Assembly (NCBI GenBank): GCA_018238545.1
Contig: JABCTC010000018.1
Coordinates: 6,310-70,309 of the forward strand
DNA: 64,000 bases
Direction of reading: 5' to 3'
DNA from: Candidatus Heimdallarchaeota archaeon
Lineage (GTDB): Archaea > Asgardarchaeota > Heimdallarchaeia > Heimdallarchaeales > Heimdallarchaeaceae
Shown here: positions 1 to 64,000 of the stretch, piece after piece
Position numbering within the stretch: position 1 is the first letter of the stretch
Layout: each line of letters begins with the position of its first letter
Notes under the pieces: model-generated
Database searches by the model: none
What the model was told of the DNA's origin: nothing
What the model saw: only the letters and a program-made list of their open reading frames with translations
Position numbers and translations under genes: made by a program

Positions 1-222
1 TTTCCAGGACTAGTAATGGGAGCAGCTTTCGGATTCGGGTTGGTGGGATTATTCATCTGGACAACGAAGAACTTCTTCTACTCAGGAATGGGCTTTAAGG
101 TAGTAATAGCGCCAATGGCACTGATTATCAGTTTTGTAATAGCACCTGTGTTATTCTATGCATTATTCTACTATGCGATGAAGAGAAATTATGCGAGGTA
201 TTTACCAAGGAATTTGGAGTGA
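1..222 (+). CDS. ABC transporter permease, FtsX-like, C-terminal fragment (5' end lies upstream of window)
   Basis: Open frame from position 1. The C-terminus (...FYYAMKRNYARYLPRNLE) is clearly homologous to the C-terminus of the 1432-aa permease at 18742..23040 (...YYISMKRNFAKYQPRNLE). The stop overlaps the start of the downstream ATPase. Confidence 0.7.
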   Translation, partial: FPGLVMGAAFGFGLVGLFIWTTKNFFYSGMGFKVVIAPMALIISFVIAPVLFYALFYYAMKRNYARYLPRNLE

Positions 223-1964
223 TAAAAATGATAAGATGCGTAGACCTAATTAAAATATATCACGATCCTATTACAGAATATAAGGTATCGGCATTGCGTG
301 GACTCGACTTAGATGTCGAAGATGGAGAACTTGCATCGATCATCGGTCCCTCGGGGGCTGGTAAATCGACTTTAATCAACATACTCTCAGGAATGGATAC
401 TCCTACAGGAGGATTAGTGTTAATAAAAGGTGTTCAGATAGACAGACTAACTGAGAAGCAAAGAAGAGATTTCAGGTACAATAACATAGGTTTAGTAAAT
501 CAGTTTACAAGCAGGAATTTGTTCAGTAACCTAACCGTAAGAGAAAATCTGATAATGCCTATGAAAATGAGTTTTATGCCAAGAGGAGAACAGAAAAGTG
601 AAGCAAACGAATTGCTAGATTTGTTCAACTTGACACATGTAAAAGACAACAAAGCAACGAAAATCTCAGGTGGGGAGTCAATGCGATTGTCAGTAGCCAT
701 TGCTTTAGCACGTAAACCTCATTTTGTTCTTGCTGACGAGCCTACTGGGCAACTAGACAGCAAAAACACGTTTGAAATTATTGACACTTTGAAGAGCGTA
801 AACAAAGAACTGGGAACGACTATTTTGATCGTTACTCACGATGTCAGATATAGAGGAATTTTCAAGAAAAGTTTTCTCATCAGAGACGGCAGATTAGTTG
901 GTGTTGGTCAAGATATGAAAAGACAGCAACTAGATTTTCTCAAAGATGCTTCCGTTCTTAACCGAGTCTATATTGATCCCTCTAACTCTATGCGCATTCC
1001 TGACAGAATCAAATCATCTGTTGCTTTGCGTGATGCAGCTGAACTTGAAGTTCATCCTTCTAAGAAACTTGCACTTATGTGGAACCCAGATTTGGTAAGT
1101 AAAGAAGACGTGATTGAAATCTTGAAACAACCACCTGATCAGTGGACTGAAACTAAGGATGAGATTACATTTGAAGATGTAGAATATCTATTTGATCGTC
1201 AATTTAAGCCAAATCCTGATGCTAAAACTTTGATTAAAGTAAAGAATGTTCAGAAAGGATACAAGATTTTTGGTAAAATTAACCCCGTAATAAAGGGTAT
1301 TGATTTAGAGATCAATGAAGGCGATCTAGTGTTTATTTCTGGCCCAAGTGGGGTAGGAAAGACAACTCTTCTAAATCTTATTGCTGGATTAATCAAGCCC
1401 GATAAAGGTAGAATAAACATTGGAAAAAATAACATCTCGAAGATGGATGACACAAAAGTTTCTGATTTTAGACTAGCAAATATAGCCTATATAACTCAAT
1501 ATCACAGTTTGTTTGAACCCATACAACTTGAAGATAACTTACTTATTCCTTATCTTTTCCAAGGAATACCCTTTGATCAAGAATATGCTACTTACATTAC
1601 TCAACAATGTCATATAGATCACAAACTTCTATCCTATCCAGATGAATTATCTGCTGGAGAAAAACAACGTGCCACACTGTCACTAGCTCTTACAAGAAAA
1701 ACACCAATACTCTTAGCAGACGAACCTACAGCTAATATGGACAGTGATCTAGCAAGATCTGTCATGGATACCTTAATGGATGTTGTCGAAGAGAATAATA
1801 CAACGTTTCTCATGTGTAGCCACGATCTTTCTTTACTCCGACCAGGTTTTCGTCATATTAAAATTTCTGATGGCTTAGTTGTAGAAGATGCTAGAATCAC
1901 TAAACGTTCTCTCAAGAAGATTCTAAGAGAATATCTTCAAATCGAAGACGAGAAAAAAGGCTAA
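219..1964 (+). CDS. ABC transporter ATP-binding protein with two fused NBDs
   Basis: Two complete nucleotide-binding domains. The first has Walker A GPSGAGKST, signature ISGGESMRL, Walker B FVLADEPTGQLD and H-loop VTHD. The second has GPSGVGKTT, LSAGEKQRA, ILLADEPTANMD and CSHD. A GTG at 219 overlaps the upstream stop; the ATG at 228 is an alternative start. Paralog of 17003..18736. Confidence 0.9.
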   Translation: MIKMIRCVDLIKIYHDPITEYKVSALRGLDLDVEDGELASIIGPSGAGKSTLINILSGMDTPTGGLVLIKGVQIDRLTEKQRRDFRYNNIGLVNQFTSRNLFSNLTVRENLIMPMKMSFMPRGEQKSEANELLDLFNLTHVKDNKATKISGGESMRLSVAIALARKPHFVLADEPTGQLDSKNTFEIIDTLKSVNKELGTTILIVTHDVRYRGIFKKSFLIRDGRLVGVGQDMKRQQLDFLKDASVLNRVYIDPSNSMRIPDRIKSSVALRDAAELEVHPSKKLALMWNPDLVSKEDVIEILKQPPDQWTETKDEITFEDVEYLFDRQFKPNPDAKTLIKVKNVQKGYKIFGKINPVIKGIDLEINEGDLVFISGPSGVGKTTLLNLIAGLIKPDKGRINIGKNNISKMDDTKVSDFRLANIAYITQYHSLFEPIQLEDNLLIPYLFQGIPFDQEYATYITQQCHIDHKLLSYPDELSAGEKQRATLSLALTRKTPILLADEPTANMDSDLARSVMDTLMDVVEENNTTFLMCSHDLSLLRPGFRHIKISDGLVVEDARITKRSLKKILREYLQIEDEKKG

Positions 1965-2068
1965 CTACCTCTTTCATTTCTTTTTTCTTATTTTATACTT
2001 CTTCTCACAATTTTTCACAAGAAGGAATCACTTAAAACTACCAAAGAAATATTTTAGTTGATTGTAAT

Positions 2069-3607
2069 ATGAAACACCAACTTAATGCTTACTTCATATT
2101 AAGTGGAGAATTGCCTCCAGAGAGCAAAGAAGATCTAGATGAATTTTTCATCCAATTTAGTGAAAAAATTCAACAATCTAAGAAAGAAGGAAAATTTGAC
2201 ATCGCTTGGTCTATAAAAAAGAGCGAACTAGCTCTAAAAATATCTTCAATTGATTCAATATCACCTCATGTAGCAATTCTTAGAATCAGAAAACAGTTAG
2301 CAGCTACAATAGGAAAGAAATACAGAGTTGGTTTAAGAGGTTTTAAATTCAAATATTATAAAATAACCACAGAAATTGATGACCAACCCATAAAAGAATT
2401 CACTTTACCTTTAACCAAAAAACTAACTTTTTCTGAAAAAGAAGGTAAGAATTGGGTTGAAATTCAAATCGATCCTGAGATATCTGAAGATTTCGTTGAA
2501 AAAGGGACAATTGAACGAATAGTTCGCAGAGTGAGTGAAAAAATTTCTAAACAAAAATATGGTGCAAAGAAAGAGCATCACGAAATTGTTTTCTACAGCG
2601 GTGAAAAAGAGTTATTCACAAAAGAAAATCCTACACAATTAATGCAAAAAGCAAACTGGATCCAACGTACCAATTACAGAAATCAATGGATTTTAACTCC
2701 TACTCTGACAACTTTATCTGAAGCATTGAAGCAAATAATGGTTGATTACATCTATAAGCCTCTAGGTTTTGATCAGATGATGATACCTAAGCTAGTTGAT
2801 TGGTCAGTATGGTTAAAATCTGAACATGCAGAAGGGTTATATCAAGGAGGTTTTGAGCCATATTTTGTTGTTCAACCAAAAGAACCCACACCAGAATATT
2901 TCGAAGAAATTGCCGATTATATAACAGTTACAAAAACTATCCCAAATGACATGTTATCAGAAAAGGTAACTGCACCCATAGGTGGATTATCTTATGCTCA
3001 ATGCCCGCCTTTTTGGCCTTGGTTGCAAGGCAGGACTTTAGCTAAGGAGAGTCTCCCGATAAAAGTGTACGATTGGTCAGGACCTACATATCGATATGAA
3101 TCTGGGTCAGCCTATGGATTTGAAAGGGTTGATGAACTTCATCGAATTGAAACTCTATTTATTGGAACTCCTGAACAAACTAAAAAAATAGGTAAAGACG
3201 TCAGAAACAAACTAAGAGATGTCTTTGAAAAAGCTCTAGATTTAGAGTTCAGAGAAGCTCGAGTGCTTCCTTGGTGGCTCCAACAATCAGCTCGTGAAGA
3301 TGAAGAAGATTTAGATGAACTAGTTGTAGGAACTATTGACTTTGAAGCTTATATGCCTTATAGAGGTAGTAGGAAAAAAAGTGAATGGTTAGAAATACAA
3401 AATATATCAATAATCGGTCAGAAATATCCTAAAGGCTTCTCTGTTAAAGCTGAGAGTAATCTAGAACTTTGGAGTGGTTGTGGAGGAGGATCGTTTGAAA
3501 GGTTCCTAACAGCATTCATTTCACAAAAAGGCTTGAATCCTGATGATTGGCCAACAGAGTTTAAGAAATACTTCGATAAACTGCCAACACCCGTGAAATT
3601 CCATTGA
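2069..3607 (+). CDS. Class II aminoacyl-tRNA synthetase-like protein, atypical; possibly methanogen-type seryl-tRNA synthetase
   Basis: Class II motif 2-like YRYESGSAYGFERVDELHRIE and motif 3-like WSGCGGGSFERFL are present. An N-terminal domain of about 230 aa precedes the catalytic core. Cys312, a Glu near 352-356 and Cys471 are spaced like the Zn ligands of the rare methanogen-type SerRS; this is from memory of the family and is not a verified alignment. Confidence 0.5.
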   Translation: MKHQLNAYFILSGELPPESKEDLDEFFIQFSEKIQQSKKEGKFDIAWSIKKSELALKISSIDSISPHVAILRIRKQLAATIGKKYRVGLRGFKFKYYKITTEIDDQPIKEFTLPLTKKLTFSEKEGKNWVEIQIDPEISEDFVEKGTIERIVRRVSEKISKQKYGAKKEHHEIVFYSGEKELFTKENPTQLMQKANWIQRTNYRNQWILTPTLTTLSEALKQIMVDYIYKPLGFDQMMIPKLVDWSVWLKSEHAEGLYQGGFEPYFVVQPKEPTPEYFEEIADYITVTKTIPNDMLSEKVTAPIGGLSYAQCPPFWPWLQGRTLAKESLPIKVYDWSGPTYRYESGSAYGFERVDELHRIETLFIGTPEQTKKIGKDVRNKLRDVFEKALDLEFREARVLPWWLQQSAREDEEDLDELVVGTIDFEAYMPYRGSRKKSEWLEIQNISIIGQKYPKGFSVKAESNLELWSGCGGGSFERFLTAFISQKGLNPDDWPTEFKKYFDKLPTPVKFH

Positions 3608-3611
3608 TTGT

Positions 3612-3634
3612 TTTTTTATTTTTTACAAAATCTA
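3612..3634 (+). terminator. T-rich tract downstream of 2069..3607 (archaeal oligo-T terminator candidate)
   Basis: ttgtttttttattttttac lies immediately after the stop codon. Confidence 0.3.
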
Positions 3635-3718
3635 TTTCAAAAAAAATTAAATCAGCACTAATAGTTTTTTATATTGAACATAAATAAACTACGAAGTGAT
3701 TGCAATTGACAGTTAGGT

Positions 3719-4516
3719 TTAGCTTAAGTGTTTCAACTTTTGCTTGAAATACAACTTCTGAGCATTAGTTTTCTCATCATTTATTTTTTGAGCAATTGTT
3801 AGAATTGCATTCGCTTCTTTATTAATCTCCTTTGTTTTAAATCCATTCATTCGCAAAAATAATGTTAGCTCCTCTCCTGTAAAAGCTCTTAAAATCATTT
3901 CATCTTTGAAAGAACTCTTTTCATTATTTTCTTCTATTTCATATTCTGCTGCCCATTTCCATGTCCACCCATGTTCTAAATCAAGAGATGTGGTACTCTT
4001 TCGAGTATAATTCCTTCCTTCATACTTAGCTTTATGGGTAGATTGTTCTCTGAAATTTGTAAATATCTCTTCTGTGTTGAAATTATCAAATAGCAACCAT
4101 CCCTCTTTCTGAAGTATTTCATGAATGGAGTATAGGGCAAACATAACATCATGATTAGTTGTCATATGAGTAAATGTTCTACCAGTTACTACAACAGCTT
4201 CAAATTTTTCTTCTAGTTTTATGTTTCTCATATCACCCAAGATAAATTTTCCTTCAGGAACGAATTCTTTGGCAAGTTTAATCATTTCTTTAGAATTATC
4301 TAAACCAGTATAGTCGTATTTACTGTCTATGAAGTATTTGGCAAGATTTCCGCTCCCACTTCCAATTTCTAATATTTTCTTGCATTTTAACTTAGACAGA
4401 TATCGATGATATAATTGAAAATCTTTCTCATAATTAAAAATTACTTGTTGCATTTCATGATACACTTTAGAATGATCTGTGTAAATCTTTAGAATCTTCA
4501 TTAGAATACTGAACAA
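3719..4516 (-). CDS. Class I SAM-dependent methyltransferase
   Basis: Motif I LEIGSGSGNLAKYF followed by an acidic loop (YTGLDNSKEMI). Rossmann-fold methyltransferase pattern. Confidence 0.75.
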   Translation of the reverse strand: MFSILMKILKIYTDHSKVYHEMQQVIFNYEKDFQLYHRYLSKLKCKKILEIGSGSGNLAKYFIDSKYDYTGLDNSKEMIKLAKEFVPEGKFILGDMRNIKLEEKFEAVVVTGRTFTHMTTNHDVMFALYSIHEILQKEGWLLFDNFNTEEIFTNFREQSTHKAKYEGRNYTRKSTTSLDLEHGWTWKWAAEYEIEENNEKSSFKDEMILRAFTGEELTLFLRMNGFKTKEINKEANAILTIAQKINDEKTNAQKLYFKQKLKHLS

Positions 4517-4587
4517 ATTACCCTATATAAATCTCATTCAATAAATTTTTTTTAGATAAATTTAATAAATCATACTTTTCCCATTAG
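4517..4587. promoter_or_regulatory. Divergent AT-rich intergenic region between the methyltransferase (-) and ltaE (+); probable bidirectional promoter with TATA-like elements
   Basis: ctatataaat and tttaataaat motifs sit within 71 bp separating two divergent starts. The exact TATA/BRE positions cannot be assigned by eye. Confidence 0.3.
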
Positions 4588-5613
4588 TTGATGATTGATT
4601 TACGTTCAGATACTTTTACTTTACCATCAAAAGAGATGATGGAAACAATTATGCATGCAAAATTGGGGGATGATGTTTGGGAAGAAGACCCTACTGCAAT
4701 CGAACTTGAAGCTTTAGCAGCTAAAATTCTTGGTAAAGAAGCAGGATTGTTCTTATCAAGTGGCACACAAGGCAACCTTGTAGCAAATATGACTCATCTT
4801 AACCGTGGTGATGGAATTGTTTTGGAGGAAGAGAGTCACATCAACATGTATGAAGTAGGTGGTATTGGGCAGATTTGTGGTGCTTATCCTTATCTCATCA
4901 AAGGTGATGATGGACTTATGTCCCCTTCTGATGTTGAAGCAATTTTTACTCGAAATTATAATGTTCATTGGGTTGAGCCAAAACTCTTGTGTATAGAGAA
5001 CACTCACAATAGAGGTGGTGGTAAAATCATTCCTAAAGATAACATTGACACTTTAGCCAATATAGCTCATGAAAACGGAGGAGTTGTTCATATTGATGGA
5101 GCTCGTGTATTCAATGCAGCGGTTGCAACAAATATGCCCGTCTCGAAGATAGTTGAAAAAGCTGATAGTGTGCAAATATGTTTATCCAAAGGTTTAGGTT
5201 GTCCTATAGGTTCTTTGCTTGTAGGTTCTGAAGAGTTCATTCATAAAGCTAGAAAGAATCGTAAAGTTGTCGGGGGAGCTATGAGACAAGTAGGTATTAT
5301 TGCAGCACCTGGTATTTATGCTTTGAACAATATGGTTGATAGATTAGCAGAAGATCACAAACATGCAAAAATGTTAGAGAAAGCTCTCAACAATATAGAA
5401 AATATTCGTGTCAAACCAGTTGATACAAATCTTGTTGTTTCCGACATCTCTAAAACGACTTATACGGCAGATGAAATAGAGCAAAAACTTTCTCAAAAAG
5501 GAATACAAGTTTCTATTATGGGCGATTATCTTGTCAGAATGGTAACCTATTTTGGTATAACTATTGAACAAATAGAAAAGGTTGCATCTGCCCTCTTAGA
5601 AGTATTCTCATGA
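4588..5613 (+). CDS. ltaE: Low-specificity L-threonine aldolase
   Basis: The N-terminus MIDLRSDTFTLPS...GDDVWEEDPT...GKEAGLFLSSGTQGNLVA matches the canonical LtaE N-terminus (MIDLRSDTVT...GDDVYGDDPT...GKEAA.F.PTGTQANL). PLP fold-type I. Confidence 0.93.
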   Translation: MMIDLRSDTFTLPSKEMMETIMHAKLGDDVWEEDPTAIELEALAAKILGKEAGLFLSSGTQGNLVANMTHLNRGDGIVLEEESHINMYEVGGIGQICGAYPYLIKGDDGLMSPSDVEAIFTRNYNVHWVEPKLLCIENTHNRGGGKIIPKDNIDTLANIAHENGGVVHIDGARVFNAAVATNMPVSKIVEKADSVQICLSKGLGCPIGSLLVGSEEFIHKARKNRKVVGGAMRQVGIIAAPGIYALNNMVDRLAEDHKHAKMLEKALNNIENIRVKPVDTNLVVSDISKTTYTADEIEQKLSQKGIQVSIMGDYLVRMVTYFGITIEQIEKVASALLEVFS

Positions 5614-5685
5614 AGTAATTTGCAAACCTTGAACCCTTTTTTTCTTCTTTTTCTATAACTCCCTAGGCTGTTCTTTTGAGCTTTT

Positions 5686-6618
5686 ATGAGGAATATCATA
5701 GAGTTTTTATATCTATATTTTGGTGTTTACTTGATACATGTGTCAATCGATGATTATTTAGATACCTTGCTTTCTGGTAGTTCTGAACCTACTAGTAAAG
5801 CAATCAAGAAATTGACAAAACTTCTCGAGAATTTCGGAGCTATTATGGTTGCTTCTACCGAGAGGATGGAGGATTATATTACCGGTTTAGATTCACGAAT
5901 TACCACAATTGAGAGAGATTTAGGCGTTTCCTCTGGATCTACTTTAACAAATTCAGCTCCTGCAAGAGCTCCTGCAAGAGCTCCTGCAATGGCTAATCCC
6001 ACTCCAGCTGCAGCCCCTTCAACGGGTGCTCCAAACCTTTCTGCAGCTCCAAACCTTTCAGCTGCACCGGCGATGGGTGCACCAAACCTTTCTGCAGCTC
6101 CAAATCTTAGTAGTGCTCCTTCTGGTGGAGGAACAGCTGCTCCTGCTCCAGCGCCTAGTAGTGGAGGAGGGGGGATTTCAAGTACTGATTTAATGAAAGC
6201 AGCTTCAGGCTTAACAAAAGCTCCTGAACAACAACCAAAAGAGATGGTTGACGCAGCTTCACTCAGTCCATCGGGAGTTAGTGTTACAGCTATTCAAGAT
6301 GTTAAAGCAGGATTGAAGAAAGTAGACCAAGATGAACATAGAAAAGAAAGAGCTGCAGCGGCTTCTGGCGGATCTAGTGGTTCGATGCCCGCTTCTATGG
6401 TTCTAAACATGGAGGTTAAAGATGCTTTAGCGAAGAGAAAATCACGTTCTAAAAAAGCTGATGATGATGAAGATGAAGAAGATGATTTTGCTCCAACTCA
6501 AGCTGCTCCCGCTGCGCCTAAACGCTCAACAAAACAGATGAAAGAAGCACTACAAGGAGAATTACGAAACGCCTTTAGTAGTTTACTTGAAAGTGATACA
6601 CAAGAAGAAGAAAAGTAA
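5686..6618 (+). CDS. Low-complexity Ala/Pro-rich protein with WH2-like motif(s), basic region and acidic C-terminal tail (VCA-like)
   Basis: Residues 90-160 are Ala/Pro/Asn/Leu/Ser repeats (APARAPAR, APNLSAAPNLSAAP x3). Residues 199-214, SVTAIQDVKAGLKKVD, match the WH2 consensus (LLxxIxxGxxLKKV). A weaker copy is STDLMKAASGLTK. A basic stretch KRKSRSKK is followed by ADDDEDEEDDFAP. The start is uncertain; the first Met sits in a hydrophobic stretch. Confidence 0.55.
   Translation: MRNIIEFLYLYFGVYLIHVSIDDYLDTLLSGSSEPTSKAIKKLTKLLENFGAIMVASTERMEDYITGLDSRITTIERDLGVSSGSTLTNSAPARAPARAPAMANPTPAAAPSTGAPNLSAAPNLSAAPAMGAPNLSAAPNLSSAPSGGGTAAPAPAPSSGGGGISSTDLMKAASGLTKAPEQQPKEMVDAASLSPSGVSVTAIQDVKAGLKKVDQDEHRKERAAAASGGSSGSMPASMVLNMEVKDALAKRKSRSKKADDDEDEEDDFAPTQAAPAAPKRSTKQMKEALQGELRNAFSSLLESDTQEEEK
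5957..6130 (+). repeat. Tandem nucleotide repeats encoding the Ala/Pro-rich region
   Basis: Direct repeats gctcctgcaagagct x2 and gctccaaacctttctgcagct(c/g)c several times. Local GC is well above background. Confidence 0.7.
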
Positions 6619-6732
6619 AGACTCTTCTTTTTTATTTATTTCAATTTTCCACACAATTTATGTCAGATTATCCTTCTGGTTCAAAGACTCGGAATACTTA
6701 AGATGTACTAATTATATGAAGAGAATATTACT

Positions 6733-8847
6733 ATGACAACCATTACTAAATTTATAGAACAACTTTTAGTTGTTAGACAAGAAAAATCTTCAACACTTGC
6801 TATAGATGATGCAAAAGTACAAACAATTTTTCAAGAAATTATAGACTTTCAACAAAACAAAGACGACCCTTACTACATTTGCTCAAGCGAAAATATTAAA
6901 AAATTATTCGTTTCCGCTTGGCAAACAAACGATGAGATTCCAACAGATGTTTCTTATTATCTTGCTGGAATGTATTTCTTAGGCAACATTAACTTTGAAA
7001 CCTTTAGAGCAGTTATACAATTGCTCTCTGAAAAAGGAATACTAAAAGATGATTTATTAGTTGTATATTTCTGGTTACACGAACTGATTGAAAATGATTT
7101 CAAACTCGATAAGACCATCAGTTTTCTTAATTTCTTAGAATTTACAAGAAAATTAGGAGTCAATGTTCTTAGTTTTAGTGAATTTGAATCAGCTTTAGAG
7201 AGGGATGAAATCGACTTAAAAACAAAAAATGAAGAAAGATTGCAATTCAAGGAATTAGATAGAATTGTTTCAAATCTCGAGGATAGACCAGAATACATAG
7301 ATTCTCTATCTAGTTCAATACCTCCTGAAATTCTTGAACTACTTGATTTTCATATTGATTATAGGAAATTAAATGAGATATCTTACAATTTAGCTAAATT
7401 CATAAGTGAGCAATTAAAAATTAACAAGAAAATCACTATAGCAAATTTTCAAAAGAAAATCGAGGAACAATTTGCTTCTCAAAATTATTTAGAAGTACCT
7501 TCTGTTGTTGATCCAATCTTCAAGCCACATATAGATCATATTACAGCTAAAACGGTTGATATGACTAATTTGGCAGAACTCTCAAGTGATTTGGTTATGG
7601 AGTTTGCATCAATCAAAGCTTACTCCAGCCCAAATATTGCTCAAAAAATAAGAATTACTTTCTTAGGAGGAGGGGGAATCGGTAATATGGGAATTATTAT
7701 ACAGCATGATAACAATGCGATACTATTAGATTTTGGGATGAGTGTAGCGAACCAAAGTATCCCTCGATGGCATCCTGCATTGAGATTTGTAAAAGCTGTT
7801 CTTGTTTCTCACGCTCATTTAGATCATACTGGAGGGCTACCTTATCTCATATCACATGAAAATGAAAAAAGGTGGTATGCAAGTCCTAGAACAAAGATTC
7901 TAACAGAAAAACTGTTGTATAATACAGCTTCAATAATTAGGGGGAAACGAACTCAATCTACTCAATTGTCTCATTTACAGAAAATCTACTTACAAAACTC
8001 AAACATTATTAATTTGCTAAACTCGTTTCACCCTCTCAAACCCAAAAAGACAGTAGAAATATCTCCAGGTTTCGAAGTTACTCCTTATCCTGCGTCTCAT
8101 CTTTTTGGAAGCTATGGTTATGAAATCAACATTTTTGGTAAACGGATTTTCTTCACGGGAGATTTCTCATTGGACAAGAGTGAATTATTCCCAGGTGCTC
8201 AATTCCCAACAGATTGTGATTTGACAATTTTTGATGGAACTTATTATAATCGAAATATTCCACAAGAAAATCCTGATGCAACTTTGCTCCAAGCTACTGA
8301 GTTATGCAATCAGATCATAATTCCAGCTTTTTCAGTAGGAAGAACTCAAGAAATGATAAAGAGATTAGAAAGGTTAAGGATTACAAAGAAGAGAAATATT
8401 ATCGTTACAGGTCTTGCTGCTGATATAACAAAGACAATGGGTATTAATGCAGATTATGAAATAAGGAAAAACTTTGAACCTAGTGATTTTCAAGAGAACG
8501 ATATACTGATCACGGGCCATGGTATGTTACAAAGCGGTAGTGCTAGAAGATTGTTGGAAGCTACCAAAAACTCATCAGAAACTGGTGTTATCCTTTGTGG
8601 ATATCAAGCTCCTAACACTCTTGGTTTTGCTCTTAAGAATGGGAATCCTGTAGCAGTCCAGCAATATAAACAGAGAATACACTCAGTACAGATTAGCGGT
8701 CATTCTTCTCCCTTGGGTCTTAATGATTTTATTAACAAACTCTCAGGCAAGAAAGTGATGGTACATACACCTGATAAGACCACAGTAATGAAAAAGCACA
8801 AGGATGTTATGATCCCAAGGTACTTGGAGCAGATAATTATAAAGTGA
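6733..8847 (+). CDS. Metallo-beta-lactamase fold / beta-CASP family nuclease with about 300-aa N-terminal extension of unknown function
   Basis: MBL motifs: ILLDFGMS (motif 1 Asp), LVSHAHLDHTGG (HxHxDH) and FFTGDFS. C-terminal ISGHSS resembles beta-CASP motif C. No KH domains are evident, so this is not a typical aCPSF1. Confidence 0.65.
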   Translation: MTTITKFIEQLLVVRQEKSSTLAIDDAKVQTIFQEIIDFQQNKDDPYYICSSENIKKLFVSAWQTNDEIPTDVSYYLAGMYFLGNINFETFRAVIQLLSEKGILKDDLLVVYFWLHELIENDFKLDKTISFLNFLEFTRKLGVNVLSFSEFESALERDEIDLKTKNEERLQFKELDRIVSNLEDRPEYIDSLSSSIPPEILELLDFHIDYRKLNEISYNLAKFISEQLKINKKITIANFQKKIEEQFASQNYLEVPSVVDPIFKPHIDHITAKTVDMTNLAELSSDLVMEFASIKAYSSPNIAQKIRITFLGGGGIGNMGIIIQHDNNAILLDFGMSVANQSIPRWHPALRFVKAVLVSHAHLDHTGGLPYLISHENEKRWYASPRTKILTEKLLYNTASIIRGKRTQSTQLSHLQKIYLQNSNIINLLNSFHPLKPKKTVEISPGFEVTPYPASHLFGSYGYEINIFGKRIFFTGDFSLDKSELFPGAQFPTDCDLTIFDGTYYNRNIPQENPDATLLQATELCNQIIIPAFSVGRTQEMIKRLERLRITKKRNIIVTGLAADITKTMGINADYEIRKNFEPSDFQENDILITGHGMLQSGSARRLLEATKNSSETGVILCGYQAPNTLGFALKNGNPVAVQQYKQRIHSVQISGHSSPLGLNDFINKLSGKKVMVHTPDKTTVMKKHKDVMIPRYLEQIIIK

Positions 8848-8936
8848 ATAGTCAATATTTGCTCTTCCACAAATTTTATAATAGATTATTGTTTAAATTA
8901 TAGAAGTTAACAAAATTTCTATAGAACTTGCAATAG

Positions 8937-10595
8937 GTGGTAGCGTTGATAACAAACTTAGAAGGTTTAAATATCGATAAGATTTCGAAACAAAAAGATT
9001 TACGAGATGTTGTTTCAGACCTTCTAGAATTAACACGAAGATTACCTCTTAAAGATTCAAAACTGTTAATCGAGAAAATATCCCTTAAAAGTAAGCAATT
9101 GGGTGATATAAAATCTCAAGTAATTATAAATTATGTTAAACATCTACAAATTTTCGGTCTTCTAAAGAGAAATGGAGAAATATTAGAGCTTGCCAATGAA
9201 ATTAACATTTTATCTGAAAAAATAGATTACAAAGAAGGAAAAGCTCTTTACTATATTATTATGTGGGGGGTTGAGAAATTAAAAGGTAATATCAAAAGAG
9301 CTATTGTAATGCGAAGGACTTCTATGGAAATCATTGATTCCTTAGAAAAACCTGATATAATGGTTTCAACCTGGATTAGATATTCTTATGCTGTTGGCGA
9401 GTGGACAGAAGAAAGGAATCTGTCTTCTGCTAAGATGTTAGAAGATTGCATGATCTTCTTTAGAAAAAGAGAACATTATTCATCAGAGATTAATGCAGCA
9501 ACATTTTTAGCTAATATTTATTCTAAAACAAATCAGAAAGATGAGCTTTTCAATATTGTTCAAGAGATTATGGGAAACGATGGTTTATTCCAGTATTATC
9601 CTAAACACATTTTAGGGAGATTTCATTATCTTCTAGGGTCAATGTTTCTTTCAAGGGGAGATAAGGAACTGGCTGAAATGCACTTGTTCTCAAGCACTCA
9701 GCTATACAAGAGATTCAGTCATACTTCAAACCACATTTATGATTATCTTTCCGGTCTCTCAATTCTAGCCCGAATTTATGCTACTTCAGGTAAGTTGGAC
9801 AGGGTTCATGATATCCTTACAGAGCTTAAAGAGATAGTTGATGAAGGAGATTTATATCAGAAATTATCAAAACAATTTGTAAATTCCTTGGTCAGTTCTA
9901 TCACTATCACTCAATTTTACATGTCATTTCATAAAAGAAACAATTACAATTTAGATTTTCAAGGAGAGGTTAGAAACCTCTTATTGAAATACCAAAATTT
10001 TATTCTATTACCTGAAATGTTGACCGAACTAATGGTTTATTCAGGTATCGAAATTGAGGAACTTTCAGATTTGAAGATAGAAAAACTACCGAACAATTTC
10101 CTTAAAAGTGTCATTGATTTTCTACTTGCTTTACAAAATCCAGATGTCAGCAGCACAGATGAAAGGATTAAAAATGCTTCCAAAATTCTTGACCTTTCGC
10201 CAGAAAATGCTGTTAAAGGAGAATTTGGAAGAATCTTTAGTGATATGATTCTATCAAAACTTTATCTTTCAAGTGGTAGGTATGAGGAATTCAAAACTAC
10301 GATGAAGAAGTATGTTTTTAAGACTGATAAAATCACAAATATTTCTTTAAGAATTATGGCAGAGAGCATGGAAGCGATATATAAGTTCCTGCAAAGCGAT
10401 AAAACTGAGAAATCAATAGAAAGATTATCAGAAATAATTTTAGAATGTGAAGAGAAAAGCTTAACCAGGATGGGTAGAGAAGTTAAGGCTTTCAGACAAA
10501 TGCTAGTTCAAAAAAGAATGAATTTTTATCATAAACAAATTTTCGCCGATTTATCTTATCAAGATCTTGTTCCAATAATAGTAGAAAAAACATAA
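8937..10595 (+). CDS. Hypothetical alpha-helical (TPR-like?) protein
   Basis: Long ORF of 552 aa with helical repeat-like composition and a GTG start. No catalytic motif recognised. Confidence 0.45.
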   Translation: MVALITNLEGLNIDKISKQKDLRDVVSDLLELTRRLPLKDSKLLIEKISLKSKQLGDIKSQVIINYVKHLQIFGLLKRNGEILELANEINILSEKIDYKEGKALYYIIMWGVEKLKGNIKRAIVMRRTSMEIIDSLEKPDIMVSTWIRYSYAVGEWTEERNLSSAKMLEDCMIFFRKREHYSSEINAATFLANIYSKTNQKDELFNIVQEIMGNDGLFQYYPKHILGRFHYLLGSMFLSRGDKELAEMHLFSSTQLYKRFSHTSNHIYDYLSGLSILARIYATSGKLDRVHDILTELKEIVDEGDLYQKLSKQFVNSLVSSITITQFYMSFHKRNNYNLDFQGEVRNLLLKYQNFILLPEMLTELMVYSGIEIEELSDLKIEKLPNNFLKSVIDFLLALQNPDVSSTDERIKNASKILDLSPENAVKGEFGRIFSDMILSKLYLSSGRYEEFKTTMKKYVFKTDKITNISLRIMAESMEAIYKFLQSDKTEKSIERLSEIILECEEKSLTRMGREVKAFRQMLVQKRMNFYHKQIFADLSYQDLVPIIVEKT

Positions 10596-10611
10596 AAAGA
10601 AAAGGAGAATG

Positions 10612-13332
10612 TTAGCTACTTCCAAGACCTATAGCTTTGTATTTTACCTCTGATACTATAAAATGCTCATGGTCATATGCTCTTCTTCCATCAATCAAGA
10701 CAGGATTTCTCATCAATTCTAAAAACCTACCGGGAGAAATATCTTTGAATTCTTTCCATTCAGTTACTAGAATGCACCCATCAGCTGATTTTAGCACTTC
10801 TTCAATAGAGTTTACTAGATGCAAATTTTCATTTTCTATTTCCTTTTCGAAATTCTTCATGGCTATTGGATCTGTTGCATACACAATTGCTCCTTCTTCA
10901 AGCAACGTTTCTATAATAGGTACTGAGACAGCATCTCTCACGTCATCTGTATCGGGTTTAAAAGCAAGTCCCAATATTGCAATTTTTTTGTCTTTAAGTG
11001 ATTCTCCATCGTAAGTCTCCTTGAGTAATTGAATTGCACGTAAAGGTTGAATCTTATTTGTTTCAATTGTGGCTTCTAGGAGTTTTGAGGGAACCTTAAG
11101 TTCTTTTGATTTCTGGAACAAAGCAGAAACGTCTTTTGGGAAACAATTGTGAACAATAAAACCACTAGTTGATACAAAGGTGTGAGGACTACTTTCCATT
11201 TCTATTGAATAAACATCAATCTCTGCTGTCTTCTTAGTAATATTGTTAATTCTCAAACTAGCAAAACCATCATATTTCACATATCCCATAGGTTTAACAT
11301 CTCTTTTTTGTGCCAACAAAGTATCAGTCATTTTCACATTTGTTTTCTGATCGAAGAATTTCAAATCATTAACCTGTGATTTACCGAAAACACGAATAAT
11401 GTGTGCTGGTGTTGTTGATTTCTTCATCCACTGCTTCTTATAAGAAGGAATAATGTTTAAAGATTGGAGAAGTACAATAATCCCTTCAGCTAGTTCTTTG
11501 CTTACAGTTCCATATTCTATTGTTATTGCTCTAGCATGTTTATGAAAGTAAACACTTCCATCACCTCTGAAAAGCCCTTTTAAGACATTAAATTTAGACT
11601 CTTTGTTTTCGGTGTAAATAAGAGCTGGTAATCTTTTTGTATATGAATCAGTTCCGCAATTGAAATATTTGTCCAGGATATAGGCTAGCACCTTTGATGA
11701 AACAAGTATTGTGGTACATTGTCCCTTTGAAACCAAACTGAATCGAATCTTCAATTTTTCAAGAATACTGCAAACATCCCCTATATATTCTCCTTCGTTT
11801 GAATTGAAGGAAAATCCAATTCTTGCCCTAATACCTCTTTTTCCTTTTTCATAAGTAATATGTCCTTCAGCTAAATAATAACCTATTAAACGCCAGAAAT
11901 CTGCATCCATACTGATAACTGTAGGGATGTACGTAGGAGTACCTTGAGTTGTATATATGTAATATTCATCCAGTTTGAAAGGTAATAGATTTTTCTTAAT
12001 TAAGTATTGGAAGAATTTCAATGGTAGATAATTATTTCTAACTAAATCATATACTTTCCAATCTGATTCTTGAATTTGTCTAATGACACGATACAATACT
12101 TCTTTGTACTCCTTTAGATCATGTTTCAAAGGTCTAAATTTCAAGAAATCAATATTATCTTTTGCAATTTCATATACATTTAGCTTCTTTTTTCTACATA
12201 CTGGATAACTTGTCAATACAGGGAGTCTATTCCCCTCTCTTACGTCCATTGCTAATGTTATTTCCAAATTACCATTATTTTCAATTAACATTGGATGATC
12301 TTTAGTTACAGAAATTTCTCTTCCCATTTTAGTATGGAATGTTATAATTTCTCCTTTATACTCTCTCTTGGAGAAATGCTTTACTTCCTCTACAAAAGAA
12401 TTATGACCATCAAAGGATATTGCTCTAATATTTGTATTTGAATGGTATCTCAGGTATAATTCTTCTGAAGTAGCAATTTCAGGAGTTGAATTTCCTAATA
12501 GAATGAAATCATTTCCAGTTATACAACTTCCACCATATCCTAACCCAGCTCGGAGAAATTTACTTGAAATTCTCTCATCCATTCCAACACCCTGTGCTAT
12601 GGAACTGACATCACTACCAATTTTCTCAGCAATATTTGCTATTTCATTGATAAAAGAAATTTTCATTGCTAAGAATGAGTTGGATGCAAGTTTGATTATC
12701 TCAGCTGTTGTTGGATCTACTTGAAGAATAGGAGCTTCAAACCCCTCATAGGTTTTTGCAATTAACTGCTGAGCTCTTTCATCATTCCCGCCAATTACTA
12801 TTCTATCTGGTGCTAGAAAATCCTTCAAAGCTACTCCTTCACGTAGAAATTCTGGGTTCATACCTACTCCAAAATCCTTACCAGAAGTCAATTTACTGTT
12901 TTCAAGTATTGGTTTCACAATGTCAGTTGTAGTTCCTGGATTACAAGTGCTCTTAACCACTACAACTTTGTATTCTTGACCTTCTTCGAATGTCTTTGCT
13001 ATTGATGTAGCAGCTGATCTAACATATTTATCATCAAGTAATCCATTTGAGAATGAAGGTGTTCCAACACATATGAAAATGATTTCTGATTTTTGTATTG
13101 CTTCTTTGAAATCCAAAGTTGCTTCTAATTTCCCTTCTTCCACAACTTGTTTTAACATTTCTTCTAACCCTTCCTCATATATCGGGGGGATAGCTTGGTT
13201 AATCATATCCACCTTTTCTTGAATAACATCTACACAAATAACATCATGCCCTTTATGTGCAAAACAAGCACCAGTAACAAGTCCCACATATCCTGTCCCA
13301 ATTATAGCTATTTTCATAATCTTCATTCTCAT
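10612..13332 (-). CDS. ugd: UDP-glucose 6-dehydrogenase interrupted by an intein
   Basis: N-terminus MKIAIIGTGYVGLVTGACFA... is the UDPGDH Rossmann motif. Extein sequence ...GYGGS | CITGNDF...FIVHN | CFPKDVS reconstitutes the catalytic-Cys motif GGSCFPKD. The C-terminal half carries LAFKPDTDDVR and typical UDPGDH C-terminal domain features. The start is probably at one of the Met codons at 13317, 13324 or 13332. Confidence 0.9.
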   Translation of the reverse strand: MRMKIMKIAIIGTGYVGLVTGACFAHKGHDVICVDVIQEKVDMINQAIPPIYEEGLEEMLKQVVEEGKLEATLDFKEAIQKSEIIFICVGTPSFSNGLLDDKYVRSAATSIAKTFEEGQEYKVVVVKSTCNPGTTTDIVKPILENSKLTSGKDFGVGMNPEFLREGVALKDFLAPDRIVIGGNDERAQQLIAKTYEGFEAPILQVDPTTAEIIKLASNSFLAMKISFINEIANIAEKIGSDVSSIAQGVGMDERISSKFLRAGLGYGGSCITGNDFILLGNSTPEIATSEELYLRYHSNTNIRAISFDGHNSFVEEVKHFSKREYKGEIITFHTKMGREISVTKDHPMLIENNGNLEITLAMDVREGNRLPVLTSYPVCRKKKLNVYEIAKDNIDFLKFRPLKHDLKEYKEVLYRVIRQIQESDWKVYDLVRNNYLPLKFFQYLIKKNLLPFKLDEYYIYTTQGTPTYIPTVISMDADFWRLIGYYLAEGHITYEKGKRGIRARIGFSFNSNEGEYIGDVCSILEKLKIRFSLVSKGQCTTILVSSKVLAYILDKYFNCGTDSYTKRLPALIYTENKESKFNVLKGLFRGDGSVYFHKHARAITIEYGTVSKELAEGIIVLLQSLNIIPSYKKQWMKKSTTPAHIIRVFGKSQVNDLKFFDQKTNVKMTDTLLAQKRDVKPMGYVKYDGFASLRINNITKKTAEIDVYSIEMESSPHTFVSTSGFIVHNCFPKDVSALFQKSKELKVPSKLLEATIETNKIQPLRAIQLLKETYDGESLKDKKIAILGLAFKPDTDDVRDAVSVPIIETLLEEGAIVYATDPIAMKNFEKEIENENLHLVNSIEEVLKSADGCILVTEWKEFKDISPGRFLELMRNPVLIDGRRAYDHEHFIVSEVKYKAIGLGSS
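11146..12525 (-). mobile_element. Intein (about 460 aa) with LAGLIDADG homing-endonuclease domain, inserted at the catalytic Cys of UDP-glucose dehydrogenase
   Basis: The intein begins with Cys (CITGNDFILLG) and ends ...FIVHN followed by a +1 Cys. LAGLIDADG-like blocks LIGYYLAEGHI and LKGLFRGDGSVYF are present. Boundaries were derived by counting residues 270-729 of the ORF. Confidence 0.8.
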
Positions 13333-13424
13333 ATTAATTGGGGATTATTTGAAAGTTTGTCCAGAAGTTGTCCATTTGTCGACAAACCGAAAACATTTAC
13401 ATATACCAAGGAAAAATCTGTACA

Positions 13425-14732
13425 ATGATTAATTACAAGTCGATTGCTGATTCGATACACAAGTATATTGATTTTCCCGAAAATTTCTACTTTGATATAA
13501 TTGATACACCCGAATTTCAGAGGCTTAGAAGACTGGAACAACTAGGCGGTGTCTCTGCATCGTATCCTTCTGCTACTCATAGCCGTTTCATTCACAGTTT
13601 AGGTGCATTTCATATTGCAAATAGGATAGGGAATAGTTTACAAAAGAAATATCCTTCAAGAGTAACTAACTCAGATATCCAACTCGCAAGTACAACTGCT
13701 TTAATTCATGATGTAGGTCATGGTCCTTTTAGTCATATGTTTGAGGATACTATCAAACTGCTTTGTAACAATTCGAATGGTAATGATTGTTTCACTAAAT
13801 ATGAAGCTTTTATTCGACACGAGAACATCACTGAACAAATTGTCCGTTCTGATAATTCTGAAATCGCAATAATTCTTGAAAGAGAAGGATTTGATAGAAA
13901 GAAGATGGCTAATTTGGTTCTTGGGAGAAGCGTGAATGATAAACCGTTCTTAAATCAGATTATTGCTTCTCAACTAGATGCTGATTCTTTAGATTATTTG
14001 ATGAGAGATTCTATGGCGACAGGGGTTTCCTTTGGTCTCTATAATCTGGAGAGATTATTTGCCATGTTAGAGATTTCAAAAGATGGAGATTTAGTAGTAA
14101 GAGAAAAAGGACTACAATCGACTGAACAAGTTGTTATTGCACTCTATATGCAATTTACTAGGGTTTACTTCCACAAAACAGTTCGCTGTTGGGAGTATAT
14201 GATGAAGTTATTTATTGCCCAATTATTGCAACAAATCGAAGAAGATAAGAAAATACATGTTCTTCCTTTTATTAGAGAATTTGCAGAGAATCCTAACTGG
14301 GAAACTTTGATTCCGTTGACGGATGATATAATGTATACTCAGCTACATCTATCATCGAGAAAGGAAACAAACGATGAATTCATTAGACAATTAGCCGGAG
14401 ATATTCTTCACAGAAAATTATACAAAAGCATACCTCTCACTGAGGATATGGCTCACAATGTCCACGAAAATCAAGATAAAATCAATTTCATAGTTAGGAA
14501 AAATGGTTATCCTACAAATTCTTGGATAGTTGATCATTTTGGTTCTAGATACTATGACCCTGATAAAGCATTCAAAATTTTAATCAAAATGAAAAACGGT
14601 GATATTAAACAGATTTCTGAGGTTTCAGAGGTTGTAGCAAGTTTGTCAAAACCTAAATTCAACAATTTGCTTATCTTTCCAGCTAAATGCAGGAATGAGA
14701 TTACAGATTTAATTAAAACAATTTCAAAATAA
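13425..14732 (+). CDS. HD-domain dNTP triphosphohydrolase (SAMHD1/dGTPase-like)
   Basis: IDTPEFQRLRRLEQLG...HSRFIHSLGAFHIA...IHDVGHGPFSHMFE matches the SAMHD1/Dgt HD motif arrangement (IDTPQFQRLR...; H...HD...D). The ORF opens at 13368, but the Met at 13425 aligns with the family N-terminus. Confidence 0.8.
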   Translation: MINYKSIADSIHKYIDFPENFYFDIIDTPEFQRLRRLEQLGGVSASYPSATHSRFIHSLGAFHIANRIGNSLQKKYPSRVTNSDIQLASTTALIHDVGHGPFSHMFEDTIKLLCNNSNGNDCFTKYEAFIRHENITEQIVRSDNSEIAIILEREGFDRKKMANLVLGRSVNDKPFLNQIIASQLDADSLDYLMRDSMATGVSFGLYNLERLFAMLEISKDGDLVVREKGLQSTEQVVIALYMQFTRVYFHKTVRCWEYMMKLFIAQLLQQIEEDKKIHVLPFIREFAENPNWETLIPLTDDIMYTQLHLSSRKETNDEFIRQLAGDILHRKLYKSIPLTEDMAHNVHENQDKINFIVRKNGYPTNSWIVDHFGSRYYDPDKAFKILIKMKNGDIKQISEVSEVVASLSKPKFNNLLIFPAKCRNEITDLIKTISK

Positions 14733-14747
14733 AAAAGAAAAAGAGGA

Positions 14748-16124
14748 TTATTGGAATCCTGATTCCATCGAAGGTGGTTCAAAATCCTTTTCCTGTTCTT
14801 TTTTCGTTGATTTTTCTGTTTGAATAATTTCTCCACAATAGCGGCAAATTGGATACTTACTCTTACCTGTCTCACCACAGTGAGGACATCTTCTGAGTGT
14901 TTTCAATACCCTAAGTTTGAATTGTTTCCAAAGAATTACCCAAACAACTGTCAAGGAGGTAAGAATCTTCACCCAAGAAGATTGAAGTGCTATTTCTATC
15001 CAAGAATAAAGTCTCTCTAAAGTCTTCAAAGGTGTAATGTGAATTTCAAAGAAGAAATCATCTGGATCAAGGATATTTGTGGAAATACGGATATGTAAAA
15101 TAGGCAATCCTTCAACACTTTGTTCTATAGCATCTTTTATAGTTGAATAGTCGATAGATACCGAAGCGGCAAGAGGGATATCAAACAAACCAGTTGAACT
15201 ATCGTTAATTCGAGTATCACCAATACTGATTTGTGCAGTTTTAGTCCAGATTGTTGCTTCAATTTGCGTCCTTACATTTATATACAAATTCAAGTCATCT
15301 CCTTCCTTAATCTGAGGAGGAGATGGACTGATTGAAAGGATATATGAGTTAAGGGTTATGATAACTTCTTTTGCAAGATAAGAAGTAATGAAACCAGTTT
15401 TACTTACCGTTATAAACAATGTTGCATTATACGTTGATTCGTCTGGTGGAAATTCACCCACAGCAGGCACTAATTGGTCAATAGCAACGCTAATGTCTAC
15501 TTCTCCTGTAGCATTTGTTTTAATTGGTCCAAATGATTTTGTTCCGTAGGTAATATTTACTAGGGCATCTTTAATAGAAATTTCTTGCTCATCTACGCAC
15601 TTGATGGTGAAAGAAACATCATCATAACCTTGGATAGCTCTAATTTGAGGAGGATTTGTTGAGATTCCTATCTCTTTCTGAATATAGAAATATTGAGTGA
15701 AAAATAGTATGGGGAAACTTGAGTGTGTTATTAAAACATCCATCTCATGTTGCCCTCCTACTTCTGCTGTAAAATTGAAAAATACTTCTTTGGGATTATT
15801 TATCTTTTTTCCATCAAGAAATGTTGTAGAAAGAGGTACATAGGTTATATATGAAACGTTCAGATTGGATTGAGAAGATATTGAAAACTTCAATTCCATT
15901 CCAGTTGAACTATTACTACTACCAAATATCGAACTTGTTTCTGCATATTTTAGATAGTATTTGAAAGAGGTTTCTTGTAAAATTCTGAGATACTGATCTC
16001 TTAACAACATTGAATCAAGAGGAAGTATTTTTGTGAGCATAGTTATTGCTTGAGCATTCACAATTATTGGATTTTTATATCGCTCCAACCAATCTAGATA
16101 AATTATCGAACCAGTAGTTGTCAT
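14748..16124 (-). CDS. Hypothetical protein with C-terminal TM helix and cytoplasmic zinc ribbon
   Basis: Hydrophobic helix ILTSLTVVWVILW near the C-terminus, followed by CPHCGETGKSKYPICRYCGE (CxxC...CxxC). SD-like GAGG lies 8 nt upstream of the ATG. Confidence 0.5.
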   Translation of the reverse strand: MTTTGSIIYLDWLERYKNPIIVNAQAITMLTKILPLDSMLLRDQYLRILQETSFKYYLKYAETSSIFGSSNSSTGMELKFSISSQSNLNVSYITYVPLSTTFLDGKKINNPKEVFFNFTAEVGGQHEMDVLITHSSFPILFFTQYFYIQKEIGISTNPPQIRAIQGYDDVSFTIKCVDEQEISIKDALVNITYGTKSFGPIKTNATGEVDISVAIDQLVPAVGEFPPDESTYNATLFITVSKTGFITSYLAKEVIITLNSYILSISPSPPQIKEGDDLNLYINVRTQIEATIWTKTAQISIGDTRINDSSTGLFDIPLAASVSIDYSTIKDAIEQSVEGLPILHIRISTNILDPDDFFFEIHITPLKTLERLYSWIEIALQSSWVKILTSLTVVWVILWKQFKLRVLKTLRRCPHCGETGKSKYPICRYCGEIIQTEKSTKKEQEKDFEPPSMESGFQ

Positions 16125-16169
16125 TCCTGCCTCAAAGAAAGCTGGGAATACAAATAAATTAAGGTATAT

Positions 16170-16886
16170 TTAATCAACTATTGGAAGTATTTGCAAAAGG
16201 CTCTGAGGAGACCCAGTATAATCAAATTTCATCCTATTGAATTCAATTATCTGTGACAAAGCTAGGCAATTATCATATGTGAGAGCTGTATCTTTTAGAA
16301 CTAATGCACCTAAATCATATATTGAATGAAACATTCCTGTATCAGGGCTCCTGAACATTTCTAGAAGTGCTAACTCAAAAATATCAGCGGCGTAAAAATA
16401 GATAGCAGCTAATCCAGCATCTCCAAGGAATACTTGATATGCACAATGTTGTAATAATGCAGTATTCATATACAAATTTCCTTGTAAATCAGCTTCATTA
16501 TCAGTATTTGTTCCTGAATTATTTGTGCTCCTGAACAAATAACCAATGCTTGCATCAAGCAATGTTACTGAGATATTCCCATTCAGAAGATAATAATCAA
16601 CAGTCTTCTTTGTTTCAGAATAGTAAACAGAACTATCATTTAACAAGTTATTAGCCATTGTAAAGAGTCCAGTAGACTTTGCAGATTGTTGACTTAAACC
16701 ACTCTTAACTTCACCAAATGGTAAATCTACATACATTGTCTGATTCAGTGATCCTGATGGTGAATGAAAGAATACATCAACTATCCCATCCATTGTTATA
16801 TTAGCCAAATCCCAGAAGATTGTTGCTAATGAATCCCCTATAAGATCTAATGCTTGAGCTAATCTACAATAAGCTATAACTAACAA
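16170..16886 (-). CDS. Hypothetical protein
   Basis: 238-aa ORF with no recognisable motifs. It lies in the same frame as 14748..16124 and is separated from it only by one TAA at 16170..16172 and 15 sense codons. Confidence 0.4.
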   Translation of the reverse strand: MLVIAYCRLAQALDLIGDSLATIFWDLANITMDGIVDVFFHSPSGSLNQTMYVDLPFGEVKSGLSQQSAKSTGLFTMANNLLNDSSVYYSETKKTVDYYLLNGNISVTLLDASIGYLFRSTNNSGTNTDNEADLQGNLYMNTALLQHCAYQVFLGDAGLAAIYFYAADIFELALLEMFRSPDTGMFHSIYDLGALVLKDTALTYDNCLALSQIIEFNRMKFDYTGSPQSLLQILPIVD

Positions 16887-17002
16887 TAAATTGTCATCTG
16901 CATGAAAATCATTAAGTAAACGACAAAATTTTTCTTAGAATTCATAAGCAAAAACGATTTAATTAAAAAAAAGGGAGTGTATTATGAGAAAAATATCTGG
17001 GA

Positions 17003-18736
17003 CTATTTGTTATCTTCTTTGATTAGTAAATATTCCCTGATTGTATTTTCTAAGTTCTCTTTAGTTATCCTATAATCTTTGCTGATTTTTCCATCTAACA
17101 TCTCTAAATGACGGAAACCTGGTCGGAGTAATGTTAGATCATGAGAGCATGTTACAATGGTTGCTTTGTTGATTCTAACTATGTCCATAAGAAGATCTAT
17201 GATATGTCTTGCAAGTTCTGCATCGAGGTTTGCAGTTGGCTCATCAGTAAGGATAATTTTTGTTTTCCTAGATAAAGCAGAAGCTAACGCTGCTCTTTGT
17301 TTTTCACCTTCTGATAGTTCATAGGGATACGCTTCTAAACGATGACCTATGTGGCATTCTTTGACAATGGAATCACTATATTCCACATCAAAATTTATGT
17401 CAGAAAAGATACTAGGAATTAGGAAATTCTCATGAACTTTTATAGGGTCAAAGAGGTTATTATGCTGAGTAACATAAGCAATATTAGCAAGTCTAAAAGC
17501 TGAAACTTCCCTTTCGTCTTCTTCACTAATTGGATATTTCATAACAGTCACAAGACCGTCATTTGGTGTGATTAAACCTGCAATCATGTTAAGAAGTGTA
17601 GTTTTGCCAACACCGCTGGGTCCAGATATGAAAACAAAGTCACCTTCATGGATATCTAAACTCATATTTTTGATAACTTCGTTATAACCTGCTTGAGAGT
17701 GGTAACCTTTTGTTACGTTCTTAACCGTAATCAGCTTTTTCTTCTTGTCAGGAGGGATAAATTCTCTGCTTAAGAGATGCTCTACATCCTTGAATGATAT
17801 CCGATCAACCTTATCTTCACTTTCCTTTGCAGGTTTAGAAATTATCTCGTAGATCTTGTCTCGACTTATTACTTCAGGGTTCCAGAACAGGCCTAGCTTT
17901 CTTGAAGGATGAGAATCAAATTCCACAACATCCTTGATAGCAGTAGTACTCTTAACTTCATCAGGAACTCGAACATAATTAGAAGCATCCATATAAGAAC
18001 GATTCATATCAGAAGAATGCATGAGAAATTCAAGCTCATCTCTTTCCATATCTCGACTTATTCCAGCTAGCCTACCATCTCTGATAATGAAGCTTTTCTC
18101 AAATATAGTTCTGAACCGAATATCATGAGTTACGACCACAATTGTTTTACCTAATGCTAGATTAACTTGCTTGATTGCATCGATAATGTCTTGCGTATTT
18201 TTCGTGTCGAGTTGACCAGTCGGTTCGTCAGCAAGTAGTATTAGAGGGTCCTTAGCAAGGGCTACACCCATAGACAAGCGCATTGCCTCACCACCAGAAA
18301 GTTTTCCTACAGTATTATTAAAGACATGCCTGAGATTCAGCAATTTTGCAATTTCTTCTATATCTTTCTTTGCTTGCTCTCTAGGTAAATAGAACATCTT
18401 CTTAGGAATCATCAGGTTTTGTCTAACTGATAAATGTGAGAAGAGATTGTCGCTAATAAATTGGTTAATCAGTCCAAGATGGTAAAAACGAAACTCCCGT
18501 CTCATATATTCATCAAGTTGGTCAAATCTTTGACCATTCATTATGATCTGACCGCTTGTAGGAAGTTCAATACCAGCAAGAATCTTTATGAGTGTAGTTT
18601 TACCTGCTCCTGAAGGACCAATTACAGAGACAAGTTCTCCTTCCTTTATGTCTAAATCTAATCCTCGTAGTGCTGCTACTTTATACTCAGTTCTAGGATC
18701 TTGAAATATTTTTATAATATCAATACATCTTATCAT
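17003..18736 (-). CDS. ABC transporter ATP-binding protein with two fused NBDs (paralog of 219..1964)
   Basis: MIRCIDIIKIF...GPSGAGKTT...LSGGEAMRL...LLADEPTGQLD...VTHD in the first NBD, and GPSGVGKTT...LSEGEKQRA...ILTDEPTANLD...CSHD in the second. About 65% identical to the first copy. The ORF extends to 18838, but the Met at 18736 aligns with the paralog and abuts the permease stop at 18742. Confidence 0.9.
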   Translation of the reverse strand: MIRCIDIIKIFQDPRTEYKVAALRGLDLDIKEGELVSVIGPSGAGKTTLIKILAGIELPTSGQIIMNGQRFDQLDEYMRREFRFYHLGLINQFISDNLFSHLSVRQNLMIPKKMFYLPREQAKKDIEEIAKLLNLRHVFNNTVGKLSGGEAMRLSMGVALAKDPLILLADEPTGQLDTKNTQDIIDAIKQVNLALGKTIVVVTHDIRFRTIFEKSFIIRDGRLAGISRDMERDELEFLMHSSDMNRSYMDASNYVRVPDEVKSTTAIKDVVEFDSHPSRKLGLFWNPEVISRDKIYEIISKPAKESEDKVDRISFKDVEHLLSREFIPPDKKKKLITVKNVTKGYHSQAGYNEVIKNMSLDIHEGDFVFISGPSGVGKTTLLNMIAGLITPNDGLVTVMKYPISEEDEREVSAFRLANIAYVTQHNNLFDPIKVHENFLIPSIFSDINFDVEYSDSIVKECHIGHRLEAYPYELSEGEKQRAALASALSRKTKIILTDEPTANLDAELARHIIDLLMDIVRINKATIVTCSHDLTLLRPGFRHLEMLDGKISKDYRITKENLENTIREYLLIKEDNK

Positions 18737-18741
18737 CTTTT

Positions 18742-21700
18742 TCACTCCAGATTCCTTGGTTGGTATTTTGCAAAATTTCTTTTCATTGATATATAGTATA
18801 TCCCGAAAAATATCAGAGGTATGCCCAGAAACATGCAAAGTATTAGCACGTATGGGAAAGGCAGAGTATAAGGCAATATATCATAAGACAATTCAACTAA
18901 GATTGAATTGAAAGCTCTCTCTAGTCCATAACCTGCTAAAGCACCTAATAACAGCCCAGGTACTATTGCAGCCATGAAAAGCTCTATAGCAGAAACAAGA
19001 ATGATTTGCCGCGTTGAAATCCCTATTTTCTTTAAAGCATCGTGTTTTGTTATTCGTCTCTGAAGAATTTTAAGAGGATTACTTAGACTTGTGAATATAA
19101 TTGCTGCAAGACAGATAATTACACCAAACACAAATTCCGCTACTATCATGGAATAGAAGGGGAAGTATTGTAGTAGAGCAGCATCCGCTATCTCTTTAGA
19201 ACTTCGGACATCGAATCCATAATCATCCTCAATCTCCTTTGATAATTCGATATGGTCTGTTAAAGGTTTAACTTCTATAATAAGTCGATCAAGTGAAATC
19301 CCGAAGACAGAAAGCCTATCAAAGATATTCAAAAAGTTATCTTTTGTCATTACCAGATTATATGTATATGACTGTGCTTCTCTTAAATCTCCTACATCAT
19401 ATATTATTGGGAAGTAATCAAACACTCCTGTGATATTGAAGTCTATATCATCGGCCTCTTCTTTCCTGAAGGCATATGAATCTCCTTCAGCTGTATAGAG
19501 TATTGAGAAAGGTCTAGAAACCAACATCGTATTATCTTCCTGAAGGCTTTTGATATCCTGTCCCCAATCTTCATAGAGATTTTTCGAAGGCGTATAAGAC
19601 GTTGACAAATACGTCAGAGGGTCATCTATAATTAAGACTGACATAGTTGCAGTGCCATGACTGGCTGAAAACTGCGTAATGTTTACTAGATTAGCAATAC
19701 CATTGTAATCTGCCCTAAAATCATCCAGAGAGACATTTACTAGGTTCCAATTATTGATATAAAGATCTCCACCACCATAGAAATAAGCTTGATTCATAAC
19801 TTGATTTTGAATCCTCACTGGCGTTATTATGAATGGCAGTAATAATCCAATTAGTATGGTATATGTGAGGAAAGTGTTATTGAATAAATTGATATCTGAT
19901 CGCACTTCAACTAATGAGAATGATGTTATTGTTTTTCTTGCAGACCAGGAAATTTTACTAATTGCAATCATCAAAAGCTTGTGTAAATCTTTTAGAAGAA
20001 GACCCACTCCAAGTAGTAACACCATTATGCCTATCCCCATCAAATAAATGAATATCAAGGCGATTGCTTGTAAACCAAATACCATGAAATAGAAACCTAC
20101 GAAACTCATAAGGAATAAACCTATCCCAAAAATAATCCCTCCAACAAATATCAATAGGAAGTAATGTATTCTAAGTTGTTTGAGTAATTGTACCCACCTT
20201 CTTGGTGGTTTTACTTTTTTCTTATCCTTTCTTGCCAGAATTATTATTCTAGGGACAGATATTAGTATTAAAATTACAAAAGTTAAACTCATTGCAATCG
20301 GAAGACTAGTCAGATTGATAGAAGATATTTGAGCATTAAATGTTAGGAACGTGTCTACTTGTAACAAAATCGGTATGAGAATCATCATTAAACCAAAACC
20401 TAACAAAGTCGAAGCTAATGATTCAAAGAGTTTCATCATAGAGTAGGAGAAAGTAATAGTCCCCGTTGAGACACCTTTTGATCTCAGAATTTTTATTTCT
20501 TGCTCAAAACTATTCCCAAATAATTCGTTAATCTCGAAAACAAGGAACAGTGCTAGATATAATATGGGAATAGATAGAAACAAGATTAAGACTTGAGACA
20601 TCAAGAGAATAAGCTCAAGACCTTGAAATTCAATAATTAATTCATATCCTATGTTCCAACTACCTGATGTAGAGGATAATGGATAAGGTCCTTCAGCAAT
20701 TAATAATGTAATTTCCGTGATAAGGTTAGTTATTTCTTGAGCATCTGAATTTTCAAAATCATATACAAATTGTATAAATCCATATAGTTGTAAATGATAG
20801 CGAGTCATATTTTCAAAATTTTTGAGAAAATACTCCGTTGGAACTAAAAGAGAATTATCATAAACTAAGCTTCTTATAGTGTCAGAGGGAATATCTTGTA
20901 GTTCACATGCATTCTCAATTTGAGAATAAGAGGGTTGTTGATATAAGCCAACAACTTTAAACTCGATCGAATCGATATCAACGTCTCCAGGTGAGCTGGT
21001 TGCATTTATGGTTATTGCATCATTAAGTGATATTCCATATGTTAAAGCCATGTTAACTTCCAACAAAGTTTCGAGTGGAGCTGAGGGTAATCTGCCACTC
21101 TCTAGAAAACTTCCAATCACCGTTGAATAATTCGACATATATCCGATATAACTCAAATAGCTGATATCTTCATATGGTGATAAATGAAAGCCTACAACGC
21201 TTGTTGACAATCCATAGAAGTAATTTTCCACCAACCTGGGCAAGATTTGTGATTTTGACCGCATCCCATACATAACCTCATCTAGAGCTTGATCGGTTAT
21301 GTTCGGGTTTAATCTGTCAGCTTCCAGGCCTGAAAAAGATAATAGGTCTAGGTTAAAGGTCAGAGATGCCACATCATCATTCTCAAAATCTGCGTTTCTA
21401 GCGTATTCTACAAATAAATTGCTTGCTTTCGAATCATATAGAGTCATACTCGTAACAATTATTGATGCAAGTATTGTGAGACCAAGAAGGCTGATAATGA
21501 GCCTTTTCTTATTAGCTTTCCACAAAGAAAATATCACACTGAAGATATTAGTGAGATATAACCAAGAATTGATGAACACTAATTTAAATGTCGAAACATC
21601 TGGTTTAATAGGTCTTATAAGGAAATTCTTTAGTTTGACAAATCCCCTATTTATCCTTTTTCTGAAAATAAGATAAATTATTCCAAGAATCCCAGTTATA

Positions 21701-23040
21701 ATTACAAAAATATACCAATATCTAATCCAGAAATATACAAAATCGGAATAATTTACTAGGTCAAATATGTACGCAATAGTTGGAAGTTCAACATTTGTAT
21801 TTGTCTTAACATTTATTGACATTATATAACGTTGTTTGAAATTATATTCATCAAGCGTTGAAGATTCTATTAAAGAAGGGTAGCTCGCTATATATGTTCT
21901 ATTTTCAAAAAGTGTAATTGAAACCCTGTCATTTGAACCTTCATCCATGTATGAATAGTAGGACATAACATCTTCTATCATAAAGGAAAATAATGAAATT
22001 GTTTGATTGTCATCCTCAACTATTGAAATTTTATTTGATTGAGTATACCGATTGTATCCAGATGGACTAAATATTTCAACATAAAGTGTAGTAACAAATA
22101 AGAAGAAAGATGTGTTCTGATATGAGATCATTCTGAATTTCTCATAAGTATATATACCTAAATTGATAGAGAGAAAAGACTTCTTAGATATTGTATCATT
22201 CACAGAAAAAGAAACACTGTAAAATAGTTGAAACTCAAGCATCGCAAGATGGAATTTACCATCTTCACCAATAAATAACTGCACTCTATCATAATTACCT
22301 TCCATAACAAAAACTGTAGAATTATAATAGGAGAGATTACCGGTTATACCAGCAATAATAAGCGTTCTCACTGCAGTATAACTACTTTCATTATAATAAA
22401 AGACATCATAAAATGCGAACAATTCCTCATCAAGCATGTGCAGAGATACTAAATATACTGAAGTGAAAGGTAGAACAAATATTTTTTCAACAATTGTTCC
22501 ATTCAAATAAACTTTTGTTTGAGTAATTGAAGTTCCTGTGGTTTCTAGTTCACGAGAAAGAAGGTAAAAATAGTTATTACTAGGTATAATATCTACATTA
22601 ATATAAGCTGATCTACTAGTGAATACTTGCTTGAAATTGCTTCCATTCTCACTCCAACTAAACATCTCTATTACTGTGTTGTAAAAACCATCAGAAAAAG
22701 AGAAGAGAAGAACAACATTCTCGTCCATAGTATAGACCTTGAAGATGTAACCTGAAAATATATTCCTAAAAATTTCTACCATTTGATTATTGTAACTGTG
22801 AAAAATCACAAATGTGTTGTTCTCAAAGTCCTTCTTCACAAACACGTGTAATTGCCCCTCGCTGTCTACAACATTAGTAGAGGAAAATCTTGTAGAATAA
22901 ATATCTCCTGGGTCAGAAAGAAATATTGAAGTTTGTTGATCTACTGCATTCACAGAAGTAGCTATGAATGTAGACAAAAATAAGAAACAGAATAATATGG
23001 GTAATAACTTCTTCTTATTGAAACTAACCATAACCATCAA
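18742..23040 (-). CDS. ABC transporter permease, FtsX-like, 1432 aa, with large extracytoplasmic domains
   Basis: N-terminal signal/TM (LPILFCFLFLSTFIATSVNA), an extracellular region of about 450 aa, two clusters of TM helices, and a C-terminal FtsX-like 4-TM bundle. Co-oriented with and adjacent to the tandem-NBD ATPase. Confidence 0.8.
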   Translation of the reverse strand: MMVMVSFNKKKLLPILFCFLFLSTFIATSVNAVDQQTSIFLSDPGDIYSTRFSSTNVVDSEGQLHVFVKKDFENNTFVIFHSYNNQMVEIFRNIFSGYIFKVYTMDENVVLLFSFSDGFYNTVIEMFSWSENGSNFKQVFTSRSAYINVDIIPSNNYFYLLSRELETTGTSITQTKVYLNGTIVEKIFVLPFTSVYLVSLHMLDEELFAFYDVFYYNESSYTAVRTLIIAGITGNLSYYNSTVFVMEGNYDRVQLFIGEDGKFHLAMLEFQLFYSVSFSVNDTISKKSFLSINLGIYTYEKFRMISYQNTSFFLFVTTLYVEIFSPSGYNRYTQSNKISIVEDDNQTISLFSFMIEDVMSYYSYMDEGSNDRVSITLFENRTYIASYPSLIESSTLDEYNFKQRYIMSINVKTNTNVELPTIAYIFDLVNYSDFVYFWIRYWYIFVIITGILGIIYLIFRKRINRGFVKLKNFLIRPIKPDVSTFKLVFINSWLYLTNIFSVIFSLWKANKKRLIISLLGLTILASIIVTSMTLYDSKASNLFVEYARNADFENDDVASLTFNLDLLSFSGLEADRLNPNITDQALDEVMYGMRSKSQILPRLVENYFYGLSTSVVGFHLSPYEDISYLSYIGYMSNYSTVIGSFLESGRLPSAPLETLLEVNMALTYGISLNDAITINATSSPGDVDIDSIEFKVVGLYQQPSYSQIENACELQDIPSDTIRSLVYDNSLLVPTEYFLKNFENMTRYHLQLYGFIQFVYDFENSDAQEITNLITEITLLIAEGPYPLSSTSGSWNIGYELIIEFQGLELILLMSQVLILFLSIPILYLALFLVFEINELFGNSFEQEIKILRSKGVSTGTITFSYSMMKLFESLASTLLGFGLMMILIPILLQVDTFLTFNAQISSINLTSLPIAMSLTFVILILISVPRIIILARKDKKKVKPPRRWVQLLKQLRIHYFLLIFVGGIIFGIGLFLMSFVGFYFMVFGLQAIALIFIYLMGIGIMVLLLGVGLLLKDLHKLLMIAISKISWSARKTITSFSLVEVRSDINLFNNTFLTYTILIGLLLPFIITPVRIQNQVMNQAYFYGGGDLYINNWNLVNVSLDDFRADYNGIANLVNITQFSASHGTATMSVLIIDDPLTYLSTSYTPSKNLYEDWGQDIKSLQEDNTMLVSRPFSILYTAEGDSYAFRKEEADDIDFNITGVFDYFPIIYDVGDLREAQSYTYNLVMTKDNFLNIFDRLSVFGISLDRLIIEVKPLTDHIELSKEIEDDYGFDVRSSKEIADAALLQYFPFYSMIVAEFVFGVIICLAAIIFTSLSNPLKILQRRITKHDALKKIGISTRQIILVSAIELFMAAIVPGLLLGALAGYGLERAFNSILVELSYDILPYTLPFPYVLILCMFLGIPLIFFGIYYISMKRNFAKYQPRNLE

Positions 23041-23100
23041 ACTACAAAGATAATTATAAACCTAACCCAATACAGATTTCGCATTTTCATGATTAAGTTT

Positions 23101-23406
23101 TTACTCTTTCAAAAATAATTGCCATAACTTGTTAAACAACCATGACAGAGGTAATGCAAAAAAGCCTACAGTTACAACAAAAATTATAGATTGAATTACA
23201 GAATCCATCAATACATTCATTCTCACAAAATATCCTCCTATAAAAGTTGCACTTGCAAATACAAAAGATATTATAAAAAATGGCAAATTATCAAACCATT
23301 TTTTATGTTGAGCATCTAAAGCAGCATTGATATTTCTTGTCTCTTCCTTGAATTCTTCTTCTTTTGCTGCATCTGCTTGCTTAATAGTCTCTGGATTCTT
23401 AGTCAT
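23101..23406 (-). CDS. Small membrane protein (2 TM)
   Basis: 101 aa with two hydrophobic helices (FFIISFVFASATFIGGYFV; IIFVVTVGFFALPLSWLF). Confidence 0.4.
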   Translation of the reverse strand: MTKNPETIKQADAAKEEEFKEETRNINAALDAQHKKWFDNLPFFIISFVFASATFIGGYFVRMNVLMDSVIQSIIFVVTVGFFALPLSWLFNKLWQLFLKE

Positions 23407-23531
23407 TAGAGTTTGTCCACTTAAAACGATAATAAACTTATCGAAGAAACCAGAATAAATAGCATTGTAACATGGTAGAATTTTAGAAAAAGTTAAGTAA
23501 AGGATGTTTAACTTATCCTAAGCTGGGCTTA

Positions 23532-24569
23532 ATGGAATACGACAATAGTGTATTAGGTGTATTGAATTATAGACAATTTGAAAAGTTCTATGAGAGATTC
23601 AACCTTCTCCCTGATCAAATTAGAGCAAATTTCGATGGATGGAGAAAATTAGTACTTTACACAGAAGAATTGGTGTTTATGTTTCCAAGAGACCCTACGG
23701 GAATAGAATGGTTAGAAAAGGAAGCTTTAGCATATGAGATAATGGATGTTTACGATGATTTACCTGTTCCAAAACTAATCGAAAGAGTATCTGACAAAGA
23801 AATTTCCTATTATGACTTTCTTGTAGTTAGTAGAATAAAAGGGAGTGCTTATGCTAGGTTTGAAGAAGATGTTAATCTACAAGATGTCCGAAAAATGTTT
23901 CACAATTTAACTCAGATTATTCCTTTATGGCATGAAATTGTGCTTAAAGAAGATCAAATAGAAATGTTGAGAGAACCCACAAAAATAGTGAAGAACATTG
24001 GTCTTGACAACTGGCAACAAGCTGTTTTAAACACAGAACAAGTTGAAAATGCATTATTGTATCTACAAGGAGTATTAGAATACTGGGGAAAGAGATTTGA
24101 TTTTCTTTCAACAGATTTGTTAACTTCTAAAGACATGCTTCTTAAATGGTCCAGATGTCTATCTGAAATCGCTTCTCTGAAGCCAGTTTTTATTCATGGA
24201 GATATTCATGAAGATCAAATTCTTTTGGAATCTAAAGAGACAATGATAATAACGGGAATTATTGACTGGGAAACAGTAAAAGTTGCTAATCCTATCTGGG
24301 ATTTTGATTTTGGAGAATGGGGTCTCAAAATCTGGGAATGGAGAGAGTTCTTTTCTGAATTTAGAAGAGAGATGTGGGAGATATATTTATCTAAAAGAAA
24401 AATCGATTTAGAATCATTCGAAGGACTGGATTTATTCTATTCCATGAGTGAGTTACTCTGGGTTTTAAGGACGCCAGAAGAAGTATATTTCCCAATTACT
24501 GGTTTAGATTACGAAGGTTCGATACAATACTATCTAGAAAAACTTGTTAAAATCTCAGAAAAAATATAA
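23532..24569 (+). CDS. Phosphotransferase (APH/choline-kinase-like) family protein
   Basis: Brenner-type catalytic motif FIHGDIHEDQILL (HGDxxxxN-like) and IIDWETV (DFG-equivalent Asp), typical of the aminoglycoside phosphotransferase / CotS family. Confidence 0.65.
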   Translation: MEYDNSVLGVLNYRQFEKFYERFNLLPDQIRANFDGWRKLVLYTEELVFMFPRDPTGIEWLEKEALAYEIMDVYDDLPVPKLIERVSDKEISYYDFLVVSRIKGSAYARFEEDVNLQDVRKMFHNLTQIIPLWHEIVLKEDQIEMLREPTKIVKNIGLDNWQQAVLNTEQVENALLYLQGVLEYWGKRFDFLSTDLLTSKDMLLKWSRCLSEIASLKPVFIHGDIHEDQILLESKETMIITGIIDWETVKVANPIWDFDFGEWGLKIWEWREFFSEFRREMWEIYLSKRKIDLESFEGLDLFYSMSELLWVLRTPEEVYFPITGLDYEGSIQYYLEKLVKISEKI

Positions 24570-24598
24570 AGAAAAGGAGAGAAAGAAGCTCACCTGTG

Positions 24599-26761
24599 TT
24601 ATTTCTTATTTTTGTGTTTTTCACTAATTTGAAGGAGCATTTTCTTAAGATCCTCTGGGAAATCTTCACCAGTCATTTTCTTCATCCGTTTCATCATTGC
24701 TTTGATATCCTCTGGATTCAAATTTTTTGCTCGTTCTTTTAGATCTTCAATCATTTCTGGAGTTAAGCCTTTGCTAGATTGTTGTTTCATAGGAGACACA
24801 CCTTCCTTCTTCATCTTTTTCATTTCTCTCCTTGAAGGTTTCTTGCCTTTCATACTAGGCCCTTGTCCCATGACCATTTTATAAGCAGCACCCTTCTTAG
24901 TTTGAATATCTTTGTCAAGTGTTTCTATACCTAGATCTTCAGGTCTAATGGTTATGTCATCTAAACCTTGATGAACATAGTAAGTATTGTAGAGGTCGGC
25001 ATAGATACCTGCTGCTTTCATTAATTCGTTATGAGTTCCAACTTCCATTAGTTTGCCATGATCGAGAACCATTATTCTATCAGCATCTTTGATGGTAGAT
25101 AATCGGTGAGCTATAACGAATGTTGTTCTTCCTTTGAACAATTCTCTTTGAGCAGCTTGAACTAAAGATTCAGTATAAGCATCCAATCTGCTTGTGGCTT
25201 CATCAAGAACTAATATTCTAGGATCAGAAAGCATTGTTCGAGCAACTGTTATTATCTGTCTTTGTCCAGCAGATAATTTCTTGCCCCCTTCAACTACTTG
25301 AGTATCATAACCTTGAGGTAGAGCGGCAATAAATTCATCAGCGTTAATCCTCTTGCTTATTTTGTAAACATCTTCAACTGTAGCATCAGGTGCACCGTAG
25401 AGAATATTTTCCATTACTGTACCAGTAAATAGGAATGGTTCTTGAGTCACTAAACCAATAGCTTTTCTCAGTGATGATTGTGTAACTGATTTGATATCTT
25501 GTTTGCCTATTTTTATTGAGCCTTCGTTGACATCATAGAAGCGAGTTAGCAGTGAAGAAAACAGTGTGGTCTTTCCTGCACCAGTGTGGCCAACGACAGC
25601 TATCATTTCTCCAGGATTTGCAGTAAAATTGATATTTTTGAGAACATAAATTTCCTTTTCATATGCAAAACTCAAATTGTCTATTGTAATATGGTCGTCA
25701 TCTGTCAGAAGTTCTTTAGCATCTTCTACATCCGCTACAGCTGGTTTTGCTTCAAATATATCTATAATTCTATCCATAGCTCCCAGAGCTGATTCCAATT
25801 GTGGGAACATCATAGAAAGCATCACCATAGGAAACAGAAAAGCTTGCGATAATTGTATAGCAACATATATGTCTCCTATTCCTATAGAGGAAGATTGGTT
25901 TATCCACCCACTCATGTATATAATTGCGATGAACATTGCATAACTTAGAGCTGTCATAAATGGCATTACGAACATCATTAGAAAGCCAAATTTCCTAGAA
26001 TATTTGTAATGTTGCTGATTTAATTCTCTTAACTCTATTGCAAGTTCCTCTTCTCTATTGAATGCTTTAGCTATAGCTATTCCTTCTAATCCCTCAGCCA
26101 TCTTCCCTGAAACAATACCAAAAGCTCTTCTTACACCCAATACAATTTTCCTTGCAAAAAAGCTCAATGTTGCTGCTACTGCAAAAGCTATTGGAATAGC
26201 TGAAAGTGTAATCAATCCTATTATCCAATTAGTGACCATGAGTATGATGAAAGCAGAGACAATCACTAATATCTGAGAAACTACAGTAGTTGAGAGACGT
26301 AATGCTGTAGCTAGCTCTGTAGTATCTGAGTTTACTCTTGCTGTGATATTTCCTGATTGTTCATTTTTCAAGTAAGCCATATCAGAATAACTAAGTTTTT
26401 CATAAAGATCAGATCTAACTTCATGAAGCATTTTTGAATTCATCTTAGCTTGTAATCTAGTTGAAATTGAATTAATAACCCATCCAAAAACTGTCAAAAC
26501 TAAGAATGTAGCTGATAGGATAATTACTAGCCTAGTTGTATCAGAAGATACTGCTAAAGTATCTAATCCTGCACCAATGATTAACGGATTAATAATGGAT
26601 ATTACTGAATATAGTATAGAAATCAAAGCAACTAGAAGTATCATCCACAGATATTTCTTAATATATACACTTAAACTTCCTACTAAGACTCTTGTAGACC
26701 TCGCACGATCATGTTTATCTACTGCAAATCTCCTAGCACTTCTTCCAGTACCGTGACCCAT
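24599..26761 (-). CDS. ABC exporter half-transporter (TMD-NBD) with about 110-aa Lys/Met-rich C-terminal extension
   Basis: Six N-terminal TM helices, then an NBD with GHTGAGKTT, LSAGQRQII, LVLDEATSRLD and IAHRL. The C-terminal tail ...KKPSRREMKKMKKEG...KAMMKRMKKMTGEDFPEDLKKML...KHKNKK is unusual. The ATG overlaps the upstream stop by 1 nt (TAATG). Confidence 0.9.
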   Translation of the reverse strand: MGHGTGRSARRFAVDKHDRARSTRVLVGSLSVYIKKYLWMILLVALISILYSVISIINPLIIGAGLDTLAVSSDTTRLVIILSATFLVLTVFGWVINSISTRLQAKMNSKMLHEVRSDLYEKLSYSDMAYLKNEQSGNITARVNSDTTELATALRLSTTVVSQILVIVSAFIILMVTNWIIGLITLSAIPIAFAVAATLSFFARKIVLGVRRAFGIVSGKMAEGLEGIAIAKAFNREEELAIELRELNQQHYKYSRKFGFLMMFVMPFMTALSYAMFIAIIYMSGWINQSSSIGIGDIYVAIQLSQAFLFPMVMLSMMFPQLESALGAMDRIIDIFEAKPAVADVEDAKELLTDDDHITIDNLSFAYEKEIYVLKNINFTANPGEMIAVVGHTGAGKTTLFSSLLTRFYDVNEGSIKIGKQDIKSVTQSSLRKAIGLVTQEPFLFTGTVMENILYGAPDATVEDVYKISKRINADEFIAALPQGYDTQVVEGGKKLSAGQRQIITVARTMLSDPRILVLDEATSRLDAYTESLVQAAQRELFKGRTTFVIAHRLSTIKDADRIMVLDHGKLMEVGTHNELMKAAGIYADLYNTYYVHQGLDDITIRPEDLGIETLDKDIQTKKGAAYKMVMGQGPSMKGKKPSRREMKKMKKEGVSPMKQQSSKGLTPEMIEDLKERAKNLNPEDIKAMMKRMKKMTGEDFPEDLKKMLLQISEKHKNKK

Positions 26762-28611
26762 TAGACATTACCTCCTTTGGTAGTATCATTACAACCACTC
26801 GTCCCTACACCGTCTACCATAGGTAAGTGTTTACACATGAACTGATAATCTGGACACCTTTCAAGGAGTTCTTTATGAGTACCAATATCAACTATTTCAC
26901 CTTTTTTCATCAGGATTATTATATCTGCTGCAACAAGGGTTGTTAATCGTTGGGTAACAACTATACTAGTTCGATCTTTCATCAATTCCTCAATCGCATA
27001 TCTTAGACGAAGTTCTGTTTTGATATCAACTGCGCTGGTACTATCATCTAATAATAGTAGTTTTGGATCTGAAAGTAATGCTCGAGCAATTGCAATTCGT
27101 TGCTTTTGTCCTCCTGAGAGTGTTACACCTCTTTCTCCTATGATGGTTTCATACTTCTTTGGGAGAGATTCAATAAATTGTGCAATCTGAGCTCTTTCTG
27201 CAGCTCTCTGTATTTCAACATCTGTTGCGTCAGGTCTTGAGAATGAGATGTTTGCCTTAAGAGTATCCGAGAATAGAAAGATGTCTTGTTCAACCATGGT
27301 CACATTATCTCTTACGTAGCTAGTATGCATATCAGTTATGGTAGCACCATCTATCTCAATTCTTCCTTCTGTAGGATCATATAACCTCAAAAGTAGTTTT
27401 AGAATTGTCGACTTACCTGAACCAGGTCCCCCAATTAAAGCAACTCTCGCACCTGAAGGAATTGTAAATGAAACATTCTTCAGTACATGTTTTTCAGTTC
27501 CTGGATAAACAAAATTTACATCTTTAAAGCTAACTGCTTTTTCCCAATCAGCTTCTTGAGGTTCAACAGGTTGAGTTAAAGGATCGTCAAAATTCATTAC
27601 TTCCCACAATCTCTTGGAATTTTGTATTCCAGCTTGAAGATTTATTAAATGTGCAGGTATCATGAAGTTTTGTCTATTTAGATTCAGCAATAAAGTAAGA
27701 ATTGATATCAATATTGCTACGTCTCCAATAATAATTAGTCCATAAATAAAAGCACCTGCAGTAACTAATATTGTTAGAAGAGCTGGCCAATAAAAAGCAC
27801 TAAAATACCCCTCTCGCTTCATATCTGAAGCATATTTTTCACTTACAAGATCGAATTTTTCAATTTCCTTCTGATGATTGTCAAATGAACGAACAACATC
27901 AATTCCCTTAAACATTTCTTGAGATAGTGAAGATAAATCTCCTAAATCTGTTGCTAGTTTCTGTCTTATTGGTCCAACTCTTGCGGCATAAAGCCACGCA
28001 ATAATAAGATAAATTACGAATGTAGATCCTAGTACAACACCAATTATCCAGTTATATTCATAAACTAACCATGTTGTAATTCCAATAGTAAAGATTGAAC
28101 CCATTAACATTCGAATGGAAGGATGATATGCCATTCTTATCTGATTAATTTCATTCATTCCCATTGACAGAATAACTCCAGAATCGTTTACATCAAAAAA
28201 CGCCATAGAATGCTCTTGAATAATTTCGTAAAATTCTTGCCTCATGTCTCGTTGAACTTTGAAAGATGTATCAGCCCAGAGATAGATGTTAATGCTTAAA
28301 CAAACCCAGCTTATAATTACGAACGTAATCATCAACAAAATTGTTTCATTGAAGGCTACTGAAAATATAGGTAAACTCGCTTTGATATTATCCCTGATAA
28401 TACCAATAATATCACCCACAAGAGCTAATGTTTTTGCTGATGTGTAAGTACTGATTAATAGTACTATTGTTGCAATTATGTATTGGATTGGATATCTTTT
28501 AAATGCTGACCAGAACCATTGGTTCGCAGATTTGTACTTATTTAGTAATTCTTGTTGAATATCAGCATCATAATTGAGTCTGTTAGTTTCTTTCGATGAT
28601 TTCACTGCCAC
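26761..28611 (-). CDS. ABC exporter half-transporter (TMD-NBD), partner of 24599..26761
   Basis: TMD followed by an NBD with GGPGSGKST, LSGGQKQRIAIARAL, LLLDDSTSAVD and VTQRL. The Walker-B catalytic Glu is replaced (DDS), suggesting the degenerate site of a heterodimeric exporter. Confidence 0.9.
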   Translation of the reverse strand: MAVKSSKETNRLNYDADIQQELLNKYKSANQWFWSAFKRYPIQYIIATIVLLISTYTSAKTLALVGDIIGIIRDNIKASLPIFSVAFNETILLMITFVIISWVCLSINIYLWADTSFKVQRDMRQEFYEIIQEHSMAFFDVNDSGVILSMGMNEINQIRMAYHPSIRMLMGSIFTIGITTWLVYEYNWIIGVVLGSTFVIYLIIAWLYAARVGPIRQKLATDLGDLSSLSQEMFKGIDVVRSFDNHQKEIEKFDLVSEKYASDMKREGYFSAFYWPALLTILVTAGAFIYGLIIIGDVAILISILTLLLNLNRQNFMIPAHLINLQAGIQNSKRLWEVMNFDDPLTQPVEPQEADWEKAVSFKDVNFVYPGTEKHVLKNVSFTIPSGARVALIGGPGSGKSTILKLLLRLYDPTEGRIEIDGATITDMHTSYVRDNVTMVEQDIFLFSDTLKANISFSRPDATDVEIQRAAERAQIAQFIESLPKKYETIIGERGVTLSGGQKQRIAIARALLSDPKLLLLDDSTSAVDIKTELRLRYAIEELMKDRTSIVVTQRLTTLVAADIIILMKKGEIVDIGTHKELLERCPDYQFMCKHLPMVDGVGTSGCNDTTKGGNV

Positions 28612-28670
28612 GTTAATTTTCCTCCTAAGTTTTCTTTCAATTCTTTATAGTTTATACTCTTATTTGCCAT

Positions 28671-29651
28671 TTATTTTAACTCATCCAGTGCTTTATCTAT
28701 TAAACGTCGATGCTCTTTTAGCTGTTTCTTAAGAAACTCTATTGTGATGCTTTTTTCATCTTCATTTTCTATTTGATTAAGAAAGTGTTGGATAATTTCT
28801 GGTTTTTGTAGCAAAAAGCGTGGATTTGGAATTGACAAACCATGTTGTATCATCATTCGGCTAAATGGTCCTTTATGATGTCTTCCTCTTTTCATCATCA
28901 GTTTTTTCCTATTTTCAGAAGGTATTTCGTGTGCCAATTTTCTGAATAGATCCCTAAATGGATTGAGACACTCAAATTTTGTTTTATCTCCTTCTTCAAT
29001 AACATTATGCATTTCAATATGAAAAATAAAAGATGATATATCAATTAACGAAAGAATGGATCTATTCAGTGCCTTTGTTCCTAGTTCAGTTATCCCATAT
29101 ATTTTCTTTAACCGTCCACCCTTAATATCTTCTTTCAGAAGCTGAATAAGTCCATTTTTTTCTAAAGAATCTATAGCAGGATAAATTCCACTTACATTTG
29201 ACCAGATTGTTGAAGAAACATCTACTTCTTCTCTTGTTTCTTCCAAAGATTTTGTTATTTCTTCTAAATATTTCAAATCAACATCAATATCTGTAATAGA
29301 ATCTTTTGTGAATATTCTATTGAAATGTGGGTTAAATTTGAAAATAGGACAATTTTCTAATGATTCTCTAAGTTTTTCCTTTCTATCATCATATTCGGAA
29401 GTTCCGATATTTGTTTCAGTAGCAAAAGCATGTAATTCATTAGTAATCTGCAGAAGGTTATTAACAAAATCTATACCTTTCCTCTTTTGCATAAATAATA
29501 TATCTGATGCCTTAGATCGAATCTCATAAGCATGATCGCCTTCAGGATGACGAGCTAAATGAAGAAGAATTGCAATTTCACCAAGCCTTCTTGCAAGTTT
29601 CTCTTCAAATTTACTTATAGCATCATTTTTAGTTTTAGTCATTTTTTCCAC
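28671..29651 (-). CDS. PadR-like winged-helix transcriptional regulator (long form)
   Basis: EIAILLHLARHPEGDHAYEI resembles the PadR recognition helix (iL.lL...p.hGYei). SGIYPAIDSLEKNGLI...KKIYGITELGTKAL resembles the PadR wing and C-terminus (gtlYpaL.rLe..Gli...r.Y.iTe.G). It lies immediately upstream of the ABC exporter pair, as LmrR does with LmrCD. Confidence 0.5.
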   Translation of the reverse strand: MEKMTKTKNDAISKFEEKLARRLGEIAILLHLARHPEGDHAYEIRSKASDILFMQKRKGIDFVNNLLQITNELHAFATETNIGTSEYDDRKEKLRESLENCPIFKFNPHFNRIFTKDSITDIDVDLKYLEEITKSLEETREEVDVSSTIWSNVSGIYPAIDSLEKNGLIQLLKEDIKGGRLKKIYGITELGTKALNRSILSLIDISSFIFHIEMHNVIEEGDKTKFECLNPFRDLFRKLAHEIPSENRKKLMMKRGRHHKGPFSRMMIQHGLSIPNPRFLLQKPEIIQHFLNQIENEDEKSITIEFLKKQLKEHRRLIDKALDELK

Positions 29652-29932
29652 TTTTTATTATTTTATAAGATATCATAATTACCTAAATGATTAGTTCTAT
29701 CTATTGTGATTGAATAGCTAATTTCTTACTCACAGCTATTTTGCGAGCAGTAAATTATTGTATCATAACGCCTTCTTAGGGGTCATGATGGGTAGATATC
29801 CAGCTTTAACGAATTATTCAATTACATAGACACAATTCATCATATTCAGATTTCTGAATATTATAGAATGTGTAATATTTATAAATGTAGCTATCCATCA
29901 AAGCAATAAAAAATGAAAGAAAAGATTGAAGA

Positions 29933-30718
29933 TTAATCTACATCAGGAACGTAAGGTTCTTCACTTCTAATTAATTCAACAATTTCACTATATGCTTGTT
30001 TAACATCTACGTCCTCTCCGACTAAGAAGAAATGTAAGGAACCCTCTCCGTCACCAACTCCACCAGAACCTATGTGGAAAATATTTACGTCAGGATAGAG
30101 TATATCAAAAGCTTCCAATTCCGTAAATACTTCCCCAGGTATAGGCATTATTCCAATTGGTAAACCCATACAATATTCTGGATCTACTGTCTTACTACCC
30201 AAAATCTGGGAAAGTTCCCAAACACTGTCATCAATTGTTCTAGAAAGACTGATAGGCACAATAACATCAATACCTCTCGATATAGCATGAGGCAATATAC
30301 CACCAATTGTACCTCCTTCAGGATGAGCCATATAAACACCAGCAATCCCATCTGTTCCTAAAGTATTTCCACCTTTGAAGATAATATCTCCAGGTTCAAA
30401 TTTTTTAAGTTCGTCTTGAAGGCTTTCAATTTCTCTTTTTACTCCTTTCTCAAGAACAACTTCTTTCAAACGTTTTTCTACTTTCAAACCACCATATCTA
30501 TAGAGATCTTTTTTATCTCCAGTCATTTGACCTGCAACATAATGATTCTTTTCAAATGATTCACCTGTTAGTTCTTCCAGAACGTAAGCTGTTGTTGACC
30601 CTCGAGAAATGAAGATACGCCCATTTTCTTTGGCATGTTGTACCCCTGGGTGTTCCTTTAATCCCTTAGCAATAAGTCTTTTACATTCTGAATGAGTTAA
30701 AACGATTAATGCACGCAT
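29933..30718 (-). CDS. Hypothetical protein
   Basis: 261-aa ORF with Gly-rich motifs (GGTIGGILPH, HIGSGGVGDGEG). No family recognised. Confidence 0.4.
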   Translation of the reverse strand: MRALIVLTHSECKRLIAKGLKEHPGVQHAKENGRIFISRGSTTAYVLEELTGESFEKNHYVAGQMTGDKKDLYRYGGLKVEKRLKEVVLEKGVKREIESLQDELKKFEPGDIIFKGGNTLGTDGIAGVYMAHPEGGTIGGILPHAISRGIDVIVPISLSRTIDDSVWELSQILGSKTVDPEYCMGLPIGIMPIPGEVFTELEAFDILYPDVNIFHIGSGGVGDGEGSLHFFLVGEDVDVKQAYSEIVELIRSEEPYVPDVD

Positions 30719-30798
30719 GATTCATTTCAACAATTAGTTAATAAAAACATTTCTTCAGAAGGGACAAGAAATTCAGAGTGAGCCTAATAAAGAATTTG

Positions 30799-31311
30799 TC
30801 ACCTGATTTGTCCCCGCATCAATTTTTTATTATATTCTTGGGTCACTAGATAGGCATCTACATGACTCCACATTGCTAGAGCAAAAGCGAGAATAGGGAA
30901 TATGATAAATGCAACATACCAATAGTTGAAAATTGATAAGAAAACACCAGTTATTAAAGAATAGTAACCTGCCATGAAAGCCACCCCTCTTGCCGTTCTT
31001 CCAGCATAGATCTGTCCCAATCCTACAATAAGGAGGATATTAAGCAATAATGCTATACCTACACTTTTCTGTGAGTGATAAATTGGTGTTTGAGGAGCAT
31101 AAGCAGCAGGTTGAGCAGGGGATACAGGCTGTTGATATGTTTGCCTATGAGTTTGTTGAGGTGGAGGGGGGGTATAAACTTGTCTTTGGGGAGGAGGGGG
31201 CACATTACTTGTAGTAGCTCCACAGTTTTCGCAGAATTTTGTTCCTTTAAGCAACTTTGCTCCACAATCATCACAAAACATTTTTTCACTTGTCATTTTG
31301 CTACTCCTCAT
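30799..31311 (-). CDS. Zinc-ribbon / proline-rich / TM2-domain membrane protein
   Basis: N-terminal CDDCGAKLLKGTKFCENCGA (CxxC...CxxC), then PPPPQRQVYTPPPPQQ, then two TM helices around GLGQIYAGRTARG (TM2-domain-like (DRF)YLG loop). Confidence 0.6.
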   Translation of the reverse strand: MRSSKMTSEKMFCDDCGAKLLKGTKFCENCGATTSNVPPPPQRQVYTPPPPQQTHRQTYQQPVSPAQPAAYAPQTPIYHSQKSVGIALLLNILLIVGLGQIYAGRTARGVAFMAGYYSLITGVFLSIFNYWYVAFIIFPILAFALAMWSHVDAYLVTQEYNKKLMRGQIR

Positions 31312-31421
31312 AGTGAAATATTCAATTAATAAGTTTTATTATGAAATTGTACATGTTAAAAATAGAATCTAAGGTGACATTTTACACATTAAAAAATTGA
31401 AAAGAAAAAAAATAATTAAGT

Positions 31422-31910
31422 TTACCAATCATCATTTGATGTCGGAGGTCTACCGTTTTTCTCTAAGAATAGGTTATACTTTTTCGCAGTCTTGTAAGCA
31501 TCGATATGAGCATACAAAGCTATTACAATTGCACTGATTCCTCCAATAACCAAAAGAGCTATTGCAAGACCAAGGTTGTAATAAAAAACAAGAAGTATAA
31601 CATAACCCCCAGACATTACAAGACCACTAACAAAACCACCGGCTAATAGTCCAAGACCCTTACCTACTTTCCCTGCATATATATGCCCTAAACCCAACAT
31701 TACGAACCATGACAAAATTAGTGCTAGTATAGGTTCTTTTGGTTTATAGGGTGTTGGGGGAGGAGAATAAGGCTGTGTTCCCGAATATTGAATATTTGCT
31801 TGTTGAGGTTGAGCTTTAGCAGGTTGAGCAGCCACCCCACTATCTGCACCACAATTAGGACAAAACTTTGTTCCTTCAGGTAAATTCGCACCACAATTGT
31901 TACAATACAT
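31422..31910 (-). CDS. Zinc-ribbon / proline-rich / TM2-domain membrane protein (paralog)
   Basis: CNNCGANLPEGTKFCPNCGA, a Pro/Gln-rich linker, then GLGHIYAGKVGKGLGLL between two hydrophobic helices. Confidence 0.6.
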   Translation of the reverse strand: MYCNNCGANLPEGTKFCPNCGADSGVAAQPAKAQPQQANIQYSGTQPYSPPPTPYKPKEPILALILSWFVMLGLGHIYAGKVGKGLGLLAGGFVSGLVMSGGYVILLVFYYNLGLAIALLVIGGISAIVIALYAHIDAYKTAKKYNLFLEKNGRPPTSNDDW

Positions 31911-32081
31911 TTAATCACCATATCTATATTTGTTCTCGTAATTTGTGTTTATGGTATTTAATAAAGTTATTCAAACCAAAAACAAAAAGAAAAAATTTTC
32001 GGTAAACCTTTTTCTTTCATTTTTACAGCATACTTTTAATATGTTATACAGAATATACTATTCTGAGAATATAAAGATGGA

Positions 32082-32543
32082 ATGGATGTGAATTTGAACA
32101 CAAAGTCGAGGCTGAAAAACTTTACTGTACCTTCCAAACCACCGTTGTTACGCTTCACAATAATTGATTTAAGCGGGGTTACAGTTTATCACAGGTCATA
32201 CGTTAGTGAAGTCCTGGATGAAGTATTGTTTTCTGGTTTTAGTGCGGCTATGATTGCGTTTTCAAGAGAATTAGGGACACAACTATATTGTATCAAAATG
32301 GAAGGAGTTGATTATTATTTCAAAACTAAGGGAGATTTCATCTTTGTTGTAGGTATGTATCCTCGCGTTCGTTCACCTAGTGCTAAACGCTTTCTTAGAT
32401 TAATAGATAAAGAAATCAATTGGCAAGAGATTGACAAATATCTCAACAAAGCAATTCATTTTCAAACAGAGGAATTTGAGAAAAGAGTTGAACAAACTAT
32501 CTTAGATTTTCAAATCAGATTCAAACACATAATTAGAGATTAG
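32082..32543 (+). CDS. Hypothetical protein, possible roadblock/LC7 (MglB/longin-like) fold
   Basis: Pattern FTIIDLSGVTVYHRS...SGFSAAMIAFSRELG...LYCIKMEGVDYYFKTKGDFIFVV fits the roadblock beta-alpha-beta layout (vlvd.dG.via ... laa..aal ... i.ie.e.g.l...g...Lvv). Weak, and based on composition and pattern only. Confidence 0.35.
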   Translation: MDVNLNTKSRLKNFTVPSKPPLLRFTIIDLSGVTVYHRSYVSEVLDEVLFSGFSAAMIAFSRELGTQLYCIKMEGVDYYFKTKGDFIFVVGMYPRVRSPSAKRFLRLIDKEINWQEIDKYLNKAIHFQTEEFEKRVEQTILDFQIRFKHIIRD

Positions 32544-32646
32544 AATAATTCTAAACATTTTTATTTTGTAACAACAAAGTATCTCACTTGAAGGTGATAT
32601 AGTGTTAATAACAGCGCAAAAACCCTTAGAAATTCAGCCAAGAGAC

Positions 32647-33849
32647 ATGACAAACATCCTGAAATTTAAAGAAAAGAAGGAAATAACAGACATCAATGTT
32701 CGCAATAAACGTGTTTTAGTCAGAGTTGATTTCAACGTTCCTATGGATGAAGATGGCAACATAACTGATGATCGAAGAATAAGATATACTCTGCCAACCA
32801 TATATTATCTTCTAAATGAGAACTGTAAAATTATCCTGATGTCACATTGGGGACGACCAAAAGGAAAAATTGTTCCTTCATTAAAGATGGATGCTATTGC
32901 AAGAAGATTAAGAGAATTACTTCCACTCTATAGAATCTATAAAGCTGATAGTTGCATAGGAAAGGAAGTAAAAGAACTCTCAAATAAACTCAATCAACAG
33001 CAAATACTGTTATTAGAGAATACTCGGTTTTATCCAGAAGAAGTCAAAAATGGCGATGAACTTTCTCGTAAACTAGCTCTCCATGCTGATGTCTTCATTA
33101 ACGATGCTTTTGCAACAGCTCATAGGAAACATGCTAGCAACTGCGGAGTTGCAAAACATATTGAGGAAAAGGGATATGGGTTTCTAATGGCCAAAGAATT
33201 GAAGTTCCTCTCTTCAACTATAGCAGAACCTCAACGCCCTTTGACTGCAATAATAGGTGGAGTCAAGATAGAAGATAAGCTTCCAGCGATTAAGAATCTT
33301 ATTGGTTTAGCTGATAATATTCTAATTGGAGGAGGGTTGACTTACACTGTCCTTCTAGCACTGGGTCATGATGTTGGTAAATCAGTCAGAGATCTCAACA
33401 AAGTAGAGATAATAAAGCAATATCTAGAAGAAGCTAAAAAAGTTGGAACGAAGATATACATACCAAGTGATGTTATCGTAACTGAAGATCTAAGGAGAAT
33501 TGTTCCCGTAGAGACAGTCCCAATAAATAATATTCAAAAAAATCAAATTGGAGCGGATATCGGTCCTCAAACTATCCGAGAGTATAAGGAAGTCTTGGAG
33601 AATACTAAGGAAGTTCTTTGGACCGGACCTCTTGGAATATTTGAAACAAAAGAATTTGAGAAAGGAACTAGAGAACTTGCACAATTTCTTGTTGAGCAAA
33701 ACATAACTACTTTTGTGGGTGGGGGGGACTCTGCAGCAGCGTTTGAAAAGTTCGATTTCGAGAAGGACATCTCATTCGTTTCTACAGGTGGAGGAGCGTC
33801 TCTCGCTGTAATGAAAGGAGAACTTCTTCCAGCAATAGATTTTCTCTAA
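32647..33849 (+). CDS. pgk: Phosphoglycerate kinase
   Basis: KRVLVRVDFNVPMDEDGNITDDRRI, HWGRPKG, the hinge region and C-terminal GGGDSAAAF...STGGGASL are canonical PGK motifs. SD-like GGTGA lies upstream. The ORF opens at a GTG at 32602; the ATG at 32647 fits the family N-terminus. Confidence 0.92.
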   Translation: MTNILKFKEKKEITDINVRNKRVLVRVDFNVPMDEDGNITDDRRIRYTLPTIYYLLNENCKIILMSHWGRPKGKIVPSLKMDAIARRLRELLPLYRIYKADSCIGKEVKELSNKLNQQQILLLENTRFYPEEVKNGDELSRKLALHADVFINDAFATAHRKHASNCGVAKHIEEKGYGFLMAKELKFLSSTIAEPQRPLTAIIGGVKIEDKLPAIKNLIGLADNILIGGGLTYTVLLALGHDVGKSVRDLNKVEIIKQYLEEAKKVGTKIYIPSDVIVTEDLRRIVPVETVPINNIQKNQIGADIGPQTIREYKEVLENTKEVLWTGPLGIFETKEFEKGTRELAQFLVEQNITTFVGGGDSAAAFEKFDFEKDISFVSTGGGASLAVMKGELLPAIDFL

Positions 33850-33860
33850 TTCTATCTTAT

Positions 33861-34151
33861 TTATGTAACACAATCTGTATCTGTACCGGATTCTACTAAT
33901 GTATCATCAGTATCTGTCCAAGCAAAATGCACATCATTATTTGCATCATGGAATATACTTGGATGCCAAGAATGATCATTGCTAGATACCGATATTAAGT
34001 TTATAGGGGTCCAAAACCATGAAGAGTAACTATTATCTAAATCAATTTCCGAATTAGTTGTTATCTCGGTTGCACCATTACTGAGATTGATACTCTTAGT
34101 GCTGATGAATAACAAACCAATAATTATTACTGTCAGTATTGTTTTTTCCTT
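33861..34151 (-). pseudogene. Truncated remnant of a surface beta-propeller-repeat protein (fourth paralog of 55343/57292/61115 family)
   Basis: The translation ...ILTVIIIGL(L)FISTKSIN...SSWFWTPINLISVSS...NDVHFAWTDTDDTLVESGTDTD matches the paralog N-termini (SSWWWEPLELIST...IHIVW..DILGSGTD.D). There is no ATG or GTG upstream in frame, only TTG, and the stop comes after 84 codons. Confidence 0.4.
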
Positions 34152-34363
34152 TCAAAGAAACACCAATAGTAATTCTCCTTATCTTACTCAAAAGTCTTGC
34201 TCAAAAACTTACATTATACTGATTATTACAAAATTAAACCAGATTTATAAGTGCGTATGAAGTGTTTTATATAGAAGTTTTACGAATTCTAAGCTGTCTA
34301 CAATGTAAGAATTGGTCTTCTAATTTATATTGTTGTAACAGCACAAAACAAGGCGATTTATCG

Positions 34364-35200
34364 ATGAATATCAATAGTCCATCAGAAATTAAGTTGATTA
34401 AAAAAACTCTCCAAAACTACACTAAAGCATTTCAGAAATGGGATATTGGTAAGCTTGTTGTAGCCTTTCATCCTGAGGCAAAAATCGCCTGGTTTGTTCC
34501 TGAAAGAGGAGGATACATTTCTTCAATGTGCTATAGCTGGGTTAGAAGTTTTATTAAAAATAAAAAGGATAAACTTGTTATCGGTTATACCACATTCGAC
34601 GAAAATATCGATCAATCGGGATTAGCTGCTTATGTTAGGTTCAGATTCTTAATTGAAGATGGGGAGTATAGCAGAGATACTACAGATTATCTTACTCTCC
34701 TTAAATTTGGAGAGGATTGGAACATTGTTCACAAATCAGGGTTCACCATCGACAAACCAGTTGAAGAGATCATTAAATTAAAGGAAGAACCCACTGAAAC
34801 TAACAGAAATGTTCCTCAAGAATTAGAACTTATAACATTGAAGCTTAGATCCTACGTTGAAGCTTTTGATGAGTGGGATATTGAAAAAATTAGGTATGTC
34901 TTTCATCCAGAAGTTAGGGTAAATTATGTTGATGATGAGACAAATAAATTCAAGTGTCAGACTCGCTCAATTGGTGTTTGGAAAGAAGTTTTTGAATATC
35001 ATCAAAAAGATAATGTAAAATTCAAAACACAGATCGAATTTATTGACCAACTGGGAACCTCAGCAGTTGTAAGAATGCGTTGGTTAGCAACTAAAGAGAA
35101 TTTTAGAGTTGTTACAGTTGATTACTTAACTTTTCTGAAAATTGATGGTGATTGGTTAATAGTTAACAAAACCTGTCATTCGGAGGAAATCAAAGATTAA
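34364..35200 (+). CDS. Tandem NTF2-like (SnoaL / putative lumazine-binding-like) domain protein
   Basis: Two internal repeats (...YTKAFQKWDIGKLVVAFHPEA...DYLTLLKFGEDWNIV and ...YVEAFDEWDIEKIRYVFHPEV...DYLTFLKIDGDWLIV) typical of NTF2-like cone folds. The ORF opens at 34262; the Met at 34364 is the likely start. Confidence 0.5.
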   Translation: MNINSPSEIKLIKKTLQNYTKAFQKWDIGKLVVAFHPEAKIAWFVPERGGYISSMCYSWVRSFIKNKKDKLVIGYTTFDENIDQSGLAAYVRFRFLIEDGEYSRDTTDYLTLLKFGEDWNIVHKSGFTIDKPVEEIIKLKEEPTETNRNVPQELELITLKLRSYVEAFDEWDIEKIRYVFHPEVRVNYVDDETNKFKCQTRSIGVWKEVFEYHQKDNVKFKTQIEFIDQLGTSAVVRMRWLATKENFRVVTVDYLTFLKIDGDWLIVNKTCHSEEIKD

Positions 35201-35228
35201 ATTAAAAAAGCACTTAAGAGGAATTCAA

Positions 35229-35615
35229 ATGGGTAATATTAAAGAAATTAAAGAAACCATAGCAACTTATGTAGAGGGAGTAAAAGAATTTGATTTTATT
35301 AAAGCAGAATCAGCATGGTTTAAAGATGGCATAAAAATATCTTACAACACTGAAGATGATAACTTGGAAATGCTTAAAATGCTGGATTCAAGACCATCTG
35401 AAAAAATTAAAGAACTAGACATCCATCAAGAAGCAAATATTGAATTAATCGATGTAACCAATACAGCTGCTATTGTAATACTGCATTGGGTTCAAGTGTT
35501 TCAAGGTAAACATAAGCACTATGTTGATTATTTATCGCTTTTAAAAGACAAAAACAGATGGAAAATTGCCACTAAAGTTTCTGCAATTAAAGAAATTACG
35601 GTTAATCCATATTAG
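35229..35615 (+). CDS. NTF2-like domain protein (single-domain paralog of upstream gene)
   Basis: IKETIATYVEGVKEFDF...VDYLSLLKDKNRWKIATK shows the same repeat signature as 34364..35200. Confidence 0.5.
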   Translation: MGNIKEIKETIATYVEGVKEFDFIKAESAWFKDGIKISYNTEDDNLEMLKMLDSRPSEKIKELDIHQEANIELIDVTNTAAIVILHWVQVFQGKHKHYVDYLSLLKDKNRWKIATKVSAIKEITVNPY

Positions 35616-35750
35616 TTTCGAATTCTGCCAATTTTATTCAGTTACCTCAAGGGCAATCTTGAAAAATAGATATATCTTACTCAAATTGTCTAGAAAGAAA
35701 TATTCCTCTCTTATTTCTAAACGAGCTCGTAGGAAGAAGAAGGTAGTTTT

Positions 35751-37583
35751 ATGTCAACAAGAAAAATACTCAACGAAGTTCTTGACTTGATGGATGATAT
35801 CCATAGAATCGCCAATAATACCAATTGGAGTGATTATTCTGAAGTTAGAGTTAAAATTCTTGTTAACAGCAAAATGAACGAACTTAGACACGTTCTAGGA
35901 GAACTTCCTGAAACTGACGTATTTAATTCTGAAGAAGCATCAACCTTTTTTGAGAAAATTCTAGATAAAATCACTCGAATCTTAGGCAACCTACCCCAAG
36001 ATAAAATGCCTCTACAGTTTTATGAGTTAGAGATTTGGAGATTGAGATATGCGTCAATGTATGCTTTGCAATATGGTCAAGGAGGAGCTTTACAGGTAGC
36101 AGGAGCTGCTCATGCACTAGCTAATGTCCTTATCGGCATTGAAACAATGGATGTTCAAGAACTAATTGTTGATTGGGAACATCCTGAATTCGATAAAAGA
36201 AGAAAATTGATTCTTAATTATCTAAGCTCAGCTTATCTGTTCTTTTTCAGTTTATGTACATCATTAAACACCATCTATAAACATGATTTAGAGCACTGGG
36301 TTTCAGAAGGTTTCAAAGCAAGTACTCAATACATTCACTACATGGACGTCTATTGGGATGTTCCAAAAAACATTGCACATTACAAGAAGACACACAGAAA
36401 CGTTGCTGATCCCAATTATTCGCCATATTATGCAACATTTGCGGCAGTGGATTACATTATTACATTTCTTCTAGATCTGCAAAAATTCTTTTTCAATGAT
36501 AGTGTTAAAATAGACAATTTCAAGGAACTAGTCAATATAACTGAACCAGAGGCGTTTTTTGAATCTATAGAAGATTTATTAGCTAAAGCAGAATATTACG
36601 TTGCAGATTTTAAGAAACACGTCAAAGAAGGCTCTTTCGATTTAAATGAGGATCCTCTCAATGACGGTGATATCAAAGAAACTATCTACGAATTACAGGT
36701 GACAAAAGTATGGATAAAGGGATTAATTACTCTTTATAGAGCCGTAATTAAAGACATTTCCACTGAACTTCACGTATTAGAGAACACAGTTATTCCAGAA
36801 TTGTTCCAATATATTGACAAATATAAAGATTTATTCACTAAACCTGATTTCATCGAAAGCCAAATCGCAGATGGTATTAACTCAACAATTATTGAAATTC
36901 TTCTTTTCGCAGGGGCTGCTACCGTAAAATCAAAGAAGCGAAATCACATTGAAAAGATTGACAAAGATTATCATATGTTCTTTGCAGAAGATGGGATCAA
37001 ACGCTATCCAATTCTAAATGGTCTTTATACAACCCTTAAAGTTACTTTAGATATTGCAGATGAAGATTACTCTAAATTAGAAGAGTATGGTTACAGATTG
37101 AATAAATTATCAGATTTAACTCTTTATGAACCTCGCAATTCTTTTGCTTTTTCTCTTCTTGGAAATATGTTGCTCTTATTAGAAGGGGAACTGAGCAAAG
37201 AGGAATTCCTTCAATCAACAAAAGCCAAATTTGAAGAACTATTACCTTCATTCTCGGCGTGCATAATTTCAGAAATTGAAATCTATATTTCAAACCTAGA
37301 GTTAACTTTGAACGGAGAGCTAGCTTCATTTAACATGGGTAGATTACTATCACCAAAACATTATGATCCCTATTCAATTTTTGTTCCTGAAATCTCAAAA
37401 CTTGCTGCAGAAAGAAACTTAGGAGAATTGGTTTATCTTCCCTTTAATCTTCAATCAGATTATCTAACCGACGCAGATTTCCAACTAGCGGAAACAATTG
37501 TTCCTGCAAGTGCAGAAAAGGCAGATACTGTCGTAAAACCATCTGATACAACTTCAAACCTTAAATCAGACATCACAGATTAA
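35751..37583 (+). CDS. Hypothetical protein (610 aa)
   Basis: Long uninterrupted ORF, largely alpha-helical by composition. No motif recognised. Confidence 0.5.
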   Translation: MSTRKILNEVLDLMDDIHRIANNTNWSDYSEVRVKILVNSKMNELRHVLGELPETDVFNSEEASTFFEKILDKITRILGNLPQDKMPLQFYELEIWRLRYASMYALQYGQGGALQVAGAAHALANVLIGIETMDVQELIVDWEHPEFDKRRKLILNYLSSAYLFFFSLCTSLNTIYKHDLEHWVSEGFKASTQYIHYMDVYWDVPKNIAHYKKTHRNVADPNYSPYYATFAAVDYIITFLLDLQKFFFNDSVKIDNFKELVNITEPEAFFESIEDLLAKAEYYVADFKKHVKEGSFDLNEDPLNDGDIKETIYELQVTKVWIKGLITLYRAVIKDISTELHVLENTVIPELFQYIDKYKDLFTKPDFIESQIADGINSTIIEILLFAGAATVKSKKRNHIEKIDKDYHMFFAEDGIKRYPILNGLYTTLKVTLDIADEDYSKLEEYGYRLNKLSDLTLYEPRNSFAFSLLGNMLLLLEGELSKEEFLQSTKAKFEELLPSFSACIISEIEIYISNLELTLNGELASFNMGRLLSPKHYDPYSIFVPEISKLAAERNLGELVYLPFNLQSDYLTDADFQLAETIVPASAEKADTVVKPSDTTSNLKSDITD

Positions 37584-37627
37584 CTACAATATGAATATTT
37601 ATCAACTGAAATATTTTTCCTTTCAAC

Positions 37628-38698
37628 ATGTCTTTTGAGATCATTAACTTCGTTCCAAAAGAAGCAAATGAAGAATTATTAGAATCTTACTTTGATTTTG
37701 CTGAAACAACGTTTATGGAGATTTATCCTACAGATCCTTTAGTTCCAAGAGTTCTTCATCTTAAGCTATTATTGATAACTAGAACAGGAGAGAAAGTAAT
37801 TAGAAAATTAGCTCGATCTAGTAAATCAGGAGAGATAATCGGTCGACTTTATCTAATGATTATTACTGAAGAAAACACTGGATTTAAAGAAAACAAACAT
37901 TCAGTTGAAATTCACATCAATGTTCTCAATGACTTGAGATATAAGAGTATAGTACAAGAATTCCTCATAGAAGCAATTAAGGAATTACAATGCTATGAAT
38001 ATGTAACAACAGTTGACACTTGCAGTTACTTAGAAAGAGATTGGGCTTTCTGGGAAGGATTAGGAGCTAAAATGGCTCTAGAAGGTGCACAAAATCGATT
38101 ATTCATGGAAGATATCGATTGGAGCATGATAAAAGAGTGGAGGCATGGAGGACATGAACTTGCTAAGAAAGAGCAAGTTGATCTTTTTTCCTTTGAAAGA
38201 TGTCCAGAAGAAATTATACTCGAATATACAACCACTTACAGTGAGATTATACGCTTAATGCCATTAGGTGAATTCGATTACATTCCTGAACCCACAACAC
38301 CCTTCACAAGACGAGAAAAAGAAGAAAATCATAAAAAAACAGACCACAAATGGTATACACTTGCTACAAGAGAAAAAAATGGAGAGATAAGTGGGTTGAC
38401 AGAGATTCTCTATACAGAATCCAGCCCCCATAAAGTTGAACAGATGCTAACAGGAGTAAAACCTGAATATCGAGGAAGAGGTTTGGGGAAATGGTTAAAG
38501 GCTGAAATGATGGTTTTCATAAAAAATGAATTCCCAGAAATTGAATTTATATCGACTGGAAATGCTGATATGAATGCACCCATGATTTCAATTAATGATA
38601 GGATGGGTTTCAAAAGAGTTCTCACAGAAAAATGTTATATAATAAAACTTGAAAAATTAAAAAAACTGATGTCTATCAATATTAATAAAGAGAAATAG
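37628..38698 (+). CDS. GNAT-family N-acetyltransferase domain protein
   Basis: C-terminal VKPEYRGRGLGKWLKAE is GNAT motif A (R/Q-x-x-G-x-G/A). An N-terminal region of about 230 aa has unknown function. Confidence 0.6.
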   Translation: MSFEIINFVPKEANEELLESYFDFAETTFMEIYPTDPLVPRVLHLKLLLITRTGEKVIRKLARSSKSGEIIGRLYLMIITEENTGFKENKHSVEIHINVLNDLRYKSIVQEFLIEAIKELQCYEYVTTVDTCSYLERDWAFWEGLGAKMALEGAQNRLFMEDIDWSMIKEWRHGGHELAKKEQVDLFSFERCPEEIILEYTTTYSEIIRLMPLGEFDYIPEPTTPFTRREKEENHKKTDHKWYTLATREKNGEISGLTEILYTESSPHKVEQMLTGVKPEYRGRGLGKWLKAEMMVFIKNEFPEIEFISTGNADMNAPMISINDRMGFKRVLTEKCYIIKLEKLKKLMSININKEK

Positions 38699-38714
38699 AA
38701 AAACAAAAGTATCG

Positions 38715-39710
38715 TCAAGTTTTCAGGGGTGACTCTAGTTCCAAATCAGCCCATTTTCCGCAACGGCTGCCCCATCTTGCAATTAGTTCATTATTCTGTC
38801 TTATTTCAACAATCTCGCAAACGTTAGGACAACCATCACACTCGAAACCTCTTGATTCAAATGATTGGTTTGGAATATCCCAACCATGAAATTTAGATTT
38901 TCCACCATTTTTCTTCATAGTTTCTTGTGCAAGAATAGCAGCTCCAATTGCGCCCATTACATCATAGTGTTTTGGAATAATTACTTTGTAACCAAAAGTT
39001 TTCTCAAAAGATTCTTTTATCCCTAGATTTGCAGCAACTCCACCTTGAAACATTATAGGATAAAGTATTTCCTTTCCTTTTCCCACATTATTAAGATAGT
39101 TCCTCACTAAAGCTTCGCAGAGACCTTTGATGATATCATTTGTTGAATGACCTAATTGTTGTTTGTGAACCATATCACTTTCCGCAAAAACTGTGCATCT
39201 TCCAGCTATAGCTACAGAGTTGTCCGATTTGAGAGCACAAGCTCCAAAGTTCTCTATTGGAACATTCAATCGTCTAGCTTGCTGATCAAGAAAAGAACCT
39301 GTTCCAGCTGCACATACTGTATTCATGGCAAAGTCTATTGCAACACCATTTCGTATAATAATGATTTTACTATCCTGTCCCCCTATTTCAATTATAGTCT
39401 GAATATCGGTACGTTCATTTAACGAAGCCAAAGCATGAGCAGTAATTTCATTTCGTACAATATCAGCTCCGATGAGGACACCTGTAAGTCGTCTAGCACT
39501 TCCAGTAGCTCCAGCACCAGCAATTTCATAATGCTTCCCGAGTTTTTCTCTCATCTGTCGGATACCCTTTTGCACAGATTCTATCGGTTTACCTTCAGTT
39601 CTAATATAGATTGACTCTATTACTTCTCTTTTTTCATTTATCAAAGCAACATTGGTGCTTATAGACCCAACATCTACTCCAAGATAGTATTTCTCTACCG
39701 CTTCTGTCAT
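38715..39710 (-). CDS. BadF/BadG/BcrA/BcrD-family ATPase (2-hydroxyacyl-CoA dehydratase activator HgdC-like) with Cys-rich C-terminal extension
   Basis: YYLGVDVGSISTNVALI (the ASKHA N-terminal phosphate-1 motif, as in HgdC MSIYTLGIDVGSTASK), then internal AGATGSARR and GGVAANLG glycine motifs. An extra 70 aa at the C-terminus carries CDGCPNVCEIVEI...CGKW. Confidence 0.7.
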   Translation of the reverse strand: MTEAVEKYYLGVDVGSISTNVALINEKREVIESIYIRTEGKPIESVQKGIRQMREKLGKHYEIAGAGATGSARRLTGVLIGADIVRNEITAHALASLNERTDIQTIIEIGGQDSKIIIIRNGVAIDFAMNTVCAAGTGSFLDQQARRLNVPIENFGACALKSDNSVAIAGRCTVFAESDMVHKQQLGHSTNDIIKGLCEALVRNYLNNVGKGKEILYPIMFQGGVAANLGIKESFEKTFGYKVIIPKHYDVMGAIGAAILAQETMKKNGGKSKFHGWDIPNQSFESRGFECDGCPNVCEIVEIRQNNELIARWGSRCGKWADLELESPLKT

Positions 39711-40013
39711 TCAATTCGACTCCGTTTTCTTCTTTTTATAAATCTACAAATGCTTCCGGTCTTGTTTGAAATCTTACTTTTCTTGTATGTGTATTTTCTA
39801 CGAATCAGAGGATAAGATTACTATTTTCCCTTCTAACTTGAAGAGCAATACTACTATAAAAATTTTCAACTATGGATAATAAATAATTTGGGAGTGGTGA
39901 AAGAAAACCTACTTCATTCTTCGCAATTGGAATAAATAACTCCAATATGAAAATGATGAATTGCTATCTGTTGAAGCAAGATTTATATCTTAATTTACAG
40001 TTAATATTTCATC
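39711..40013. promoter_or_regulatory. 303-bp divergent intergenic region between activase (-) and aor (+); probable promoters
   Basis: AT-rich, with several TATA-like tracts (tttttataaatc, ctataaaaat). No ORF of meaningful length. Confidence 0.3.
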
Positions 40014-41933
40014 TTGAATGATACAACTCCAAAGTATAAAGGGTATAGAAATCAAGTTTTGGTTATAGATTTAACAAAAAATAAAATTGAAAAAAAAGCT
40101 CTAGGCATCTCTCTAGTTGAAAATTATCTAGGAGGGCGGGGTATAGCGATCAAATATCTTTTTGACAATCTTGAGCAGGGTATTGATCCTCTAAGTCCTG
40201 AAAACATTCTTGTTATAGGAACGGGCCCACTTACTGGGACTTTGGCCCCGTCTTCAAATCGCTATACGATTGCTGCTAAATCCCCGTTAACTGGAGGAAT
40301 CGGTTATGCGAATGCTGGTGGGCATTTTGCGCCTGAGCTAGCCTATGCTGGATATGATGCTATTTTCATCCATGGAAGAGCAAAAACACCCGTATATATT
40401 CAAATTGAGGATGATGTTGTTAAGATTCAAGATGCTCAACATCTCTGGGGAAAAGATGTTTGGGAGACAGATGAGTATTTCAGAGAAAAACTTGGTGAGG
40501 AAATACAAATCCTATCTATTGGTCAAGGAGGAGAAAATCTTGTCCGTTATGCTGCTATTTTAAACAACCTCTCTCGAGCAGCTGCAAGAACTGGTGTTGG
40601 CGCTGTAATGGGTTCTAAAAACCTTAAAGCTATCACAGTTCAAGGTTCGGGGGTTGTAGAAGTTAATGATGCTGAAAAATTTGACGCATTAATTGATGAA
40701 ACTTTGGAGAAAATTTATGCTGATCCTGCTTACCCCAGTTTGTCCTATTATGGGACATCCTTTCTTGTAGATCTTGCATATATTAGTGGTGGATTAGCTA
40801 CAAGGAATCACCAAACAGGCATTTTTGAACACTATGAAGAGATATCAGCGGAAACCTTTGATGAAAAATACAAAGTAAAATCGGAAAGTTGCTTTGCATG
40901 TCCAATTCATTGTGGGAAATACTCCAAAGTAACTACAGGGAAGTACGCAGGTACAAAAGGAGGTAGCCCAGAATATGAAACAGTTGTTTGTTTAGGCTCA
41001 AAGTGTGGTGTAGGAAACCTTGCTGCAATACATCATGCAAATGAACTTTGTAACAAATATGGTATAGACACAATTTCTGCTGGGGATGTCATTGCTTTTG
41101 CAATGGAAGCATATGAAAAAGGAGTGTTTACAAAAGAAGATACTGATGGATTGGAACTTGTGTGGGGGAATGAGGATGCTATGATAGAGTTGATAAAGAA
41201 AATCGCTTTTAGAGACGGGATAGGTAATTTACTAGCAGAAGGATCCAAGAGAATAGCAGCAAAAATCAATAAGGGTTCTGAAGATTATGCTCATCATATA
41301 AAGGGGATGGAACCACCTGCATACGATGTAAGAACTGCTAAAGCATTTGGATTGGGATGGGCAACTGCAACCAGAGGAGCGGATCATCTTGCAGCTTTAC
41401 CAAATTTTGAACTACTCGGATACGAACCTGAAGTTGGCGTTGAGTGGTTCGGTTCAGAAAAAGCAGTTGATCCTCATGCGTGGGAAAGTAAACCTCGGAT
41501 GGTTGTCTGGCATGAAAATTTAGGTGCGATTGTAGATTCAGCTGAAATGTGTAAATATACTTGTTTCTCAGCTTATGCCGTGAAACCTGAAGACATGGCC
41601 AGATTTATTGCATATGGAACAGGTATGGAATTGAATGCTAAAGATCTTATGAGGATAGGAGAAAGAATCTACAATTTAGAACGATTATTCAATTTAAGAG
41701 AAGGGATAGGAAAAGATCAAGATAGGTTACCAAAAAGATTTACTGATGAGCCTCTACCAGAAGGTCCAGCTAAAGGGCAAGTTGTAGAACTGGATAAAAT
41801 GTTACCCGATTATTACAAACTCCGAGGATGGGATTGGGAAACAGGATATCCAACAAAAGAGAAATTGCTAGAACTTGGATTAATAGAAGAAGCAGAAAAA
41901 TATAATTTGGTATCAAGGAGGAATGGACAATGA
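40014..41933 (+). CDS. aor: Tungsten-containing aldehyde:ferredoxin oxidoreductase
   Basis: Near-collinear similarity to the Pyrococcus AOR N-terminus: GRGIAIKYLF...DPLSPENILVIGTGPLTG...KSPLTGG...AGYDAIFIHGRAKTPVY...GVGAVMGSKNLKAI. Conserved cluster and pterin ligand regions are present (CFACPIHCGK). Confidence 0.92.
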   Translation: MNDTTPKYKGYRNQVLVIDLTKNKIEKKALGISLVENYLGGRGIAIKYLFDNLEQGIDPLSPENILVIGTGPLTGTLAPSSNRYTIAAKSPLTGGIGYANAGGHFAPELAYAGYDAIFIHGRAKTPVYIQIEDDVVKIQDAQHLWGKDVWETDEYFREKLGEEIQILSIGQGGENLVRYAAILNNLSRAAARTGVGAVMGSKNLKAITVQGSGVVEVNDAEKFDALIDETLEKIYADPAYPSLSYYGTSFLVDLAYISGGLATRNHQTGIFEHYEEISAETFDEKYKVKSESCFACPIHCGKYSKVTTGKYAGTKGGSPEYETVVCLGSKCGVGNLAAIHHANELCNKYGIDTISAGDVIAFAMEAYEKGVFTKEDTDGLELVWGNEDAMIELIKKIAFRDGIGNLLAEGSKRIAAKINKGSEDYAHHIKGMEPPAYDVRTAKAFGLGWATATRGADHLAALPNFELLGYEPEVGVEWFGSEKAVDPHAWESKPRMVVWHENLGAIVDSAEMCKYTCFSAYAVKPEDMARFIAYGTGMELNAKDLMRIGERIYNLERLFNLREGIGKDQDRLPKRFTDEPLPEGPAKGQVVELDKMLPDYYKLRGWDWETGYPTKEKLLELGLIEEAEKYNLVSRRNGQ

Positions 41934-42430
41934 CTGAACAATTAGTTAAGAGGCGTATCTTTGCACAAAAAGAAAAGTGTAATGGATGTCGAATATGTGA
42001 ATTGAGATGCTCATTTTATCATGAAAAATTATATGCCCCCTCACATTCTAGAATTAGAGTAAAAAAGGTAGAAATCGAGGGAACGGCCATCCCAGAAACC
42101 TGTAGATTATGCTATAAGTGCATTGAATCATGCCCAGAAGATGCAATATCAAAGTCAGAGATAACAGGAGCTATTCAAATTGATGAACAAAAATGTACAG
42201 GTTGTGAGGAGTGCGTGAAAGCTTGTCCTTTTGGAGTTATGCACATGCACCCAGTTTCTAATATTGCTATGACTTGTGATCTATGTGATGGTAACCCTCA
42301 ATGTGTGATATATTGCCCTGAAACAGCTTTACATTATATGACAGCTAAAGAATTTTCTGAATATAAGAAAAAAGAAAAAGAAAATATTGAAGCTGGTCGA
42401 GTTCCAAAATTTTCCCCTATACCTGAGTGA
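41930..42430 (+). CDS. 4Fe-4S ferredoxin-domain protein (polyferredoxin, AOR-associated)
   Basis: Four Cys clusters: CNGCRICELRC, CRLCYKCIESCP, CTGCEECVKACP and CDLCDGNPQCVIYCP. The ATG overlaps the aor stop (ATGA), and a strong SD (AGGAGG) lies 9 nt upstream. Confidence 0.85.
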   Translation: MTEQLVKRRIFAQKEKCNGCRICELRCSFYHEKLYAPSHSRIRVKKVEIEGTAIPETCRLCYKCIESCPEDAISKSEITGAIQIDEQKCTGCEECVKACPFGVMHMHPVSNIAMTCDLCDGNPQCVIYCPETALHYMTAKEFSEYKKKEKENIEAGRVPKFSPIPE

Positions 42431-42441
42431 AAAATAATTTT

Positions 42442-42726
42442 CTACCCACCAGCTATAGCGGGCATAATTACAAACATATCTTCATCTTCTAATTTAGTAT
42501 GAAAACCATCCAGCAAATTGATGTTTCGACCATTCACAATAATACGATAAATAGATTTTATTTTCCCTAATTCATCAAATAATTCATCCTTCAACTCTTT
42601 ACCATACTCCTCAAGAAGTTTATCAAGTAAATCTTCAACAGATTCAGCTTCCATAGTGAACTGTTTTTTACCAATTATCTTCTTAATATTAGCAAAAGTT
42701 ATGACGTTGATTACGCTCATTAGCAT
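42442..42726 (-). CDS. MoaD/ThiS-family ubiquitin-like protein (C-terminal Gly-Gly)
   Basis: Protein of about 92 aa ending ...MPAIAGG, with the beta-grasp pattern (...ESVEDLLDKL...IVNGRNINLLDGFHTKLEDEDMFVIMPAIAGG). Plausibly the sulfur carrier for tungstopterin synthesis, or a SAMP. Confidence 0.7.
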   Translation of the reverse strand: MLMSVINVITFANIKKIIGKKQFTMEAESVEDLLDKLLEEYGKELKDELFDELGKIKSIYRIIVNGRNINLLDGFHTKLEDEDMFVIMPAIAGG

Positions 42727-42805
42727 TCTCTCATCTACATATCATAAAAAATTAGGTAACTTAAATAAATGTGTTTCAGTTTAGTAAATGAAATCAAATA
42801 ACCAC

Positions 42806-44521
42806 TTATTCTACCTCATCTTCTTCTTGAATCTTATCTTTTAGCTGCTTCAATTCATTTTTCAGATCAATTATATCTTCTTTCAGATTATTCATTTCAT
42901 AATCTAGCTCATGGATATCCTTGGTAATTTTGCTAACTTTCTTAAAATCATCTTCAGAATCTATTTGACACAGCATAGTTTTTTGTATGCTTAATTCTGT
43001 TTCTAATTCTTTATACAAGGTCTCTAATTGCTTATCCTTGAGCATAATTTCTTCCCGTGTTCTCTCTAACCTTCCTCTCTCCTTCTTCAATTTCTTAATA
43101 AGTTCAAGAAGCTCGCTACGACATTTCTCAAGATCTGTTTTGTTGCTTACTGAGTTATCTTGACAATCACAAATATCTTCATCTAATTTTTCTAGCTCTT
43201 TTTCATATTTCTTTATTTTCTTTTCATCAGTTTCTGTAGCTAGCAATATCTTAATCTCTTTCATGTCTCGCTCTTTTTCTTTGATTTCTGTTTTTAATTC
43301 ACTTATATCTTCTTTGTATTTTTGCTCAGTTTTGTTATACTTCTCTATCTCTTTCTCAAGATCCTCGATTTTCTTTTCAAATTCCTTTAGCTCTTTATCC
43401 TTATCTGAGGATGTGAGTTTTACCTCTTCGATTTGATTATTAAGTGTAAGTATTTCATGTTCAATTTGAGCGAATTTATCAAAATCTTCCTTAATGTCGA
43501 CAATTTCTTTTAGATTCTTTTCCTTTTCTAGCTTAGCTTCTAATTCCTTGTATCTCTCTTGTATTTGAAGATCTTTAGATTGGATTTCAATTTCTACACT
43601 AGTAATCCTACTTTTGTCAGCTTCTAGCTTCTGTTTAAGATTATCGAGTTCGATCTTTATGTCTAGAACTTTTTGTTCGGCAATCTCGGATTTCTCTGCA
43701 ATTTCCTCAGTTTCTGCAATTAGAACCTGAAGTTTAGATGCATCCTTTTCTTCTTCAGGAGCGTTTTCTAATATTTGTTTCTTTTTGTTATTTTCACGTA
43801 AAGTTCGATTCAAATCCTTAACAGTATCTTGTTTGATTTTGACCTCTTTAGAGACCAACTCAATTCTTTCCTCTTCAAGAACAAGTTTATCCTTAATTTG
43901 TGATGTTTCTTCTACTGACTGTTCTTTTTCAACTTCTAATTTTTTGATACTATCTGTTAATTCTTGGATTTCTAGCTCGATTTTTTCTATATTTGATATA
44001 TCTGATTTGGATGCGCCTAATAGGGTTTGAAGTTCTTTCTGTTTAGCTAATTTCTCATCCATGTTTTCATAAAGATGCTTTAAATCTCTATCTTTCCTTC
44101 GAATATCTCGTTCGATCAAATCCATTTGACCTATATCCATTAATTTCTCAATTTTTGTGACATACCTCTTGATAGAATTGATTTGAAGTTCTCCGTCAAC
44201 AACAAGTTTTCTAAAAAACAATGCTAAATTAGAGTTTTCACCAAGTCTTATGAAAAGAATGTCAACACTTTCAGTATCGAATAATAACTGAGTATAATTT
44301 TTGAAATCATAATTACAAATTTCATAGAGTTTTCTGAAGCTAGAAAGAATATCAGCTAAATCTTCACCTAGTTTTGGTATGTTTACTGATTCTTCAAATT
44401 GCTCAAATGTGGTTTGAAAAACTGTTCCATCGTCGAAAAACATAGCTATGTGTTCGACTTCTGGGAGTGCTCTTCTAATTCTATCTATTGTTTTATGTAT
44501 TTTTTGTGCCATTTTTTTCAC
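42806..44521 (-). CDS. Roadblock/LC7-like N-terminal domain fused to a long coiled-coil region of about 450 aa
   Basis: N-terminus EHIAMFFDDGTVFQTT...DLADILSSF...LLFDTESVDILFIRLGENSNLALFF fits the roadblock pattern. The remainder is E/K/L-rich heptad-like sequence throughout. The start is either the GTG at 44521 or the ATG at 44512, 1-10 nt from the upstream permease stop. Confidence 0.6.
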   Translation of the reverse strand: MKKMAQKIHKTIDRIRRALPEVEHIAMFFDDGTVFQTTFEQFEESVNIPKLGEDLADILSSFRKLYEICNYDFKNYTQLLFDTESVDILFIRLGENSNLALFFRKLVVDGELQINSIKRYVTKIEKLMDIGQMDLIERDIRRKDRDLKHLYENMDEKLAKQKELQTLLGASKSDISNIEKIELEIQELTDSIKKLEVEKEQSVEETSQIKDKLVLEEERIELVSKEVKIKQDTVKDLNRTLRENNKKKQILENAPEEEKDASKLQVLIAETEEIAEKSEIAEQKVLDIKIELDNLKQKLEADKSRITSVEIEIQSKDLQIQERYKELEAKLEKEKNLKEIVDIKEDFDKFAQIEHEILTLNNQIEEVKLTSSDKDKELKEFEKKIEDLEKEIEKYNKTEQKYKEDISELKTEIKEKERDMKEIKILLATETDEKKIKKYEKELEKLDEDICDCQDNSVSNKTDLEKCRSELLELIKKLKKERGRLERTREEIMLKDKQLETLYKELETELSIQKTMLCQIDSEDDFKKVSKITKDIHELDYEMNNLKEDIIDLKNELKQLKDKIQEEDEVE

Positions 44522-44522
44522 A

Positions 44523-45992
44523 TTATGAAATAATTAAAGATCTGAATCTATTTATCCCTCGACTAATATTCGATTTTGCCTGTTCAGTACCAAATTTGGA
44601 GATTATAAAAAGTATTCCAATTGATAGAAGAACAGCGAAAATCATAATCAAACCGACGTAGTATGTATCTATTGAAAAGAAAGTAAAATAGGCTGTGCCT
44701 AAGTATAATTGAAGAAGTGTTGTAGTAAATCCTAGTTTCCAAAAGGTTTTCATTTTTATTGGACGATTGTGTTGTTCAGCAATATTGAGAACAAGGATAT
44801 TGTCACCTAGAGGAGTCAAATTATCTCCCCAATTTGCACCCACTGAGAGTCCATAGAAGACACTTGCATTAGTATTCATAGCTTGTACAAGAGGTATCAT
44901 AACCTTGGTAATTGGTATATTATCTATCAAAGAACTGAGAAATGCAGATAACCATACCAATATTATGATTTGAAATGTAGGATTAATTGAACTAATTCCG
45001 CCAAGCAGATTACCTAAGAGATCGATAATTCCAACAGTTTCCATAGCTCCAGCTAGAACGAATATACCTAGTAAATAGAGTATCAATTCTAAATCAAAGT
45101 TTTTTATGATTTCCTTTGGTTTTATACCAAAAATTGCACTAAAGATTGTTAATATCATCGCTACAGTAAATGCGAAGATATCGGGAGGAACAGCATCTGC
45201 TGGGATTACAGGTCCAATTAGTACGAAACCTACCATTAAGATCCCTATACTAGCCATTGACGCATACAGTAGTTTTTTACTCTGCACAAAATTCCAAACA
45301 TTGAATTCATCTAAGGTATCTACTAATCTTTGTCTTGGACTATCACGGAAATCTTTCCAATACATAAATATGAAAAACAGCAAAGTAATTCCAGCCATTG
45401 CCATCGAGAATAAACCTACATTAAGAAAATATTCTATAAAAGTAATTTCAGCAGCTGTTACTATGAGGATGTTAGGGATAGAGGATATAGAAAAGAATGT
45501 CCCACCTATATTTACTAAAATTGCTTCAGTCAAAATATATGGTGTTGGATCTATTTTTAGAATACGAGATATAGTGATAGTGAGTGGAATCAGTATCATC
45601 ACTGTCAAAATATTGTTAATAACAGCAGAGAATAGCACTGATATTGTACAGAGAATTGACATTAGAGCGATAGGTTTGCCTTTAGAGAGTTTTATCGCAA
45701 GTATGCCTAGAAACTGAAATAAACCTGCTTCAGCTGAAACTTGAACAATAAACATCATGCCAAGAATTAGGATCAAAGAATGAAGGTTAACAAAACCATC
45801 TGTAGGAGTTCCGAATAATAGATCAACAATAATGGAAAAATCTTTTCCTTCTATAAATATTAAAACAAAATAAGTTACTACCGCAGCTGTAAGAGAAGCT
45901 ACAGCTCTATTTAGTTTATCAGAGAAAATTAGAAAAATGACGATAAAAAAGCAGAAAGCGATAATTATCTGACTTGCTAAAATTTCATTCAC
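44523..45992 (-). CDS. Polytopic membrane permease (ArsB/NhaD-type ion transporter superfamily-like)
   Basis: 489 aa with about 12 hydrophobic segments and an internal-repeat architecture. Classification is by size and topology only. Confidence 0.5.
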   Translation of the reverse strand: MNEILASQIIIAFCFFIVIFLIFSDKLNRAVASLTAAVVTYFVLIFIEGKDFSIIVDLLFGTPTDGFVNLHSLILILGMMFIVQVSAEAGLFQFLGILAIKLSKGKPIALMSILCTISVLFSAVINNILTVMILIPLTITISRILKIDPTPYILTEAILVNIGGTFFSISSIPNILIVTAAEITFIEYFLNVGLFSMAMAGITLLFFIFMYWKDFRDSPRQRLVDTLDEFNVWNFVQSKKLLYASMASIGILMVGFVLIGPVIPADAVPPDIFAFTVAMILTIFSAIFGIKPKEIIKNFDLELILYLLGIFVLAGAMETVGIIDLLGNLLGGISSINPTFQIIILVWLSAFLSSLIDNIPITKVMIPLVQAMNTNASVFYGLSVGANWGDNLTPLGDNILVLNIAEQHNRPIKMKTFWKLGFTTTLLQLYLGTAYFTFFSIDTYYVGLIMIFAVLLSIGILFIISKFGTEQAKSNISRGINRFRSLIIS

Positions 45993-46243
45993 CTATCTAA
46001 TTCATTGAACACTCTAAATAGCTATTTAATTAAACAAATAGACCAATTATTTTGTCTTCACACGAGAGTTGCAAAGATAGTTATAAAACATTCCGAAAAG
46101 ACAGTTGAATTCTTAAGTAACTATAGATGAGTAAAAAAAATTAAATTTATTTTTGTATTTCTTTCTTCAATAATTTGGAAGTAAGGAAATAACCTGTAAA
46201 AAAATCAAAATAAAAAGGGGGAGAAAAAAAGAAAAAATAAAGT

Positions 46244-49200
46244 TTAATTTCTTCTTTTTCTTAAAGCAAAAGTTAGAGCTAGAAGTGTAAGTACAGAAGC
46301 GAATAGAAAAATACTCGATTGGTTAGTGTCTTCAGGATGATCTTCTGGATCGGTAGGATCGGTACCATAAGTAAACAATTCTTCACTATCACTCCAACCA
46401 TCACCATCAGTATCAGAATTGTTGGGATTAGTGTTTTGATAATACTCGTCTAAATTGGTTAAAGTATCACCATCAGGATCGTAACCTGCATCATTGACTG
46501 AAGGATCAAGGCCATTATCGACTTCCCAACCGTCAGGCATGCCATCGTAGTCAGAATCAGTGCTATTTGGGTCAGAATTGTAAGAATATTCTTCGAGATT
46601 AGTCAAACCGTCACCATCAAGATCTGAAGAAGCATCAGAAGGATTTAATGGGTCAAGACCATTATCATATTCCCAACCATCGGGCATCAAATCATCATCA
46701 GTGTCACTGTCGAGAGGATCTGTATTAGTATTCATATATTCCTCGTAGTTAGATAAACCATCCGCGTCAGGATCTTCACCACCATCATGAACAAGAGGAT
46801 TTGTGCCATATTCAACTTCCCAGTCATCCCACATCGAGTCATAATCTGTGTCCCAATATTGAGGATTAGTTCCATGAGTATATTCTTCAAGGTTAGTCAA
46901 TGTATCGCCATCAGGATCTAAAGCAGAATCATCGGATAAAGGATTGAGACTATTGTCGACTTCCCAGCCATCAGGCATCAAATCATCATCAGAATCGGAA
47001 TCTTGAGGGTCAGTACCAATGGTATATTCGTCCAAATTATACAATCCATCACTATCAAGGTCAGAATATGCATCATCAACCAAAGGGTTGAGAGTGTTAT
47101 CAACTTCCCAGCCGTCAGGCATGGAATCACCATCTGTGTCGTCGTTATTTGGATCAGTGTTATTAGTATATTCTTCAAGGTTAGTCAATGTATCGCCATC
47201 AGGATCTAAAGCAGAATCATCAATCTCAGTATTCAGTCCATGTTGGTCTTCCCAGATATCATTCATTCCATCGTTATCAAAATCGTAAAATGAGGGATAA
47301 TCAGTGTTATCAGTAGGGTCAGTACCAAGTGTAACTTCTAAACCATCATTAAATCCATCATCGTCTGAATCAGTATCTAGAGGATAAGTACCAATAGTAT
47401 ATTCTTCAAGATTAGTTAAATCATCACTATCAGGATCTAAAGAAGAATCATCAACGAGAGGATTAAGACCGTTATCAACTTCCCAGCCGTCAGGCATGGA
47501 ATCACTATCTGTATCACTATCATTTGGATTAGTTCCCCAAGCAATTTCTTCATCATCCAAAAGCCCATCATCGTCTGAATCAGCGTCATTTGGATCAGTG
47601 TCATTAGTATATTCTTCAAGATTAGTTAAATTATCACTATCGGAATCTAAAGAAGAATCATCAACAAGAGGGTTGAGGCCGTTATCTACTTCCCAGCCAT
47701 CGGGAATTAAATCATTGTCTGAATCAGCGTCATTTGGATCAGTGTTATTAGTATATTCTTCGAGATTGGTTAAATCGTCACTGTCTGGATCTAATGAAGC
47801 ATCAGAAGCATCTAGTGGGTTAAGACTATTATCAACTTCCCAGCCATCTAGCATTAAATCATTGTCTGAATCAGCGTCATTTGGATCAGTGTCATTAGTA
47901 TATTCTTCAAGGTTGGATAAACCATCACTATCGGAATCTAAAGAAGAATCATCAACAAGAGGATCGAGACCATTATCAACTTCCCAACCATCAGGCATCA
48001 AATCATCATCAGAATCAACGTCATTTGGATTAGTTCCAGCTACTACTTCTTCATTATCTAATAGTCCATCACCGTCTGAGTCTGGGTCGAGAGGGTCGGT
48101 GCCCGCAGTATATTCTTGAAGATTAGTCAATGTATCGCCATCAGGGTCTAATGCAGAATCATCAACAAGTGGGTTGAGACTATTGTCCACTTCCCAACCA
48201 TCAGGCATGCCATCGTCATCTGAGTCGGAATCATTGGGGTCGGTTCCAGCTGCTACCTCTTCATTATCAAGTAGTCCATCATTGTCGGAATCATTATCGT
48301 TTGGATCAGTATCATTAGTATATTCTTCAAGGTTAGTCAATGTATCGCCATCAGGATCTAAAGAAGAATCATCAACAAGAGGATCGAGACCATTATCAAC
48401 TTCCCAACCATCAGGCATCAAATCGTCATCAGAGTCGGAATCTTGAGGGTCAGTACCATTAGTATATTCGCCTAAATTGTCCAAACCATCACTATCAGGA
48501 TCTAAAGAAGAATCATCAACTAAGGGATTAAGACCATTGTCCACTTCCCAATTATCTGGCATCAAATCATCGTCAGAATCGTTGTCATTGGGGTCGGTAT
48601 TATTTGTGTATTCTTCGATATTGGTTAAACCGTCACCATCTGGATCTAAAGAAGAATCATCAACTAAAGGATCGAGACCATTGTCGACTTCCCAGCCATC
48701 GGGCATTAAATCATCATCAGAGTCATTATCATTGGGATCTGTTCCTTGAATATATTCACCATAATTATCCAAACCATCACTATCAGGATCTAAAGAAGAA
48801 TCATCAACCAAAGGATTAAGGCTGTTATCAACTTCCCAGCCATCAGGCATCAAATCGTTGTCTGTGTCATTGTCGTTTGGATCGGTTCCAGCTACAATCT
48901 CTTCATTATCTAAGAGTCCGTCATCATCAGAGTCATTGTCATGGGGGTCAGTGTTATTTGTATATTCTTGGAGGTTGGTCAGACTATCTCCATCAGGATC
49001 TAAAGCAGAATCATCAACGAGAGGATCGAGACCATTATCGACTTCCCAACCATCGGGCATGGAATCGCTATCTGTGTCATTGTTGTTAGGGTCTGTTCCA
49101 TATAGATATTTTTCTTCTCTATCATCTATCCCATCATTATCTGTATCTATTACGTTCAATGGGTAGAGGTCTACTCCGTTTCCTGGACCGCTTATTGCAT

Positions 49201-50593
49201 AAGTTCCTGTTTCATTCCAATTTGACCAATAATTTCCTTCATTTGTATTCACGTCATACCAAGTATTTACTGTATCACCGTACGCTTGTGAATCTTGCCC
49301 TATACTGTTGTTTATGAAGATATTATGATATATTCTGTTAGGGTTGGAACCGCCTAAATATAATCCATAACCATATTCCGATACTTCATTATAATTGTTT
49401 ACAAAAATATTGTTAGTTATATTGGAATAACTTGCCCAAAATGTATGTAGTCCATATCCATTGTTCTTACTACATGTATTATTATCAATGATAGAATAAT
49501 AAGGACCTAAGATATATATTCCAGCGTTGCTGTTATTCTCACAAGTATTATTTGTAACTACATTACTTGAATACCTAAGATACATTCCATAGATGTCGTT
49601 GTTATTGCAAGTGTTGTTGGTTACAGTTGTAGAATCAGATTCATAGACATATATCCCTGAATTGTCATTATTTGCACAGGTATTGTTCGCAACATTTGTA
49701 TTTGCAGCATATTCAATATAGATTCCATTCACATTTCCTGTACAAGTATTTTCTGCAACAGTTGGAGAAGAAGAAGCTTCAGCAATATGAATTCCGTTAT
49801 TACCGTTGTTCTCAATAGTATTGTTTCTTATTTCAGGATAAGCTGTCCAACGAATTCGTAGCCCATACCCAGTATTTTCTGAACAGGTATTGTCAGTCAC
49901 AGTTGCATTATTACCATTATAATCGATATATATACCTAGAGCATTACTTTCACAAGTATTGTTATCAATGATTACTGATGCACTATTATAACTGTATATT
50001 CCATTGCCTGAATTGTTTGAGCATATGTTGTTTGTTATGGTAGAATTAGTTGATTTCCATAGAACAATACCATCAGTATTGTCTGTACATACATTCCCGT
50101 CAATTGTAGTATTCAGACTTTGCAGTATGTACATTCCATATTGAGCATTATTTGCACAAGTATTATTTATTACTTTAGCTGTTCCCGCAGCAACACCAGT
50201 GATACGTATTCCATAGTTCAATCCATCTAAATAATTATCACGAATAACAAAATGCATTGTCGTACCTGTAACGTAAATAGCTGTGTCGTCAGTTGTTGTA
50301 ATGTTATAATTATTTATTATATACGGATCACCTTCACTTCCATCCCCTGAAGTACTAGAAGCTGCCAAAGTAGCATTATTCCATATATAAATATCTTCTG
50401 TAAGTTCTACGTAAGCCATCTTATTATAGTCTTGATCGTTAGGCATGTATACTTCACTATCAAAACTAGGTTCTACTGTGCTTGTATTAACCAAATTGAA
50501 ACTGATTGCAACACTCATAACTAAGCACAAAGCCAGAAAAATTGAAACTCCTTTTTTATAGGATCCAAAATATTTTTTTAAATTATTTATCAC
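46244..50593 (-). CDS. Giant cell-surface protein: signal peptide, right-handed beta-helix (NosD/pectin-lyase-like) domain, about forty EF-hand-like Ca-binding repeats, C-terminal TM anchor
   Basis: N-terminal hydrophobic signal (ISIFLALCLVMSVAISF). Residues 100-470 have repeated NNTC.(N)N..GIYI beta-helix rungs. Residues 480-1410 are tandem units of about 45 aa alternating DSDDDLMPDGWE and DPDGDGLTNLEEY, each fitting the 12-residue EF loop D-x-D-x-D-G-x-x-x-x-x-E. C-terminus SSIFLFASVLTLLALTFALRKRRN. Confidence 0.85.
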   Translation of the reverse strand: MINNLKKYFGSYKKGVSIFLALCLVMSVAISFNLVNTSTVEPSFDSEVYMPNDQDYNKMAYVELTEDIYIWNNATLAASSTSGDGSEGDPYIINNYNITTTDDTAIYVTGTTMHFVIRDNYLDGLNYGIRITGVAAGTAKVINNTCANNAQYGMYILQSLNTTIDGNVCTDNTDGIVLWKSTNSTITNNICSNNSGNGIYSYNSASVIIDNNTCESNALGIYIDYNGNNATVTDNTCSENTGYGLRIRWTAYPEIRNNTIENNGNNGIHIAEASSSPTVAENTCTGNVNGIYIEYAANTNVANNTCANNDNSGIYVYESDSTTVTNNTCNNNDIYGMYLRYSSNVVTNNTCENNSNAGIYILGPYYSIIDNNTCSKNNGYGLHTFWASYSNITNNIFVNNYNEVSEYGYGLYLGGSNPNRIYHNIFINNSIGQDSQAYGDTVNTWYDVNTNEGNYWSNWNETGTYAISGPGNGVDLYPLNVIDTDNDGIDDREEKYLYGTDPNNNDTDSDSMPDGWEVDNGLDPLVDDSALDPDGDSLTNLQEYTNNTDPHDNDSDDDGLLDNEEIVAGTDPNDNDTDNDLMPDGWEVDNSLNPLVDDSSLDPDSDGLDNYGEYIQGTDPNDNDSDDDLMPDGWEVDNGLDPLVDDSSLDPDGDGLTNIEEYTNNTDPNDNDSDDDLMPDNWEVDNGLNPLVDDSSLDPDSDGLDNLGEYTNGTDPQDSDSDDDLMPDGWEVDNGLDPLVDDSSLDPDGDTLTNLEEYTNDTDPNDNDSDNDGLLDNEEVAAGTDPNDSDSDDDGMPDGWEVDNSLNPLVDDSALDPDGDTLTNLQEYTAGTDPLDPDSDGDGLLDNEEVVAGTNPNDVDSDDDLMPDGWEVDNGLDPLVDDSSLDSDSDGLSNLEEYTNDTDPNDADSDNDLMLDGWEVDNSLNPLDASDASLDPDSDDLTNLEEYTNNTDPNDADSDNDLIPDGWEVDNGLNPLVDDSSLDSDSDNLTNLEEYTNDTDPNDADSDDDGLLDDEEIAWGTNPNDSDTDSDSMPDGWEVDNGLNPLVDDSSLDPDSDDLTNLEEYTIGTYPLDTDSDDDGFNDGLEVTLGTDPTDNTDYPSFYDFDNDGMNDIWEDQHGLNTEIDDSALDPDGDTLTNLEEYTNNTDPNNDDTDGDSMPDGWEVDNTLNPLVDDAYSDLDSDGLYNLDEYTIGTDPQDSDSDDDLMPDGWEVDNSLNPLSDDSALDPDGDTLTNLEEYTHGTNPQYWDTDYDSMWDDWEVEYGTNPLVHDGGEDPDADGLSNYEEYMNTNTDPLDSDTDDDLMPDGWEYDNGLDPLNPSDASSDLDGDGLTNLEEYSYNSDPNSTDSDYDGMPDGWEVDNGLDPSVNDAGYDPDGDTLTNLDEYYQNTNPNNSDTDGDGWSDSEELFTYGTDPTDPEDHPEDTNQSSIFLFASVLTLLALTFALRKRRN
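46360..49160 (-). repeat. Tandem coding repeats (thrombospondin-type-3-like / EF-loop calcium-binding units)
   Basis: About 20 near-identical units of about 135 nt. These produce the spurious Ser-rich antisense ORFs on the + strand (47496..48119 and others). Confidence 0.8.
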
Positions 50594-50840
50594 TAAATAT
50601 TCCCCTTTTTAAAGCAATTAGATTATCTTTGAAGTTGCTATTTAAGTATATTGAATTGTAGTTACACAGATTTAGAATTAATACACAAATTTAGTGTAAA
50701 TTATTCTAAAACAAATTTAAACAACAGCCAATGAAGACGCTAGCCTTATAAGTTTTTCAAATTCTCTAACTTCATGAGGGGTTATTTTGTACAAAACTAT
50801 AAAAGTTGAGGTCTTTTTATAAGAAAATTAACATAGAAGA

Positions 50841-52067
50841 ATGATGTTAATTAAAGGGAAAGAATCAGCAAAATGGATAGAAACAACCATCCCTTTAATA
50901 CTTAATCCAGGAACAACAAAGCAGCTTTATTTGCAGAAAGCTCAAGCTAAGATCCTAGCTTTCGCTAAACAGTTGCTACCTTTTAAACAGCATAGTGCTT
51001 CAGCTCTACACTTCCACCATCTGGTCTATACAAAGTTCAAGTATCTAGGCATACAAAGTCAAGTACAAGAAGCGGTGCAGCGGAGAGTGTATGCAGCAAA
51101 ACGAGCGAAAACGTTCGCTCATCTACCTATGGAATTTAATTTTCCGCGGAGTGGGAGGCTCATTCTCTCCAAGAGAGGGAACGCACTTGTTAAACTCTCT
51201 CCTCTCAAACAACGTATAGCCGTACCTATCTTGATGAACGGTGGGTGGAGAAGAGTGGAAGAGCACAGAAAAGGAGGGTGGGAGGCTCACAGCTGTAAAG
51301 TGTTCAAAAGAAAACGTATCTGGGTTATGCATCTTATCATGCGTAAAGCACTCCCACTTCCCCAAGAAGTGGAAGGAACCATCGGTGTGGACATAGGAAG
51401 AAAGATCATGGCAGCAATCACGGTCAATCATCCTAATTTTCCCTTTGTTGAACAATATCTTGGGAAAGATCTGGCGTGGAAACAACACCAGTTCTATAAT
51501 CGTAGAAAAACCTTGCAAAAATATGCTGCGCAAGGAGATAGACGTGCACGGCGTGCACTCAACAGATTACGAAGAAAAGAAACAACTTATGTTCAAACCC
51601 GTTGTGCTCAACTAGCACACGAAATAGTAGACTTAGCTGTAATCACCCGTTCAGCTATAGTTTTGGAAAATCTTACGCATTTACGAAGAATGTGGACAAA
51701 ACAAGCGATGAAACGAAAGAGAGGAGGGAAGAAGACCAGACGTGCACTCAATCGCTGGTCATACAGTCTCTTTCATACTACTTTGACTCGAGTAGCACAA
51801 TTACACCATGTTCCTGTGGTATTTGTCCGTCCGCAATATACCAGTCAAACCTGCTCACAGTGTGGACATCGAAGTAAGAACTCACGAACCACTCGTGACC
51901 TATTTAGGTGTGTCAATTGTAATTTCACTGTTAACGCTGACCGCAATGCATCACGTAACCTAGCACTGCTAGGGCAAGTAGTTTTTGGTCTCCCCTTCTT
52001 CAATGCTTATCGATCTTTCCTTCCCGTTCCTACTGAGCGAAGAATCCTGCGTTCTTCAGTATCTTAG
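50841..52067 (+). CDS. tnpB: TnpB (IS605 OrfB-family RNA-guided nuclease-like transposon protein)
   Basis: RuvC-I IGVDIGRKIMAAI (Asp), RuvC-II AIVLENLTHL (Glu), a zinc finger CSQCGH...CVNCNF, and RuvC-III NADRNASRNLA (Asp). All catalytic residues are intact. Confidence 0.85.
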   Translation: MMLIKGKESAKWIETTIPLILNPGTTKQLYLQKAQAKILAFAKQLLPFKQHSASALHFHHLVYTKFKYLGIQSQVQEAVQRRVYAAKRAKTFAHLPMEFNFPRSGRLILSKRGNALVKLSPLKQRIAVPILMNGGWRRVEEHRKGGWEAHSCKVFKRKRIWVMHLIMRKALPLPQEVEGTIGVDIGRKIMAAITVNHPNFPFVEQYLGKDLAWKQHQFYNRRKTLQKYAAQGDRRARRALNRLRRKETTYVQTRCAQLAHEIVDLAVITRSAIVLENLTHLRRMWTKQAMKRKRGGKKTRRALNRWSYSLFHTTLTRVAQLHHVPVVFVRPQYTSQTCSQCGHRSKNSRTTRDLFRCVNCNFTVNADRNASRNLALLGQVVFGLPFFNAYRSFLPVPTERRILRSSVS

Positions 52068-52150
52068 GCTAAGGTGCGCTCACCCACCTTCTATGGCGCG
52101 ATGAAAGTTCAATCCCTGTTGATTGACTTGAGTGCAAGAGAAATGTATAA
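52030..52150 (+). ncRNA. Candidate omega-RNA (reRNA) scaffold at the tnpB right end
   Basis: It overlaps the 3' end of tnpB and extends about 80 nt. Two short hairpins are visible by eye. GC content reverts to background at about 52150. Assignment is by analogy to characterised TnpB systems. Confidence 0.35.
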
Positions 52151-52579
52151 ATGCAAATTTGTACAAAAATCAAGTTGATGAGCTATGAAATCTTAGATAT
52201 AGATCTAGAAAGCATAGATGACGACTCGTTGGAACTTATTGTAGATTATCTGAAAAAAAGTGAAATACAGGAATATCCTAAGGATCCTGTTCCTCCACGT
52301 GAAGCAATGCTTAAAGACATCAAACTAAAGCGAGAAGGAAAAGATAGTTTTCTAAGTGTTGTTTTGGATAAAAAAAGAGGACAAATCATAGCTAGAGCAA
52401 CAATTTCTGTGAAATTAGAAAATCACGTTGCATATAATCAAGCGAAGCATGTAGCAGATTTTGATCTAACAGTTTTGAAAGATTTTGTTCATTTAGAAAT
52501 CATTGAAAAACTATTCACATCTGTAATCAGTAAAGTGGAAAATTATGATTTTATATTTAACTTCTACAGTTTCTCTTAG
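52151..52579 (+). CDS. Hypothetical small acidic protein
   Basis: 142-aa ORF directly after the IS end, with no motifs. It could be spurious. Confidence 0.25.
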   Translation: MQICTKIKLMSYEILDIDLESIDDDSLELIVDYLKKSEIQEYPKDPVPPREAMLKDIKLKREGKDSFLSVVLDKKRGQIIARATISVKLENHVAYNQAKHVADFDLTVLKDFVHLEIIEKLFTSVISKVENYDFIFNFYSFS

Positions 52580-53910
52580 AATTTTTTATCAGTTTGATAT
52601 TTAGTTAATTTGAATATTTTAGACAATAACCATTCAAATGAACCTTTAAATTGAACCATATTCCATAGAAATGCAATTAGAAACCAGAATAGAACCATGA
52701 ACAATCCGAAAAGTATACTTGTCCAAATGTAGTTATTCCAACCAGGCATAATTGTATTCAATAACCATGCAACCAATTCCGATATTGGTCGTTCGAGTAG
52801 GAAGAATGTTAATGAGTTTCTACTAAACCTGAGAAAAATTGTTGAGAACTTCTTATCACTCTTCTGTAGATCCATTTTGTCCACTCGCTTATCAAACATT
52901 AATATCATTAATATTGATCCAACAACAATAAAGAATCCAATTTCGAACATCACGATAATATAATCAAAGAGAATATCATCTAGTAGGCCTATACTTTCAT
53001 AAATAGAATCAGGAATTAAGAAAGCAACAACTGCTGCAAGAAACCACCCAACACCTATCCAAATAAATTTGCGTATTTTCTTTTTAGTGGGATTGTCAGC
53101 TAAAACCATCCCAAAATAAGCTCCTATATAACCAAATCCTAGATAGGGTAAAATAGGAAAATAATTTCCTGCGAATACATCAATGAGATAAGCCACAAAG
53201 TAATTTCCATCTTGAATAGCACTGTCAAAATCATCATAGAAATATATTCGTAAAAAGGATACCAAGATAATTGCTATTCCGAGTGTTAACACTATAATTC
53301 TTCGATTCTTTTTCTTGTAGTTTTCTGCTTTTCTAAAGATGAGTGTGAATAGTAATCCCATTATTATTAGGTTCCAACCTAACATTGTGAATACTGAACC
53401 ATAGAGCATTTTCTCTGGTGAAACTTGATAAAATTGCCCTGTTCGGATAACACCTGCTAAAAAGGAATGGCTTATACTATGTGTCTCAAAATTCATGTTA
53501 AGAGGGCTCACTAAATAGGTATAAAGAAAATTAAGGAGTAAGAAAAAGACACCTAAGAAGCACCATCTTTTTCCGAAAGCCTTCCACGCGGGGTACTTTA
53601 CTTCATTCCTAAAGTTCTGCTCTAATCGCAGAAAACTTGAGTAAGTATTGACCACGGCTGAAATTAGGGCGAATAATCCTGCCCAATTTAAGACAACATA
53701 CATTATCATTAAGAAAACACTTAGATTTTCTAAATCGATTGTTGTTATCAAACCATAATGGTATACTGTACTATGAAGGAAAATTACTAGAATAATACCT
53801 AACGCACGGACATAATCAAAAACAAGCCATCGCTTAAATTTTCTTTCAGGTAGTTCTGATAACTCATTTTCTTTTGATAAAGCCTGATTTGTATTCTGCT
53901 CCAATTTCAT
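52576..53910 (-). CDS. Acyltransferase-3 / HGSNAT-like polytopic membrane acyltransferase
   Basis: N-terminal RWLVFDYVRALGIILVIFLHS matches the acyltransferase-3 signature (R..lD.lRg.ailaVv..H), followed by about 10 TM helices. Confidence 0.55.
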   Translation of the reverse strand: MKLEQNTNQALSKENELSELPERKFKRWLVFDYVRALGIILVIFLHSTVYHYGLITTIDLENLSVFLMIMYVVLNWAGLFALISAVVNTYSSFLRLEQNFRNEVKYPAWKAFGKRWCFLGVFFLLLNFLYTYLVSPLNMNFETHSISHSFLAGVIRTGQFYQVSPEKMLYGSVFTMLGWNLIIMGLLFTLIFRKAENYKKKNRRIIVLTLGIAIILVSFLRIYFYDDFDSAIQDGNYFVAYLIDVFAGNYFPILPYLGFGYIGAYFGMVLADNPTKKKIRKFIWIGVGWFLAAVVAFLIPDSIYESIGLLDDILFDYIIVMFEIGFFIVVGSILMILMFDKRVDKMDLQKSDKKFSTIFLRFSRNSLTFFLLERPISELVAWLLNTIMPGWNNYIWTSILFGLFMVLFWFLIAFLWNMVQFKGSFEWLLSKIFKLTKYQTDKKF

Positions 53911-53934
53911 GTAAAACGAGTTTATTTTGAGGGG

Positions 53935-55275
53935 CTAATTTAAAAAATCTTCCTCGAAGGTTCTTTGTATTCTCCTGAGTTTCTTATCAAAATCTTGTTT
54001 GAGAGATACATATCGAAAATCTAATTCAGGCATTTTACTGTCATGTTTAGAAAAAATTCTTTCCAAACTCTGTTGAATAGTTCTTTCTATTTCTTTCTTA
54101 ACGAGTTTTTTTGCATTAGCAACTAACTGAAGATTGATTGTCAGATTTTCAGGTGAAGTTTGTATCGCATTATATTCCTCAATACTTTCTGAGGAACTGA
54201 TTATAGATCTACGAATGTAATCAGGTAAGATAAATTGTAGTTCATCACTACCGATTTTTTTACCAAGGATGATGTCATCTGCTCGACCATGAACCTCTTT
54301 GATTACACGGAATTTAGAACCGCAAGAGCAAGGTTCTGGATCTATAGTTAGTAAATCATTAAGCTTGTATCTGATAATTGGCGTCTTGCGTTTAATGAAA
54401 TCAGTTACAACAACAAAACCAGGTTTCCCAGGTTCAACAGGTTCATTATTCTTATCTAGAACTTCAACTAAAGTTGTGTCTTCATTAATGTGCAATTTTC
54501 CATCCTTGCAGGGTAGAGCAATAAAACTTTCTGAGGATTTGTAGACTTCCACAACTGAACAATTGAAATCTTTCTCTACGATTTTCTTCACGTTTGATGA
54601 GAGCACTTCTCCATAGGAGATAATCAATAATGGAGACACTTTCAATGATCCTTCCTTCTTTGCTCTTGCTAAAACTTGCAAAACGGAAGGAGGTCCTGAG
54701 AGTAAATTTGGATTAAGTGCATTTAGTTTTTTAACAATAGCTTCTATCGTATCTAAAGGGCTTACGTAAGTTATACGGATTTTCCTCCCATCATGACCAA
54801 AACCAGGAGAGAAAACACGAAGAATAAAGGCAAGGTGAATTTTTCTTGTTTTAGGAAAAGGAAATCTAAAGAAAACTAACAATTGCATCAAAAAAGCTTC
54901 CATTTTAGAAACAAACTCGAGACCCCTATTACCACTTGTACCTGTTGACATGCCCACTAAATAGCCTCTGTAGTATTCACTAAAGTCACGACTTTGTTCT
55001 TTTTCTAGACAATGATCAATACACTCTTCTCTTGTTAATCCTACAGTATTCAACTGAGTAAAATTATCCATGAAAAGCTGTTTATTAATAAAAGGTAAAT
55101 TACTGAAATCAGTTAAATCATAATTATTGTAGAAAGTAGAATAAAACTTTGATTTCTTGCTTGCATAGTGTATCAATTTCTTAGTTTGTTTCCTTTGATA
55201 TCTCTTAATTTTCTCTTCATCCCAGCTCTTAAACCGACTGTTAACTCTCCACAGGAATCTCAAAGGATTGAACAT
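53935..55275 (-). CDS. CapK / coenzyme-F390-synthetase-like adenylate-forming enzyme
   Basis: P-loop-like GMSTGTSGNRG. C-terminal GKPGFVVVTDF...PIIRYKLNDLLTIDPEPCSCGSKFRVIKEVHGRADDII matches the CapK/PaaK C-terminal pattern (..RY..gD.....C.CG.......GR.dD.i). Confidence 0.65.
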   Translation of the reverse strand: MFNPLRFLWRVNSRFKSWDEEKIKRYQRKQTKKLIHYASKKSKFYSTFYNNYDLTDFSNLPFINKQLFMDNFTQLNTVGLTREECIDHCLEKEQSRDFSEYYRGYLVGMSTGTSGNRGLEFVSKMEAFLMQLLVFFRFPFPKTRKIHLAFILRVFSPGFGHDGRKIRITYVSPLDTIEAIVKKLNALNPNLLSGPPSVLQVLARAKKEGSLKVSPLLIISYGEVLSSNVKKIVEKDFNCSVVEVYKSSESFIALPCKDGKLHINEDTTLVEVLDKNNEPVEPGKPGFVVVTDFIKRKTPIIRYKLNDLLTIDPEPCSCGSKFRVIKEVHGRADDIILGKKIGSDELQFILPDYIRRSIISSSESIEEYNAIQTSPENLTINLQLVANAKKLVKKEIERTIQQSLERIFSKHDSKMPELDFRYVSLKQDFDKKLRRIQRTFEEDFLN

Positions 55276-55342
55276 ATTACACAGCTCAAATCATCCAATA
55301 TATCAATTCCGTTTGGATTAAAAAAAGGAAATAAAGGAAGAA

Positions 55343-57121
55343 TTACTTCTTCTTGGTTTTAGGTTTAGCTGTAGATTTCATCTTACTGTTAATAAGAGTA
55401 ATAGTTAACAAGAAAAATATCAGTTGTGAACCTAAAACAATTCCAGAAAAGATTAGTAACTCACCAATTTCGAGTGAAGCGAAGATACCAGTAGAAGTTT
55501 CTTCTATAACTTCAACAAACTCAACATTAGAGACAAGACTGTCTCCGTATTCATTTATAGCTACAATGGCGTAATAATAGTAACCGGTTGCATTAACAGT
55601 ATCAGTATAAGATGCAGTAGTAGAAGTATCTATTGGTGTTAATCCTGAAACTGAGGAGAATTGAGATGTTTCTCTAAATATTTCATAATTTGTTGCATCT
55701 TGTACTGATGACCAGCTCAAAAAAATATTTCCAACAGAGATAGGGTTTGGATTTATCTCATCTAAGACGGGTTGTATAGGAGTTCCTACGAATTTCTTGT
55801 AGAAAAGATCATTATCTGCACCTGAACCTAATAAACTTGGATCATTATCGAGGAAAATCGTATGCACATGACCTAAAGAATCAACTGCTAAATCTGGGTA
55901 GAAAGAACTAGCTATGTGGTTGTAAGTAAGAATAGCTAAAGAAGACCAAGTGTGTGTATTTAAATCAAGATACTTGAATAAGATATTATTACCTGTACCT
56001 CCTCCACCAACATCTGTAGTATCTTCCCAAATAACATAAATACTATTTGTACCGTCAACATCAACTTCTGGACGAAAAGCAGTTCCTGTACTCTCTGTTG
56101 AAACAATGTCTGATATTGACCATGAATCAAGACTGGAGTCATAGCTCTTATAGAAAATATCAGCGTCAGTTCCTGCTCCTTCATAATCTGAATAGTCGTA
56201 CCAAACAATGTGAATCATACCATCTACTCCTTTAGAAAGACTAGGTGATGCAGATGTGCTATCACTTTCGGAACTTATTAATTTTAAAGGAGACCAAGTA
56301 ATGAGATCTTTGTCCAGTTGTCGATAAAATACATCTTGGTCAGTACCAGCTCCTAAAACATCTGAGAGATCATTCCAAGCTATTATTACGTTTTCTTGTG
56401 AATCAAGTTGTATTTCTGGATTATATGCAGATTGTATACTTAAATCCGTAACTATTTCAGCTGCGGACCAAATCCCTACTGCAGATCTATGTTTGTAATA
56501 AATATCTTGATCCCCATCAACGATTATGATATCTGCAAAATCCTCCCAAACAACATGTGTTACACCATTTGAATCAGCTACTATCGATACGTAAGTAGAT
56601 GTACTGTCACTTTCTACTGAAACAAGTTCAACTGCTCCCCATCCAGAAGAAGTTTTTCCCCTATAACAGATATCTCTATCAGGACCTGATCCCAAAATAT
56701 CATCTGATTCAAGCCATACTATATGTATTGAGCCTGCTGAATCAATAGCAATTTCAGACACTTCAGAAAAACTTGAACTACCAGTTGATACAAGTTCTAG
56801 TTCAGACCAGCTCTTAGTTACATAATCAAATTTCTTATAAAACACGTCTAAGTCAGTTCCTGCACTCAGAATATCTTCACCTGAGGAGGTTACTATGTGT
56901 ATATCATTTCTGTTATCAACAGCGATTCTAGAATAAGAATTAGGTGTATCAAATTCTGTGGAAATTAGTTCCAGTGGTTCCCACCACCAAGAAGATAGAT
57001 CTTTGTTATTTACAGATTGTTCTGTCATATTCTCATATATCATTGAGTTTGTTAACGAAGATATTGGAATTATCATTAACAACATTATCATAAAAATACT
57101 AGCAATTCTTTTCAATTTCAC
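55343..57121 (-). CDS. Surface protein: signal peptide, about 7 beta-propeller-like repeats, FN3-like domain, C-terminal TM helix + Lys-rich tail
   Basis: MKLKRIASIFMIMLLMIIPISS signal. Seven units of about 55 aa of the form W.xLElvStxS....S.iA.Ds.G.iHivW.d.sDiLGsGtD.DifYk. FN3-like segment PISVGNIFLSWSS...YEIFRET...YYYAIVAINEYGDS. C-terminus LLIFSGIVLGSQLIFFLLTITLINSKMKSTAKPKTKKK. Confidence 0.75.
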   Translation of the reverse strand: MKLKRIASIFMIMLLMIIPISSLTNSMIYENMTEQSVNNKDLSSWWWEPLELISTEFDTPNSYSRIAVDNRNDIHIVTSSGEDILSAGTDLDVFYKKFDYVTKSWSELELVSTGSSSFSEVSEIAIDSAGSIHIVWLESDDILGSGPDRDICYRGKTSSGWGAVELVSVESDSTSTYVSIVADSNGVTHVVWEDFADIIIVDGDQDIYYKHRSAVGIWSAAEIVTDLSIQSAYNPEIQLDSQENVIIAWNDLSDVLGAGTDQDVFYRQLDKDLITWSPLKLISSESDSTSASPSLSKGVDGMIHIVWYDYSDYEGAGTDADIFYKSYDSSLDSWSISDIVSTESTGTAFRPEVDVDGTNSIYVIWEDTTDVGGGGTGNNILFKYLDLNTHTWSSLAILTYNHIASSFYPDLAVDSLGHVHTIFLDNDPSLLGSGADNDLFYKKFVGTPIQPVLDEINPNPISVGNIFLSWSSVQDATNYEIFRETSQFSSVSGLTPIDTSTTASYTDTVNATGYYYYAIVAINEYGDSLVSNVEFVEVIEETSTGIFASLEIGELLIFSGIVLGSQLIFFLLTITLINSKMKSTAKPKTKKK

Positions 57122-57291
57122 TGAAGTTCACCAAATACAACTGTAATGTTCTTAATCTATAAATATTCTGCTAACCTTTAAGGATAAAATTCCATTAAAA
57201 AATCAAAACATCAGAATAAAACCATTCAATGATTAGATTGAAAGTATTATTTTATATTGTAAAACAAAAGGAAAAATGAAAAGAAGAAGAA

Positions 57292-59076
57292 TTACTTTTT
57301 CTTCTTTCCTGTTTTAGGTTTGGACGTAGATTGAATTTTACTATTAATAAGAGTAATAGTTAGCAAGAAAAATATCAGTTGTAAGCCTAGAACAATTCCA
57401 GAAAAGATTAGTAACTCGCCAATTCCGAGTGAAGAAAAGATACCTGTAGAAGTTTCTTCTATGACTTCAACAAACTCAACATTTGAGACAAGGCTTTCTC
57501 CGTATTCATTTGTCGCTACTACAGCGTAATAATAGTACCCGGTGGCATTAACAGTGTCAGTATAAGATGTTAATGTAGAAGTGTCTATTGCCGTCAATCC
57601 TGAAACTGAGGAGAATTGAGATGTTTCTCGATATATTTCATAATTTATTACATCTTTTGCTGATGACCAGCTCAAAGAAATATTTCCAATAGAGAGAGGA
57701 TTTGGGTTTATTTCAGCTAAGATTGGTTGCATAGGTGTTCCTACAAATTTCTTGTAAAAAAGGTCCCAATCTGAACCAGAGCCTAGTAAACTTCCATCAG
57801 TATCAAGAAAAATAGCATGAACATGTCCTAAGGAGTCAACTGCTAAATCTGGATTAGTAGAAGCAGATGCATGATCATAAGTAAGAATAGTTCGAGAAGA
57901 CCAAGTGTGTGTATTTAAATCAAGATACTTAAAAAAGATATTAGTACCAATACCCACGCCACCAACAGCTAAAGAATCTTGCCAAATAACATAAACATAT
58001 TCTGTACCATAAACATCAATCTCTGCATTAAAAGAACTTCCAGTATTCGCGGTTGAAACAACTTCCGTGACGGACAACGAATCTAGATTGGAATCATAAT
58101 ACCTATAGAGAATATCAGAGTCAGTTCCTGAGCCCAAGATATCAGAAGAATCTTGCCAAACAATATGGAGCTGACCTTCTACACCTTTAGAGATTTTAGG
58201 TCCTGTAGAGCTGAGATCACTTCCAGAACTAATTAATTTAATGGGAGACCAAGTGATGAGGTCTTTATTCAGTTTTCGATAGAAAACATCTCCGTCAGGA
58301 CCAGAACCTAAAATATCTGTGAGATCATACCAAACAATAAAAATATTTTCTTGGGAATCAAGTTGAATATCTGGATTATATGTGGAAGATGTACTCATAT
58401 CAGTAACTATTTCAGCTGCTGACCATATTCCTGCTGCAGATCTATGTTTGTAATAAATATCTTGATCCCCATCAGCAATTAAGTAATTTGCAAAATCCTC
58501 CCAAATCACATGTGCGACACCATTTGAATCAGCTATAATCGCTAAGTAAGTTGATGTACTGTCACTTTCTGTTGAAACAAGTTCAGTAGATCCCCATCCA
58601 GAAGAAGTTTTTTGCCTATAACAGATATCTCTATCGGTACCTGAACCCAAAATGTTATCTGATTCAAGCCAAGCTATATGTACGGTTCCCGATGGATCAA
58701 CTGCAATTTCTGATACTTCAGAAGCACCCGAACTATCTGTTGAAACAAGTTCAAGTTCAGACCAGCTCTTTGTCTCATAAATATATTTCTTATAAAAAAC
58801 ATCTCTATCAGTTCCTGCACTCAAAATATCATCAGTGGAGTAGGTTATAACATGTATATTATTCTGGATATCAATAGCAATTTTAGGTACATAATTATTG
58901 GCATCAGATTCAGCAGAGAGAAGCTCTAAGGGTTCCCACCACCAAGAAGATAGATCATTATCAATTACGTTCTGATTTGTCATATTATCATAAATCTTTG
59001 AGTTTGTTAACGAAGAAATAGGAATTATCATTAACAACATTAGCATAAAAACACAAGCAATTCTTTTCACTTTCAC
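57292..59076 (-). CDS. Surface beta-propeller-repeat / FN3 / TM-anchored protein (paralog)
   Basis: Same architecture as 55343..57121 and about 70% identical. Ends ...LINSKIQSTSKPKTGKKKK. Confidence 0.75.
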   Translation of the reverse strand: MKVKRIACVFMLMLLMIIPISSLTNSKIYDNMTNQNVIDNDLSSWWWEPLELLSAESDANNYVPKIAIDIQNNIHVITYSTDDILSAGTDRDVFYKKYIYETKSWSELELVSTDSSGASEVSEIAVDPSGTVHIAWLESDNILGSGTDRDICYRQKTSSGWGSTELVSTESDSTSTYLAIIADSNGVAHVIWEDFANYLIADGDQDIYYKHRSAAGIWSAAEIVTDMSTSSTYNPDIQLDSQENIFIVWYDLTDILGSGPDGDVFYRKLNKDLITWSPIKLISSGSDLSSTGPKISKGVEGQLHIVWQDSSDILGSGTDSDILYRYYDSNLDSLSVTEVVSTANTGSSFNAEIDVYGTEYVYVIWQDSLAVGGVGIGTNIFFKYLDLNTHTWSSRTILTYDHASASTNPDLAVDSLGHVHAIFLDTDGSLLGSGSDWDLFYKKFVGTPMQPILAEINPNPLSIGNISLSWSSAKDVINYEIYRETSQFSSVSGLTAIDTSTLTSYTDTVNATGYYYYAVVATNEYGESLVSNVEFVEVIEETSTGIFSSLGIGELLIFSGIVLGLQLIFFLLTITLINSKIQSTSKPKTGKKKK

Positions 59077-59180
59077 TGTAATTCACCAAATACAACTGTA
59101 ATGTTCTTAATCTATAAATATTCTGCAAAACTTTGGGAAAAACATATAATCGGCTATTTAATGGATTAGTTTGAAAGAAA

Positions 59181-59611
59181 ATGAGCGTCAAAAAGGAAAT
59201 TTCTTTTCCTATATGGTCATCCGTTATGATTTTAGAAATGATAATTATGATGGTTCAAGCCATAATATTTGGTTCGTTAATATACATTATTCCTTGGTGT
59301 TGGTGTATAATACAACCACTTCCAATTCCAGCTGTTCTTCAAATCATTGTTACAGACTGTCTCGCAATTTCTATATTTCTTATATTTGTTATCTACTCTC
59401 GAAGGGGGGTTTTCCTCAAAAAAGTCTATATGGTCTGTTGAGATTACTTAACATCATTTTCAGCGTAGTTCTAACAATTTGTTTCTTCATTGATATTCAA
59501 GGATTTGAATTACACCTGAGTGGATATTTACTTGTATATTCTCTTCCCTTTTGTTTCGTGATACCTCTAATATCATTGGTTTTACTACTAAAAAGCAAGA
59601 AGAAAGCTTGA
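59181..59611 (+). pseudogene. Small polytopic membrane protein gene disrupted by a frameshift in a G6 tract (paralog of 59683..60123)
   Basis: The N-terminal half reads in frame 0 (MSVKKEISFPIWSS...VIYSRRGVF-stop) and the C-terminal half in frame 2 (...GGFPQKSLYGLLRLLNIIFSVVL...LLLKSKKKA). Both halves align to the intact paralog (MSFLVWSS...IFYSRKTYFPNLRLYVLLRIINIIVSAIL...FLIKSKNTD). The frame switch is at gggggg, 59404..59409; inserting one G restores a single ORF. Confidence 0.55.
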
Positions 59612-59682
59612 GATTAGAAATTCCTTGTAGTTTTCTAGAATGATACTGGAAAGATTTTTAAACATTTATTAATTCAAATTTT

Positions 59683-60123
59683 TTGGTAAATATGAACGAA
59701 AGAACAGAGATGTCGTTCCTTGTTTGGTCATCTTTTATTGTATCAGAAATGGTATTCATGATCCTTCAATCTTTTATATTTCCACTATCAATTACTGGAA
59801 TTTTAATTTGTTCATGCCTTCGATTTGATTTCATCTTTTCCTATCAAATTTTCATAATCATAATTGATATTCTTATATTCTCAACATTCTGTTTTGCTAT
59901 ATTTTACAGTAGAAAAACATACTTTCCAAATTTGAGATTATATGTTTTATTGAGAATAATAAACATAATTGTAAGTGCAATATTATTGGGTATCTTCCTC
60001 TGGGTTATACGAAATAAAATACTATCTTTGACTGATTATATTCTTACATTTTCTTTGATTTTATGCTTCTTAATGCCCCTCTTAACATTGATATTTCTAA
60101 TTAAAAGCAAAAATACAGATTAG
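59683..60123 (+). CDS. Small polytopic membrane protein (4 TM), intact paralog
   Basis: 146 aa with four hydrophobic segments and a Lys-rich C-terminus. Confidence 0.55.
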   Translation: MVNMNERTEMSFLVWSSFIVSEMVFMILQSFIFPLSITGILICSCLRFDFIFSYQIFIIIIDILIFSTFCFAIFYSRKTYFPNLRLYVLLRIINIIVSAILLGIFLWVIRNKILSLTDYILTFSLILCFLMPLLTLIFLIKSKNTD

Positions 60124-60146
60124 CAAAAAAACTTTTTAATAAACAA

Positions 60147-60557
60147 ATGAATCAATACACGACATTATTCGTTGGTGTTATCATGATAGGTCGAAGTATA
60201 AACTGTTATATCTGTGGATCCACCAAGATCAAAGAAACGTATCGAAGCAAGTACGGAAGGGAACGAATTATTCAATCCAATTTTGGGAGGCGAATGTATT
60301 GTTCTAAGGAATGTAAGATGATGGGAGTTTGGAAAAGAAAAATGATTGAGGGCATTATAGCTATAATTATCTTCACTATCGGTGAAGTTTCTCTACTTTA
60401 TGTTAATCTACGATGGGATGCTGATTGGATGATAATTGCAAATAGTATTTTAATTCCTCTTGTTGGAGTTGTTATTGGTTCTTTAGTTTTGTTCCAAGGA
60501 ATTAAAGGTAAGAGACTGAAGGAAGAGTTTGAATTAAGATCCTATAATGGGGTTTAA
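60147..60557 (+). CDS. Small membrane protein with N-terminal Cys motif (CYIC...CSKEC) and 2 TM helices
   Basis: 136-aa ORF. A zinc-ribbon-like spacing is followed by IIAIIIFTIGEVSLLYV and ILIPLVGVVIGSLVLF. Confidence 0.4.
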   Translation: MNQYTTLFVGVIMIGRSINCYICGSTKIKETYRSKYGRERIIQSNFGRRMYCSKECKMMGVWKRKMIEGIIAIIIFTIGEVSLLYVNLRWDADWMIIANSILIPLVGVVIGSLVLFQGIKGKRLKEEFELRSYNGV

Positions 60558-60572
60558 TCATAAAACTATTTC

Positions 60573-61103
60573 GTGTTTTCCAATATTTATAGACTAATCT
60601 TAAAAAGTATAAGCATTATAATTAATGTAGATAGAATGAAAGAAACAAAGTATTCCATGTCAGGTTTTATGAAAATCTTCAAGATGCCAATAATGACAGA
60701 ATTAACTTTATTATTATTTGTGATTATATTTTTTGAAAGTTTTTTCTTAACCTTAAAACTTGATGGAAATTTAATTTGTACAGAGTATAAATTTAGTTCA
60801 GGTCTTCTTGTTATTCTCTTGTTTACTTCATTATTTTCTTTTGCAAATTTTGGCAATATTATAACTGAAGATGCAAAGAGATCCGTTTTTCGAACTTTCA
60901 TGATAACAAGAGGATTAGCTATTACTTATTCGATTATAAGAAGAATAACAATAACATTTTATCATTTTAACTACTGTGGTTGGGTAAATTATTGGTACTA
61001 TCTTTTAGGGGATATTTTAATTCTAATATTGATTTTTGAATATGGATATGCAATAACCTATCACATAAGAACGAAGTATAAAACTATAGAAAAAAAAGCA
61101 TAA
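60573..61103 (+). CDS. Hypothetical polytopic membrane protein
   Basis: 176 aa with 4-5 hydrophobic segments. Confidence 0.4.
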   Translation: MFSNIYRLILKSISIIINVDRMKETKYSMSGFMKIFKMPIMTELTLLLFVIIFFESFFLTLKLDGNLICTEYKFSSGLLVILLFTSLFSFANFGNIITEDAKRSVFRTFMITRGLAITYSIIRRITITFYHFNYCGWVNYWYYLLGDILILILIFEYGYAITYHIRTKYKTIEKKA

Positions 61104-61114
61104 GAGAAGAGAGA

Positions 61115-62938
61115 TTACTTCTTCTTCTTACCTGTTTTCTTACCTGACTTTTTTGATGCAGATTTCTTACTCTTTGATGAGAGTAGGTAATACAAAATTA
61201 CAGCAATTAAAATCTCAGCACCTAGTAGGATCCCTCCTAAAATTAGTAACATATTCCAGTCAAAATTGTCAAAGAAACCAGGACCGTCTGATTCACTTAA
61301 GATTTCAACATAAACAACATTAGATAAAACACTATCACCATAATCAGAAACGGCAACTACAGCATAATAGTAGGTATTGGGAGTGGTTATAGTATCTACA
61401 AAACTACCGCTTAAACTATTCCCTATAGATGTTAAACTAGATATGTCTGTAATAAATGTCGTATCTTTATATATTTTATAAGAGGTTGCTCCAAGTGTTT
61501 CCACCCACCTGAGATTAACTTGGGTATTAGTTGTGCTTTTAGGATAGATCTCTAACAAAAATGGACTGGAAGGAGAACCAACAAATTTCTTGTAAAATAA
61601 GTCATAATCAGTTCCTGCTCCATCAAAATCTGTATTGTCTGCCCACAAAGCGTGAATATAACCCTTTGAATCAGCTGTTAAGCTATACATGTACTGAGAA
61701 CTCCAGTCTATACTTTCACTTGATACATAAGTGGGTGGAGACCATTCATCAGACCCAAATAATTTGGTTTTATGGTATAACCTATAGGTTTCAACTCCAA
61801 AGTATAGATCTTCATAAATGATATGAAGATTATCAAATAGATCTACACAGATATCTGAACGATCTGTTTGTCCTAGACTATCATCTGTGATAATTTCTGT
61901 TGTTAACGACCATTGATCTTGAACAGAATCCCAACTTGCATAGTATAAATCATCGAGTAAATCTGAATCATAAGAAGGTATTTGATCACTCCAAATAATA
62001 TGAACAGAATTTTGTGAATCTGAGCATATAGAAGGATAAGAAGAAAGCTCGTCACTTTCAGGTGAAAGTAGTATGAGTGGATAATCCCAGAGACCGGTGT
62101 TCAGATCTTTTTTATAGTAATATATGTCAATATCAGTTCCATCAGAGTTAAAGTCATGACTTTCCATCCACACAAAATGAGCTATGTTGTCTGAACTAAC
62201 TGTAATAGCAGCAGATGTTGATGCACTATCACTCAAAAGTGAAATTAATTCAGGGGATGACCATAAACCTGTACTGATTGAACGTGTCTGATAGAATACG
62301 TCCATATCAGCCCCTACTGAACCATAGGGAGTCATATCTGTATATACTACATGCACATTACCTGAAGAATCTACATCCATGTCAGGAAGATAAGCAATAG
62401 CTAAACTTTGTGATGTTACAACCTCGACTGGTGACCAAGTATCTGTTATATTATTGTAGTTTATGTAAAATAAGTCTTCATCACTTCCACTACTTAGCAA
62501 ATCATTAGTATTATCGCTCCAGACAATGTGTATGTTATCTTGTCCATCGATGACTATCTGTGCATCTCTACAAAAAGTACTAGCAGTACTATCTACAGAA
62601 ATGAGAAATGGAGAACTCCATACTTCAGTTGTAGAATCCCATTTCATGTACCATATATCACTATCCGTTCCCGATATTGAACCATAATCTTGCTTATCTC
62701 GCCAAACTGCATGAATATTTTCTTGACTATCAATTGCCATTTCTGGGTACCAGGATTCAAGCCCACTTGTTGTTGTCAGAACTTCTGTTTCTGTCCAGTA
62801 CCATTCTGAATAGTCATAATTTGTCAATGAATGATCCTGTTCAACACCGTTTTCTAAAGATAGACCTTTACTCGAAAATGAAAATGATGTTACAAAGAGC
62901 AGTATCATTAAAATACATGCTAATTTTTCTTTCTTCAT
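61115..62938 (-). CDS. Surface beta-propeller-repeat / FN3 / TM-anchored protein (divergent paralog)
   Basis: MKKEKLACILMILLFVTSFSFSS signal. Repeats IHAVWRD...GTDSDIWY, IHIVWSD...GSDEDLFY and others. FN3-like ...VNLRWVE...YKIYKDT...YYYAVVAVSDYGDS. C-terminus LLILGGILLGAEILIAVILYYLLSSKSKKSASKKSGKKTGKKKK. Confidence 0.75.
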   Translation of the reverse strand: MKKEKLACILMILLFVTSFSFSSKGLSLENGVEQDHSLTNYDYSEWYWTETEVLTTTSGLESWYPEMAIDSQENIHAVWRDKQDYGSISGTDSDIWYMKWDSTTEVWSSPFLISVDSTASTFCRDAQIVIDGQDNIHIVWSDNTNDLLSSGSDEDLFYINYNNITDTWSPVEVVTSQSLAIAYLPDMDVDSSGNVHVVYTDMTPYGSVGADMDVFYQTRSISTGLWSSPELISLLSDSASTSAAITVSSDNIAHFVWMESHDFNSDGTDIDIYYYKKDLNTGLWDYPLILLSPESDELSSYPSICSDSQNSVHIIWSDQIPSYDSDLLDDLYYASWDSVQDQWSLTTEIITDDSLGQTDRSDICVDLFDNLHIIYEDLYFGVETYRLYHKTKLFGSDEWSPPTYVSSESIDWSSQYMYSLTADSKGYIHALWADNTDFDGAGTDYDLFYKKFVGSPSSPFLLEIYPKSTTNTQVNLRWVETLGATSYKIYKDTTFITDISSLTSIGNSLSGSFVDTITTPNTYYYAVVAVSDYGDSVLSNVVYVEILSESDGPGFFDNFDWNMLLILGGILLGAEILIAVILYYLLSSKSKKSASKKSGKKTGKKKK

Positions 62939-63109
62939 CTAAAACACTAATACCCATATTGATACATCCTATCTAAAAGTGTTATTCACTAAATTTCTAA
63001 AGAATATTGAAAAAGGAAATGAAAAGAAGAACTACTTTTGCAATCAAACTACATTGCATAATACAACAATTTATCTTGTTTTTCTGAATCTTGAACTTTT
63101 TCTGTGTTT

Positions 63110-64000
63110 TCACTGGTGTTTGAACCAGTCTACTGTTTCTTTGATAGCTACAGTATGGTCAGTATATTCTGTTGTATTAAATGTTGAAGCATATTTTGTT
63201 CCGTCAATTATAAACGGGTATTTCCACTCATAATTTAATTCTTTTAGTTCTTTCACGATAGGAACTAACATAGATAGAATCTTAATTGTGCTTTCACTTA
63301 ATACTTTCATCTTGGGCTCTTGATTCAACTCTTCAAATATCATAGTGATGAATTCTCGACCTGTAACAGCTTCTGCTCCTTCGACATGGAATATTTGCCC
63401 ATAAGAATTTGGGTTCTCCGATGTTGTTACCATTCCTTTAGCTGCATCTCGTATATAGATCATTGAATGTTTCTTATCTAGATCTACCAACCATGTTGCT
63501 GATTTGCCTTTAACAGGATTTTCTAGTAGTGGTTTAGTAAAACCATTAACAACATTAGGACCATAGAAATCTCCAAAACGTACAATAACAGCATTGATAT
63601 CTCCTTTAGTGTGAGCTTCTAGTATTTGTTTTGCTAAACGTATCCGAAGTTTTCCCTTCTTACCTTGAGCATTAAGTGGGTGTTCTTCAGATATCTTATC
63701 TCCTTGCATTTTTCCATACATGTACAGATTATCTGCAAAAACCAGATTAGATCCAACTTCCTTAACAGCTGATAGAATGTTATTGTTAATAATTGGAAAC
63801 TCTTTTAGCCATTTTGTATAATTCACGTTAGCACAATGATAAACTACTTCCGCTCCTTGAATTGCTTCTATAGTTTCTTTCTGTTCCATTAAATCAGCTT
63901 GTCTGATTTCTACATTGATATCTTGAAACAATTTCTTTGCTCTCTGAGTGTTTCTTGTTACTGCAATTACGGATCTTTTTCTCTTCGCTAGTTCAAAAAC
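63110..64000 (-). CDS. NAD-dependent epimerase/dehydratase (extended SDR) family protein, N-terminus beyond window end
   Basis: The frame remains open to position 64000 (...VFELAKRKRSVIAVTRNTQRAKKLFQDINVEI...). It has the NAD(P)-binding extended-SDR layout (...VIVRFGDFYGP...), so the Rossmann GxxGxxG lies upstream of the window. Confidence 0.65.
   Translation of the reverse strand, partial: VFELAKRKRSVIAVTRNTQRAKKLFQDINVEIRQADLMEQKETIEAIQGAEVVYHCANVNYTKWLKEFPIINNNILSAVKEVGSNLVFADNLYMYGKMQGDKISEEHPLNAQGKKGKLRIRLAKQILEAHTKGDINAVIVRFGDFYGPNVVNGFTKPLLENPVKGKSATWLVDLDKKHSMIYIRDAAKGMVTTSENPNSYGQIFHVEGAEAVTGREFITMIFEELNQEPKMKVLSESTIKILSMLVPIVKELKELNYEWKYPFIIDGTKYASTFNTTEYTDHTVAIKETVDWFKHQ

Follow-up and report, generated by a model that had tools for sequence, protein, structure and literature searches.

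A fast-rearranging gene cluster for membrane-anchored seven-bladed propeller proteins in Heimdallarchaeaceae

A 64,000-nt stretch of an Asgard (Heimdallarchaeaceae) genome, here called the window, contains a gene cluster that rearranges fast and encodes membrane-anchored propeller proteins with seven blades, which probably form part of a non-crystalline surface coat or adhesion layer of this archaeon. Three large genes (A, B and C) and one decayed copy represent the propeller proteins in the window, and four small membrane-protein genes (S1-S4) lie among them on the opposite strand (Table 1). An ORF check found every open reading frame of an earlier, sequence-only reading in place, and its central description, three co-oriented paralogs of one layout with interleaved small membrane-protein genes, was borne out by the reading frames, the repeat alignment and a structural model. 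Compared loci in related MAGs are labelled with L-numbers (L001, L002, L007 and so on to L029).

Table 1. Features of the window, with positions counted from its first nucleotide.
Feature	Position (nt)	Strand	Length or residues	Description
Paralog A	55343..57121	-	592 aa	Signal peptide, propeller, FN3, TM, Lys-rich tail
A, signal peptide			aa 1-~26
A, propeller	55784-56989		aa 45-446
A, FN3	55502-55774		aa 450-540
A, TM	55382-55468		aa 552-580
Paralog B	57292..59076	-	594 aa	74% identical to A
Paralog C	61115..62938	-	607 aa	35% identical to A; A-type architecture
Decayed fourth propeller copy	33861..34151	-		Signal peptide and blade 1 only
S1	59181..59611	+		4-TM small membrane-protein gene, frameshifted
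S2	59683..60123	+		4-TM, paralog of S1
S3	60147..60557	+		N-terminal CxxC...CxxxC zinc-ribbon-like motif and 2 TM segments
S4	60573..61103	+		3-4-TM membrane protein; likely start Met22, from L001 orthologue
F390 synthetase-related adenylate-forming enzyme	53935..55275	-		TIGR02304
Acyltransferase-3 (AT3) membrane enzyme	52576..53910	-		Acyl_transf_3 profile
NAD-dependent epimerase/dehydratase family gene	63110..64000	-		ORF cut by window end
NosD/right-handed beta-helix and bacterial TSP3-repeat protein	46244..50593	-	1449 aa	C-terminal TM anchor
TnpB (Cas12f1-like TNB) gene	50841..52067	+		Profile match
ORF with GNAT-like N-terminal part	52151..52579	+	142 aa	Probable gene remnant

Results

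Architecture and predicted fold of the propeller proteins

Seven repeats of about 57 residues (55-59 aa), which align cleanly, begin in A at W47, 105, 161, 218, 276, 334 and 392. An AlphaFold2 model (pLDDT 86.5, pTM 0.80) folds residues 45-445 into seven four-stranded blades, followed by an FN3-like sandwich (about 452-540) and a TM helix (552-583), and structure prediction thus returned the seven-bladed propeller plus FN3 domain that had been proposed from the sequence. The FN3 domain is also backed by sequence, with PDB FN3 chains matched at E 4.5e-5 and 1e-4; these domains were the only matches in a profile search against PDB sequences, which recovered no solved propeller. Ectodomain composition is strongly skewed (D+E 15-16% versus K+R 4%), and each blade carries a near-invariant loop, W-x-D-x-x-D-x-x-G-x-G-x-D-x-D-(I/V)-(F/Y)-Y. 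Across 50 family members, the propeller columns that are invariant or at least 90% conserved hold W, D, H, Y, G, S, E, N and F or V, and the polar or aromatic residues conserved at 80% or more are E, H and Y in repeat register together with N73 and K443. A family-specific motif, G-x-F-x-S-L..G-E, stands before the TM segment; conserved residues at or in that segment are a Glu (E554) and a Gln (Q566). An NCBIfam scan of A and C for a C-terminal sorting signal of the archaeosortase/PGF-CTERM type gave no CTERM model at E<=0.1. Runs of T follow the stop codons of the propeller genes (T7 for A and T8 for C within about 20 nt, T4-T5 runs for B) and resemble archaeal terminators, so that the propeller genes appear to be separate units.

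The nearest fold is the C-terminal beta-propeller of CylK (PDB 7RON), a cyanobacterial Friedel-Crafts alkylating enzyme with 13% identity to the window propeller and no match to it in a profile-sequence search. Internal loops in the CylK propeller are unusually long, there is a Ca2+ site at every junction of blades, and the CylK active site requires an N-terminal RTX-like, Ca2+-binding beta-roll domain that sits on the propeller top face and provides Arg105 (PMC8916777). Since the window propeller begins about 15 residues past the signal peptide, it is without an N-terminal domain of this kind; it comes instead with FN3, a TM anchor and a signal peptide, whereas no membrane anchor is described for CylK in PMC8916777. 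A Methanosarcina surface-layer protein fragment (PDB 1L0Q), a YVTN seven-bladed propeller with Ig-like PKD domains, ranks 43 in Foldseek and is a far weaker structural match than CylK, with PKD rather than FN3 domains and no sequence similarity found to the window proteins. The viral structure library gave just generic propeller matches.

Family affiliation

The window proteins have more than 330 close homologues; those with a name are all 'hypothetical' and from Asgard MAGs, mostly of Heimdallarchaeota. A contig profile scan for relatives used an alignment of 14 closer sequences. At E<=1e-30 the family extends to 2,909 clusters, giant multi-propeller and multi-FN3 proteins among them.

In Pfam and NCBIfam, the window propeller proteins miss every curated cutoff. 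BNR_4 (PF15892) gives A 26.2 bits (E 6e-6), below its gathering score of 27.3, and does not match B or C; the NCBIfam model PDIAV_lipo matches weakly (E 7e-8); and the SBBP profile (PF06739) finds none of the three at E<=0.1. Among 50 members of the wider family, 27 match BNR_4 and 12 match SBBP at E<=0.01 (best SBBP match 9.6e-12), which, set beside the missing SBBP match in A, B and C, argues for a relation to SBBP at superfamily level and not for membership. The SBBP-type form, a seven-bladed propeller of repeats of about 55-60 residues, is seen in both the alignment and the AlphaFold2 model. SBBP/BNR_4, PDIAV-motif and Leptospira LipL53-type SBBP lipoproteins have the blade motif P-x-I-A-V-D-x-x-G-N-x-H/Y-V in common with the window family, and both groups are, for the window family by prediction, surface-exposed propellers in prokaryotes. 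The window proteins differ in their anchor, a C-terminal TM helix where SBBP lipoproteins have a lipobox, and in their 57-aa blades with an extra acidic loop. Neither FG-GAP repeats nor the specific structural relationship expected of an integrin alpha-like protein was found in them. The suggestion that this might be an uncharacterised propeller family therefore stands in so far as it has neither a curated family of its own nor a known function, but it does not extend to an unrelated new type, given the BNR_4 and SBBP matches and the CylK-like fold: the window propellers are of an SBBP/BNR_4-like, CylK-like kind.

Small membrane-protein genes

S1 and S2 encode four hydrophobic segments each; with S1 repaired, they share 39% identity. 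S1 is frameshifted at a G6/T4 run (59404-59413), in agreement with the earlier proposal that one of two 4-TM paralogs is broken at a G6 tract. Intact S1 orthologues of 139 aa in L027-L029 (94% amino-acid identity, 98% identity in DNA) read AAAAGGGGTTTTT at the site where the window has AAGGGGGG-TTTT, that is, G4T5 against G6T4, and the comparison resolves the lesion into two A>G changes and a 1-nt deletion. The S2 family is very narrow, with 10 clusters, all at least 73% identical. S3 is kept as a neighbour of propeller genes in L010, L015, L018, L024 and L027-L029, and S4 has an 81% orthologue in L001 and is present in L011 too.

S1-S4 stand beside propeller genes in at least eight MAG loci. 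This linkage is confined to one clade that shares a syntenic locus, and could therefore reflect inherited gene order and not function. ORFs of 146 aa, of S1/S2 length, adjoin propeller genes in L007 and L009 and show no tblastn similarity to S1 or S2.

A defence system or a polymorphic toxin-immunity locus was considered and rejected, as there were no meaningful PADLOC matches and no toxin domain past the TM helix. PADLOC gave zero matches for the propeller proteins, S2, S4, the F390-like enzyme and AT3, and a weak TM-segment match only for S3; TnpB alone matched, to Cas12-type models.

Flanking genes

The F390-like protein scores 285.5 bits, above the cutoff of 251.9, in a full-length match to TIGR02304 ('F390 synthetase-related protein'), with which its earlier label as a CapK-like adenylate-forming enzyme is compatible. 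The AT3 gene, 24 nt downstream of it, encodes about eight or more hydrophobic segments and matches Acyl_transf_3 (PF01757) over profile positions 4-325 of 326 (39.3 bits, cutoff 31). Heimdall MAGs and a Loki MAG retain this pair. In the window and in L010, L015, L018, L019 and L027 it sits immediately downstream of a propeller gene, and in L020 and L022 it is nearby; the 13-kb stretch read in the Loki MAG contains no propeller gene. More distant F390-like genes are found in CoA-biosynthesis clusters, and the epimerase gene adjoins a TetR gene in related loci. The pair and the epimerase are thus neighbouring but separate modules, the pair being autonomous. An operon of A with the pair was rejected on account of the T-runs past the stop of A and the propeller-free pair in the Loki stretch, leaving a neighbourhood only. 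A literature search on F390-synthetase-like plus acyltransferase genes in polysaccharide loci returned nothing useful.

TnpB is missing at the orthologous spot in L001, which marks it as an insertion at the locus edge. The ORF beside it matches only the N-terminal ~130 aa of GNAT-like proteins of 351-356 aa and is probably a gene remnant. The NosD/TSP3 protein is a predicted surface protein of a second kind and turns up repeatedly beside propeller genes.

Turnover of the locus among related MAGs

Comparative genomics, proposed along with the idea of family turnover, showed that the copy number and order of propeller genes vary among MAGs that share 82-95% identity in their flanking genes. L001 has two propeller copies and, of the small genes, S3 and S4 only; in L018 a cassette of S3, S2 and propeller occurs two to three times; L027-L029 have one A-like copy with S1-S3 and a further, 43%-identical copy; and L011, L015 and L021 show other gene orders and a fragment of C. 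A has a 93% orthologue in L001, and C has orthologues of 83-84% identity in L011 and L021. The positional counterpart of B, the upstream copy in L001, is 63% identical in a mosaic along its length, and mosaic identity blocks are also seen between propeller copies. Decay is visible in L002 and in the window, where the fourth copy predicted from the sequence was confirmed as a remnant that lacks a start codon, ends in a stop and matches C by tblastn at E 4e-10. These observations substantiate turnover of the family. The propeller genes themselves are under purifying selection, with dN/dS 0.28-0.40 and intact reading frames in A, B and C.

Discussion

If the propeller proteins belong, as seems probable, to a non-crystalline coat or adhesion layer, the three large genes would encode type-I single-pass membrane proteins that show an acidic seven-bladed propeller at the cell surface, carried by a stalk of one FN3 domain about 10 residues over the membrane. 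By analogy with the blade-junction sites of CylK, the acidic blade loop most likely binds structural Ca2+, as the motif and the similarity of fold suggest, and the propeller would act as a binding platform rather than as an enzyme. The locus evolves through tandem duplication of a cassette, in which a propeller gene is joined by small membrane-protein genes of divergent orientation, and through inter-copy recombination and decay, leaving neighbouring strains with different sets of surface paralogs; the propeller proteins may have S1-S4 as partners. A more far-reaching version, possible but doubtful, would make the propeller-FN3-TM family the main block of the coat of S-layer-less Heimdallarchaeia, a Ca2+-dependent 'lollipop' layer whose paralogs are reshuffled from one strain to another through recombination and the duplication of cassettes, which mediates attachment to partners or particles and forms a virus-receptor interface, and in which S1-S4 are dedicated TM-helix partners.

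The sub-threshold BNR_4 match of A, the BNR_4 matches in the wider family, and the presence of sialidases, AA5 oxidases and GH145 among the top Foldseek matches could point to an extracellular enzyme with a membrane anchor whose propeller, of glycoside hydrolase, lyase or sialidase-like type, breaks down polymers at the cell surface. We consider this unlikely. A, B and C contain no strict match to the Asp-box S-x-D-x-G-x-T-W (one relaxed match, in B) and no Pfam BNR match. Sialidase propellers have six blades, with an Arg triad and a Tyr/Glu nucleophile pair, whereas the model has seven blades, and across the 50 members the propeller has no conserved Arg, no invariant Glu/Tyr constellation outside the repeat register and no blade-specific catalytic constellation that we could see. 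The same motif is moreover kept in every blade, which is typical for binding or structural propellers, and structurally CylK and lectins come closest.

The sequence-only reading had pictured a glycosylated, possibly switchable surface-display or contact system, in which the flanking acyltransferase, ligase and epimerase modify glycans and homopolymer tracts switch expression. Although the recurrent position of the F390-like/AT3 pair downstream of propeller genes, the homopolymer frameshift in S1 and the variable copy number speak for such a system, we now find it distinctly improbable. The ectodomains of A, B and C contain 2, 3 and 1 N-x-S/T sequons against 5.1, 5.8 and 4.6 expected from shuffles, and heavy N-glycosylation was rejected on these counts, which lie at or below expectation; archaeal S-layer proteins, which self-assemble into 2-D lattices, usually have many N-glycosylation sites. 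The tie to glycan modification loosened with the propeller-free pair in the Loki stretch, the distant F390-like genes in CoA-biosynthesis clusters, the T-runs between A and the pair, and the TetR gene that the epimerase accompanies in all loci. Switching fared no better: the 52000-64000 interval is free of inverted repeats, and the sole frameshift lies in a small gene, combines a deletion with two substitutions and falls in a tract unconserved in orthologues. A phase-variation switch was rejected for these reasons, the locus showing neither a conserved slippage-prone repeat at an antigen gene nor inverted repeats flanking a promoter. A sensor or receptor, whose propeller binds an external ligand and whose TM helix passes a signal to S1-S4, with the cytoplasmic S3 zinc ribbon as a possible transducer or regulator, would fit the duplication of S2 and S3 with the propeller as one cassette in L018, the adjacency of S1-S4 to propeller genes, the conserved E554 and Q566, the predicted cytoplasmic side of the Cys4 motif of S3 and a hybrid two-component system propeller sensor among the Foldseek matches. 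We nevertheless give it little credence, since the 10 clusters of the S2 family face thousands for the propellers, so that most propeller genes are without such a partner, the cytoplasmic tail is merely about 12 Lys-rich residues long, and profile scans found no known signalling domain.

For the coat or adhesion-layer reading, this class of architecture has already been flagged as a surface-density candidate in a Lokiarchaeial culture (10.1101/2025.07.22.663070). There, in the cell-surface section, propeller(+FN3)+TM proteins of Nerearchaeum marumarumayae are proposed as irregular, ~12-nm T-shaped surface densities. The candidates and the window proteins are likened by domain layout, with signal peptide, propeller, fibronectin-like spacer and membrane anchor in common, but the N. 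marumarumayae proteins are termed WD40, have 5-9 blades and come from a class different from Heimdallarchaeia; the section holds no locus-level analysis. Cultured Lokiarchaeial Asgard archaea, including 'Ca. L. ossiferum', have no S-layer and carry unordered surface densities, which are thought to mediate cell-cell contacts relevant to eukaryogenesis (PMC9834061). A limited literature search found no image of a Heimdallarchaeial cell envelope.

Asgard archaea are the known prokaryotes most closely related to eukaryotes, and as far as we know no protein has so far been matched to their surface densities. The finding reveals no new molecular principle. The propeller family supplies concrete candidates in Heimdallarchaeia: it is very large and lineage-expanded, its structural model is confident and, by analogy, it probably depends on Ca2+. 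Its loci, which differ between close relatives, bear on strain-level surface diversity and on virus-host interactions.

Three propeller-FN3-TM paralogs share one architecture

The sequence-only reading described A, B and C as co-oriented paralogs with a common layout, and this is borne out by the ORF listing, the repeats, the FN3 matches and an AlphaFold2 model. Paralog A is 74% identical to B and 35% identical to C, with which it aligns end to end. Each protein has an N-terminal hydrophobic signal sequence, seven ~57-residue repeats (starting in A at W47, 105, 161, 218, 276, 334 and 392), a domain similar in sequence to FN3 domains of known structure (3mpc, E 4.5e-5; 7jgt, E 1e-4), and a single C-terminal hydrophobic helix followed by a Lys-rich tail. 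The model, computed on an alignment of 50 family sequences, has high confidence (mean pLDDT 86.5, pTM 0.80) and displays the propeller and FN3 that had been anticipated: residues 45-445 form seven blades of four strands each, ~452-540 a beta-sandwich and 552-583 a TM helix. The ectodomains contain 15-16% Asp+Glu vs 4% Lys+Arg. The decayed fourth copy is likewise real, matching C by tblastn at E 4e-10.

A motif, G-x-F-x-S-L-x-x-G-E, is conserved immediately ahead of the TM helix and at its first residues, as is a Gln within the helix (G545, F547, S549, E554 and Q566 in A, with the family alignment). The motif had no match among curated sorting-signal models; it could be a processing or partner-interaction signal.

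Features of the window discussed in the text
Feature	Coordinates	Strand	Length	Description
Dehydrogenase	10612-13332	-	906 aa	UDP-glucose/GDP-mannose dehydrogenase split by an intein with a LAGLIDADG homing-endonuclease domain
FtsX-like/ABC pair	17003-23040	-	1432 aa and 611 aa	1432-aa protein with C-terminal FtsX-like permease domain; overlaps start of 611-aa double ABC-ATPase gene by ~97 nt
Decayed fourth copy	33861-34151			Signal peptide and blade 1; lacks start codon, stop at end (translation)
GNAT-like paralog	37628-38698			Full-length paralog of the 142-aa ORF
Giant beta-helix protein	46244-50593	-	1449 aa	N-terminal NosD/right-handed beta-helix, long bacterial TSP3 (Ca2+-binding type) repeat array, C-terminal TM helix and basic tail
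TnpB	50841-52067	+		Cas12f1-like TNB
GNAT remnant	52151-52579	+	142 aa	Resembles 351-356-aa GNAT-like proteins over their N-terminal ~130 residues only
AT3	52576-53910			Acyl_transf_3, above Pfam cutoff
F390-like	53935-55275			TIGR02304 'F390 synthetase-related protein', full length, above NCBIfam cutoff
TM-proximal region of A	55382-55490			
Paralog A	55343-57121	-	592 aa	Propeller-FN3-TM
Paralog B	57292-59076	-	594 aa	Propeller-FN3-TM
S1	59181-59611	+		Four hydrophobic segments
S2	59683-60123	+		Four hydrophobic segments
S3	60147-60557	+		CxxC...CxxxC motif, then two TM segments
S4	60573-61103	+		Three to four TM segments
Paralog C	61115-62938	-	607 aa	Propeller-FN3-TM
Epimerase				Runs beyond window end

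The propeller fits a structural or binding role better than an enzymatic one

Judged by profile scores, the propeller falls just outside curated families: BNR_4 scored 26.2 bits for A, under its cutoff of 27.3, and gave nothing for B or C, while among 50 family members 27 touched BNR_4 and 12 touched SBBP. NCBIfam yielded sub-threshold matches to 'PDIAV motif lipoprotein' and a Leptospira SBBP lipoprotein, and a profile search against all PDB sequences returned FN3 domains only, with no propeller match. The suggestion of an uncharacterised propeller family holds in so far as scores lie below curated cutoffs and the named homologs are 'hypothetical', but the fold and architecture classes both have precedents.

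Foldseek returned a generic mix of sialidases, AA5 oxidases, PLL lectins, CylK and GH145, several of which would suggest an enzyme. Across the 50 members, each propeller position that is invariant or at least 90% conserved holds W, D, H, Y, G, S, E, N, F or V. At the 80% level or above, the polar and aromatic ones comprise N73, K443 and, in repeat register, E, H and Y; no Arg is conserved, and no blade-specific polar constellation occurs. Nor was an Asp-box found in the propeller, in agreement with the sequence-only reading, and these absences argue against a sialidase-like or other single-active-site enzyme. The conservation pattern fits a structural or multivalent binding propeller better. 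The CylK propeller has been called unusual for its long internal loops, which wrap over its exterior, and for carrying Ca2+ sites at all blade junctions (PMC8916777). CylK-like catalysis is excluded here because the N-terminal domain that CylK requires (PMC8916777) is missing. Every blade carries a near-invariant acidic loop, W-x-D-x-x-D-x-x-G-x-G-x-D-x-D-(I/V)-(F/Y)-Y, and these loops are putative structural Ca2+ sites.

The window comes from an Asgard member of the Heimdallarchaeaceae, and the closest named homologs are all 'hypothetical' proteins of 'Candidatus Heimdallarchaeaceae/Heimdallarchaeota archaeon' MAGs. In a scan of one genome per GTDB species, relatives were confined to Heimdallarchaeota MAGs, AB_125 among them, and two MAGs titled Promethearchaeati and Promethearchaeota; a few named matches in the protein search were Thorarchaeota or 'Asgard group'. 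The 50-member profile, run against 1.84 billion cluster representatives, found 2,909 proteins at E<=1e-30 and 21,310 at E<=1e-10, although for the weaker ones the FN3 domain by itself may account for much of the match. Some are giant proteins, up to ~6,000 aa long, that combine several propellers with long runs of FN3 domains. By these profile matches, the propeller module family is very large and no local oddity.

The locus recurs in rearranged form, with propeller and small genes duplicated together in L018

The window neighbourhood recurs in many Heimdallarchaeota MAGs and is rearranged in almost each of them, as expected from the family turnover proposed earlier.

Gene order in the window and at related loci in other MAGs
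Locus	Relationship	Order
Window (minus-strand order)		epimerase - C - S4, S3, S2, S1 (opposite strand) - B - A - F390-like - AT3 - GNAT remnant - TnpB - giant beta-helix protein
L001/L010	A ortholog 93%	epimerase - S4 - S3 - copy - copy - F390-like - AT3 - giant
L027-L029	F390-like 94.6%	AT3 - F390-like - one A-like copy - S1 - S2 - S3 - 80-88-aa ORF - 43%-identical copy
L018	F390-like 86%	cassette (S3, S2 on opposite strand, then 592-aa propeller gene), 2,961-bp period; then F390-like - AT3
L011, L015, L021	C orthologs 83-84%	C orthologs or C fragment, at other positions
L002	A ortholog 59%	includes fused, decayed copy

L001/L010 lack C, S1, S2 and TnpB, and the flanks of L027-L029 differ from those of the window. 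The clearest evidence that small genes and propeller gene move as one unit is the tandem cassette of L018 (1358-7244), in which 125-aa S3-like and 146-aa S2-like genes lie on one strand and the propeller gene on the other, with a third, partial propeller copy upstream. The upstream copy of L001 is 90-100% identical to the downstream copy of L003 over most of the propeller and 74-84% in later blades, while its FN3-TM part instead resembles A and B. When A is compared with its 93% ortholog, long stretches free of synonymous differences lie beside stretches of pS 0.26-0.28. Overall dN/dS is 0.28-0.40, which points to purifying selection together with recombination; positive selection was not detectable gene-wide. 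Variation is greatest in blades 4-6 and in three loops (strand 1-2, strand 2-3 and the blade-to-blade linker), and conservation is highest in the acidic strand 3-4 loop.

The small genes match their first description as two paralogous 4-TM proteins, one of them frameshifted (S1 and S2, 39% identical after repair of S1), a Cys-motif membrane protein (S3) and a further membrane protein (S4). Pfam and NCBIfam scans of S1-S4 gave no meaningful match, and PADLOC a single weak TM-segment match, in S3. Because the propeller gene is duplicated in one piece with S2 and S3, S1-S4 are the best candidates among the neighbours for real propeller partners; the S2 family comprises only 10 clusters, all at least 73% identical, and distant propeller genes have no S-type neighbours.

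The S1 frameshift lies at a G6/T4 run (59404-59413). An intact 139-aa S1 occurs in three close loci (L027-L029, DNA 98% identical), which read CGAAAAGGGGTTTTTCC where the window reads CGAAGGGGGG-TTTTCC, so that the lesion consists of two A>G substitutions and a one-base deletion. Recent inactivation and an error in the assembly are the two explanations for it, and the tract is not conserved as a slippage site. A switchable locus, as once proposed, is not supported by this sole frameshift at an unconserved tract, nor by the 52-64 kb region, where no inverted repeats were found; no defence-system or toxin signature was found at the locus. Glycosylation of the surface proteins fares no better, as the ectodomains of A, B and C hold 2, 3 and 1 N-x-S/T sequons vs 5.1, 5.8 and 4.6 expected from composition.

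Flanking enzymes and other genes

The acyltransferase-3 label and the 'CapK-like adenylate-forming' label both fit the profile matches of AT3 and the F390-like gene. In six loci a propeller gene has the pair directly downstream of it, and in two others the distance is a few kb at most. A T7 run occurs within ~20 nt of the A stop codon, comparable T-runs lie behind B and C, and all look like archaeal terminators. The two genes are also adjacent in a Lokiarchaeial MAG (51% and 33% identity), where a 13-kb stretch contains no propeller gene, and more distant F390-like genes lie within a CoA-biosynthesis cluster. On these three grounds we treat the pair as an autonomous two-gene module; the T-runs and the Lokiarchaeial pair speak against glycan-modification genes tied to the array, and any functional link to the propeller proteins is at most putative. 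Acyl transfer across the membrane from an activated donor is established for AT3 enzymes, and the pair plausibly makes such a donor and moves the acyl group across. The epimerase always adjoins a TetR gene, is 82-88% identical across loci, and looks like conserved flanking sequence.

In L031 and L032 (positions 56-8421), distant F390-like homologs (41-43% identity) end an archaeal CoA-biosynthesis cluster, which comprises a GHMP kinase (presumably pantoate kinase), phosphopantothenate synthetase, ketopantoate hydroxymethyltransferase, ketopantoate reductase, PLP decarboxylase and Dfp, followed by a DAGK-type lipid kinase. This hints at a CoA/acyl-linked role for the enzyme family in Heimdallarchaeota. 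One of the two copies is labelled Zixibacteria, yet its locus matches the Heimdallarchaeota one gene for gene.

The giant protein has a 1402-aa, 66% identical ortholog in L001, and NosD/beta-helix predicted surface proteins occur near propeller genes in the window, L001, L003, L007, L008 and L009, which suggests surface-protein islands. TnpB adjoins the GNAT remnant; the orthologous spot in L001 has neither, only a 216-nt gap from AT3 to the giant gene, and the two look like an IS200/IS605-type insertion beside a gene remnant. Elsewhere in the window, Intein_splicing and LAGLIDADG_3 matches fall between the central and C-terminal dehydrogenase domains, and an FtsX-like/ABC pair (1417 aa + ABC) also lies near a propeller gene in L002.

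Proposed role

We propose that A, B and C are type-I membrane proteins, each holding a seven-bladed propeller, acidic and probably stabilised by Ca2+, on one FN3 just above the membrane. They would contribute to an irregular coat of protein, or to an adhesion layer, on an Asgard cell without an S-layer. The array diversifies through cassette duplication, recombination and decay. From usual domain sizes, FN3 and propeller would together reach ~8-10 nm. 'Ca. L. ossiferum' is bounded by a single membrane, carries unordered densities on its surface and lacks an S-layer (PMC9834061), and the N. marumarumayae preprint proposes that ~12-nm T-shaped densities are membrane-anchored propeller proteins with fibronectin-like spacers (10.1101/2025.07.22.663070). 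We hold the coat or adhesin reading with moderate confidence, and Ca2+ stabilisation, like any role of S1-S4, with less.

Precedents exist for the class of fold, for the class of architecture and for the idea of such proteins coating Asgard cells. New are the 57-residue blade, specific to Heimdall and marked by its acidic loop, the close relation in structure between this propeller and that of CylK, and the cassette-like, fast-rearranging locus. Unsurprising as this may be to a specialist, the family of A, B and C provides useful candidates for the identity of Asgard surface structures.

Follow-up and report, generated by a model that had tools for sequence, protein, structure and literature searches.

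Candidatus Heimdallarchaeota DNA of 64,000 nucleotides (the window) contains a small membrane-protein gene, gene A, whose coding sequence passes from one reading frame to another within a patch of short homopolymers. Is this gene decaying, is it switched on and off, is it recoded during expression, or is the break an error of assembly?

A membrane-protein gene split over two reading frames

We compared gene A with gene B, the small membrane-protein gene that follows it. The features are as follows.

59181..59611, + strand: gene A, split over two reading frames
59181..59441, + strand: N-terminal part of gene A in frame 0 (ATG at 59181, 86 codons and TGA at 59439-59441), with helices 1-2
59410..59611, + strand: C-terminal part of gene A in the -1 frame (FPQKSLYGLL...KSKKKA, stop at 59609-59611), with helices 3-4
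59692..60123, + strand: gene B, an intact 143-aa paralog with four predicted transmembrane helices
59171-59611: region of P0002, a mis-called product

The frame-0 open reading frame (ORF) of gene A (59181..59441) aligned without gaps to residues 1-78 of B (35% identity, E 2e-08), and the -1-frame reading at 59405..59608 aligned, also ungapped, to residues 78-142 (45% identity, E 4e-15). The two alignments meet at Phe78, which can be read in either frame within the T run, and the downstream frame is -1 relative to the upstream frame. When one base is added, gene A encodes a 143-aa protein that is colinear with the 143-aa B (39% identity over 137 aa, ungapped, E 7e-32). The reading frame is disrupted by a 1-nt deletion both relative to B and relative to nine intact orthologue sequences. 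We concluded that gene A is a single gene broken by one frame error, beside an intact paralog. An earlier note on this DNA had read the locus in the same way. The two half-alignments bear out its claim that a 1-nt frame error within a homopolymer-rich patch splits a small membrane-protein gene, and the neighbouring paralog, a 143-aa ORF, is intact, as it had stated. A protein identical to that of gene B is on record as P0004.

As it stands, the frame-0 product carries an 8-residue out-of-frame tail (LKKVYMVC) after helices 1-2. This true N-terminal ORF of 86 aa is not on record in the protein collection. What is on record for the window contig is P0002, a 132-aa product whose first ~64 residues are an out-of-frame translation of the N-terminal half of gene A; its C-terminal half is 98% identical to the -1-frame part.

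A and B belong to a very small family. An exhaustive profile search of 1.84 billion cluster representatives recovered five members, one of which is the mis-called P0002. The members with a source name, as well as the related loci, come from Heimdall-type metagenome-assembled genomes. The only Pfam match for A/B was a sub-threshold one to MtrE (16.8 bits versus a cut-off of 26.6), and there was no NCBIfam match. We predict that A and B are four-helix integral membrane proteins of ~143 aa, found only in a few Heimdallarchaeaceae-type archaea. An AlphaFold model from a six-sequence alignment was of low confidence (pLDDT 55, pTM 0.40), and we used only its helix positions. In this low-confidence model, helices are predicted at residues 9-44, 49-74, 81-106, and 113-142, and the frameshift maps to the loop between the second and third of these. 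The N-terminus, the helix 2-3 loop (SRRGVFPQK), and the C-terminus all read as basic in the sequence, and we infer that both termini face the cytoplasm. The end of gene A varies among relatives: the window has AAG at 59597-59599 where L001-L006 have a TAG stop, which makes their gene A four codons shorter (…LLLKS* versus …LLLKSKKKA*). The longer form agrees in length with paralog B and with P0006, a more distant orthologue.

Site, authenticity, and age of the lesion

Three homopolymer runs lie at the break.

59404..59409, + strand: G6 run; G4 in every intact orthologue, with two A->G substitutions here
59410..59413, + strand: T4 run, where the deletion is placed most parsimoniously; every intact A-type orthologue has T5
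59418..59423, + strand: A6 run, identical in the L001-group orthologues; not the lesion

Two related lineages of Heimdallarchaeaceae have intact A-type orthologues (on record for 12 contigs, of which we read 9 sequences), and all carry G4·T5 at the site (…AAGGGGTTTTTCC…). The protein search identified P0001, an intact 139-aa orthologue that is 94% identical to repaired gene A and carries the source name hypothetical protein, Candidatus Heimdallarchaeaceae archaeon. P0001 is encoded on nine contigs, six loci of which we fetched (L001-L006). The DNA of these six is mutually identical across the gene, and the site reads CGAAAAGGGGTTTTTCC. The more distant P0006 (56% identical) is encoded on L010-L012, where the site reads ATAAGGGGTTTTTCC. 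The window reads CGAAGGGGGGTTTTCC (also written CGAAGGGGGG-TTTTCC), i.e., G6·T4. Because the orthologues of both lineages read G4·T5, the comparison indicates that this is the ancestral, functional configuration and that G7 is not the intact state. The earlier note had pointed out that a seventh G restores the frame, which is formally true, but the natural intact state in all intact orthologues is G4·T5.

Two A->G changes in the window convert a Lys codon (AAA) to Arg (AGG) and make the G4 run into G6. Like the orthologue, frame 0 still encodes Gly-Val-Phe. A gap relative to the orthologue costs two mismatches when placed in the T run and three when placed in the G run. For this reason, the lesion is most likely a 1-nt deletion that shortened T5 to T4, and the base was most likely not lost from the G run. 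The G6 run had been taken for the switch point, and the orthologue DNA instead puts the missing base in the adjacent T run. More generally, a homopolymer at a frame break proves neither the site of the lesion nor a switch. In ~7.3 kb aligned to L001, the gene A deletion (59410-59414) is the only uncompensated coding indel that is not a multiple of three; the others are multiples of three or closely compensated pairs. The window lineage has three changes clustered in 13 nt at the lesion, which is unusual. We considered gene conversion from paralog B as the source of this cluster and rejected it, as B has no G run at the homologous position. The P0006-type orthologue has an in-frame A9 run (Lys-Lys-Lys) at L010 5313-5321 (gene coordinates 313-321), also present in L011 and L012. 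This run lies a few bases downstream of the conserved GGGGTTTTT, and all three contigs have an intact gene.

Loss of one base within a homopolymer patch is the classic error context, and the window comes from a metagenome-assembled contig. A related JGI contig (L010) has another homopolymer (A8) frameshift, in an F390-synthetase-related gene. These points would fit a sequencing or assembly error in a genome whose gene A is really intact, as the earlier note had allowed. However, the frameshifted allele is common to three separately built assemblies: the window, Logan SRR32546279, and JGI 3300040951. P0003, a cluster mate of the mis-called P0002, led us to the Logan contig (L008), which is 100% identical to window 59100-60677 (1578 bp). 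The JGI contig (L009) differs from the window by 2 SNPs over 4668 bp, at 60570 and 60978, which indicates that it represents a separate population and not the same consensus. All three consensus assemblies, from at least two populations, read G6·T4. The five other G6/G7 runs in the window (6169, 9265, 13184, 31166, and 33721) lie inside the spans of long intact ORFs, and dozens of A/T runs of at least 7 are present without an ORF break. A screen of the window for overlapping long same-strand ORFs found no other split gene. Furthermore, the two substitutions at the site relative to the orthologues could not be produced by a length miscall. Because three assemblies share the allele, the other G6/G7 runs are intact, and no other gene is split, an assembly artefact is unlikely, and the disruption appears to be genuine. 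We would give an intact gene A hidden by miscalling less than one chance in ten.

One candidate for a second split gene, at 17003-18880 and 18742-23061 on the - strand, was rejected; it consists of two separate genes, one for an FtsX-like permease and then one for an ABC ATPase. The 1432-aa protein encoded there (18742-23040, -) ends in an FtsX-like permease domain and is followed by the double ABC ATPase gene.

We then asked how far gene A has diverged. Relative to the orthologue, it has 9 synonymous and 8 non-synonymous differences (17 substitutions), with a dN/dS of 0.26. By half, dN/dS is 0.34 in the N-terminal part and 0.15 in the out-of-frame C-terminal part, where the counts are tiny (4 synonymous and 2 non-synonymous) and, as in the other half, too few for a formal test. 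No further stops or indels were found in gene A relative to the orthologue. Thus, gene A has neither the relaxed selection nor the secondary lesions expected of a pseudogene, although dN/dS values of 0.26 and 0.15 have low power with 17 substitutions. The C-terminal value, with its counts of 4 and 2, would also be expected if that half were still translated. Because the out-of-frame half shows no decay, as judged by its dN/dS and the lack of further stops or indels, our data suggest that the deletion is recent.

Phase variation, recoding, and gene fission

A second suggestion of the earlier note was slipped-strand phase variation, in which mispairing at G6 (or at T4 or A6) reversibly toggles gene A and so varies a component of a surface locus. 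Several features are consistent with this. The lesion is within a G6·T4…A6 patch, G/C runs of at least 6 are uncommon in a window of 33% GC (6 seen, about 3 expected), gene A adjoins surface-protein genes, and the rest of its coding sequence is undamaged. A general role as inactivation switches has been proposed for homopolymer tracts in prokaryotes, archaea among them (PMC2831843; for phase-variable contingency loci, see also PMC3315296). In the same work, prokaryotic genes, those of archaea included, had an excess of poly(A)/poly(T) tracts, whereas poly(G)/poly(C) tracts were generally under-represented in coding genes (PMC2831843).

The comparison among relatives speaks against switching. 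The intact orthologues of two lineages carry a short, stable G4·T5 (nine sequences, identical within each lineage), and the three window-type consensus assemblies, from at least two populations, have the same tract length. Related strains do not maintain a long tract; only the window lineage has G6, which substitutions created. Length polymorphism with ON and OFF states was not seen among the three consensus assemblies and the collection's gene calls. An ON state would need T5 or G7, and the observed history is one of substitutions and one deletion, not of length polymorphism. The tract also lies in the middle of the gene and not near its 5' end. High switching rates usually come with tracts that are as long as G6 or longer. 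Among the gene calls of the protein collection, the only window-type products are the frameshifted P0002 and P0003, with no in-frame allele; the cluster of P0001 has a single member. In a metagenome contig collection, which evidently does not hold these samples, neither a variable-gap exact pattern across the tract nor a scan with the family profile gave a match. A scan of genome contigs returned one locus (L007), with B-type genes only. With no length heterogeneity in three consensus assemblies, no intact window-type allele on record, and a short, stable tract in relatives, we consider reversible switching of gene A improbable.

We also considered a related possibility, which we rate as a long shot. 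G6·T4·A6 might be a newly evolved contingency site that switches gene A, as one copy of a redundant membrane-protein pair, next to a surface-protein cassette that duplicates rapidly, or a site where low-level -1 slippage keeps the gene partly expressed. For a contingency site, the Lys->Arg substitutions (G4->G6) may have created the slippage-prone tract. If this were true, it would be a case of homopolymer-driven phase variation of a surface locus in Archaea, and heterogeneity of the tract in reads, if ever shown, would make it a rare candidate for phase variation in this domain.

Could full-length protein still be made from the frameshifted gene? Some 143-aa protein would result, at a reduced level, if ribosomes shifted to the -1 frame or transcription slipped in the G6/T4/A6 patch. 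The required shift is indeed -1, and three codons within 20 nt permit perfect re-pairing of a single tRNA in the -1 frame (GGG at 59406, TTC at 59412, and AAA at 59421), all upstream of the frame-0 stop. A Shine-Dalgarno-like AGGGGGG lies 8 nt upstream of the A6 run, and the low C-terminal dN/dS noted above would fit continued translation. Frameshifting by -1 is documented in Archaea, in the fucA1 gene of S. solfataricus, which has an in-register A-AAA-AAT heptamer, flanking rare codons, and a putative stem-loop (PMC1616953). In gene A, however, we found no zero-frame X-XXY-YYZ slippery heptamer within the overlap, from 59181 to 59439, and no downstream RNA structure beyond shuffled controls (fold z of -0.34 for 59395-59520 and +0.23 for 59424-59490). 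Orthologues do not share the frameshifted arrangement, as they would if it were a conserved recoding site; each is one in-frame ORF, and the flanking sequence is almost unchanged. Spontaneous slippage in the patch is conceivable, but runs of 4-6 nt are short for efficient polymerase slippage. Taken together, these findings make recoding very improbable.

Finally, the break lies precisely in the helix 2-3 loop, and both halves are otherwise undamaged, as would be expected if the gene had undergone fission into two-helix polypeptides that are made separately and assemble into a functional four-helix unit. Yet no in-frame ATG follows the break to start the C-terminal half. Long ORFs in the -1 frame begin only at TTG 59171 and ATG 59213 and would add an out-of-frame, non-membrane-like leader of 64-78 residues, and no relative has a split arrangement. 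We regard fission as extremely unlikely.

The surface-protein locus, possible redundancy, and comparison with known systems

The neighbours of A and B are listed below.

55343-57121, - strand: tandem paralog of the surface-protein gene
57292..59076, - strand: predicted surface protein of 594 aa, divergent to gene A and a conserved neighbour of the A/B family
59077..59180: intergenic region between gene A and the divergent surface-protein gene; highly conserved over 59100-59180, with 3 differences from relatives in 81 nt
60147-60557, + strand: small membrane-protein gene after B (23-nt spacer), with an N-terminal CxxC…C…C zinc-ribbon-like motif
60573-61103, + strand: next small membrane-protein gene (15-nt spacer), with no counterpart in L001

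The flanking ~600-aa proteins have a signal-peptide-like N-terminus, repeated '…GxD.D[IV]FY…' blades, and, at the C-terminus, a membrane anchor that ends in a Lys tail; their Pfam match to BNR_4 is sub-threshold (26.2 bits versus a cut-off of 27.3) or faint. Upstream of the A/B locus are an F390-synthetase-related enzyme (TIGR02304) and an acyltransferase-3, and the flanking genes also include one for an NAD-dependent epimerase. The earlier description of the region as a surface-structure locus is thus reasonable, given the ~600-aa surface-type proteins, the acyltransferase-3, and the epimerase. The A/B family is consistently linked to ~600-aa surface-protein genes, either divergent or convergent, and we infer that A and B are accessory membrane components of a surface-protein cassette. 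The zinc-ribbon-like gene at 60147-60557 is kept beside B in L001-L007 and L014; neither its product nor that of 60573-61103 matched Pfam or NCBIfam. The zinc-ribbon gene at first resembled a second disrupted gene in relatives (72 aa in L001, L004, and L005; 140 aa in L002, L003, and L006), which we rejected. The difference is one of start choice by the gene caller, and the 140-aa ORF is intact in L001.

We observed several signs of rearrangement around the locus. The window has two tandem copies of the ~593-aa surface-protein gene (55343-57121 and 57292-59076, both -), and L001-L006 have one. L007 9983-11322 shares 94% identity with the 3' part of the second copy but only ~83% with the first copy. 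L007 (Heimdallarchaeota 7H_bin003) has a tandemly repeated ~2.96-kb cassette at 4079-9965, made up of a 592-aa surface protein (-), a B-type 146-aa membrane protein (+), and a 125-aa Zn-ribbon membrane protein (+). Between its copies, the B and Zn-ribbon genes are identical and the surface-protein gene nearly so. The surface-protein family looks mosaic and recombining. Divergence from L001 is also uneven. Between window 59100-60123 and L001 3977-5001, gene A and the sequence upstream of it are ~96% identical (pS 0.096) and gene B is 90% identical (pS 0.236), and an alignment segment across the adjoining surface-protein gene (57274-60555) averages ~83%. The gene A region may have been recently exchanged between lineages.

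In L010, the F390-synthetase-related gene (1497-2838, -) is split into 343 and 118 aa at an A8 run (GGTAAAAAAAATCAG). The break is near 1819-1829, and the reading ...GKKIRNDDLQ... would return with A7. In this locus family it is the second homopolymer frameshift, whether real or an error. Farther upstream in the window, ~7 kb from gene A, a 408-aa ORF (50841-52067, +) has a Cas12f1-like TNB domain (E 1.1e-18), which marks its product as TnpB-like, from an element of the IS200/IS605 type. The very large ORF at 46244-50593 (-) encodes 1449 aa with right-handed beta-helix/NosD and TSP3 repeats.

The copies of A and B are distributed among the genomes as follows.

A-type copy only: L010
B-type copy only: L007, L014
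Both A and B copies: window, L001-L006

Because lineages carry A only, B only, or both, the two genes may be redundant or interchangeable, as this pattern of presence suggests. The loss of gene A would likewise be tolerated, since paralog B, 80 nt downstream, is intact and related genomes manage with A, B, or both.

Together, these data suggest that gene A, one of two tandem paralogs, is probably an ordinary pseudogene produced by a recent frameshift; its family is very small, lineage-specific, and uncharacterised. A frameshift pseudogene of this sort is an already known kind of feature. The G run would have grown from G4 to G6 through the Lys->Arg (AAA->AGG) change in the window lineage, and one base would have been lost there from the adjacent T5 run. 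The deletion would fall in the short, positively charged loop between helices 2 and 3, and translation would stop 8 codons on, to leave an 86-residue two-helix stub with helices 3-4 untranslated. The recency of the lesion, the redundancy with B, and the loss of function of gene A all appear likely from the sequence comparisons. Simple decay was one of the alternatives offered by the earlier note and fits best among them, but gene A has no additional disabling mutations and the lesion looks recent. The note had also proposed comparing the locus in related strains. In the relatives with G4·T5, the gene is intact.

The main gains are a corrected annotation and the placement of the lesion in the T run instead of the G run. 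A single frameshifted pseudogene beside an intact paralog is the appropriate annotation for the locus, with P0002 treated as a mis-called chimera. Of wider interest is a tiny, lineage-specific four-helix family tied to tandemly duplicating ~600-aa surface-protein genes in Heimdall-type archaea.

How does gene A compare with known systems? Poly-G and poly-C tracts underlie phase-variable surface genes at the contingency loci of Neisseria, Haemophilus, Campylobacter, and Helicobacter. Like these bacterial loci, gene A has a G run within its coding region, belongs to a surface-associated locus, and is turned OFF by a change of frame. Unlike them, its tract is short (G6, and G4 in relatives), no long version of it is conserved, and its length does not vary among assemblies; the lesion is in the adjoining T run, the tract lies mid-gene and not near the 5' end, and the host is an archaeon. 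The resemblance to fucA1 of Sulfolobus solfataricus lies in two overlapping ORFs in a -1 relation with an A-rich run in the overlap (PMC1616953), but the in-register A-AAA-AAT, rare codons, and putative stem-loop of fucA1 contrast with gene A, which has no in-register heptamer and no structure signal. Gene A is closest to an ordinary frameshift pseudogene of a tandem duplicate: it has an uncompensated 1-nt deletion in a short homopolymer with a stop 8 codons later, an intact adjoining paralog, intact orthologues in sister lineages, and no recoding signals. It departs from the typical case in that its family is uncharacterised and extremely narrow and in that it has no secondary lesions and a low dN/dS, which suggests that the pseudogene is very young or that its loss is weakly deleterious.
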